Assembly: GCA_002269645.1 (NCBI GenBank) | Contig: NIVC01000684.1 | Location: 248,001 to 312,000, forward strand | DNA: 64,000 nt | From: Macrostomum lignano | Lineage: Eukaryota | Reading direction: 5' to 3' | In this document: positions 1 to 64,000 of the stretch, piece by piece | Layout: each line of letters starts with the position of its first letter | Numbering within the stretch: the first letter of the stretch is position 1 | The notes under the pieces: generated by a model | What the model was told of the DNA's origin: nothing | The model's input: the letters and a program-made list of their open reading frames with translations, nothing else | The model's database searches: none | Position numbers and translations under genes: made by a program

Positions 1-250
1 CTGCGGCGCTAAAATGAGTGCCTGCGGCGCTAAAATGAGTACCTGCGGCGCCAAAATGAATTCCTGCGGCGCCAAAATGAATGCCTGCGGCGCAAAAATG
101 AGTGCCTGCGGCGCTAAAATGAGTGCCTGCAGCGCTAAAATGAATACCTGCAGCGCTAAAATGAGTGCTTGTGGCGCTAAAATGAGTGCCTGCGGCGCCA
201 AAATGAGTACCTGCGGCGCCAAAATGAGTACCTGCAGCGCCAAAATGAGC
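1..250. repeat. 21-bp tandem repeat (ctgcggcgctaaaatgagtgc), truncated by window start
   Basis: About 12 direct copies; produces the spurious MSACGAK ORF 14..370. Confidence 0.95.
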
Positions 251-731
251 GCTGACAACACCGATTCTAAAAATAATGTACATGTAGAATTGTCGGCTTC
301 GCCCCCCCCCCACCATAAAACCCATGGCGACGCCCCTGCATTCAATCAAATGCTAATTTTAGAAAAATAGCAAAATACGTGCAGTAGTACCCCAAATCAG
401 TTGACTAATACCCCATGGGGTATTAATTGGGGTAAAAAAGCCTGCTGCAGACTCAAGTGTTCCAAAGGAAACAGAATACTCTAGAAAGCAAATAGAGTTG
501 GCTAAGAAACCTTAGTTCTAAATTTAGGTTTAGTTTCCATAATTGGATGGCTGCTAAAAGCGATTTCTTTATCTTGCCTTCCGACAAAAATTCCGACTGT
601 CTATAGAGGAGGCAAGATGTGCAGGTGTGCGCCACAGAGGTAAGCCGCGGGTGTTTAAAGAGCTTAAAACTGAAGCACTGTTGGGGACAGACACAAGAGG
701 GGAAGACAGTTTCTGCCACACCCTGTCACTC

Positions 732-733
<2 letters not shown>

Positions 734-822
<89 letters not shown>
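734..822. repeat. (CT)n microsatellite
   Basis: Uninterrupted CT run. Confidence 0.98.
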
Positions 823-826
<4 letters not shown>

Positions 827-1164
827 GTCTAACTCGAGCTCTCCCTCCTCCCATTCCTATTTCTCCAGCATCCGCCCCTCATCACTCCTCGCTCTTGTCT
901 AGCAGTTTCCGAGCGCAGGTTGTCATGGCAACCAGGAAATTCGTCCCCGATAGGACAGCCGGTGCAAGCCCTGTGCGAGTTGCCGGGGGGAAGAGATGCG
1001 CAGCCAAGGACGTACGCAGCAGGGGTTGAGTTGAGAAAGCAGTAGAAATTTCTCGAGCAAAGGTATAGATGGCGATAGCTGGACAGAAAGACAAAGAGAA
1101 TTAGCTGCGATTTTTATACTGAAATCTTAGAGGCAAAGAAGACTACAGAAATTGACTGTTTATC

Positions 1165-2358
1165 ATGACGTCTACTACAGAATTTTGGATTTATTCGAAC
1201 TCTACTACAACTCCGGTGGATAATTTTCGGTTGAAAAGTACAACTAGCAATCTCATTGCTTTCAACGTACTGGTCCTGCCAATGAGTGCCCGAACTCTCA
1301 TTGCATTTTTATTATCCCTGTGCGCTGTGTTCAGTCTCATGGCTAACTGCATCACATGCCATGTTATTCTGCACTCGCGTCGACTACAGAGTACCACTAA
1401 TTATTTTATCATAGCTCTGAGCATTCCAGCACTACTAGTTACAGTGTGCATGGCACTAGTTCTCACCGAGTTGGTAAGCGTCAGATGGCTACTAGGAGTT
1501 GAAGTGTGCAAAATCACTGGCGTATTTTTGCACACATTGTTAAGCTCTAACGCTTTTCTACTAGTGTCAATCATGGTGGACCGGTACTACGCCATAGTGC
1601 TGCCGCAGAGCTTCAAGATCAGCAGGACCAAGGCTAAGAACATGATAGCGGCCAGCTTCGGCAGTGCTCTGGGCCTCTCCCTGCCAATGCTGGCCTTCTA
1701 CGATCAGCTGCGGTGCAGTCCCGGTCACGTGATCTGCGCCTTCTTCAACTCGTTGAACAATTGGACAAGTCTGGCCTTCTACGCCATACCCTACGCACTA
1801 TTGACATTTGTAATGCCCTGTCTAGTGGCCGGTTTGCTGTTCTCCAGAATCTGGGCCTTCGTCTGGACAGTTAACAAGCAGCGCGGCTCGATCAGAGGTC
1901 GGGTACTGCAACGGACAACTAATCACGTGCCCCGGACCAAGATTAAAACGTTCAAACTCATAGCCTCAGTGTCGGCTGTTGACATGCTGGTTATGAGCGT
2001 TATCTTCGCGTTAGAGGCCGGCTTTCTGGCCTACGAAATCAACGAAGCGCCGGCCTACGATCCGCTAACCCTGGTGTGCAGCATCTATTTCTTTGACGGA
2101 TTCGCCAAGCCGATCATGTACGTGTGCATGAACTCGAACTTCCGTCGCGGCTGTCGCGAAGTACTGTGCTGGTCCCAGATGCGCTGCTACCGACAGGAGC
2201 TCTACACCGTCACTAGAGTGTCCGCCTTTGGCAAGAAGAACTACGTCACGGCTGTTGACGTGAACGGCGTCACGGAGAATCGATGGGAGAATCCGTCGGT
2301 GTTTGAACTGGGAACGGCCAAGTCTGCGACTGTGACCAGGCATAGCAATGCTATTTGA
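1165..2358 (+). CDS. GPR19: Intronless class A GPCR, GPR19 orthologue-like (397 aa)
   Basis: Seven hydrophobic segments and DRY. Segments recalled from vertebrate GPR19 match closely: RRLQSTTNYF, DRYYAIVLPQSFKISRTKAKNMIAAS, RTTNHVPRTKIKT, KPIMY..NSNFRRG (KPxxY instead of NPxxY), MRCYR, KKNYV. Confidence 0.9.
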   Translation: MTSTTEFWIYSNSTTTPVDNFRLKSTTSNLIAFNVLVLPMSARTLIAFLLSLCAVFSLMANCITCHVILHSRRLQSTTNYFIIALSIPALLVTVCMALVLTELVSVRWLLGVEVCKITGVFLHTLLSSNAFLLVSIMVDRYYAIVLPQSFKISRTKAKNMIAASFGSALGLSLPMLAFYDQLRCSPGHVICAFFNSLNNWTSLAFYAIPYALLTFVMPCLVAGLLFSRIWAFVWTVNKQRGSIRGRVLQRTTNHVPRTKIKTFKLIASVSAVDMLVMSVIFALEAGFLAYEINEAPAYDPLTLVCSIYFFDGFAKPIMYVCMNSNFRRGCREVLCWSQMRCYRQELYTVTRVSAFGKKNYVTAVDVNGVTENRWENPSVFELGTAKSATVTRHSNAI

Positions 2359-2538
2359 CCGAATTGTTTGGAATTTTTAACTGAGTTGATAAATCTAAAT
2401 CTAGGCTTGATTCTAGTTTATATCTTTGTTTTTTCGGAAAAAAAGTTACTGTCTCGTGTATTATTCGTCCACCATGTTTTGTGACGTCTTTCTCTCTTCC
2501 TGCAAACTCTTCAGATCGTTATGACGTTACTCGTACAA

Positions 2539-2773
2539 CAGGGGTCGGCAAATGTTTTTTTAAATTTTGGGCTGGATATAGAATCTATAGCGCAAGATGG
2601 CTGCGGGCCAGAGAGAGGAGAGAAGGGAGAGAAGTGGAAGAGGAGAGAAAAAAGAAAGAGAGCAGAGAAGAGTCACAATAAGCCTCGAGCGAGCCGGGGT
2701 TGCTCAATTATTGCTGCATGTAAAGTTTCAAAGGACCCGAGGGCTTCGCGGGCCAGATTTTGCCGACCCCCTG
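2539..2773. mobile_element. hAT (Charlie/Buster-type) MITE
   Basis: TIRs caggggtcggcaaa ... tttgccgaccccctg; imperfect 8-bp TSD tcgtacaa / gtgtacaa with central TA; internal gggccaga motifs. Confidence 0.8.
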
Positions 2774-4732
2774 GTGTACAACAATCCAATGCACAGTAAT
2801 AGTTTCTCTATGGCCACCGGTGTCCTGAAGTCCTGAATTAGGGCTAATAAGATCTTACTACGAGCGTATTTATAGATTTGGTGGTATTTATTTCATAAAT
2901 TGCTACTGCTTAAATTTGAGCAAAGGATCTTGTTTGTCGCTATAATCTTCAGTTCAAATGTACGAATACGAGGCTCGTAATATAGATCTGATTGACCCGC
3001 AATCAAATTATGAAGTATATTATTATGAGTGTAAGCTTGAATATGATTTTTACTTCTATAACAGTGTTGTTACAGCAATATTAATATAGAAATAAAAAAA
3101 ATACTTCATTCACTCAGTCATCATTCGTCCTATTTTTGTTTTTTTGGCCTGCCTTTGCAGCTTGTCTGAATCAGAAAGAGCTCGGTTGTTATGACACTCA
3201 AATAATTAATCCTTGGAGAAATCGCAGCTCACTATATTAGTCATGTGAAGGTACAAAGGGGACAAACAAACTCGTAAAAAACCACTTACTGTGTGGCCGC
3301 AAACCAAAGGAAAAAAAACTATATTTGCTTGGCTAATTTTATTGCCTAGGCTTTTGGCAGGACTGCGTAATGCAAGCGGGTATTTTATCAGGCCATTTGC
3401 TTCATAATTAATTAGCTGATATTACTCCTATAGTACGTATTTACCCTGGAATCGAAGCAAAAAATCTCTTATCATTATAGCTTTTATGTAGCCACATCGA
3501 GTAAAAAAGAGTAAATCGGAATTCAGATTATTAATTTATTATTTTTAACTATTAAATAAGTTAATCGGATAGTTACTATATTATTGAAATATATTAACTT
3601 AGATAGTTTTACTGTCTGTTCTGCAAGTGAATAGTGTTTTTTTATACGAATTTATATACAAAGTTACAAAAATTTTAAGCATGGTTTACTTACTGCCATA
3701 CCGTTATTTTTGTTGAACATTTATAAAGTTAGAATTCTATCATCTTGAAGCGATAAATAGGACAGAAAATAACAAATATAAAGGTTTCGGGAAAATACTC
3801 GTATCCATCGTTAATTGAAAATATTTGTTTAAAGTAAGTCACGAGCTGATTATAATAATGTCTATGGGCCGATAGAAAATTACACCAAATATATGCATGT
3901 ACAATAAAAGTCTTCGAAAGAGACCATGCATCAATGCATATGAAAATATATGTAAGAAAAGAAATTTTAAGGCCTTGTTTGTTCTATGGAAGAAAAGATA
4001 GACAATAGAAATCCGCCAGATCAGCGACAAAAGTTTACAATTGAAGGCCGCAGTAAAACAAATTATCCCTCAGCATTAAAATTACAATAGTAAGGCCCTT
4101 AGAAAAATTGTTCATTACGAGCTAAGAAAATAAGCAATAAAAGTGCAAGGCATTAAGTATTTAATTTAATATTCTTTCGAGTGCACTGCTCAAGAAAGAA
4201 AACAGTTTTAATCTCTAAAAAAGCTTGCGAAAAATATCTTCGGAAGAGGCATTCTAGGCACGATAATATTAAGGCGTATAAAATAAAACAAAAAATAGCA
4301 CACTGCCAATTATAAGTAATTAATGCCACTTTCGAAACTTTGCTTACCGACTATTCAGTTAATTAGTACATATGCATGTACAGCTTTAAATATAAGTGGT
4401 GTCTATAGTCATTGTAAAAGTCGCAAATCGTTTATTTGGCTTAATTTACGCATGCGGTTTAACAAAAGTACACGCTAAAGCTTAAAATTTTCATGTAATT
4501 CGTTTTCTTTATTATATCCAACTCCAATTTGACGCCAATTTGAATTTAAAACTGGAAGTAAACAAAAAACGAAAGCGGCCTGAGAATTCAGTTTACAGTA
4601 TGTGTGGATAAAAACGTATTTTACGATTGAAAAATCCACGCTCAACAAAATACGAGTAATACCCTGTAATAGCGCGTACTTGCTGTTCCTCTAATTAGCA
4701 GATACATGTAGATATTCAATTGATTATGAGTA

Positions 4733-17504
<12,772 letters not shown>

Positions 17505-19124
17505 TTAGTTCAGCTGCAGCAAGTAACAAGGCTGATTAAATAAATTATATGCACATGGTAATTCTTGCACGGAAAAAGCTCTAAATAAACGAAACTAAAA
17601 TTTACCTGACACAACAACTAAATAATTTTCCTTTTTTGTACAAAGACCCACTAGAAATATTAACAGTAGAAAATAAATAATATCAGATTGTGAGTTTAAA
17701 AAAACTATGTCTACTGCAAAAATAAAGCTGTAAAATTGTTTTAACGTACAACTTTTTGCGTTCGTTCAAACCGACATATCATGTTTCTGAGAAAGTACGC
17801 ACGCACAACACACAAAGCCAGATTGTTATTGATTGTTATGGCCTGGACGTAAGCCGCAATGCGCAATGAATTGGCCCACTGGGAAGACTTCAACGAGTCA
17901 TAATCTAGTCATTTTATTCTTTTTCTTACTTGTTATAAATGAAACGTTTATTAGACGATAGACGTTTATTCATTTTTTCTTCTGGTTGAAGTTGAAGGCT
18001 TACTACTGCCATACTGGCATTATGTTCTACTTCTAGGCCTATTAATTGTTGGGCAATGCTGCAATGCAAATTGCTACAAAGGAAAATTGCCAACTGTTGT
18101 GACTTGTATATATATTTAAATTAATTCAATTGTAAGCCTATTCAACTTGAAAACATTAATATAGAAGCCTTAACTCAAGGCTTGTGCTAGTAAAAGTTGT
18201 TGTCAGAATAAGTTGTTGACTTGTTGTCCTTAATCTGTAAGTGTAATATAGGGTGTATCTAAATGTAAATTGTAATATCTAGCTAATCCTTATAATTAAA
18301 TAGGCCTATAAACAAAACTAATTCATAAGGATTTTGAAGGCTAGGCTTGTTATAGTAGGCCTAAACTTTATAATTTACAGAAAAGCTTTATCATAAATAT
18401 AAAAAAGGAATGTCTATATTAAAGCCTAAATTATAATGCTCAATAGAAATATTTTTATATATATAAAATCATTATATTTTAAATTAGTCTTGGGTATTTT
18501 ATTATCTTGGCTATTTAGTATATTTAAGTAGGGACTTCAATGAGGCAAAATTATCCCGTTCAAAATTGTAAAAATGGCAAAAAGGGCCTATCTTTCTACA
18601 CTTATAACTATTGAAAGGAGTAAAGTGTGAAGTAAAGTTAATATACTTTGAAAAGGCAACATTTTTTTCTTTCAAATAAGACCAGCTTTATTGAAAACCA
18701 TTGATTTATTACAAAGCTATACTTACTCAAAGTTTTGCTTTCTTTTCAAAAAAAATGTATGTGTGACGGTTGCAAAAAATGCACATGTTTCGGAATTTGA
18801 ATTTTTCTAAGAAATGCATCATTTTTTACGCAATGAAACGATTGTAATACAAAGGGAATACATTAGAGAACATTTTAAAGACTTTTCAGCCATATTTGTT
18901 ATTATGCAACTAGGAGAAAAACATGTTTTTTTTAGTTTTTATCATTTTACTCACTGAAGCTCCATAGCGCCGCAGTTCTCCCATAGCTAATCAGACGCCC
19001 ACATTTGTTAGCTACAAGACGAAAAAAGAATCATGAAAATCGGTTGCTGCGCAATGCTGCGCGAGCAGTTTAAAGTCAGCCATCCCATTTGTGATCAAAG
19101 TAGGTTTTGCCCTTGAATCATTAG

Positions 19125-19579
19125 GGCGATCATGAACTTTCCCGCGTTGAATTATTTTTTATCTTGTTCGTAAATTTCCAGCTTTGAAGACATTGAAGAC
19201 ATGGCCGGAAGACCTGCCGCACCAACAACTATAGTCGAGCCAGCCGATGTTCTTCCTGCCATTGAGCTGACCGAGTTGGACCTCAACCACCGTGAGCTGG
19301 CCCTGCTGACGGATGACACAGCAGTCCAGTGGCTGGCACGGCACGGACTTCTGCGGAACAGCATCGACTGCCCGAACTGTGCCACCGCAATGTCCTATTC
19401 TGGATCTGCCACTACTACCCCTGCTGACTGTGACTCTTTATTAACTAATAATTGTGGTACCTAGTGTTTTTTATGCCCCTGAACTTTAATAATACTAATT
19501 TTCATCACCCCGCACTTAAAGGTTACGAACAAGATAAAAAAATAATTAAACGCGGGAAAGTTCATGAATCATGATCGCC
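19125..19579 (+). mobile_element. Internally deleted Merlin/ISXO2(IS1595)-like mini-transposon nested in the previous element
   Basis: TIRs ggcgatcatga(ttcatga)actttcccgcgtt; perfect 7-bp TSD tcattag (19118-19124, 19580-19586); ORF 19201..19464 has AVQWLARHGLLRNSIDCPNC..M, typical of the N-terminus of eukaryotic ISXO2-like transposases. Confidence 0.7.
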
Positions 19580-19697
19580 TCATTAGTTTGTCATTCGGCT
19601 GTTTTTCTACTTGACCATTATGATTATAACCGATGCTTGCATTTTAGGCAGCTTGCACATGCTTTCGTGCATTTCAGAAGCGATCAGGTTTCAGGGA

Positions 19698-20314
19698 TTA
19701 ATCGTCATCCTCTAGCATGTTCAGATCACCAGCGTAGAAGTCCGAGTACAGGTTGTACTCGAATCTTTCTCCAGGGAAATTGTCGAACTCGACCTCAAAC
19801 ATCCTGGACAGGATGTCCAAGTTCCGAGCCGTCGGCAACTCGCGGATGACAGCGCCCTCTTCCCACTGCTCCCCATCGGCATACAAGAACTTCACTTCAA
19901 TTCTTCGTCCAGGCAGCTCTGGGCAGGACTCGAGCGTCCGAACTGTGGTTTCAGGAGCCTCGTCTGCAGCATCGTCATCGTCCTGAATTCTCCATCCTCG
20001 TCCCCTGCCTCTACCGCGTCCTCGGCCACGTCCTCGGCCGTGTCCTCGGCCGCGTCCTCGCTGAGGCGCCGGCGGCTGGACCTCACGTGGCTTCAGCTTC
20101 TTGGCCACCAGCTCACGGACTCTTGCGCTACATTCTTGGGGCGGCAGAACGTCTCCAGACGCAGAAGTGGAGGCAGAAGGGACAAGCTCCTGCTCTTGAG
20201 CATTCAGGATGTCAAGGAGCTCCCCCAGCTGATCCTGAAGCTGAGCTGTGCTGTGCTGCCTGCCTCTCTCCAAGAAGTGCAGCAGCGTAACCTTGTCTGG
20301 TGGCAGCGGAGCCT
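19698..20314 (-). pseudogene. C-terminal remnant of a transposon protein: RG-rich tract, acidic linker and Spin/Ssty-like Tudor-type tail
   Basis: GRGRGRG run; tail LPGRRIEVKF..GEQWEEGAV..FEVEFDNFPGERFEYNLYSDFYAGDL follows the recalled Spin/Ssty pattern (LVGKRV..W.G.V..Y.I.YD..Y.L.DDY..GDL). Confidence 0.5.
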
Positions 20315-22844
20315 CTAAAATGTGTTAAATAAATTGCTTAGAATAGATAGCAAAATAGTCCCATGTATTCGTAGCTTACGCATGGCCTTGTGAAGTTGAA
20401 GCTGGGCTTTCACAGCCATGATCATGTTGAGCAGGAGGTTCAAATGGACTATCAAGAAAGTCCTGTAGTACTTGTGTAGATCCAGGTCTAGAGGCTGACT
20501 TTGATAATGTTTGTGCCTTCTGCTTCAGCCTTACCAAGTACTTGTATAAGGGCCAAGTTGCTTCTGTCTGCTTAGGAGCAATGGCAGCCTCAATGACTCC
20601 AACTTCCAGCTGCTGCTGGTTGAGGGCAGCCTGAACAGCCATGCGGCCACCACTCTTAAACAGATCAAGAGCAGCCCCAATTGTCATGGAAGCTGGTAGG
20701 TCAGACATGCTGCCAAGTGCTAGGCTGGAAAGTAAACTTAAGGGTAAAGCCAAGGTATATCAAACAAGACTATGTAAGCTTTTAAAAGCATTATCATTAA
20801 GACATTACAGTTGTATGTCAGTTGAATTAATTCTGAATGCTGAAAAGTTGTTATATCTTATCATTTATATATAAATGCAATATTACTGCAATATTAGGTA
20901 GTGGCTATGTCATATGCATTCATGGATTATATGTATTCTTATATCAAAAAGTGTGCCCAATGAAAAGTCTTTTTTAGCTATAAAAATTTGAAAAAAATGG
21001 GAAAAAATAAGACCTCTGGCAACAAAATCCATCAAGAAATAAAAAAATTATAGCAAATTGATTTTCAAAAGTTACATAATCTCGGAAAAATGATCACAGT
21101 GCCCTATGGAAAAAATACATTACGAGCTAGTACAAAAAATGTAGCACAAAATGTACCATAACTTTTTTAATACCCAACCAATTTTTATAAATGAAATGTC
21201 ACCATGCTCATAAAGCATGGATCTATATGATGAAGTACAAAAAATGGCCTAATTTTTAGTTTTAAAAACCTCACTGAAGTCCCTAATTTAAGCTTATCTA
21301 TTTAGATCTAGAGCCAAACCCTATTGGAATAAGTTTCAAAAACCCGCAGATGGGCAACAGAGGTGCCAAAATTGTGCCCTCAAAAGTGCAACGCGACACC
21401 AAATTTTGTTGACTAGGGGGTGGCGACGCATGACAATACTGATGTCTATTGACCAAATGACTAGGGGGGGTGCCATAGCAGCCACGTTGCACGTTGCCCA
21501 CCTAATCAATCATGCACTTAGACTAGTCATACTAGCCCCAAGGGGGGAGACCGCATGACCTACATGTCTTCACATTTCCATGAACAGATTACAATGAAAT
21601 GGAGTTTGCAAGGTTTTGGCTGCAGATCCAGGCCACAACATGACACATGACAATGCTAGCTGCCAAGTTGCCACACTGTCGCGTTGCGCAACACCAGGTT
21701 GCCATAGTGTCGTGAGATGTGACACTGTGCTAGACAGCACTGTCACGCGATGTGACACACTACTTGACACCACTGTCGCACAATGCAACACTAGGAAAAT
21801 CTGAAAATGTGACGGATGGTTGTCTGTGTTTTGTCAACTTATTCTAATAGAGGAGCCAAAAGGTTGAATAATATCTGGCAATTGATATTTCAAGATACCA
21901 AGTGCCAAGAATCCAAGAAAATCAACTCGTTAAAGTGGTACCTATATTAAGGAATTTAGCCAAATGTTTAAAAAAATCAAACACTTAAAATTTTGGTGTC
22001 ATGATTTAAAGGTTATGATTTTTTACTTTTGTTTTTCAAATATACATATAGTTGTACCAAGAGAACTGCTATTCTTAGTTTTTAGCTTTTTCTTATATGA
22101 ATAAGGTATCTCAAAATCTCTTTTGATCTTTTCAAAGTAATCTCAAAAGATCAAATCTTATATCATATTGTCAAGAAAATATTAAATCTAAAAATCTTAA
22201 AAATTCTATATTGTCCAATCTCTGGCCCTATTTAGATCATATACATAATAGGTTAAAGTAAATTTTAGAGTTAATTTTATTATATATTTATTTTTCAACA
22301 AGTTACCAATTTCAAATCTAATAGATTTAGACCTAAATTTGGTAATTTATAAGCCTAATATACAAAGAGTATGAAAAATCAAGTGTTTTTTTATTGTTTG
22401 TAACAATATTAAAATACAATAATAATGTTTTAGTAATATAGTATTTAAATGCATAATTTTTAAATTAAATAGATTAGGTATTTATTAGTAAGGCCTAAGT
22501 GCAAAATCTAATTGCCCATCAATTATGTTGTCTCATTTCACTTCTATTTGTAAAAAAATATAAGTAAAATCCTAACACTGAATCATTATATTATATTATT
22601 GTTATAGAAAGCTTAAATTAGAATATAAAATGCTTATCAGTATTTTATTTTTATATAATTTATATAGTTATATAATGTAGAGAATTTAAAAAAACTTAAA
22701 TTGTCTATTTTATATTCTATTTTATTATTCTATTTTGTTATATACTATGTTCTATATGTTATTATATATATAGCATTGTTATGTATACTTGCTTAATGGG
22801 TTGTAGCCTAGTAAAAAGGTTTTTAGCCTAGTAAGAGGGTGGTA

Positions 22845-23140
22845 GTCTAGTGGTTAAAGCATTAGACTTATAACTTGAAGGTTGGGAGATTGATTCTTAA
22901 TCCACTCAGAATAATTTGTATCTATAAGCAAGATATTTAACTCTACAATGTTGCTTTAGTTAACCTAGCTATAAAATGGATATCAATATTAGCTAGGATA
23001 ATTAAGGATGTCTTTGGTGACCTAGTCCTTAGACTAAACAGCTATATGTAGCCTTTAGATATAATGCACAAAAGTTGCAACTAAGCTGTTGGTTGCATAT
23101 CTGGCCTAATTGAAGCAAGTATAATCAATTATTATTATTT
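22845..23140 (+). mobile_element. CORE-type tRNA-SINE copy, hypermutated C>T/G>A
   Basis: Colinear end to end with the copies at 35222 and 44001 despite ~55 transitions. Confidence 0.9.
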
Positions 23141-24304
23141 TTATATGCTAAAGATATACAACCATAGCTTAATGGTCTAATATAGTATTCTTATATACTA
23201 GTGGTCTATATATGGCCTAAATTAGAATCTTGGCTTATATCTACTAATGTCCTTAGGTCAAACCTCAAAGGCACAATGAAATATACATGGCTAATGATAT
23301 ATAAAATTAGAGACCTAGGACCACTATATACTCTTGTGTAAATATATGCCTATTGTCAAAGTGGAAAAAAGGTCAGATTGGTCCTTTTGCCAATTGTATA
23401 CAATGTTACTTAAATTGTATTAGGGTGCATATAGCCTTTTGCTTCTAACTAAAATAAGCTTAGGATATTTTAGTATGATTGTCCTTTAGTCATATAAATA
23501 TAAGAATTATGTATCTTATATAATTCTTTTTAGCCTATCTTTTAAGCTATCTTACTATTAAATAAAAATGCTAAGTAGCTTTTGTATACTAATAAACTAT
23601 CAAAATATAGGTATCTTTTCAAATTACAAAAATGTTAATTTAAATTATTGAGACTTAGTAGTTAACAAAACAAATAGCAATCTAACTTGTTTTTATGCTA
23701 GTTAAAATTACAATATAATATAGTTTAATATTTTTATAAATGATATAAATATACAATTTTTTTAGATTAAATAGCTTGGTTTTGAGGTGCCATGGAATCC
23801 TGGATTTGGAACCCCTAATGCTAGATAGATACCCTGTTTTTTTCTGAAAGGTGTCAACCTTACCAAACATATAACAAGAACAAGAACAAATATCATATTA
23901 AACAAGAAACAAAACTGAAAAATGAAAATTAAACCATTTTTGTTTGAATGCGATTTGCCAATATATTTTTTTCTGAAATTCTAAAATCTTTTTATCTGAT
24001 TTTGAAATATTTCTTTTTATTTTATTTTAATTTTATTTTGAAGCTCTGAAAGTTAGTGGCAAATAAAAATGAATTAGTATTGACAACTTGATTGTCTTGT
24101 CTAGAGAAATGGCAATAAAAAGTTGGTGTTATATATTTATTAGGAATTTATAAAGATAGAAATTTTCTTAATTTCAAACTTTCTGATTGATGTCACTTAG
24201 CATCCTGGTTTTTAGTTTTGCATTGTTGTTTTGGACCCTAGATACCAAATGGCACTGCAATTTTGACAAAACCCAATTTAATAATGTTCTTATAAATCTA
24301 TTAT

Positions 24305-24992
24305 CAAGGACAACTTAAGTAAAAGGGGAAACCTTGTTTCTTGAAAATTTTTTGAAGGCAAGTTTTTCCAAAAAATAACTATAGAGATAGAAAGTTTTCA
24401 TTTTTTCAGCACAAAAATTGTTATTGCTTTTATTGGAGGCGGATCCTATGTTCATCTTTTGATGTGATGTGCCTTTCTTATTGCTCTATCAATATTAATG
24501 AAGCTTTTCATTCAGAAAATAGGGATTCTATGGTAATTTTTCATTCTACATACATTTCCTGTACCTAACAATCATAAAAATGCATGACACAGCTCCAATA
24601 TTAGGTTTTATGAATCTATTTTATCACCTCTGTTGCAAATATTTGTTACACAGTCAGCTAAGAATGATAAAATAGACTCATAAAACCAAAGAGCTGAGCC
24701 ATTTTAATGGCTTTTAGGCACAAGATACATGCAATAGATACATACATGCAATAAAAATTAACACAGAGTCCTAATTCTTTAAACAAAAGGCTTTATGAAT
24801 ATAGATAGAGGAATAAGAAAGGCACAACATATCAGAAGATGAACACTGGATCTGCCTCCTATCAATAGCAACTACAATTTTTGTACTGAAAAAATGAAAA
24901 CTTCCTATCTCTGTAGTGTATTTTTTGGGAAAATCTGCCTTCTAAAATTTTCTAAGAAAACAAGGTTTCCCATCCTACTTAAGTCGTCCTTG
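24305..24992. mobile_element. hAT-type foldback MITE with ~230-bp imperfect TIRs
   Basis: Termini caaggac(a/g)acttaagt; perfect 8-bp TSD tctattat (24297-24304, 24993-25000); arms align as inverted repeats (~24305-24535 vs ~24760-24992). Confidence 0.88.
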
Positions 24993-25517
24993 TCTATTAT
25001 ATGCTCCTAAAAGTAGAATGACCATATCCATATTTATACTAATAAAAATCGAAATAATGCAAAAACCAATGATTATTTTCATACTGAATTACTAAAAGTA
25101 GTATGATCGCTAAATAGCTATTTTTTATTCCTAGCATATGCTATCAGCAGGTCTTCAGATGTAATTTTGTTGTTATCTATGGGTGATTTTTCATCCTTAT
25201 TTAGTAAATTCAGATTACTTTTTTACTTCAATAAAGTTTCCTGATTTAGATTGGGTACGTCTTGCTTGCTAGGCTTTTCTAGATGTAGATCTAAAGTGCA
25301 AATTTTTCCTTTTCTGTCTCCCATAAGCAATACATTTTTTGTCTACTATAAACATTGTCTCTTGCTTTTCTGATTTCTGTCCTGCCTTCTTGGCTATTTC
25401 TTTCTTTCTTTTTCCCGTCTTGTATATACAAGCTTTTCACTTCCATCCCTGCTGTGCCCTTGATCTGGCTGGTTCATGGACTTCTAGACACAGATGTCTG
25501 GAATGACACCCCTTTGA

Positions 25518-25740
25518 TAACGTTACCGTGACAAGGATTGCTAAAGAGTCATTGCAAACAACTCACTAGTGACTCTGGCGACTCTGGAGCGGCTATTGTG
25601 ACTTTTTAACGACTCAAACAAATGTACGAGCGTAATAGCGGCGAATGTTAAGTCACGAGTGCTTTACGTGAGTTCCACAGTCATTGTGTTAGTGCTTAAC
25701 TTCTACTATCTCGAGTAGACTAAATAGAGTTGTCATATAT
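25518..25740. repeat. Dispersed repeat rich in gactc/gagtc motifs; related copy at ~36462-36640
   Basis: Shared blocks gttacc..gtgacaag.at.gcta.agagtcattg, agtcacgagtgc and gtagact.aatagagtt. Confidence 0.6.
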
Positions 25741-26430
25741 GCGAAATGCGATTCAAATTCATAAGGTGATGCAGGTGCACTTTAGACGCAACTCAGTGAT
25801 TCTACGGCGACTCTGACACGTCTCAGATACGATCTTTTTTTAGAATAGAGACTTTCGTAACTAAACACTTTATGGTTTGTCAAAGTTAGTTAAACACATT
25901 CTAGGCAAAGGGAATCTAGGAAAAGGTTCCAATCTAGTCTAGATATCTATATTTAGAACTCCACGACTAGCAGCACCCTCCCTGCTTTCGGGAGTGAACA
26001 CAAGAAATCTTCTAGGCTGTGCAAAGGTTAGTTTGGAATGTGCGCGCACGGCTTCATAGCAGGGCGATGTTGGTCCGAAGTTTTTTGCCCTTTTCGGTTT
26101 TCGGGACTTTACGGATATAGCGAACTGTTGCTTTGGGGGGAGGGGGGGCGAGGGGGACAAGTAGGGGCGATGATTTTTTACGCAAAAATCTTCCTCTTTC
26201 CTAGAGGCTTGATGTATAATAGTAATATTATCCAACAAGCTGATTGGGCATTGGCTCTATGATAATTCATTGGCTGTTGAAATCTATACTTATATAGCTA
26301 CTGCTAGGTAACTAACTATCACCCCTTTTTGACATCCATATTTCAGCAGTAGAGGCGTCTTAATAGCTGAAATTTATTATGGCTTAAATAGTATGAATAC
26401 AATACTAATCAATTGCCATATAGAATAGCA

Positions 26431-29400
26431 ATGCCTGGATTAGTGCTGTTTAAGCGAAGATGGTCCATTGGATCCGACGATATTGTTGTACCAGCGGCGC
26501 TGCTTTTCTGCTGTCATCTGATTCAGTGAGTTTGACTAGTAGCATTTTTTAAATATAGTTAGTGAATGCATTTACCCTACTTCATTCTAAGAATCAGCCC
26601 TCAGTCCATTCTAGGAATCGCTTCTAAACTTTTCTTAGAAATCGCCCTTAAACTCATTCTTTAGATTGCTTCTGAACATATTCTAAAAAATCGGTTCTAA
26701 ACCCATTCTAAAAATATGTTCTTAACTCATTCTAAGAAATCGCTTCTAAACTTATTTTTAAAAAATCGCCTCAAAATTCTTTTTTAAAAATCGTTTCTAA
26801 ATTTATTTTAAGAAATCGCTCCTAAACTCATTCTTAGAAATCGCACCTAAACTCATTCTAAGAAATTGCTCCTAAACTTATTCTAAGAAATCCTTCTAAA
26901 CTCATTCCAAGAAATCCTTCTAAACTCATTCTAAGAAACTGCATCTAAACTCATTCTAAGAAATTGCATCTAAACTCATTCTAAGAAATTGCATCTAAAC
27001 TCATTCTAAGATATCGCTCCTAAACTAATTCCAAGAAATCCTTCTAAACTCATTCTAAGAAATTGCTCATAAACTCAATCTTTACAATCGCTTCTTAACC
27101 CATTCTTAGAAATCGCTTCTGAATTATTTCCAAGAAATCGCTTCTGAATCCATTTTAAGAATCTGTTAAGAACTCATTCTCAGAAATCACTTCTTTCGCA
27201 TTCCGAGAATCACTCATAAAGTCATTCTAAGAATCGCTGCTAAACCTATTGTTCACAAGTACATCCACAAAAGTAATTAATGCAAATCATAATCTAATAA
27301 TTAACTAAACAGATCAGCCGTAATGCTATCAGTGCTACTAATTTATAATCCAATGACGGATTCTTCAACTGAAGAGTTCTCATCAGTGCCAACCACATCG
27401 GGCACAGTTCTGCCGGTTGAAGATCGTGCCAATTCAACTATAGCAACAACTACAGCAGCGAATGGATTAGCATTGGTCAATAGGAGCGTGTCCGAATGGG
27501 GCCGCAGTGTGCTTAGCGGTTATTTTTATCGCCAGCATTCAGCTTGGCAGAGTATAATTAATGCTTGCCAGTTCTCTGCCACTGTGTACACTCTGATCTA
27601 TTTAGTACTGCTGTTGGCCTGTTTGCTTGTTGAATTCGCCTGCGCTAAGTGCAGCTTGAGAGGCGGAATATTGGCCGTTGATAGAAGATCGATTGTTCAA
27701 TATTTGCTCTACGTTAGGCTGGGTGAGTTTCATTTGAGCTCGTAATTATGCTTTGCTTTGATTGACTTTGTACTGTTTCTAACCATTAATTCTCTTTTAA
27801 TTTCTGATTGAGTTGTTTTTTTTCTGTCTTCCTGTCTTACTCACTCCCCTCTCCCTCTATCCGTTCCTCTCTCCCTCTATCCCTTCCTCTCTCCCTCTAT
27901 CCCTTCCTCTCTCCCTTCCTCTCCCTTCCTCTCCCTTCCTCTCCCTTTATCCCTTCCTCTCTCCCTTTCTCCCTTCCTCACTCCTTTCCTCTCCCTTCCT
28001 CTCTCCCTTTCTCCCTTCCTCACTCCCTTCCTCTCTCCCTTCCTCTCAATTCCTCTCTCCATTTCTCTCCCTTCCTCTCCCTTCCTCTCTCCCTTCCTCT
28101 CCCTTCCTCTCTCCCTTCCTCTCCCTTCCTCTCCCTTCCTCTCTCCCTTTCTCCCTTCCTCTCTCCATTTCTCTCCCTTCCTCTCCCTCTCTCCCTTCCT
28201 CTCCCTTCCTCTCCCTTCCTCTCCCTTTATCCCTTCCTCTCTCCCTTTCTCCCTTCCTCACTCCTTTCCTCTCCCTTCCTCTCTCCCTTTCTCCCTTCCT
28301 CACTCCCTTCCTCTCGCTTCCTCTCTCCCTTTCTCCCTTCCTCACTCCTTTCCTCTCCCTTCCTCTCTCCCTTTCTCCCTTCCTCACTCCCTTCCTCTCT
28401 CCATTTCTCTCCCTTCCTCTCCCTTCCTCTCTCCCTTCCTCTCCCTTCCTCTCCCTTCCTCTCCCTTTATCCCTTCCTCTCTCCCTTCCTCACTCCTTTC
28501 CTCTCCCTTCCTCTCTCCCTTTCTCCCTTCCTCACTCCCTTCCTCTCGCTTCCTCTCTCCCTTCCTCTCAATTCCTCTCTCCATTTCTCTCCCTTCCTCT
28601 TCCTTCCTCTCTCCCTTCCTCTCCCTTCCTCTCTCCCTTCCTCTCCCTTCCTCTCTCCCTTTCTCCCTTCCTCTCTCCATTTCTCTCCCTTCCTCTCCCT
28701 TCCTCTCTCCCTTCCTCTCCCTTCCTCTCCCTTCCTCTCCCTTTATCCCTTCCTCTCTCCCTTTCTCCCTTCCTCACTCCTTTCCTCTCCCTTCCTCACT
28801 CCTTTCCTCTCCCTTCCTCTCTCCCTTCCTCTCCCTTCCTCTCCCTTCCTCTCCCTTCCTCTCCCTTCCTCTCCCTTCCTCTCCCTTTATCCCTTCCTCT
28901 CTCCCTTTCTCCCTTCCTCACTCCTTTCCTCTCCCTTCCTCTCTCCCTTTCTCCCTTCCTCACTCCCTTCCTCTCGCTTCCTCTCTCCCTTCCTCTCAAT
29001 TCCTCTCTCCATTTCTCTCCCTTCCTCTTCCTTCCTCTCTCCCTTCCTCTCCCTTCCTCTCTCCCTTCCTCTCCCTTCCTCTCCCTTCCTCTCTCCCTTT
29101 CTCCCTTCCTCTCTCCATTTCTCTCCCTTCCTCTCCCTCTCTCCCTTCCTCTCCCTTCCTCTCCCTTCCTCTCCCTTTCTCCCTTCCTCACTCCTTTCCT
29201 CTCCCTTCCTCTCTCCCTTTCTCCCTTCCTCACTCCCTTCCTCTCGCTTCCTCTCTCCCTTTCTCCCTTCCTCACTCCTTTCCTCTCCCTTCCTCTCTCC
29301 CTTTCTCCCTTCCTCACTCCCTTCCTCTCTCCATTTCTCTCCCTTCCTCTCCCTTCCTCTCTCCCTTCCTCACTCCTTTCCTCTCCCTTCCTCTCTCCCT

Positions 29401-32400
29401 TTCTCCCTTCCTCACTCCCTTCCTCTCGCTTCCTCTCTCCCTTCCTCTCAATTCCTCTCTCCATTTCTCTCCCTTCCTCTTCCTTCCTCTCTCCCTTCCT
29501 CTCCCTTCCTCTCTCCCTTCCTCTCCCTTCCTCTCCCTTCCTCTCTCCCTTTCTCCCTTCCTCTCTCCATTTCTCTCCCTTCCTCTCCCTTCCTCTCTCC
29601 CTTCCTCTCCCTTTATCCCTTCCTCTCTCCCTTTCTCCCTTCCTCACTCCTTTCCTCTCCCTTCCTCTCTCCCTTTCTCCCTTCCTCACTCCCTTCCTCT
29701 CGCTTCCTCTCTCCCTTCCTCTCAATTCCTCTCTCCATTTCTCTCCCTTCCTCTTCCTTCCTCTCTCCTTTCCTCTCCCTTCCTCTCTCCCTTCCTCTCT
29801 CCATTTCTCTCCCTTCCTCTCCCTTCCTCTCTCCCTTCCTCTCCCTTCCTCTCCCTTCCTCACTCCTTTCCTCTCCCTTCCTCTCTCCCTTTCTCCCTTC
29901 CTCACTCCCTTCCTCTCGCTTCCTCTCTCCCTTCCTCTCAATTCCTCTCTCCATTTCTCTCCCTTCCTCTTCCTTCCTCTCTCCCTTCCTCTTCCTTCCT
30001 CTCTCCCTTCCTCTTCCTTCCTCTCTCCCTTCCTCTTCCTTCCTCTCTCCCTTCCTCTTCCTTCCTCTCTCCCCTCCTCTCCCTTCCTCTCTCCCTTTCT
30101 CCTCTTCTCTCTTCCCCTCTCCCTTCCTTTCTTTCTCCCTTTATCTCTCCCTTCGTATCTTCCTTCGAAGCTTATTGAACGCTTACTTTAGCGCTACCTT
30201 AAGAAAAGCACAGGATTGAAGCCCTTTCGTATCAGAAAAGAATCCCCCAGTGTATCCGGTATCTTAGGATAATTAACTAGCTCAAATAGATTTATTTATG
30301 CGCGGCAGATTCGTTTGAGAGCAAAGCAAAACGAATCTGCTGACTCGCTCGCCTACTTACACTCTTGTGATCTGATCTAATAACGACAGGCGCTTTCTTG
30401 CCTCTCCGCCTCTCGCCCTCGCCCTCGCCCTTATCCTATTTTCCTGACGCATTAGCAAGAAGCATTAGTTAGTTTATATATATGTATTTACGAGTATTTT
30501 TATATTCTAAAAAAGTCACTCGGAAGTTGCCAAAAAGGCTATGCTGATGTGTAGCATGAATACTGTTGTATTTTTATTATCTACCAGAGCTGTCCGTGTG
30601 TTAATTATATTGATCGTATAATAGCGTGATTAGATACAATTTACAGCAGCTCTTGACGCTCAAGACTGTAAACTAGTATTTGGGACACTTCACCATCCAT
30701 TCTGTGCAGAATCTGCATATAAAAAAGCTTTTATGCATTTATCTTTAATAACCTTTTTACGTGTTTGGAGTGTGTTTTTATATTACGAGAGTGTATTATG
30801 ATAATGTGATTGATGTCTGCCTGTATATGCGTCTGTCTGTAGATCTGTAGAAAATATGTCTGTCTGTAGATCTGTAGAATACCTGTCTGTCTGTAGATCT
30901 GTAGAAGACCTGTCTGTCTGTAGATCTGTAGAATACCTGTCTGTCTGTAGATCTGTAGAAGACCTGTCTGTCTGTAGATCTGTAGAATACCTGTCTGTCT
31001 GTAGATCTGTAGAAGACCTGTCTGTCTGTAGATCTGTTGAATACCTGTCTGTCTGTAGATCTGTAGAAGACCTGTCTGTCTGTAGATCTGTAGAAGATAT
31101 GTCTGTCTGTAGATCTGTAGAAGTCCTGTCTGTCTGTAGATCTGTAGAAGTCCTGTCTGTCTGTAGATCTGTAGACCTGTCTGTCTGTAGATCTGTAGAA
31201 GATATGTCTGTCTGTAGATCTGTAGAAGACCTGTCTGTCTGTAGATCTGTAGACCTGTCTGTCTGTAGATCTGTAGAAGACCTGTCTGTCTGTAGATCTG
31301 TAGACCTGTCTGTCTGTAGATCCATCTTTATGTAGAAATACGGCAATTTCTCTGCATAGCTACCTTATTTCAACTTCAACTTCAAGTTGGATGTACTGAA
31401 GCATAGTGACTGTCTCCTAAACCGCTAGTAACCAGTGACTGTATTCATATTTCCTTATACAGACTCTTCTTTTCGCAAATATTGGCTTGCATAGCAAAGT
31501 GAAGCTCAACTCGTGTCCTGCATGCAAGTCTGCGCAGCCCTCTTGATTGATGAACGAGTTCAGTATGGTACCTTGTTTAATAAAAAGCCCTATGAGGAAC
31601 TCTTGGCCCAGTGAATATTATTTGCACTCGTCAGGCTTGTCGAAAATTTTTATTTGTAGCCCTGTTCGTATTGGAGATTCTGTTGCTGATCCTTGGCGTG
31701 GTTGTACTAATCCGGTTGCGCTATTTTGTCAGCTGCACTGGTCGGTATTCGCCTATTCGAGTTATGACAGGTTGGTTTTAGGTATTCGGGTGGGGATTTG
31801 TGACTGTTATCTTTGCGGGTTCTAGCGCTGTTTATGTCTAATGCTGGACCTTGAGAATCGAGGAGTTGTCGGGGTAGACTGAGTCATTGTGTATGACCCT
31901 GGGAATCGAGGGGTTGTGAGTTAGACTGGGTCATTGTAGGACCCTGGGAATCAAGGGGTTGTGGGGGTAGACTGGGTCATTGTAGGACCCTGGGAATCGA
32001 GGGGCTGTAGGGGTAGACAGGGTCATTGTGGGACCCTGGGAATCGAGGGGTTGTAGGGGTAGACTGGGTCATTGTAGGACCTGGGAATCGAGGGGCTGTA
32101 GGGGTAGACTGGGTCATTGTAGGACCTGGGAATCGAGAGGCTGTAGGGGTAGACTGGGTCATTGTGGGACCCTGGGAATCGAGGGGTTGTGGGGGTAGAC
32201 TGGGTCATTGTAGGACCCTGGGAATCGAGAGGCTGTAGGGGTAGACAGGGTCATTGTGGGACCCTGGAAATCGAGGGGTTGTAGGGGTAGACTGGATCAT
32301 TGTGGGACCCAGGGAATCGAGGGGTTGTAGGGGTAGACTGGGTCATTGTGGGACCCAGGGAATCGAGGGGCTGTAGGGGTAGACTGGGTCATTGTAGGAC

Positions 32401-35400
32401 CTGGGAATCGAGGGGCTGTAGGGGTAGACTGGGTGACTGGGTCATTGTAGAGACCATGGGAGTTGGAAGAAATCGAATTCCACCTGTATACGCAATTGAT
32501 GGTAATTTCAGTGGTGGTGGCCGTGAACTGGTCAGTGACAGTGCTGGTGCTGCTCACAGTCTGGTGCGTGTTCGATCGTGCCGGCCGTAGCTGGGTGAAA
32601 ACTCGCCGCTTTCAACAGCAACAACAGCAGCGCCAGCAGCAACGCAGAAGCGTCCTCGATGCGACGAAACGACGAAAGACTGGCAGCAGTCGGAGACGAA
32701 ATCTCAAGCATAGGTGAATTCCTGAGCAGGCACACACTCACACAGGAGTGTACAGCGGCCCTAACTTTATTTATCGTTAGGCATGTACACTTCACTGTGC
32801 CTTTGGGGTTGGCTCTCAAGCTGGGCGTTAATTGCACGAGCAGAGCCAAGTCGAGATTCCAATTTAACCCCAAATTAATGTAACTGCACTTGGAATCGAG
32901 CCTGGGCCGCTGGCTTATCAGAGCGCCGCGCTAGAATCAACACACACGCACAAACTTTTCTTTGAAAATATTGCCCGACTTAGACAGAATTCTCCGGACC
33001 GAACCCTTGCCAGGCAGTCTCTGCTTCAGTACGAACAAATCTGGGATAGAAGATTTCGTCGGATGTTCTGCTGCCTGTCCAATTCAGAAGCTGGTGGCGC
33101 AGGTTCTACTGAAGGTGCTTTTGCCGAGGTTGCTAGGCTGTTCTCGGATTTTTTCCAGGATCTGGACGTGGTACCATCGGATGTGGTGGCTGGATTAGTG
33201 CTGCTTCGGCGATGCCAGAAGCTGCTTGCTAGAGAAACGCTTAAGGTAATTTTTCAGTTTGTGATTGATAGATGAGAATAAAATGCAATTGTAAAATAGA
33301 CACTTATTTACGTGTAATGACATAAAATAGATGCAATTGTGTAAGCTCTGAGGTGTCATTGTGTAAGCTCTGAGGTGTCATTGTGTAAGCTCTGAGGTGT
33401 CATTGTGTAAGCTCTGAGGTGTCATTGTGTAAGCTCTGAGGTGTCATTGTGTTAGCTCTGAGGTGTCATTGTGTAAGCTCTGAGGTGTCATTGTGTAAGC
33501 TCTGAGGTGTCATTGTGTAAGCTCTGAGGTGTCATTGTGTAAGCTCTGGGGTGTCACTGTGTAAGCTCTGAGATGCTATTGTGTAAGCTCTGAGATGCTA
33601 TTGTGTAAGCTCTGAGGTGTCATTGTGTAAGCTCTGAGGTGCTATTGTGTAAGCTCTGAGGTGCTATTGTGTAAACTTTGAGGTGTCATTGTGTAAGCTC
33701 TGAGGTGTCATTGTGTAAGCCCTGAGGTGCTATTGTGTAAACTTTGAGGTGTCATTGTGTAAGCTCTGAGGTGTCATTGTGTAGGCCCTGAGGTGCTATT
33801 GTGTAAACTTTGAGGTGTCATTGTGTAAGCTCTGAGGTGTCATTGTGTAAGCCCTGAGGTGCTATTGTGTAAGCTGTTAACTTGTGTAGGCTGTTGTTCT
33901 GTAAACCATGTAACTTTTCAACATAGGCTCTAAGGATGAGTTAACTGTCGAAGATCAATTCTGTAACTTTTACCTATTGTTATGTAGGATACATCCAATC
34001 AAGTTCTTCAATTCATGTCGGGCCGACCAATTTACTTGTCAACAAATTTTTTGCAACTAACCGATCCAATTGAACTGAGTAATTATCGGATCGCTTTGCG
34101 TTGTATGAAATACGCACTAGCCGCCTATGGATGCCCTATGCTAGCTTATACTGGTCGGCTCTGCTGCCTGCTGTGCGATCTGAACATGTGCTGCTCCGGA
34201 AGGTTTGTTAACTATTTTGTATAGAATTTTAAATTACATTTTCTAATGTTGAAGTCTTCGGATTGCTGGTTAAAGTACATGTGGTACCACATGGAAACCT
34301 AGGAGTCGAGGATCTTAGGGTTAAAGTACATGTGGTACTCTTTAAAACCCTGGGAATCGAGGAGTTGGAGTTAAAAATATCATTGGTGATTCCCTTTAGG
34401 ACCTTAGAAATCGAGGGGCTTAGGGCTAAAATACAACTGAAACCCTTTTTAGGACCCTAGGAATTGGAGGACTTAGGTTTAAAGTACAATTGGCACCATT
34501 TTAGGACCCTAGGAATCGAGGGGCTTAGGGTTAAAGTACAAGTCGTAGTCTTGGTAATCTATGGGCTTAGGGTTAAAGTACAAGTCGTAGTCTTGGTAAT
34601 CTATGGGCTTAGGGTTAAAGTACCCGTATACTAAGAAAAATCTAACTTTTTGTAATCCTAAATACCTATAGTGCTCAAACACTAACTCGAGAAGAACGAC
34701 CAAGACGCGACAGCACTGCATCGTGCAGTTCAGCCTGTAACAGCGCAGACAATGACTACTGCGATAGTGACAATTCAGATAGATCCCAAACAGCTGGTTG
34801 TTGTTTCTCCAACCCGCTTCTGTCTCGCCTATTTGGCTGCCGATCGTACAGACCCGAAGCCAGCATTGAAGCTTTATTGAGACAGCGAGGCATTGACGGC
34901 AGCCAATTCCGATTGTTGCACCTATGCACCGATTTGGGCATCGAGCGTACGCCGTTCTACGTTGGAATTGATTATCGAATGCGACGGGTTATTGTAGCGA
35001 TTAGGGGTACTCTGTCGCTGCAAGATGTGCTCACGGATTTGACCGCCGATTCCGAAGCGATTCCCGGCTGTGGCAGCGGTGGCGGAGCTGTGGAGGACGA
35101 CAGTGACGAAGGCTGGTTCGGGCATCGGGGCATGGTTCGAACTGCTATCTATATTCAGGTGCGGTATCTAATTTTATTATTCAAAATGTACTTTTGTAAT
35201 GAAATAGTAGTAAGGGATTTTAACCCTTCGTGGTTAGAGCATCGGACTCACGAAGGAAAGGTCGGAGGTTCGATTCTCGACCCACTCTGAACAGCTTGTG
35301 TCGTTGAGCAAGAAACTTAACTCTGCATTATTTCAGTTCACCCAGCTGTAAAATGGGTGCCAGCTGGGGTAATTGAGGGTGTGTGTGGCGCCCCCCAGTC

Positions 35401-37880
35401 CTTGGACTGAACAGCCGTACGCAGCCTTCAGATGCGCCGCGCAATAGCTGCGGCTGAGCTGTCGGTTGCACATCTGGCCCGATTAGGGCAGGTTTAATTA
35501 ATTATTATTATTATCAAATACATTAATTAGTACATTGCGCACTTTTAAAGCAGTACAAAGTGTACATTCCAGGTGTATAATATGTACTTTTTAAAGTAAA
35601 AACTACTTTATTAAACTAGTACTAGGTGTACTTTTTAAAAATTGTAATACCCAAAGAATGTACTTTTGTGTTATTTTGTGGAATGGTAAAGAATGTACTT
35701 TTGTTCCATGGTACAAAATGTACTTTTCAATCATTTTCAGTCAACCCTGGCCAAGCGCAGACTAATTGAGCAGGCCCTAGACGAGCCTAATTGCCAGAAT
35801 TTCGACCTGATACTCACCGGTCACAGCCTTGGCGCTGGCATCGCCTCTATACTAGGCTTATTGATGCGACCAATCTACGGTCAACGACTGCAAGTGCTGG
35901 CGTTTAGTCCGCCTGGTGGACTTTTATCTTTATCGGCGCTTAATTATTCCAAAGAATTCATCACCTCAGTAGTGGTTGGCAAAGACGTCATACCTCGGGT
36001 TGGCCTGCCGCAGCTGGAGCAGCTCCGATCGAGTTTAGTTCGATTAATAAGCAGCTGCGAACGGCCGAAGTGGTGCATTATTGGTTCCGGCCTGTGCGGT
36101 TGCTGCTGCTGCTGCTACTGCTGCTGCTCAAACAGCGATAAAGACAGTCGGATGCTGACTACTTATAGTAGGACAGTTGATGAACTAAATGACAGGGAAG
36201 CAGCTGTACCAGCGCCTGTTGTTGCCGCGGTTACGCATCGGCCGTTGCACCTGCCTGGTAGAATTTGGCACCTGGTTCGCGAGGACAAACTGCTCAGCAG
36301 TAATAATAGTAATAATAATAGTGCTAATAATAAGCGCGGAAATAAGCGGCAAGAGAAGTTTCTAGAATTTCGAATCATCGATTCAGAGTTTACCGATTTT
36401 GAAGAGGTAATTTAACAGTTGTTTGTTGTAATACTTCTATGACACTTTGTTGCTAGGGTTGAAAATGTTACCGCGTGACAAGAATCGCTAGAGAGTCATT
36501 GGGGCGACTCTTTTGTGACGAGTCACGAGTGCATCGCGCGAGTTGCAGAATGGTAAAAAGAGTCGCGAATAAGTCGTCCAAGAGTCGTTGTATTAGCGCT
36601 TTACTTTCTACTGACTCAAGTAGACTGAATAGAGTTTGTATATGAATGGTTCAGTTCACCCAGCTGTAAAATGGGTGCCAGCATTAGCTGGAGTAATTGA
36701 GGGTGCGTGTGGCGACCTCCCAGTCCTACTAAGTGAACAGCCCCGTACGCAGCCTTCAGATGCGCCGCGCAATAGCTGCGGCTGAGCTGTCGGTTGCACA
36801 TCAAGGCAGATTGTAATCAATTATTATACCGTTGGTAGTAACTACTAGACTTGTTATAAAATAATTGACTCTTACTGACCAAATCGCCACCTTCAGGTGT
36901 TGGTGTCGCCTTCAATGGTGCAGCATCACATGGCTGATTACGTATTGGATGCGCTAGAATCAGTGGCCCCAGCAGATTTTCATGCCGATCAGTTTTTCAA
37001 CGATCAAACAATTAACGCTGACGGCGCCCATGAAGAAATTGGAGAATCAGTATTGTTGGGTACAGCGGCTACTACTGTATCAGCATCCGGTGATGCTTCA
37101 TCTTCAATTAGAGCTAGTCGGTTAGCAACTAAAAATCTGAGAACGCCCAGATCGAGTACTCTGCCATCGCGATTAGGCCCATTGACATCTAACTGGCCTC
37201 CTATCGATCAAATGAATCCCAATAATAGAAATCGGACTTCTCACGTTGCTAAGCAACTAGCCGCTGCGCCCTTGGCAACGCCGGAATCTTTATCGATAGC
37301 ATCGTCTAGGATTCTGTCTTCCAAGTTGTCAGTAGCCGCCTCCGCGGAGGACAAGCCTCTGTCGGATGAGGATGATGAAGATAGCGACAATTTTGAAATG
37401 CCAATGCGCAGTCAACTGCAAAGGCCGGTGTCTCTGCACGAAAATTTAAGCGGCTATTGTTACTACCTGTTCCCCGACGAGGAGAGCGGCAGACGGAGAC
37501 CGTTTGACGATATTTTGCCAAAGCCTAGGATTGACTTTGGTCGGATTGCCCACGCGGTTGGTAATAGGCAATTGCTGTTGAAGCAGCAACAGCAGCAGCA
37601 ATGCACTCTGCCGCACAGTTTATCCTCTTGCGAGACTTTAATCCCACCTGCTAAAGGAGAGCACAGTTTTCCAGACGACACCGTTATAGTTGTCGCATCG
37701 GCTATGCTACATACTACTGCTACTGCTAATAGTAGTAGTAGTAGTAATATTAGCAACTATAATTTCAACAGACAAGAGCCAACAGATGATTGTCAATCTG
37801 TTGAGAGGACGCCTCAAATGCTGCGTTCATCTGGTGCTGTCTTGTGCAGACACTCGGATAGAAGAGTTGATTACGTGTGA
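26431..37880 (+). CDS. DAGLA: Diacylglycerol lipase alpha. Exons: 26431-26525, 27313-27722, 31660-31770, 32512-32713, 33014-33245, 33988-34202, 34672-35158, 35741-36406, 36897-37880
   Basis: N-terminus MPGLVLFKRRWSIGSDD; four TM segments; FFQDLDVVPSDVVAGLVLL; IRGTLSLQDVLTDL; catalytic Ser in GHSLG, Asp in KDVIPR, His in QHHM; long disordered alpha-type tail. Junctions are GT-AG and in phase (the 34672 acceptor could alternatively be 34729). Confidence 0.95.
26580..27250. repeat. ~22-bp minisatellite (aaactcattctaagaaatcgcttct)
   Basis: DAGLA intron 1. Confidence 0.9.
27840..30140. repeat. 2.3-kb polypyrimidine compound repeat (ctcccttcct and variants)
   Basis: Almost exclusively C/T on the + strand; source of the spurious 803/792-aa S/P/L/F ORFs. 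Confidence 0.98.
30826..31322. repeat. 27-bp minisatellite (gtctgtctgtagatctgtagaagacct)
   Basis: DAGLA intron 2. Confidence 0.95.
31850..32450. repeat. ~45-46-bp minisatellite (gggaatcgaggggctgtaggggtagactgggtcattgtaggaccct)
   Basis: DAGLA intron 3; degenerate relatives at ~34270-34620. Confidence 0.93.
32721..32930 (-). mobile_element. Second SINE-like family with a tRNA-like head on the minus strand
   Basis: High similarity to 57201-57415; minus-strand head contains caggctcgattcc (T-arm/B-box-like). Confidence 0.7.
33335..33875. repeat. 22-bp minisatellite (gtgtaagctctgaggtgtcatt)
   Basis: DAGLA intron 5. Confidence 0.96.
35222..35510 (+). mobile_element. CORE-type tRNA-SINE, near full length
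   Basis: tRNA-like head (tggttagagc..ggttcgattc), CORE-like body ttgagcaagaaacttaactctg..cagttcacccagctgtaaaatggg, (att)n tail. Confidence 0.85.
36648..36825 (+). mobile_element. 5'-truncated CORE-type SINE
   Basis: Matches the 3' body of the 35222 and 44001 copies. Confidence 0.85.
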
Positions 37881-38044
37881 AGGTCATTCATATTTAGAGA
37901 TCCTAATCATAGATTGAAACAATTCTGTTGCTATGGTTATTTTACTCCTTTTTATTGTTGGTAGTGGAGCTTTCATTTCGATCATTGATTTGAATTTCAT
38001 TACTTTTATAAAGGCATTTTTGCCGATGCTTCCTTAGTATTTGA

Positions 38045-38590
38045 AGCGCCCCTTCATCAGTCCTTGAATCAGCCTCTCCGCCCCTTCATCAGTCCTTGAA
38101 TCAGCCTCTCCGCCCCTTCATCAGCCCTTGAATCAGCCTCTCCGCTCCTGCATCAGTCCTTGAATCAGCCTCTCCGCCCCTTCATCAGTCCTTGAATCAG
38201 CCTCTCCGCTCCTGCATCAGTCCTTGAATCAGCCTCTCCGCCCCTTCATCAGTCCTTGAATCAGCCTCTCCGCCCCTTCATCAGTCCTTGAATCAGCCTC
38301 TCCGCCCCTTCATCAGTCCTTGAATCAGCCTCTCCGCTCCTGCATCAGTCCTTGAATCAGCCTCTCCGCCCCTTCATCAGTCCTTGAATCAGCCTCTGTG
38401 CTCCTTCATCAGTCCTTGAATCAGCCTCTCCGCTCCTTCATCAGTCCTTGAATCAGCCTCTGTGCTCCTTCATCAGTTCTTGAATCAGCCTCTCCGCTCC
38501 TTCATCAGTCCTTGACTCAGCCTCTCCGCTCCTTCATCAGTCCTTGAATCAGCCTCTGTGCTATGCTACCTGCATCAGTCCTCGAATCTC
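38045..38590. repeat. 32-bp minisatellite (tcagtccttgaatcagcctctccgccccttca)
   Basis: About 17 copies just downstream of the DAGLA stop. Confidence 0.96.
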
Positions 38591-39119
38591 GCTTTAAAAA
38601 TAATATAGTCACAAAAACAATACAAAGAAAACAACAACTTTCAAAACCTTTTATTATTTTTTCTTTCAAACTTTGCGATTGTCTCATCGAATTTTCAAAG
38701 CAGATTTTTCTATTGATGCAGTTTTCTGCCTAAAAAATGTGCATGCTTGATCTAGTCACAAAAAGTTTAAAGTGGAATCATGTGTGTTATTTTCCTGTTT
38801 ACTACCGAATTGAAACTGCAGTTGATAATTTTATCGGAACATGACGTTTTATGTCTTTACAGTATTTTCTCAATTGTTTAAATGATTTTGATTGCAGAAC
38901 AGACATTTTATTTTGTTTTTATGTGGTCAAATGTCATTTATAATGCGTGAAATTTCTTATATAAAAGCGGTAGATTGTTTGTTAAATAAATAAATGGCAT
39001 CTTGATGTAGCATATTTAAACTGTTTTATTGCTTCAGGACTACTTAATAAGAAGAAGACTATAAATTTTAGTGACATTTGAGACAAATATTACAGAGCAA
39101 TTCTACACAACAAAGTCGC

Positions 39120-40060
39120 CCATTTTACACCCTCAGAATTACCCATTTTACACCCTCAGAATTACCCATTTTACACCCTCAGAATTACCCATTTTACACC
39201 CTCATAATTACCCATTTTACACCCTCAGAATTACCCATTTACACCCTCAGAATTACCCATTTTACACCCTCAGAATTACCCATTTACACCCTCAGAATTA
39301 CCCATTTTACACCCTCAGAATTACCCATTTTACACCCTCATAATTACCTATTTTACACCCTCAGAATTACCCATTTTACACCCTCATAATTACCTATTTT
39401 ACACCCTCAGAATTACCCATTTTACACCCTCAGAATTAGCCATTTTACACCCTCAGAATTACCCATTTTACACCCTCATAATTACCCATTTTACACCCTC
39501 AGAATTAGCCATTTTACATCCTCATAATTACCCATTTTACACCCTCAGAATTACCCATTTTACACCCTCAGAATTACCCATTTTACACCCTCAGAATTAC
39601 CCATTTTACACCCTCAGAATTACCCATTTACACCCTCAGAATTACCCATTTTACACCCTCAGAATTACCCATTTTACACCCTCATAATTACCCATTTAAC
39701 ACCCTCAGAATTAGCCATTTTACATCCTCATAATTACCCATTTTACACCCTCAGAATTACCCATTTTACACCCTCAGAATTACCCATTTTACACCCTCAG
39801 AATTACCCATTTTACACCCTCAGAATTACCCATTTTACACCCTCAGAATTACCCATTTTACACCCTCAGAATTACCCATTTTACAACATCAGAATTACCC
39901 ATTTTACACCCTCAGAATTACCCATTTTACACCCTCAGAATTACCCATTTTACACCCTCAGAATTACCCATTTTACAACATCAGAATTACCCATTTTACA
40001 CCCTCAGAATCGGCCATTTACATCCTCAAAACTGGTCATTTTACACCCTCAGAATCAACA
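39120..40060. repeat. 23-bp minisatellite (cccattttacaccctcagaatta)
   Basis: About 40 copies. Confidence 0.97.
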
Positions 40061-40599
40061 ATTTTACACCCTGAGAAACAGCCAATAAAATCGTCCATTT
40101 TAAGTCTTTTACTCGCAGATTTCTTAAAAAATTAAACATTTTCCGAAAATTGGTTGCTCTGCCTACTGATTAGTTTTTATGAGTAGACTGTCTGTCTTTT
40201 GCTATATATTTTATATATTGACAGGATAAGATTATATTTCGTATTTCACAAGCAAGTTAGCAAATTTAATCTATTTTTATAGCATGCATTGCACTACTGC
40301 ATAAGTAGTGCACATGTATATTGTTGTTTCAAGTGTTTATTCGTATTTATTTTTTTAGAATGCGCTTCCATAAAAATATTGTACCAAATAAATATTTCAC
40401 TTTGTTTGCTATAATTAATGGTTGTACGAGTATTGTATTTAAGTTCAAGTGCCTCAGTTTTAAAAGAAATTAATAGCTTCTTAGTTTGCACGACTGCAAG
40501 AAATACACAGTTGAATTTTTTTCAAATTTTATATTGTAACTTTTAATGGCACTATGTACTCTTTATAGTTTTTGCTTTTAATGCTTTTTCAGGCTCAAC

Positions 40600-40930
40600 C
40601 AATCAGTCCCTCAACCCACCCTCAGAGAATCGCTCCTCAACCCACCCTCAGAGAATCGCCCCTCAACCCACCCTCAGAGAATCGCCCCTCAACCCACCCT
40701 CAGAGAATCGCCCCTCAACCCACACTCAGAGAATCGCCCCTCAACCAAACCTCAGAGAATCGCCCCTCAACCAAACCTCAGAGAATCGCCCCTCAACCCA
40801 CCCTCAGAGAATCGCCCCTCAACCCACACTCAGAGAATCGCCCCTCAACCAAACCTCAGAGAATCGCCCCTCAACCCACCCTCAGAGAATCGCCCCTCAA
40901 CCCACCCTCAGAGAATTGCCCCTTAACCCA
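40600..40930. repeat. 26-bp minisatellite (cagagaatcgcccctcaacccaccct)
   Basis: About 12 copies upstream of the NEK-A start. Confidence 0.95.
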
Positions 40931-41002
40931 CTAAACCAGTTTTAAAACTCGGCCATATGTATTTTTTTTCAGCGTCTTGCAGGCCATCAGTAAAATATAC
41001 AA

Positions 41003-44000
41003 ATGTCGTCTCCTTCGCCGCAGTCTAAAGCCGCTACTACTTCCAGTAGTAACATAGCAAACACAGTATCAGCCTCATCGAGCTGTCCTCAAAGCATTGT
41101 CAAATCGCTTTCACCGTTGAGTTTAGACGAATTCGAAATTGTGAGCAGTGCCGCATCAGACATTGTGGACAAGCTGCCAAATTGTCACGACAATGACCGC
41201 TTGATTCGTAGAAAATCAGATGGTAAATTGCTGGTATGGAAACGGATTCACTATGGCAGTATGGACGAGCAAGAGTTGAAGATGCTACTGTCTGAACTAA
41301 TGGTTGTCAGGCAAATACGTCATCCCAATATTGTAGAATATGTTGGCAGAATTGTTGACGAAGTGAAACAGGATGTGTACATTGTTAGCGAATATTGCGC
41401 TAACGGCGACTTGACTGGCGTTATTAAGAAGCACATTCGCGAAGGGTGAGCTCATTCACTGATTAAATTGCCCATTCACCAATTAGACTTTCATTTACAT
41501 GAGTTCACCAATTAGAATTCCCTATAATCACCAATTAAAATTCCATATATTCACCAATTAGAATTGCCCATTCACCAGTCAGAATTCCCTATATTCACCA
41601 ATTAGAATTCCCTACTGTATTCCCCAATTAGAATTCCCTATATTCACCAATTAGAATTGCCCATTAACCAGTCAGAATTCCCTATATTGGATGAACACTT
41701 AAAATCAGGACTTTCCGAGTTTAGGCCATAGACAGCGGCTGCTAGCTGCTATGATGCCAGAAACTTACTGAGATGCTCTCACACTCACTAGCTATCAGTT
41801 CTGCAGCAGCAAAACTAGCAGCTCAAACCCTAACAAGCCATGCAGTCACTTAACGAAGAGCAGCGCAGACGCCTGGTCGTACAGTACAAAACTGAGCACC
41901 CCGGACAGAGCAACCATGCCATTGCTAAGTACTTCGCTGAGGTTGGGGTGGCACGCTCCACAGTCTACGCCATTCTGAATCGTTACGAAGAAGGCGGCGA
42001 AGAATCTGTGCTGCGCAGTGCTGGTTCAGGCTGCCACAGGACGGAGCTCAAGGTCACGAACGCGGAAGTGAAGAACATAATGAAGGACGCGCAACGCAGC
42101 GGGAGATCGCGCGCAAGTTTGACATCAGCCAAGCTTATGTGGGGAAAATTCTTCAGGAAAATGGCCTGAAAGCTTATAAGAAGGAGAAAGTACCAGCGGT
42201 TACTGATCAGCAGCGAGAGAGACAGCAGGTGCGTGTTGGCAGACTGTACCGAACCATCTTGGACGGACGCGGAGGCGACTTGGATCTCGTCATCGATGAT
42301 GAGTCGTACTTCCACATGTCCAGCCAAACGATTCCTGGCAACAGCTTCTACTATGCCACTGCACGCGGCGACGCTCCTGTTGAGAAGCGCGTTTCACCTC
42401 AAAATAAGTTCGGCGACAAGATCCTGGTGTGGCTGGCCATCAGCAGGCACGGGGCTTCGCGAGTGTACATGTGTCACTCCAAGACGATGAACAAGGAGCT
42501 GTACGCAAACGAGTGCATTCGCAAGCGGCTGGTGCCATTTCTCAATGAGCAGCACAGCGATGGCAATTACCTGTTCTGGCCAGATCTGGCCTCCTGCCAT
42601 TACGCCAAGGACGTGATCGAGGTGTTCCAGCAGCTGGACATCAACTTTGTCTCGAAGGAGCAGAATCCTCCCTGCGTGCCTCACCTTCGTCCAATCGAGC
42701 ACTTTTGGGGCATTTTGAAGCAGCAGGTGTACCATCATAGTTGGCAGGCTCAGACACTTCAGCAGCTGGAGAACAGAATCAAGAAATGCCTGAGGGAGAT
42801 GGACTGGTCCGTTGTACATCACATGATGGGACAGGTCAAGTCGCAGATTCGCAGGGCGCGCGCTGATGGCTTTTAATCGGCTTATTGTTAACTCTATGAT
42901 GATTCCTGTTTCTTGTTGAATACTTCCCTGTTAAAAAGTTTGGTTATCCTGTTTATAACGCCACGAAATATAAACATTAAAGACGTCCAGATTTTAAGTG
43001 TTCACCCAGTATTCACTAATTAGAATTGCCCATATTCACCAACTATAATTTCCTATATTCACGAATTAGAATTCCCTACTGTATTCCCCAATTAGAATTC
43101 TCTGTAATCATCAATTAGAATTTTCCATACTCACCAATTAGAATTCCCTATATTCACGAATTAGAATTCCCTACTGTATTCCCCAATTAGAATTCTCTAT
43201 AATCATCAATTAGAATTTTCCATACTCATTAATTAGAATTCCCGGTATGCACCAACTAGAATTCTCTATAGTCACCAATCTGAATTCCCCATATGCACCA
43301 ATTAGAATTCCCCATATTCACAAAGTCCCAATCGCCCGTATCCCCGCCAGGAAGTACATCCCGGAGCAGCAGATCTGGAAGTGGCTGACGCAGCTGTCGC
43401 TGGCTCTCCGCTGCTGCCACTGTCGCCAAGGCGTGAAGGCAGTGCTGCACAGGGATCTGAAGCCGGCCAACTGCTTCCTGGACTCTGACGGCAACCTGAA
43501 GCTGGGCGACTTCGGCCTGGCCAGGGTGCTTCGCCACAGCGGCAGCTTCGCCAGCACCTTCGTTGGCACGCCGTACTACATGAGCCCGGAGCAGATGCAG
43601 AAGAGCGCCTACACTGAGAAGTCGGACATCTGGTCTCTGGGCATTGTGGCTTACGAATTGGCCTGTCTGAGGCCTCCGTTTGTGGCCGACAAGCAGAGGG
43701 ACCTGGCAACCAGAATTCGGCGAGGCGAGTTCGAACCTCCGCCTGATTGGTACAGTTTTAGTCTGTTTAATTTGTGATACTGCAGGTGTTTTATTCAATG
43801 TCAATTAAATTTTATGTAAATTTCTCTAAGTGTTGATGAGTGTCGTAGGTTGTTCAGTAGATAATTTAGGTTGTTTCAGTAGACGATTTAGGTTCTTTGA
43901 GTAGATCAGTTAGGTTGTTTAGACGATGGTTTAGACTGCAGTTTATAATTGACAATTTAGAGGTTAGAGTTAATTTAGATTGTTTCAGAAAGAGTTTTAG

Positions 44001-45185
44001 CCTAGTGCTTAAAGTGTCGGACTCACGACTTGAAAGTCGGGGGTTCGATTCTCGATCCACTCGGAACAATTTGTGTCCTTGAGCAAGACACTTAACTCTG
44101 CATTGCTTCAGTTCACCCAGCTGTAAAATGGGTGCCAGCAAGCATTAGCTGGGGTAATTGAGGGTGCGTATGGCGACCCCCCAGTCCTTGGACTGAATAG
44201 CCGTACTCAGTCCTCAGATGCGCCGCGCAATAGCTGCGGCTGAGCTGTCGGTTGCACATCTGGCCCAATTGGGGCAGAGGTAACAAATTAATATTATTAA
44301 TTAGTTGAGCTGATTTAATCACTCTCAAACGCTCGCCACTCCAGGTACAGCCCCGCGCTGCGCACCCTGATATCCGACTGCCTGTCTGTCAATCCCGATC
44401 ACCGACCAACCGTCGAAGATCTGCTACGCCGGCCGGAGATGCGCAACCGTTTGTCCGCCAACGAATCGACGCCTGAAGCCAGCCTTCGACATTGGTCAGA
44501 TCAGCTACGCGAGCTCACGGATCTGCTCACCGCCTGGCAAGATTCTTTGACTAGGCAGGAGGTCGAACTGCGTCGACAAGAAGCGTCGCTAGCGTCGGCT
44601 GCCGCGGCCAGGCAGATGGAGCTGGAGAAACGCGAGGCTCGTCTGGACCGACTGGCTAAACAGCTGGACGAGCGGACCAAACAGCTGACTGAGCTGCAGG
44701 ACTGGCTGCGACATAGCGGCTTCACCACCTCTGCCGCTGGTGCTGCGACTTCTGCTACTTCAGTAACCACCGGCACCGACTCGTTCGGCAATAATGCCAT
44801 GCTGCTGCTCTCTAGCCACGATTCTCCACTTAACGATAAAACATTAATAAGCCAATCAAACAGAGTGCTAGTCGACATTGACAACAGTCCGCAGGCGGTT
44901 GTATCCACTACTACTACTAGTGCTATCGAGCGAGGTCGTAACTCGTCTACACTTTCTAACAATCCTACTATTAGTAGTTTTGTAGTAGTAGACGATAAAA
45001 ATGAAGAATTTGAGAACACTCTACCGGTACCGTCGATTTCTACGGATGCGATTTTGTCGCCTTGTACGGCGGCGGTGGCGACCGAGGATCTGTTGGTGCC
45101 GAGAATACCTGTGCGTTCGCCGCCTGTACCGTTGCCAAGGAAGTCAAGGATGCAGCAACTGCAGCAGAGAGCGGCTGACTGCTAA
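41003..45185 (+). CDS. NEK2: NEK2-like kinase paralog A (Gly-rich loop degenerate). Exons: 41003-41445, 43351-43749, 44345-45185
   Basis: [63 protein letters not shown], then a coiled coil; junctions are GT-AG and in phase. Confidence 0.88.
41470..43320. repeat. ~22-bp minisatellite (attagaattccctatattcacc) split by the Tc1-like insertion (41470-41686 and 43010-43320)
   Basis: The same unit occurs on both sides; removing the element restores cccta-TA-ttcac. Confidence 0.9.
41687..43009 (+). mobile_element. Tc1/mariner superfamily DD37E transposon (1323 bp) with one frameshift in the transposase
   Basis: TA TSD; ~25-bp TIRs (ttggatgaacacttaaaatcaggac vs revcomp ctgggtgaacacttaaaatctggac); VIDDESYF, FWPDLASCHY and HLRPIE with 37 residues between the second D and the E; HTH N-terminus split over ORFs 41840 and 42139. 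Confidence 0.93.
44001..44300 (+). mobile_element. CORE-type tRNA-SINE, full length
   Basis: As for 35222; lies in NEK-A intron 2. Confidence 0.88.
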
Positions 45186-45209
45186 AAACTGTTGACTGCT
45201 TAATCTACT

Positions 45210-45500
45210 AAGTGATGTCTACCCAACCCAACCTTCTAAGGTCTGTCTATGTAACCTGCTTAGGTCTATCTACCCAACCTACTAATGTCTGTCTACTGAA
45301 CCTACTTAGTTCTATCTACCCAACCTACCAAGGGCTATCACCCAACCTACCAAGGGCTATCACCCAATCTACCAAGGGCTATCACCCAATCTACCAAGGG
45401 CTATCACCCAATCTACCAAGGGCTATCACCCAACCTACGAAGGGATATCACCCAACCTAATAACGTCTATCTACCAAACCCACTAAGGTTTGTCTACCCA
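45210..45500. repeat. ~22-bp minisatellite (ctatcacccaatctaccaaggg)
   Basis: Starts ~25 bp after the NEK-A stop. Confidence 0.85.
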
Positions 45501-46279
45501 ACCTACTAAGCACCGTAAACCTACATGTACCTCTAAATTTATGTTAAACTGATTCGGTATTTCTGTCGCTTGTCCCCATGGTATGGCTGGCTTTTTTATC
45601 ATTTAAAGCTCGTCTAAAAAAAGCGTATGTGTTTTAATTCTATTTTATGATATTTCAGTTGCACGTTAGTCATTCGCTTTAAGTTAAATCGAAAATTAAA
45701 AAAAAATGTATACAGTCTTTTAGTAGCCTTGGCTGCTAAAACTTGTACTTTTAACTACATATATGTGCGTGCTTAAATACAGCGTTTTGTGGTGACCTAG
45801 CTAGTTGAATTAATATTTTTTCAACAATTTTTCTCGAAATGTTGTGCATTTTGTATTTATATCCGCTTCCTACTACTGCTAGAGCGAATTGTGTGCTAAT
45901 TTTTTTTCATGCAATCATTTTAATTTGCTACGAAAAAAAACTTTTAGCATTTCACTATTGCAATTTGGTTGAACTTATTTTACATTACGTACGGTTTTTG
46001 CTGTTTATTGCGTGTTTCTTGTAATTTTATGGACACTTTTCAATCATGTTGCTGTGTGTCAATAAAAATTTATAAATTTCTACCGATAATTTTGTTTTTG
46101 CAATAATTAATTAACAAATTGAATTAGGTGTTTTTTTCGCAATTTAGAATGATTTTTATCATTTATCATGCTAAGCCTAAAAATATATGTAACTTTCTGT
46201 GCACAAATTTATTACTTTTATAAGAAATATATTTGTTTAAAGTTTTCTTTTCAAAAGTTTTCGAATAGAAAATCTATTT

Positions 46280-47440
46280 TAGAAAGGCTATCTTAGAAAG
46301 GCTATCATAGAAAGGCTATCTTAGAAAGGCTATCTTAAAAAGGCTATCATAAAAAGGCTATCTTAGAAAGGCTATCTTAGAAAGGCCATCTTAGAAAAGC
46401 TGTCTTAGAAAGGCTATCTTAGAAAGGCTATCTTAGAAAAGCTATCTTAGAAAGGCTATCTTAAAAAGGCTATCTTAGAAAAGCTATCTTAGAAAAGCTA
46501 TCATGTAATGGCTATTTTAGAAAGGCTATCTTAGAAAAGCTATCTTAGAAAGGCTATCTTAAAAAGGCTATCTTAGAAAAGCTATCTTAGAAAAGCTATC
46601 ATGTAATGGCTATTTTAGAAAGGCTATCTTGGAAAAGTATTTCAGAAAGGCAATCATTGAAAGGCTATCATAGAAAGGCTATCTTAGAAAGTCTATCTTA
46701 GAAAAGCTATCTTAGAAAGGCTATCTTAGAAAGGCTATCTTAGAAAAGCTATCTTAGAAAGGCTATCTTAAAAAGGCTATCTTAGAAAGGCTATCTTAGA
46801 AAAGCTATCTTAAAAAGCTAGCTATCATGTAATGGCTATTTTAGAAAGGCTATCTTGGAAAAGTATTTCAGAAAGGCTATCATTGAAAGGCTATCATAGA
46901 AAGGCTATCTTAGAAAAGCTATCATGTAATGGCTATTTTAGAAAGGCTATTGTAGAAAAGCTATCATGTAATGGCTTTTTTAGAAAGGCTATCTTGGAAA
47001 AGTATTTCAGAAAGGCTATCATTGAAAGGCTATCATAGAAAGGCTATCTTAGAAAAGCTATCATGTAATGGCTATTTTAGAAAGGCTATCTTAAAAAGGC
47101 TATCTTAGAAAGGCCATCTTAGAAAGGCCATCTTAAAAAGGCTATCATTAAAAGGCTATCTTAGAAAGGCTATCTTAGAAAGGCTATCTTAGAAAAGCTA
47201 TCTTAGAAAGGCTATCTTAGAAAGGCTATCTTAGAAAAGCTATCTTAGAAAGGCTATCTTAGAAAGGCTATCTTAGAAAAGCTATCTTAAAAAGCTAGCT
47301 ATCATGTAATGGCTATTTTAGAAAGGCTATTGTAGAAAAGCTATCATGTAATGGCTATTTTAGAAAGACTATCTTGGAAAAATATTTCAGAAAGGCTATC
47401 ATTGAAAGGCTATCATAGAATAGCTATTTTAGAAAAGCTA
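46280..47440. repeat. 14-bp minisatellite (agaaaggctatctt) with higher-order blocks
   Basis: Direct array upstream of NEK-B. Confidence 0.96.
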
Positions 47441-47559
47441 GGAGGCAAGTTAAAATATTTAGGTTGTTTAAGAGAATCTTAATAGTTTTCAATCTAATAA
47501 TATTAATACATAAATATCAACTTTATGTGTAATCCTGTGGCCATATTAAATTATTATTA

Positions 47560-50500
47560 ATGTCGGGCAATACGAGCGGCAGTGGCGGCAGCAGCGGCGG
47601 CTGCAGCCTGTCAGACTATGACGTACTGTGCGAGATCGGCACCGGCTCATACGGCACTTGCGCTAAAATTCGACGCAAACGCGACGGTCTTATTCTAGTA
47701 TGGAAAGAATTAAGCTACGTCACTATGACCGAAGCTGAGAAGCGCTACCTCTGCTCCGAGGTGAACCTATTAAAGAGTTTGAGTCATCCTAATATTGTCA
47801 AATACGTTGACCGAATACACGATCGCGCTACTGGAAAGGTGTACATCATTATGGAGTATTGCGACGGCGGCGACTTGTTGAAGAGGATTCGAGCGCATCG
47901 AGAGAAAAAGTCAGTAATCCTTTATTAACTTTAGCTACTTTAAGTAGGCATAAATGCTAGCTTTTGCTACTTTCTTTTAAAATAAGTCACGTAGATACCG
48001 TAGGCTATTAGGTAGATAGAATCTGGTGAACTGGATAGACAACCTTAGTAGAACTTCCCTTGAGTAGGTTGGGTAGACAACCCTTAGTAGTGTGGGTAGA
48101 TAAGCCTTAGTAGATTGGGTAGATACCCTAGTAGAGAAACTTTAGTAGCTGGGTAGACACCCCTTAGTAAATTGGGTAGAGACCCATTAGCAGGCTGAGT
48201 AGACAACTTTGTGTAGGCTGGGTTGGGTAGACAACCCTTAGTAGTGTGGGTAGACAACTCTGAGTAGGTTAGGTAGATACCCTAGTAGAGAAACTTTAGT
48301 AGGTTGGGTAGACTCCCTTAAGTAGGTTGGATAGACAACCCTTAGTAGTGTGGGCAGATAACCCTGGATAGGTTGGGTAGACACCCTTAGTAGTGTGGGC
48401 AGATAACCATGGATAGGTTGGGTAGACACCCTTAGTAGTGTGGGCAGATAACCCTGGATAGGTTGGGTAGACACCCTTAGTAGTGTGGGCAGATAACCAT
48501 GGATAGGTTGGGTAGACACACTTAGTAGTGTAGGCAGATAACCATGGATAGGTTGGGTAGACACCCTTAGTAGGTAGAAGTAGGTAGACGCTTCAAGTAG
48601 ATTGGGTAGATACAACTTAGTAGGTTGTATAGAGAGACCTTAGTAGGTTATAGGGTGGACATCCCGTAGTTGGTTGGGTGGACACCTTTTAATATAGGTG
48701 GGTGCTGACATGACTTTATTGGATTTGGTAGACTCTACCTTCGTAGCTAACCGGTAGAAACTTCATTCAGCTCTCTAATGCATTCCAATTTCTTAGATTG
48801 TCACAGGCGACAACCTACAAATTTTAATCCCAATCGCCCGTATCCCCGCCAGGAAGTACATCCCGGAGCAGCAGATCTGGAAGTGGCTGACGCAGCTGTC
48901 GTTGGCTCTCCGCTGCTGCCACTGTCGCCAAGGCGTGAAGGCGGTGCTGCACAGGGATCTGAAGCCGGCCAACTGCTTCTTGGACTCTGACGGCAACCTG
49001 AAGCTGGGCGACTTCGGCCTGGCCAGGGTGCTTCGCCACAGCGGCAGCTTCGCCAGCACCTTCGTTGGCACGCCGTACTACATGAGCCCGGAGCAGATGC
49101 AGAAGAGCGCCTACACTGAGAAGTCGGACATCTGGTCTCTGGGCATTGTGGCTTACGAATTGGCCTGTCTGAGACCTCCGTTTGTGGCCGACAAGCAGAG
49201 GGACCTGGCAACCAGAATTCGGCGAGGCGAGTTCGAACCTCCGCCTGATTGGTACGGTTTTAGTCTGTTTAATTTGTGATACTGCAGGTGTTTTTATTGA
49301 ATGTCAATTAAATTTTATGTAAATTTCTCTAAGTGTTGATGAGTGTCGTAGGTTGTTCAGTAGATAATTTAGGTTGTTTCAGTAGACGATTTAGGTTCTT
49401 TGAGTAGATCAGTTAGGTTGTTTAGACGATGGTTTAGACTGCAGTTTATAATTGACAATTTAGAGGTTAGAGTTAATTTAGATTGTTTCAGAAAGAGTTT
49501 TAGCCTAGTGCTTAAAGCTTCGGACTCACGACTTGAAAGTCGGGGCTTCGATTCGAATTCGAATTGGCCTGTCTGAGACCTCCGTTTGTGGCCGACAAGC
49601 AGAGGGACCTGGCAACCAGAATTCGGCGAGGCGAGTTCGAACCTCCGCCTGATTGGTACGCGGACCTGTTGGTTGTTAATTAATACCGTATAGCTTGCCA
49701 TTGGTTAGTTCATTGTGTCTAACAGGTAGGTTATTATGTCTATCAAGTAGCTCATTATGTCTTAAAAGTTGGTCATTATGTCCTACAGGTAGGTCATTAT
49801 GTCTAACAGGTAGCTCATTATATCTAACAGGTAGCTCATTATGTCTAACAGGTAGCTCATTATGTCTAACAAGTAGCTTATTATGTCTAACAAGTAGCTG
49901 ATTATGTCTAACAGGTAGCTTAGTGTCCAACTTAAGCTTATGTCCAACCGGTAGCATAATATGTCTAACAGGTAGCTTAATGTCCAACTTAAGCTTATGT
50001 CCAACCGGTAGCATAATATGTCTAACAGGTAGGTCATTATGTCTAACAGGTAGGTCATTATATCTAACAGGTAGGTCATTATGTCTAACAGGTAGGTCAT
50101 TAAGTCTAACAGGTAGGTCATTATGTCTAACAGGTAGCTCATTATGTCTTACATGTAGCCCAGGTAGATCAGTTAATCAAACATATGCATATAATTCAAG
50201 TAGAGTGACATTCAGTTCAATTAATCAATCTAGCATGTACACATTGATTAGTGTAGTCTAACATACAAATTACCAGTTGTAACAGTTAGTTTACGACATA
50301 GTCTACTGTCTGCAGCGAGCGATTAAGTTAGTGCTGTATTTACACACACATTAGGATAAGTCTTTGACACCGCAATGTAACGCTGCATAAAAATATCACT
50401 TTCTGCAGTTACAGTCCGGCCCTGCGAGCTCTCATTGCCGACTGTTTGGCAGTCACGCCGGAGCATCGGCCCAGCGTTGAGGACCTGCTCCAACGACCGG

Positions 50501-50890
50501 AAATGATTCCCTATTCGGGTTCCGGAGCGGAAGAATCCATTTCGCCGGAGCGCGGCAGTCTGCAGAGCTGGGCAGATTCCCTGGCTAAGCGCGAGTCCGC
50601 AGTTCGGCGCGCCAGCGCCCAGTTGGAATCGGCGCGACTCGATTTGAAAGCGCGCCAGCGCAGCCTGTCTGAATTGGAGGCGCGATTGGCGGCGCGCGAA
50701 CGAGCGCTGATTGACGTGGAACGAAAGCTGGCTAATGGCCAGGCACAGCTGCGGTTTGAGCAGCTCAGACTGGCTGAGTCCGCCGCGGTTCAGAGATTGG
50801 TGAGTCTGTTTCTCTGTCTGTCTGTCTGTCTGCCTGTCTGTCTTTCTGTCTGTCTGCCTGCCTGCCTGCCTGTCTGTCTGTCTGCCTGCC

Positions 50891-50923
<33 letters not shown>

Positions 50924-50955
50924 GCCTGTCTGTCTGTCTGTCTGTCTGTCAGTCA

Positions 50956-50997
<42 letters not shown>

Positions 50998-51088
50998 GTC
51001 TGTCTGTCTGTCTGTCTGTCTGTCTGCCTGTCTGTCTTTCTGTCTGTCTGCCTGCCTGCCTGCCTGCCTGTCTGTCTGTCTGCCTGCC

Positions 51089-51121
<33 letters not shown>

Positions 51122-51228
51122 GCCTGTCTGTCTGTCTGTCTGTCTGTCTGCCTGCCTGCCTGTCTGCCTGTCTGTCTGTCTGTCTGTCTGCCTGTCTGCC
51201 TGTCTGCCTGTCTGTCTGTCTGCCTGCC

Positions 51229-51280
<52 letters not shown>

Positions 51281-51281
51281 A

Positions 51282-51355
<74 letters not shown>

Positions 51356-51358
51356 GCC

Positions 51359-51391
<33 letters not shown>

Positions 51392-51462
51392 GCCTGCCTG
51401 CCTGTCTGCCTGTCTGTCTGTCTGTCTGTCTGCCTGTCTGCCTGTCTGTCTGTCTGCCTGCC

Positions 51463-51497
<35 letters not shown>

Positions 51498-52156
51498 GTG
51501 TCTGTCTGTCTGTCTGCCTGTCTGTAAGTCTGTCTGTCTGTCTATCTGTAAGTCTGTCTGTCTGTCTATCTGTAAGTCTGTAAGTCTGTAAGTCTGTCAG
51601 TCTGTCTGTCTGTCTATCTGTCTATCTGTCAGTCTGTCTATCTGTAAGTCTGTCAGTCTGTCTGTCTATCTATCTGTAAGTCTGTCAGTCTGTCTGTCTG
51701 TCTATCTGTAAGTCTGTCTGTCTATCTGTAAGTCTGTCAGTCTGTCTGTCCGTCTATCTGTCTGCCTTGCCAACCTAATATATTTATTTACCACGCTCAA
51801 AATTGCAGGATGCTGCCACAAGCACGGAGCCAACTATTAGCAATGGTCGGCCGACCTGCGATCGCTGCTCCTCCTGCCAACAACTGCCGCAGTTCACAAC
51901 TCCGGACACTCCGCCACCGGAGTCTGTCGCATTGTCGGCTCCATCGGCGACGTCGTTCTCTGCGGTGTCAGTCGGTTTACCGCCGCCCGTCGTCGCATTG
52001 AACGGCCGGCAGAGACGCAGCGGCGCCAGTTCGACACCGACGAATTCTAGGAAAGTCCAGCCCGATGAGCAGCAGTCTGCGGCAGTTCGCAGGCCGCCGA
52101 TCCCCGCTCCTCGACGCTCGGTGCTTCGCGATCAAGCAAATCAATTGTATTGTTAA
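47560..52156 (+). CDS. NEK2: NEK2-like kinase paralog B (canonical). Exons: 47560-47909, 48853-49251, 50409-50799, 51809-52156
   Basis: [60 protein letters not shown] motifs, HRPSVEDLL, coiled coil; junctions are in phase. Confidence 0.92.
48000..48660. repeat. Degenerate ~20/40-bp minisatellite (gggtagacacccttagtagt...)
   Basis: NEK-B intron 1. Confidence 0.85.
49553..49659 (+). pseudogene. Duplicated 3' fragment of the shared NEK kinase exon
   Basis: cgaattggcctgtctgagacctccg...cctgattggtacg repeats ~49155-49256 and is fused to a truncated SINE head (49501-49552). Confidence 0.9.
49720..50150. repeat. 21-bp minisatellite (cattatgtctaacaggtagct/gt)
   Basis: NEK-B intron 2. Confidence 0.92.
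50810..51765. repeat. (TCTG)n compound microsatellite
   Basis: NEK-B intron 3; source of the SVCL ORFs. Confidence 0.98.
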
Positions 52157-52984
52157 TAATTGTAATAATTATCGATTTTTATTAGGCATCGGTTTTGTGT
52201 TATCGTGTAATTAATCTAATTGATATTATTGTCTTAAATATAGGGTTGAGCCATAGACAACAGGCACAATTCTGAATGAGAAATTCAGCCTGGAACTGGA
52301 TTCTCGTGTTGTCTATGGCCCAACCTATCTAATGATTGAGAAATAAGCTTGTATTTTACTATCTGTAATGTATCTTACGATACATATCGGCTGTCGGACT
52401 GGATTTTAGCTATCAAAAATAATTGTTATAATTTTAATACTCGAAAACTAATAGCTGAAGTAGTGAAATATTTGTTTAGCATTTTCTAATTTTGCTGGTC
52501 TATCTTAGACCGAAAAATTTAAATTTAATAATGGTATAACTCTGTTGTAGCTTTATAAATTTATATAAGTTATGCGAATATAAGTTATATATAGAATCTA
52601 TAAATCTCGTATCTAATAACTTTATAAGTCTAATTTAAATGTTTTTTCTAATTGCATTTGTTTTTTAACTTGTCCGAAAACCAACTAGTTCAATCTATGC
52701 AGCATTTTCAGTATTTTACAATATTTTAGTTAATTAACTTTTTCAGCTCAATTTTTCCTTACGATTTAACTTTCAATTCATATTTTAGCATTTCAAAGTA
52801 GTTTTTTGTCAAGTCAATTCTTTTCTGTAAAAATAAATATTATATTGGTTGTAAACGTACTGGTATATCATGCAGTAGTATTTCTTTTTTTGCTAGTTTT
52901 ATCTTTTTTCTATTGCCCTTTTTAAAAAAGGAAACTTTAGGAAATTTGCGGTTTAAGAGATAGTTGGACATTTTTTCTTAAATT

Positions 52985-54085
52985 TTGACAGTTTAGACAC
53001 TTTAGACACGACAGTTTAGGCACCACAGATTTAGGTGATAGTTGGACAGTTTAGACACTTCATATTTAGGTGATAGTTGGACAGTTTAGTCACCTGAGAT
53101 TTAGGTGATAGTTGGACAGTTTAGACACCACATATTTAGGTGATAGTTGGACAGTTTAGTCACCTGAGATTTAGGTGATAGTTGGACAGTTTAGGCACCA
53201 CAGATTTAGGTGATAGTTGGACAGTTTAGACACCTGAGATTTAGGTGATAGTTGGACAGTTTAGACACTTCATATTTAGGTGATAGTTGGACAGTTTAGT
53301 CACCTGAGATTTAGGTGATAGTTGGACAGTTTAGACACCACATATTTAGGTGATAGTTGGACAGTTTAGTCACCTGAGATTTAGGTGATAGTTGGACAGT
53401 TTAGACACCACATATTTAGGTGATAGTTGGACAGTTTAGACACCTCAGATTTAGGTGATAGTTGGACAGTTTAGGCACTTAAGATTTAGGTGATAGTTGG
53501 ACAGTTTAGACACTTCATATTTAGGTGATAGTTGGACAGTTTAGGCACCACAGATTTAGGTGATAGTTGGACAGTTTAGGCACTTAAGATTTAGGTGATA
53601 GTTGGACAGTTTAGACACCACATATTTAGGTGATAGTTGGACAGTTTAGACACTTCAGATTTAGGTGATAATTGGACAGTTTAGGCACCACAGATTTAGG
53701 TGATAGTTGGACAGTTTAGACACCACAGATTTAGGTGATAGTTGGACAGTTTAGGCACTTCAGATTTAGGTGATAGTTGGACAGTTTAGGCACTTAAGAT
53801 TTAGGTGATAGTTGGACAGTTTAGGCACTTAAGATTTAGGTGATAGTTGGACAGTTTAGACACCACATATTTAGGTGATAGTTGGACAGTTTACACATTT
53901 CAGATTTAGGTGATAATTGGACAGTTTAGGCACCACAGATTTAGGTGATAGTTGGACAGTTTAGACACCACAGATTTAGGTGATAGTTGGACAGTTTAGG
54001 CACTTCAGATTTAGGTGATAATTGGCCAGTTTAGACACCTCAGATTCAGGCGATAATTGGCCAGTTCAGACTCCTCAGATTCAGG
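52985..54085. repeat. 35-bp minisatellite (ttaggtgatagttggacagtttagacaccacagat)
   Basis: About 30 copies ending ~70 bp upstream of the BTB ORF. Confidence 0.97.
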
Positions 54086-54153
54086 CGATACAATAACGCT
54101 TGTGACTATATTGCATTCATGGTATCAATTACAACTGAAATTTGTAAGAAGGA

Positions 54154-54930
54154 ATGCAACATCAATTAGCCTTTGAATTTCCTTTATGGTCGTGGAATTT
54201 CGAGCCAGCTCCCGTAGCCTTATTCGAATCCTTGTGCGGCGCTAATCGCGACAATTTATTATTACCATCGCGACCCATCACCCTGCGCTGCCGGGACAGT
54301 GTGGAAGTGTACACCAATGCCTATATCTTATGCCTGCACTCGCCAGTGTTCCGGGCTATGCTTGGCCGGAGCGGTAGCGGCAGCGACGGTTTCAAAGAAT
54401 GCGATTCCAGCTGCATCGATTTGCCAGATAAAAAAGCTACAGATGTCAGTTTCATGGTGAACTTGCTGTCATCTGGCGGTTTAGAGTTTCAACAGGCCTG
54501 CTTCACCAGAGACAGCGTAGTGCCCGCAATGGCCCTGTTTCGCGAATACCAAATGGTGGCGCCATTGGCTAGGGCTGTGCAGTTTTTGAAACGCGATTTC
54601 TTAGAAATTCGACCTATTAAAGAGCCGGATCGGTTTATGGAACTGGCGCTAAGATACTTGATGCTGATTAGGCAATACCAGTTAGAGGAGCTGGAGTCAC
54701 TGATTCTGGCCGAGATCAAAGGTTATTACGTGAACGCCAGGGTGTGCAAAATGTTAGGCGCCACAGATAAATCTGTTGCCGGGCGAAATCCTTTTGGCTA
54801 TTCGGCCGACATAGCAACTAACGCCAATAGTTTACTCTGTCCGCTAGAGAATCCGAGAAGGTTGCCGCTGTTTGATCAGCTGGATGCGGCTACTCAGCAG
54901 AAGGTCCTGTCCGTTTGGTCTGTTAAGTGA
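54154..54930 (+). CDS. Intronless BTB/POZ-domain protein (258 aa)
   Basis: ITLRCRD..VYTNAYILCLHSPVFRAML...FKE.DSSCIDLPDKK..DV matches the BTB N-terminal pattern; helical C-terminal region. Confidence 0.78.
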   Translation: MQHQLAFEFPLWSWNFEPAPVALFESLCGANRDNLLLPSRPITLRCRDSVEVYTNAYILCLHSPVFRAMLGRSGSGSDGFKECDSSCIDLPDKKATDVSFMVNLLSSGGLEFQQACFTRDSVVPAMALFREYQMVAPLARAVQFLKRDFLEIRPIKEPDRFMELALRYLMLIRQYQLEELESLILAEIKGYYVNARVCKMLGATDKSVAGRNPFGYSADIATNANSLLCPLENPRRLPLFDQLDAATQQKVLSVWSVK

Positions 54931-55049
54931 AGCTGGATTTCTTGTGAACACCATGCTTGGTTGTATAATCGAGCACTTTGAAATTTTGTATCACTCACTG
55001 CCTTCATATCAACAAGACTGTCTTCCATCCTTCCTATGGGCCAGCCTCC

Positions 55050-55500
55050 CGGATTCTCAGTTGCTGGACCAGCCTCCCAGATCCTCAGTTGCTGAACCAC
55101 CAGCCTCCCAGATCCTCAGTTGCTGAACCACCAGCCTCCTAGATCCTCAGTTGCTGAACCACCAGCCTCCCAGATCCTCAGTTGCTGAACCACCAGCCTC
55201 CCAGATCCTCAGTTGCTGAACCACCAGCCTCCTAGATCCTCAGTTGCTGAACCACCAGCCTCCCAGATCCTCAGTTGCTGAGCCACCAGCCTCCCAGATC
55301 CTCAGTTGCTGAGCCACCAGCCTCCCAGATCCTCAGTTGCTCAGCCACCAGCCTCCCAGATCCTCAGTTGCTGGGCCAGCCTCCCGGATCCTCAGTTGCT
55401 GGGCCAGCCTCCCAGATCATCAGTTTCTGGGCCAGCCTCCCAGATCATCAGTTTCTGGGCCAGCCTCCCAGATCCTCAGTTGCTGGGCCAGCCTCCAAGG
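55050..55500. repeat. 31-bp minisatellite (cctcccagatcctcagttgctgaaccaccag)
   Basis: Downstream of the BTB stop. Confidence 0.95.
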
Positions 55501-55714
55501 TGCTCTGAAGATTTTTGCAGACATTATTGTTTACGTCCGTTTATGTACGTTATGAACTTTATACGTATGTCTTCCATGGGCAATGCACATTCCATTTTGA
55601 ATTTTTTTAAATACATGAGTTTCTGTATTTTTTAAAAAGGTAATTTTATTTTCTAAGTTTAAAATTTTTGACTTTTTGTTTTGCTAATTATGAAATAAAA
55701 CTTTACACAGATCT

Positions 55715-56490
55715 TACCAGACCCAGGAGTCGAACCCCTATTTTCTTAGATCCCCAGGTTCGAACCCCTATTTTCTTAGATCCCCAGGTTCGAACCCCTA
55801 TTTTCTTAGATCCCCAGGTTCGAACCCCTATCTTCTCAAATCCCCGGATTCGAACCTCTATCTTCTCAGATCCCCGGATTCGAACCCATATCTTCTTAGA
55901 TCCCCAGATTCGAACCCCAATCTTCTTAGATTCTTAGATTCGAACCCCTATCTTCTTAGATCCCCAGATTCGAACCGCAATCTTCTTAGATCCCCAGATT
56001 CGAACCCCTCTCTTCTTAGATCCCCAATTTCGAAACCTCTATCATCCCAGATTCGAACCCCTATCTTCTTAGATCCCCAGATTCGCACCCCTATCTTCTC
56101 AGATCCTTGGATTCGAACCCCTATAATCTGACTTCCCCGGATTCGAACCCCTATCTTCTTAGATCCCCAGATTCGATCCCCAATCTTCTTAGATTCCCAG
56201 ATTCAAACCCAAATCTTCTTAGATTCCCAGATTCGAACCGCAATCTTAGATCCCAAGATTCGAACCCCTATCTTCTCAGATCCTTGGATTCGAACCCCAA
56301 TCTTCTTAGATCCCCAGATTCGAACCGCAATCTTAGATCCCCAGATTCGAACCGCAATCTTAGATCCCCAGATTCGAACCCCTATCTTCCTAGATCCCCA
56401 ATATCGAAGCCTCTATCATCCCAGATTCGAACCCCTATTTTCTTAAAACCCTTAATTTCGGACCCTCTATCATCCCGGATTCGAACCCCA
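55715..56490. repeat. 30-bp minisatellite containing G(G/A)TTCGAACCC
   Basis: Unit gattcgaacccctatcttcttagatcccca; abuts the PPP1R3-like first exon. Confidence 0.93.
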
Positions 56491-56500
56491 TTTTATACCG

Positions 56501-59158
56501 ATGCCAAACTCCACTCAATTTGGTTACGGCAGCGACGGTAAGAGCCGTGTCGATCTGTCGAAGTCTTTGGTTAGTAAGTCATCTAACATGCAACAGACGG
56601 AGCTGCCTCAGCCTCCGCCGCCGCCGCATCCGCCTCCGCAGCGAGTCTGTAAGCCACTGGCCTGCGTGTTAAACCATCCAGTGAAGATCTACGCCCGCGG
56701 CGAGAACCCCATCAGTCCTAATGGTCAACGAGCGGCAGAAACTATCGACGCATCGATTCAAGCTTTGCGAAGTTTGCCTAGAAACTGTTCTAAGAATGCC
56801 ACAGTTCGTCAGCTGTTGTGCCAGTCCGCTATTAAGGGTAGTCGACGGAGGCAGGAGCTGATGCAGTCTTTGACGAGACCGTCAGCTGGTTCGCATTCTA
56901 ATGCTAGGTTGGTCCAGCTTTGATTAGTAATTAGTGTTGTAAGCCTAGTGGCTAGAGTGTCGGACTCCCGACTTATTATCCCACTCGGAACTATTTGTAT
57001 CTTTGAGCTTCAGCTTCAGCTTCAGTTCACCCAGCTGTAAAATGGGTGCCAGCATTAGCTGGGGTAATTGAGGGTGCGTGTGGCGACCCGCCAGTCCTTG
57101 GACTGAACAGACTGAACTGCACCCTGGCGCACTTTAAGCGATGTTGTGGCACAGCCGGCCAGAGGCGTTACTGCCCATTTCGCCGACTCCCTGAGCAATA
57201 GAGCAGGCACACACTCACACAGGAGTGTACAGCGGCCCTAACTAGCTATCGTTAGGCATGTACATTCACTGTGCCTTGGGGGGTTGGCCCTGAAGCTGGG
57301 CGTTAATTGCACGAGCAGAGCCAAGCCGAGATTCCAATTTAGCCCCCCCCCCCAAATTGATGACTGCACTTGGAATCGAGCCTGGGCCGCTGGCACATCA
57401 GAGCGCCATGGTGTCTAGATGCTCATTAACTAGTGTCTTTTCACCCGCAGCCGACGCAAAAGTCTGCCAGCTCAAGCTGCCAGCCAGCACGAGGCGACTG
57501 CCTCATCGAAAGCATCGACAGCTCAACAATCGGGTCAGCGTAGTGTGTCGCTTCGGCTTGTCGGAGGCGGCGGTCGAGAAAGAGTTCTAGCGGCTCTGTC
57601 TGAGAATGCTTCAATGGCTGCGTCTGCTGGTGGAACAAAGTCGCAATCGAAATCTCCATTGTTCTATTGTGACGACGAGTCATTAGATGAAGATGGGACG
57701 CATGCTGAGTCTGCTCAGCTCATTGAGGATGCAAAGCCTCAAGTGGAGACTGCTGGATGGGGTGAGGTTATGTTTGTTAGTTGCTGTTTTGATATTGAGA
57801 GTCTTTGTAGTGTCAATATTGAGTCTTTGTACAAACAGATGTACCATCCCAACTGTATCAATATTGAGTCTTTGTCCAAACAAATCTACCATCCCAACTG
57901 TATCAATATTGAGTCTTTGTCCAAACAGATCTACCATCCCAACTGTATCAATATTGAGTCTTTGTCCAAACAGATCTACCATCCCAACTGTATCAATATT
58001 GAGTCTTTGTCCAAACAGATCTACCATCCCAACTGTATCAATATTGAGTCTTTGTCCAAACAGATCGACCATACCAACTGTATCAATATTGAGTCTTTGT
58101 CCAAACAGATCTACCATTCCAACTGTATCAATATTGAGTCTTTGTCCAAACAGATCGACCATCCCAACTGTATCAATATTGAGTCTTTGTCCAAACAGAT
58201 CTACCATCCCAACTGTATCAATATTGAGTCTTTGTCCAAACAGATCTACCATTCCAACTGTATCAATATTGAGTCTTTGTCCAAACAGATCGACCATTCC
58301 AACTGTATCAATATTGAGTCTTTGTCCAAACAGATCGACCATTCCAACTGTATCAATATTGAGTCTTTGTCCAAACAGATCTACCATTCCAACTGTATCA
58401 ATATTGAGGCAGATCTACCAGATCTACAGATCTACCATTCCATATCTAGTCTATTTCTATTTTCCAGCTGACGACTACAACAATCCATCAGACGAATTAA
58501 CAGGCACTGATCCAGACTCCAGCAGTCTGACCCAGCTGACAGACTTGTCTCGTAATTTCGTTCTGTTGCATAGCAGACTCGACTCAGTTGAAAGCGAGTC
58601 AAAGCCCAAGACTGCCGCTTATTATCACGATGTAACTAAATCTGCTGCTGCTGCTGCTGCTGCTGATTTAAGTGTCGATGGTCGCCAACTATGCAGCAAT
58701 GCGTCCATGGATTCCTCAGGCAGCAGTTCAACTGTCACAGGGGACAGCGGCGGAGACAAAGACCCTACAGACAACAGTACATTGATGATGCGTAAAGCTG
58801 TGCGTTTCATTGATTCGTTTGGCCTAGACTTGACCTACACTAAACTGCTGGTTGATGTTGACAAGCCGCCGGCTGTACCGCCGGAGGCGCTGCTCTATCT
58901 GGACCTGAGCGGCGGTCAGGATGATGAATTAGCTGGGGCTGCCGGCTGCAGGACTAAGTGGGTTTTTTTTCTAGTCAGCTGTGTTGTTAAACACCTGCTG
59001 GGGGTGTCAGTTGCTAGGCCAGCCTACAAGCAACTCATGAACGTATAGTTGGCTCACTCAATCCTCGCCTCTAAAATGTCAGTCAATCAATCAGTCAGTC
59101 AGCCAGCCAGTCAGTCAGTCAATCAGTCAATCAATCAATCAGTCAGTCAGTCAGTCAG

Positions 59159-59189
<31 letters not shown>

Positions 59190-59736
59190 GTCAGTCAGTC
59201 AGTCAGTCAATCAATCAATCAATCAATCAGTCAGTCAGTCAGTCAGTCAGTCAGTCAGTCAGTCAGTCAGTCAGTCAGTCAGTCAGTCAGTCAGTCAGTC
59301 AGTCAATTAATCAATCAGTCAATCGATCAATCAGTCAGTCAGTCAGTCAGTCAGTCAGTCAGTCAGTCAACCCATCAATCAATCAGTCAATCAATCAATC
59401 AATCAATCAATAAAGAAGTCAGTCGGTCAATGAATCAATCAGTCAGTCAGTCAATCAATCAGTCAGTCAGTCAGTCAGTCAGTCAGTCAGTCAGTCAACC
59501 CATCAATCAATCAGTCAATCAATCAATCAATCAATCAATAAAGAAGTCAGTCGGTCAATGAATCAATCAGTCAGTCAGTCAATCAATCAATCAATCCATC
59601 CATCAATCAATCAATCAATCTAAAGAAGTCAGTCGGTCAATCAATCAATCAATAAAGAAGTCAGTCGGTCAATAAATCAATCAGTCAGTCAATCAATTAA
59701 TCAATCAGTCAATCAATCAATCAGTCAGTCAGTCAG

Positions 59737-59771
<35 letters not shown>

Positions 59772-59940
59772 GTCAGTCAGTCAGTCAGTCAGTCAGTCAG
59801 TCAGTCAGTCAGTCAGTCAGTCAGTCAGTCAGTCAGTCAGTCAGTCAGTCAGTCAGTCAGTCAGTCAGTCAGTCAATCAATCAATCAATCAATAAAGAAG
59901 TCAGTCGGTCAATGAATCAATCAGTCAGTCAATCAATCAG

Positions 59941-60006
<66 letters not shown>

Positions 60007-60499
60007 TTCCAGATCCCAGCGCCGCCGTTCGTCCACCACAACGAGCCAATCAGGCCGGCCCTTTATCAGCGCCTGTTTCAGCCTCCCAGCGAGCCAGTCG
60101 GATCTGTTAAGAATCGTTTCGCATCGTAAAATTGCCATGGAAAGCTGGGAAATGACTACTGACTCGTGCCTAGTAAGCGGTATAGTTCGAGTAGCTAATC
60201 TGGGCTACGAGAAATGCGTTATTGTTCGAGTCAGTTTTAATAACTGGCGCACCTTTGCCGATATCTATGCCGCTTACGTCATCGACTCTAGCGACGGTCT
60301 GACTGACAGGTTCTCGTTTTCTTTTGTGTTGCCAAGGAATTTCTCTGTTGGAGATCGGGTGGAATTCTGCTTCAGATACGACTGCTACGGTTCAGTATAT
60401 TGGGACAGCAATGCCGGCAGGAATTACACTCTGGTTTATTTTGCCGCCAACCCTGACGTTGCTGACGTAAACGATGCTGGTTGGCTGCATTTTCTCTAA
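56501..60499 (+). CDS. PPP1R3: PP1 glycogen-targeting regulatory subunit (PPP1R3 family, CBM21). Exons: 56501-56907, 57451-57761, 58468-58957, 60013-60499
   Basis: RVxF-type motif RKAVRFIDSFGLDL; C-terminal CBM21 (SGIVRVANLGYEKCVIVRVSFNNW..DRFSF..VEFCFRY..YWDSNAGRNY); junctions are in phase. Start codon and subtype are uncertain. Confidence 0.88.
56941..57110 (+). mobile_element. Partial CORE-type SINE
   Basis: gcctagtggctagagtgtcggactc..cagttcacccagctgtaaaatgggtgccagc..ccttggactgaacag. Confidence 0.82.
57201..57415 (-). mobile_element. Second SINE-like family copy
   Basis: Matches 32721-32930. Confidence 0.7.
57800..58430. repeat. 42-bp minisatellite (tcaatattgagtctttgtccaaacagatctaccatcccaactgta)
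   Basis: About 14 copies in PPP1R3 intron 2. Confidence 0.96.
59075..60003. repeat. (TCAG)n/(TCAA)n compound microsatellite
   Basis: PPP1R3 intron 3. Confidence 0.97.
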
Positions 60500-61964
60500 A
60501 AAGAAATCTTTTGCGTATTTTTAGTATTACTACTTCTATTAGTAATATATTCCTTTGATGACAGAATTAACAGATTTTTGTATTAGTAAAATCCTCATTT
60601 AGTGAAATCCCAACTTAGTGAAATCCTCATCCACTGAAAACCCAACTCAATCAGTGAAATTAAAACTCACTCAGTGAAACCCTAACTCAGTGAAATTTTG
60701 GTCATAAATAAGTTAAATGTTTATAACTAATGATAATTTATTTTTTAATGTCATTACTTTAATAATAATATGCAGATATTTCATAGACTGTAGTAGAGGG
60801 CCTGTTTGTTGTTGCTTAATAAACAGAAGTTATTTTGAACCCCAATTTAAGATGTTTCTTGGTATTTGTTTTTGTTGTCTTGGACCACAGATACTAGAAT
60901 AACTACTATATGGGCCAATTAGCACATTTGCGTGTAAGCTACTTTCAGTTCAGTAGCAAGTTAAACAGAAGCATTTTAATGTATTTTAAAGCCAAGGCTC
61001 ATTTATTGGCTCTTATCCCCCCCCCCCAGTTTGAACCCTCCAACCGCGCCTTTCCACACTACCCCCTCGCCCCGCCCCAATTTTATTGCCTTTCTCGGAA
61101 TTCCAGTCTAAAGCGGCCATGTACATTTCAATGGACTGGCCAATGTACATTATTGCTGAAACAATTAGCAAGCTGTTTACGCCTGCAAGCTTGGGCTTCT
61201 AAACTTATCAAAGTCATTTCAGCTGCCTTTATTCTTATAAAATAGCTTACGTATTCTTCTTTGCTACTGAACTGAAAGTAGAAAGCTGTTTTGCTAAGTA
61301 TATACTTAAGTGGCCCATCTAGTTATTTTAGTATCTGTGGCTTGGACCATTTAATTATTAATTTATTAACTTGATTTTCATAGGTATAGTTAATTGCAAT
61401 TAATTTGTACTACTATTAGTAGGCTTATAATAATACTGTCTAACATTAAAATGTGTTTTGGCGCCATTTTTTCACGTTCGCTTTTTAAGTCGCAAACTGC
61501 TCATAGACATCAAGTCTTTCATTTCGTTTAGTTTTTCTTTAGCAATTTATATAATAAGTAGTTTAATATAATCTTTTTCTTCAGATTAAAATTATATTAG
61601 TTTACAATCCTACTTCCCAATTTTATGGAAAAATGATTTATAGTTAACAACCCGTGAATTGTAAATTTTCACTATAAGGTTTAAGCCTGTTTAATTTTAG
61701 TAGTTTAACAGCTTCGTAGATTTTTTTTAGAAAAATGCATTAGAATATAGTTTTGTGTTTTTAACTTGCTGTTGTTTTACAGTACTGTTATTATTATTCG
61801 CTTGCTTGCCTAAATCATTTTTGTATATTGTAACTCTCTTGATCATTTTTAAGCGGACCATAGCTATTAAGTGTATCGATAATTTGTACTTTTAACCTTG
61901 TATCCTAAAATATAAAAAATGTCATTTTGAATTGTGAATACGCTCGTAAGGTCGTGTGGCTGTT

Positions 61965-62260
61965 ATTTTGAATGTGTGAATGATGGTTGTGTGACTGTCA
62001 TTTTGAATGTGTTGAATGAGGGTTGTGTGACTGTCATTTTGAATGTGTGAATAAGGGTTATCTGACTGTCATTTTGAATGTGTGAATGAGGGTTGTGTGA
62101 CTGTCATTTTGAATGTGTGAATAAGGGTTATGTGACTGTCATTTTGAATGTGTGAATAAGGGTTATGTGACTGTCATTTTGAATGTGTGAATAAGGGTTA
62201 TGTGACTGTCATTTTGAATGTGTGAATAAGGGTTATCTGACTGTTATTTTGAATGTGTGA
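61965..62260. repeat. 35-bp minisatellite (gactgtcattttgaatgtgtgaataagggttatgt)
   Basis: About 8 copies. Confidence 0.93.
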
Positions 62261-62827
62261 TTGAAGGCATTCAATTGTGACTTTTTTTGAATGTGTGAGT
62301 GTGAATAAAGTGTGATTCGCAATACGAATGTGTGAATTTAGGCTCGTGAATCGCCTAAACAGATTTGGGACTGCTTGTGAATGAGTCTAAATAATAACCT
62401 GTAGTCATTTTAAATGTGTGTTTAAAATATTTATGTAGAATTTAGGCGCATTGTTTATTATTGCATATTTTCTGATTAGTAAGAATTGAAGAACCAAGTA
62501 CTTTTCATGTACTTTTCGTTAACTTACCTAAGCTTTCTCGTGTACTTCGAACTAGTAAATGTTATTTTTTCCAATCTGATCATCAATCCTGCTAAGACAA
62601 CAGATTTTCAAAATAAATAATAACTAGCTTTTAAAAAGTCATATTTTACCGACTCGCGTAGCCTAGCTACGGACTTTTCTATCCCTTGTTTTAAATTCGG
62701 TTCTTGAGTCTTTTATTTAATTTTTAAAAACTTACTTTTTAATTTACGTTCTGTAGCCTGATGTCTCGGATTAAGAAATTGTTAATATTTGAGTAAACTA
62801 ATTTTTTTCTGCCAATTAGTTTTCACG

Positions 62828-63028
62828 ATGAAAGGCAGTTTTAAACCGGGCGATCTGGTATTTAGCATTGAGCCCTACGCTGTTGTGGTGAACTCTGGTC
62901 ACCGATTGACTCGCTGCGATCACTGCCTGAGTGAGGGCGAGCGGAAGTGCTCTGCTTGCAAAGCGGTGAGTCATCCTGTCTGTCTGTCTGTCTTAGTGTC
63001 TGTCTGTCTGTCTGTCTGTCTGTCTTAG

Positions 63029-63084
<56 letters not shown>

Positions 63085-63140
63085 CGAGTGTCTGTCTGTC
63101 TGTCTGTCTGTCTTAGTGTCTGTCTGTCTGTCTGTCTTAG

Positions 63141-63184
<44 letters not shown>

Positions 63185-63216
63185 CGAGTGTCTGTCTGTC
63201 TGTCTGTCTGTCTTAG

Positions 63217-63272
<56 letters not shown>

Positions 63273-63304
63273 CGAGTGTCTGTCTGTCTGTCTGTCTGTC
63301 TTAG

Positions 63305-63337
<33 letters not shown>

Positions 63338-63400
63338 TAGTGTCTGTCTGTCTGTCTGTCTGTCTGTCCGAGTGTCTGTCTGTCTGTCTGTCTGTCTTAG

Positions 63401-63433
<33 letters not shown>

Positions 63434-63436
63434 TAG

Positions 63437-63472
<36 letters not shown>

Positions 63473-63577
63473 CGAGTGTCTTTCTGTCAGTCTGTCTGAG
63501 TGTCTTTCTGTCTGTCTGTATGTCTGTCTGTTTGTCTGTCTGTCTGTGTCTGTCTGTCTGTCTGTGTCTGTCTGTCC

Positions 63578-63624
<47 letters not shown>

Positions 63625-64000
63625 AGTCTGTCTGTCTGTCCGAGTGTCTTTCTATCTGTCTGTCTGTCTGATTGTCTTTGTGTCTCTGTCTATATGTCGT
63701 ATTTTTATAGTTTTATAGATTTTACACTGACTTTACTCTCTCATATAACCGCTGTGCATTTTATTACCCGCACAGATCGTCTACTGCAGTCGAGACTGTC
63801 AGAAAGTTGCCTGGCGACTCCACCACAAGCTGGAGTGCCGCTGCCTGTCCAACCACCGACCGAACGTGCCCTCAGAATCAGGCAGGATGTTTCTGAAGCT
63901 CCTGTTTCGTAGTGTCGGCTCTATCGGAATTGGCGACGATCACGAAGGCGCCGTCTGGCGCGATTCTGCCGGCTTAAGACTTTTTAAAGATCTGATGAGT
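62828..64000 (+). CDS. SMYD: SMYD (SET and MYND domain) methyltransferase, 5' part. Exons: 62828-62965, 63776 to window end
   Basis: [14 protein letters not shown] (split SET N-segment); MYND finger [27 protein letters not shown]; then FKDLMS. SMYD2/3-like; a further upstream exon is possible. Confidence 0.88.
62975..63690. repeat. (TCTG)n compound microsatellite
   Basis: SMYD intron. Confidence 0.97.

What the first reader, a model, noticed from the sequence alone, without database searches (positions are those of the whole stretch)
43327..49552. Two divergent NEK2 paralogs share a ~99% identical catalytic exon (exon-level gene conversion)
Seen: 43327-44050 and 48828-49552 are nearly identical, covering ~25 nt of upstream intron, the 399-nt HRD/DFG/activation-loop exon and ~300 nt of downstream intron up to a SINE head. 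The exon differs at only 4 sites that I found, all synonymous. Exons 1 and 3 are clearly diverged at protein level (e.g. ALRTLISDCLSVNPDHRPT vs [19 protein letters not shown]). Inference: recent conversion homogenised the catalytic core while the N-lobe and tail diverged, giving modular chimeric kinases. The SINE in B's intron appears to have been carried over from A, suggesting A-to-B direction.
Basis: partly seen in the sequence, partly recalled or inferred. Interest (0 to 1): 0.7.

Follow-up and report, generated by a model that had tools for sequence, protein, structure and literature searches.

The report
Exon-level gene conversion between flatworm NEK2 paralogs
Two old, tandem NEK2 kinase genes of the flatworm Macrostomum lignano share one almost identical catalytic exon because DNA was copied from one gene into the other, and the copying left a visible repair scar; this is a clean example of a known process, not a new kind of thing.

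Summary
Window 43326-44051 (gene A) and 48828-49554 (gene B) are 98.6% identical over 727 nt. This covers 25 nt of upstream intron, the 399-nt HRD/DFG/activation-loop exon (4 differences, all synonymous; dS 0.045) and 302 nt of downstream intron, ending 57 nt into a SINE-like repeat. Exons 1 and 3 are saturated at synonymous sites (pS 0.75-0.89), and the other introns do not align.

The window is Macrostomum lignano contig NIVC01000684.1. A is Mlig003906g2 and B is Mlig013584g1; both are NEK2 homologues with transcript-derived gene models.

It ends at a non-homologous junction (14-nt palindrome, CGAATT filler). A second, 100%-identical copy of the last 96 nt of exon 2 plus 5 intron bases follows (49560-49660), and then B's own intron. 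This is the scar expected when strand synthesis on the paralog overruns and is finished by microhomology end-joining. It shows that at least the intron and SINE part moved from A to B.

GC3 of the shared exon is 0.82, against 0.46-0.66 in all other exons, which suggests recurrent GC-biased conversion. Gene A lacks the glycine-rich loop but keeps the other catalytic residues.

This is ordinary in kind and neat in detail. An assembly artefact is unlikely but cannot be tested here.

The parts
41003..41445 (+). Gene A (Mlig003906g2) exon 1: N-terminus and kinase N-lobe. The glycine-rich loop is degenerate (G15A, G17N, G20D in human NEK2 numbering, plus a 7-residue insertion). The beta3 Lys and alphaC Glu are kept.
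   Evidence: Gene model in frame with GT-AG introns. It is identical to annotated protein P0004. The Pfam Pkinase match starts at profile position 18.
43005..43321 (.). 23-nt satellite array in A intron 1. Its end lies 4 nt before the left edge of the shared tract. The same array at 41504-41688 is separated from it by a frameshifted Tc1/mariner-like transposon (41840-42876).
   Evidence: TRF; blastn; Pfam HTH and DDE_3 hits.
43326..44051 (+). Donor-side tract in gene A: 25 nt of intron 1, exon 2, 245 nt of unique intron 2 and 57 nt of SINE head.
   Evidence: 98.6% identical to 48828-49554.
43351..43749 (+). Gene A exon 2 (399 nt): alphaD to alphaG of the kinase, with HRD, DFG and the activation loop. 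GC3 is 0.82.
43995..44299 (+). Complete SINE-like interspersed element (about 305 nt) in A intron 2, with tRNA-like A/B-box sequence.
   Evidence: 85% identical full copy at 35218-35513; partial copies at 36647-36802 and 56942-57110. ARAGORN and Rfam are negative.
44345..45185 (+). Gene A exon 3: end of the kinase domain, coiled-coil region and tail. Diverged from B.
47560..47909 (+). Gene B (Mlig013584g1) exon 1: canonical NEK2 N-lobe (GTGSYG, K, E).
48828..49554 (+). Recipient-side tract in gene B, co-linear with A 43326-44051.
48853..49251 (+). Gene B exon 2 (399 nt). It encodes the same protein as A exon 2 and is the copy used in the annotated protein.
49498..49554 (+). Truncated SINE head in B intron 2, preceded by A's unique flank. 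It carries 3 differences in 57 nt, the highest density in the tract.
49551..49564 (.). Illegitimate junction: the SINE B-box sequence TTCGATT, then a CGAATT filler that repeats the next 6 nt, then exon position 304. It forms the 14-nt perfect palindrome ATTCGAATTCGAAT.
49560..49660 (+). Second copy of the exon-2 tail (96 nt of exon plus GTACG), lying inside B intron 2. It is 101/101 identical to 49156-49256 and matches that copy, not A, at both sites where A differs. B's own intron sequence follows.
50409..50799 (+). Gene B exon 3, diverged from A. Its first base makes the split codon Cys, where A has Trp.
51809..52156 (+). Gene B exon 4. It is separated from exon 3 by an intron made of about 241 copies of GTCT; A has no intron here.

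Best explanation
Genes A and B are ancient tandem NEK2 paralogs, 5.5 kb apart on the same strand. Their middle exon evolves in concert through interlocus (ectopic) gene conversion.

The most recent event used A as the template. A broken or stalled 3' end in B's exon 2 paired with A's exon 2. It was then extended along A, past the exon, through 245 nt of A's intron and 57 nt into A's SINE. The result is the order: exon 2, A-intron, SINE head, CGAATT filler, second exon tail, B-intron.

Shown: the tract, its boundaries, the junction, the duplicated tail, the A origin of the intron and SINE piece, and the intact reading frames of both genes.

Inferred: the repair pathway; that exon 2 had already been homogenised by earlier conversions (suggested by the near-identity of the second tail to A and by the GC3 excess); and that both genes are functional.

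The consequence is that both proteins carry an identical catalytic-loop and activation-segment module (133 residues) between diverged N-lobes and tails. Gene A's N-lobe has lost the glycine-rich loop.
For: The tract is 717/727 identical, with sharp edges in otherwise unalignable introns.

Exon 2 has dS 0.045 and dN 0, against pS 0.75-0.89 in exons 1 and 3.

As a control, the same exon compared with paralog C has pS 0.67 and dS about 1.7 at 69% protein identity. Protein constraint therefore does not preserve silent sites. C also does not share the 25 upstream nucleotides.

B carries A's unique intron flank running seamlessly into the head of an element that is complete only in A and is dispersed elsewhere in the window.

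The junction shows a filler, a palindrome and TCGA/CGA microhomology, followed by a perfect 101-nt duplicate of the exon tail.

GC3 is 0.82 in exon 2 against 0.46-0.66 in every other exon of A and B (Fisher p 8e-10 and 3e-5), and 0.61-0.63 in C's equivalent exons.

All 4 exon differences are synonymous; the probability of this under neutrality is 0.003.

Both gene models equal the RNA-seq-derived annotation (PMC5730564).
Against: Everything rests on a single PacBio-based assembly of a neopolyploid genome that is known to contain collapsed, expanded and chimeric regions (PMC10733133). I could reach no reads and no second assembly at the DNA level.

The left edge of the tract lies in sequence with no A/B homology, right where A's satellite ends. 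A simple homology-bounded conversion does not predict this.

At both sites where A differs in the tail, the two B tails agree with each other. So either A mutated twice afterwards, or both tails have the same B origin and only the intron and SINE piece came from A. The direction for the exon itself therefore stays open.

A GC3 excess can have other causes, such as codon selection in a conserved core, although paralog C does not show it.
Confidence: 0.82

Rival explanations
1. A single one-off templated replacement (MMBIR/FoSTeS-type template switching or multi-invasion repair), with no earlier or recurring conversion. B's original, diverged exon 2 was replaced in one event by pieces copied from A. 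Both tail copies were copied from A at that time, and both tract edges are illegitimate junctions.
For: Divergence is similar along the whole tract: 0/25, 3/303, 2/101, 2/240. The two B tails are identical to each other. The left edge lies in non-homologous sequence next to A's satellite. The junction is palindromic with a filler.
Against: It needs strand invasion between exons that would then have been only about 70-75% identical (compare A vs C). It also needs two illegitimate junctions that happen to preserve the acceptor, the donor and the frame. It does not explain the GC3 excess confined to exon 2.
Confidence: 0.2
2. Assembly artefact. The near-identity or the insertion in B was created by read correction, polishing or a chimeric join in the Canu assembly of a genome with three similar subgenomes.
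For: The assembly is known to have collapsed or expanded haplovariants, and 36% of its length lies in chimeric scaffolds (PMC10733133). The tract divergence (1.4%) is in the range of inter-subgenome divergence. An older gene model (P0002) skips both exon-2 copies.
Against: Mis-joins arise inside shared sequence. Here unique B intron abuts the tract on the left, and the SINE head abuts exon position 304 on the right, with only 3-4 nt in common. The two copies differ at 10 sites, so they are not one sequence used twice. They are only 5.5 kb apart on one contig, which I judge, from general knowledge of PacBio read lengths and not from a tool result, to be well within single long-read length. Both reading frames and all splice sites are intact and match transcript-based models.
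Confidence: 0.06
3. Extreme purifying selection at the nucleotide level on the catalytic exon (for example an overlapping functional element), without any DNA transfer.
For: The exon encodes the most conserved part of the kinase, and all four differences are synonymous.
Against: Identity continues through 25 + 302 nt of intron, including a transposable-element fragment and a 22-nt tandem repeat with the same copy number in both genes. Paralog C shows dS of about 1.7 in the same exon. No Rfam family matches.
Confidence: 0.01

Closest known systems
Interlocus (ectopic) gene conversion and concerted evolution of tandem paralogs, with exon-restricted tracts (from my own knowledge: globin genes, RHD/RHCE, red/green opsins, CYP21A2/CYP21A1P)
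   Same: A short non-reciprocal tract of near-identity inside otherwise diverged tandem duplicates. Silent sites and adjacent intron are homogenised. Both genes keep their own flanks. GC content is elevated in the converted segment.
   Different: Here the tract end is preserved as an illegitimate junction. It carries donor intron, a transposon fragment and a duplicated piece of the exon, so the polarity and the mode of termination can be read directly from the sequence.
Polymerase-theta end-joining of aborted SDSA intermediates (Kamp et al. 2021, PMC8654963)
   Same: The sequence copied during repair synthesis is duplicated. The junction has microhomology and a short insertion that repeats neighbouring bases.
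   Different: The template here was a paralog 5.5 kb away, not the sister chromatid, so foreign intron and SINE sequence was inserted together with the duplicated segment. This is a natural germline event that has become fixed or assembled, and the enzyme dependence is untested.
NEK2 (NIMA-related kinase 2)
   Same: Both genes hit human NEK2 far better than NEK1, NEK7 or Aurora A. The alignment runs through the kinase domain into the region after it. HRD, DFG and the activation-loop Thr are conserved.
   Different: This is a lineage-specific expansion to at least three paralogs (A, B, C). Gene A has no glycine-rich loop. The tails are unrelated to vertebrate NEK2.

Membership tests
Interlocus gene conversion between paralogs | Tract of near-identity with sharp edges inside paralogs that are much more diverged on both sides | tested here: met
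   98.6% over 727 nt, against unalignable introns and exons with pS 0.75-0.89.
Interlocus gene conversion between paralogs | Identity includes silent and non-coding sites, so it is not explained by protein constraint | tested here: met
   dS 0.045. Intron parts are at least 98% identical. The control paralog C has dS of about 1.7 in the same exon.
Interlocus gene conversion between paralogs | Non-reciprocal: both loci keep their own flanking exons, with no hybrid gene or deletion | tested here: met
   Both genes have their own exons 1 and 3(-4) in frame.
Interlocus gene conversion between paralogs | Segment-wise phylogenetic discordance using orthologues from sister species | not testable with these tools
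   Neither protein search returned an orthologue from another Macrostomum species. Only the in-genome paralog C was available. It gives A=B at 100% and A/B-C at 69% in exon 2, against A-B 46%, A-C 41% and B-C 44% in the N-lobe.
Interlocus gene conversion between paralogs | Both copies verified in reads (not an assembly product) | not testable with these tools
   No read data are available. Exact-protein look-ups of junction-spanning ORFs found nothing.
Aborted SDSA finished by microhomology / Pol-theta end-joining | Duplication of the segment copied during repair synthesis | tested here: met
   49560-49660 is 101/101 identical to 49156-49256.
Aborted SDSA finished by microhomology / Pol-theta end-joining | Junction with microhomology and/or a short templated insertion | tested here: met
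   The join is TTCGATT|CGAATT|CGAATTGG. The filler repeats the adjacent 6 nt. TCGA/CGA is shared by the SINE B-box region and the exon. There is a 14-nt palindrome.
Aborted SDSA finished by microhomology / Pol-theta end-joining | Dependence on Pol theta / an HR intermediate | not testable with these tools
   This needs genetics.
GC-biased gene conversion footprint | GC3 raised specifically in the converted segment | tested here: met
   0.82 against 0.46-0.66 in other exons (p 8e-10 and 3e-5), and 0.61-0.63 in C's equivalent exons.
GC-biased gene conversion footprint | Excess of AT-to-GC substitutions polarised by an outgroup | not testable with these tools
   No close outgroup sequence is available.
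NEK2 kinase | Best match is NEK2, not another NEK or another kinase | tested here: met
   B: NEK2 7.5e-103 against NEK1 1e-57. A: NEK2 3.4e-89. The top named hits are NEK2 across animals.
NEK2 kinase | Complete catalytic motif set (GxGxxG, beta3 Lys, alphaC Glu, HRD, DFG) | tested here: not met
   B and C have all of them. A lacks all three loop glycines and has a 7-residue insertion, but keeps K, E, HRD, N, DFG and the activation-loop T. A is therefore NEK2-derived, but it may not be a conventional active kinase.
NEK2 kinase | Coiled-coil / leucine-zipper dimerisation region after the kinase domain | tested here: inconclusive
   The alignments to human NEK2 extend to residues 348-349 with low identity. 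No coiled-coil prediction was run.
tRNA-derived SINE | Short dispersed repeat with several diverged copies | tested here: met
   Four copies or fragments in the window besides B's fragment.
tRNA-derived SINE | tRNA-related head with A and B boxes; target-site duplication | tested here: inconclusive
   Box-like motifs are visible (TAGTGGTTAGAG, GGTTCGATTC), but ARAGORN and Rfam find nothing. No clear target-site duplication was seen.

The most novel reading that the evidence does not exclude
Exon 2 may be kept identical on purpose. Recurrent conversion, marked by the GC3 excess, would maintain the same activation-segment and C-lobe module in a canonical NEK2 (B) and in a glycine-loop-less partner (A). 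The two could then pair and trans-regulate each other, for example through heterodimerisation and trans-autophosphorylation. Conversion would in that case be selected as a co-evolution device between a kinase and its atypical paralog.
Probability: 0.08. Interest if true: 0.6.

Novelty: new member of a known kind. Interest (0 to 1): 0.38.

Why it matters
Exon-restricted gene conversion between paralogs is well known. What is less common is a natural case where the end of the tract is preserved as a readable repair scar of donor intron, transposon fragment, filler and duplicated exon piece. That scar gives the direction and the probable pathway without any population data.

The case also warns annotators of this heavily used regeneration model of two things. 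Short reads cannot tell the two NEK2 genes apart in their catalytic exon. One of the paralogs also has an atypical ATP-binding loop. Neither point changes how we understand gene conversion or NEK2.

Tried and rejected
(1) ARAGORN and Rfam on the SINE head found no tRNA or known RNA family. The label 'SINE-like' rests on copy number and box-like motifs only.

(2) Exact-protein look-ups of an ORF spanning B's junction and of A's exon-2 ORF found nothing in other assemblies. I therefore have no independent sequence support.

(3) A full-text search for the three gene identifiers found no paper.

(4) I looked for an older conversion involving paralog C. Protein distances are discordant: A/B-C is 69% in exon 2, but the paralogs are only 41-46% identical to each other in the N-lobe. 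Window-wise pS of 0.47-0.82 shows no clear tract, so I did not claim one.

(5) My first reading was that gene A lacks the catalytic lysine. This was wrong, because I had mis-placed human K37. The explicit alignment shows that A keeps it.

(6) The older UniRef models P0002, P0121 and P0122 are frame-shifted or chimeric predictions. I believe, without having confirmed it with a tool, that they derive from the earlier ML2 assembly. Mlig_3_7 re-used the previously published PacBio data, so they would not be independent evidence. They do agree with A's exon order.

The first two would already have listed any close Macrostomum orthologue, and there was none.
Full report
**Checking the observation**

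A direct alignment, a self-blast of 36-58 kb and a base-by-base comparison agree. Window 43326-44051 matches 48828-49554 at 717 of 727 positions. There are nine substitutions and one single-T indel.

On both sides the similarity stops abruptly. The tract has three parts:
- 25 nt of upstream intron, with no differences;
- a 399-nt exon (43351-43749 in copy A, 48853-49251 in copy B), with four differences;
- 302 nt of downstream intron, the last 57 nt of which are the head of an interspersed repeat.

**The two genes**

Reading frames and GT-AG boundaries give two complete genes on the + strand:
- Gene A has exons 41003-41445, 43351-43749 and 44345-45185 (560 aa).
- Gene B has exons 47560-47909, 48853-49251, 50409-50799 and 51809-52156 (495 aa).

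Both hit human NEK2 far better than any other solved kinase. B scores 7.5e-103, against 1e-57 for NEK1, and A scores 3.4e-89.

A search of the large protein collection identifies the source as Macrostomum lignano, assembly Mlig_3_7 (GCA_002269645.1), contig NIVC01000684.1. My models equal the annotated proteins BOX15_Mlig003906g2 (A) and BOX15_Mlig013584g1 (B). That annotation was built from RNA-seq by genome-guided transcript assembly (PMC5730564). Both genes are therefore transcribed with this exon structure.

A third paralog, Mlig017576 (C), is present as two copies on other contigs.

**How unusual the shared exon is**

With Nei-Gojobori counting, exon 2 has dS 0.045 and dN 0. Exon 1 has pS 0.75 at 39% protein identity. 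Exon 3 has pS 0.75-0.89. Outside the tract the introns of A and B do not align at all.

Paralog C serves as a control for protein-level constraint. The same exon compared between A and C has 69% protein identity but pS 0.67 and dS about 1.7. The 25 upstream nucleotides are not shared with C. Constraint on the protein therefore does not preserve silent sites in this family. The A/B identity must come from transfer of DNA.

All four exon differences are silent. Under neutrality this has probability 0.003, so the exon has been under purifying selection since the transfer.

In B the tract does not simply end at the SINE head. Directly after it comes the sequence TTCGATT|CGAATT|CGAATTGGCC. From there, 49560-49660 is a perfect 101-nt copy of 49156-49256. 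That stretch is the last 96 nt of exon 2 plus the first five intron bases. B's own unrelated intron follows.

The join contains a 6-nt filler that repeats the following six bases. It forms a 14-nt perfect palindrome (49551-49564). It also sits where the SINE's B-box-like sequence (TTCGATTCTCGA) and the exon (TTACGAATT) share TCGA/CGA.

The order in B is therefore: B intron 1, then 25 nt + exon 2 + A-type intron + SINE head, then filler, then the second exon tail, then B intron 2.

**Direction of transfer**

The repeat is a roughly 305-nt dispersed element. There is an 85%-identical full copy at 35218-35513 and partial copies at 36647-36802 and 56942-57110. It is complete in A (43995-44299) and truncated after 57 nt in B.

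B also shares the 245 nt of unique intron that precede the element in A, including a 22-nt tandem repeat with the same 3.5 copies. B's fragment is therefore a copy of A's insertion site and not an independent insertion. At least the intron and SINE part moved from A to B.

ARAGORN and Rfam do not recognise the head, so 'tRNA-derived SINE' remains a description by eye.

**Most likely mechanism**

The structure is what is expected when a 3' end in B's exon 2 pairs with A's exon 2 and is extended on A beyond the homologous exon. It then cannot anneal back and is joined to the other B end by microhomology-mediated end-joining.

[quoted passage not shown] The only difference here is that the template was a paralog 5.5 kb away and not the sister chromatid. 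Foreign intron and SINE sequence was therefore inserted together with the duplicated exon tail.

The density of differences is highest in the last 57 nt before the junction (3/57, against about 1% elsewhere). This fits error-prone synthesis near the end of the tract, but the numbers are small. The pathway itself is inferred and not shown.

**One event or several**

The second tail is informative. In the 101 nt where three copies can be compared, A differs at two sites (43672 and 43754). At both, the two B copies agree with each other. There are two possible readings:
- A mutated twice after the event. My hand Poisson estimate from the overall difference density is about 0.16.
- Both tails are of B origin, and only the intron and SINE piece came from A by template switching.

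In the second reading, and also if the second tail is simply B's native tail, B's exon 2 was already about 99% identical to A before the scar-forming event. That would mean conversion is recurrent.

An independent hint points the same way. GC3 is 0.82 in exon 2 of both genes, against 0.46-0.66 in every other exon (Fisher p 8e-10 and 3e-5). The equivalent exons of paralog C have GC3 of only 0.61-0.63. This is the footprint expected from GC-biased gene conversion acting repeatedly on this one exon.

I therefore favour recurrent conversion with one aberrant recent event. A single complex replacement remains possible (about 0.2).

The left edge of the tract (43326) lies 4 nt after the end of A's 23-nt satellite array, and B has unrelated sequence there. 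I cannot tell whether this is a second illegitimate junction or homology later erased by the satellite.

**Timing**

The tract is 1.4% diverged. The three subgenomes of the sequenced line differ by about 1.4-2.4% at the SNP level (PMC10733133). The two assembled copies of paralog C differ by about 4-9% in aligned blocks. The last event is thus about as old as, or younger than, the genome duplication. A copy of the locus on another subgenome could still show the earlier state, but none is annotated in this assembly.

**Could it be an assembly artefact?**

This assembly is known to contain collapsed, expanded and chimeric regions, and I could reach no reads. Several points argue against an artefact:
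- Mis-joins arise inside shared sequence. Here unique B intron abuts the tract on the left, and the SINE head abuts exon position 304 with only 3-4 shared bases.
- The two copies differ at ten sites.
- They lie 5.5 kb apart on one contig. I judge this, from general knowledge of PacBio read lengths, to be well within single long-read length.
- All frames and splice sites are intact and match transcript-derived models.

I put an artefact at about 6%.

**The proteins**

An explicit alignment with human NEK2, a nemertean NEK2 and paralog C shows that B and C have every catalytic motif. A keeps the beta3 lysine (human K37), the alphaC glutamate, HRD, Asn146, DFG and the activation-loop threonine. 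However, A has lost all three glycines of the GxGxxG loop and has a 7-residue insertion there. Its Pfam kinase match starts only at profile position 18.

An earlier reading of mine, that A lacks the catalytic lysine, was a numbering error and is withdrawn.

A's 1683-nt reading frame and splice sites are intact despite saturated silent divergence from B. This argues that A is a functional gene, possibly with altered or absent ATP binding.

The codon split by intron 2 takes its first two bases from the shared exon and its third from the unshared exon 3. It reads Trp in A and Cys in B.

**Comparison with what is known, and verdict**

This is interlocus gene conversion between tandem paralogs, restricted to one exon. 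That is a well-known process. It is joined here to a well-described aberrant ending, an aborted SDSA finished by end-joining.

The case is a tidy natural example in a model flatworm. The polarity can be read from a carried-over transposon fragment, and the mode of termination from a preserved junction. It is a new member of a known kind and is of moderate interest.

Noticed in passing
window 41840-42876 (flanked by 41504-41688 and 43005-43321): A frameshifted Tc1/mariner-like transposon (HTH domains, then a DDE_3 domain) sits inside A's intron 1. It splits a 23-nt satellite array in two. An older gene model (P0122) wrongly fuses pieces of it into a lipase-kinase protein.
   Followed up: partly
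window 43750-43755 and 44345-44350: A's intron 2 begins with GTACAG, and the exon after it also begins with GTACAG. This is a 6-nt direct repeat across the intron, as a target-site duplication would look if the intron arose by an insertion. It could be chance.
   Followed up: no
window 50804-51764: B's intron 3 consists almost entirely of about 241 copies of GTCT. Gene A has no intron at this place. In ORF listings the array reads as a long false 'CLSV' repeat protein.
   Followed up: partly
L002 8623-8871 and 9267-9434; L003 8570-8818 and 9277-9444: In paralog C (Mlig017576) the equivalent of the shared exon is split by an extra intron after '...YYMSPEQV'. A and B have therefore lost this intron, or C has gained it. 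C lies next to an arginyl-tRNA synthetase gene on both contigs.
   Followed up: partly
window 45226-45510 (+) and 48057-48573 (reverse orientation): Related 22-23-nt satellite arrays lie in inverted orientation just after A's stop codon and inside B's intron 1. They bracket the A-B intergenic region and B's exon 1.
   Followed up: no
proteins P0002, P0121, P0122: Older UniRef gene models of this locus are chimeric or frame-shifted. P0002 joins A exon 1 to B exons 1, 3 and 4 and skips both exon-2 copies. P0121 reads 8 codons into A's intron 2.
   Followed up: yes
window 9278-13457 and 27845-30166: There are two large arrays: a 4.2-kb array of a 31-nt satellite (134 copies, 94% matches) and a 2.3-kb pure polypyrimidine CT-rich array (GC skew -0.99). 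In the 40-53 kb stretch I scanned, tandem arrays lie in the introns of A and B and in the A-B intergenic region.
   Followed up: no
window 46266-47440: A 1.2-kb array of a 14-nt unit (TAGAAAGGCTATCT, 84 copies) lies in the A-B intergenic region, immediately upstream of B's start codon region.
   Followed up: no
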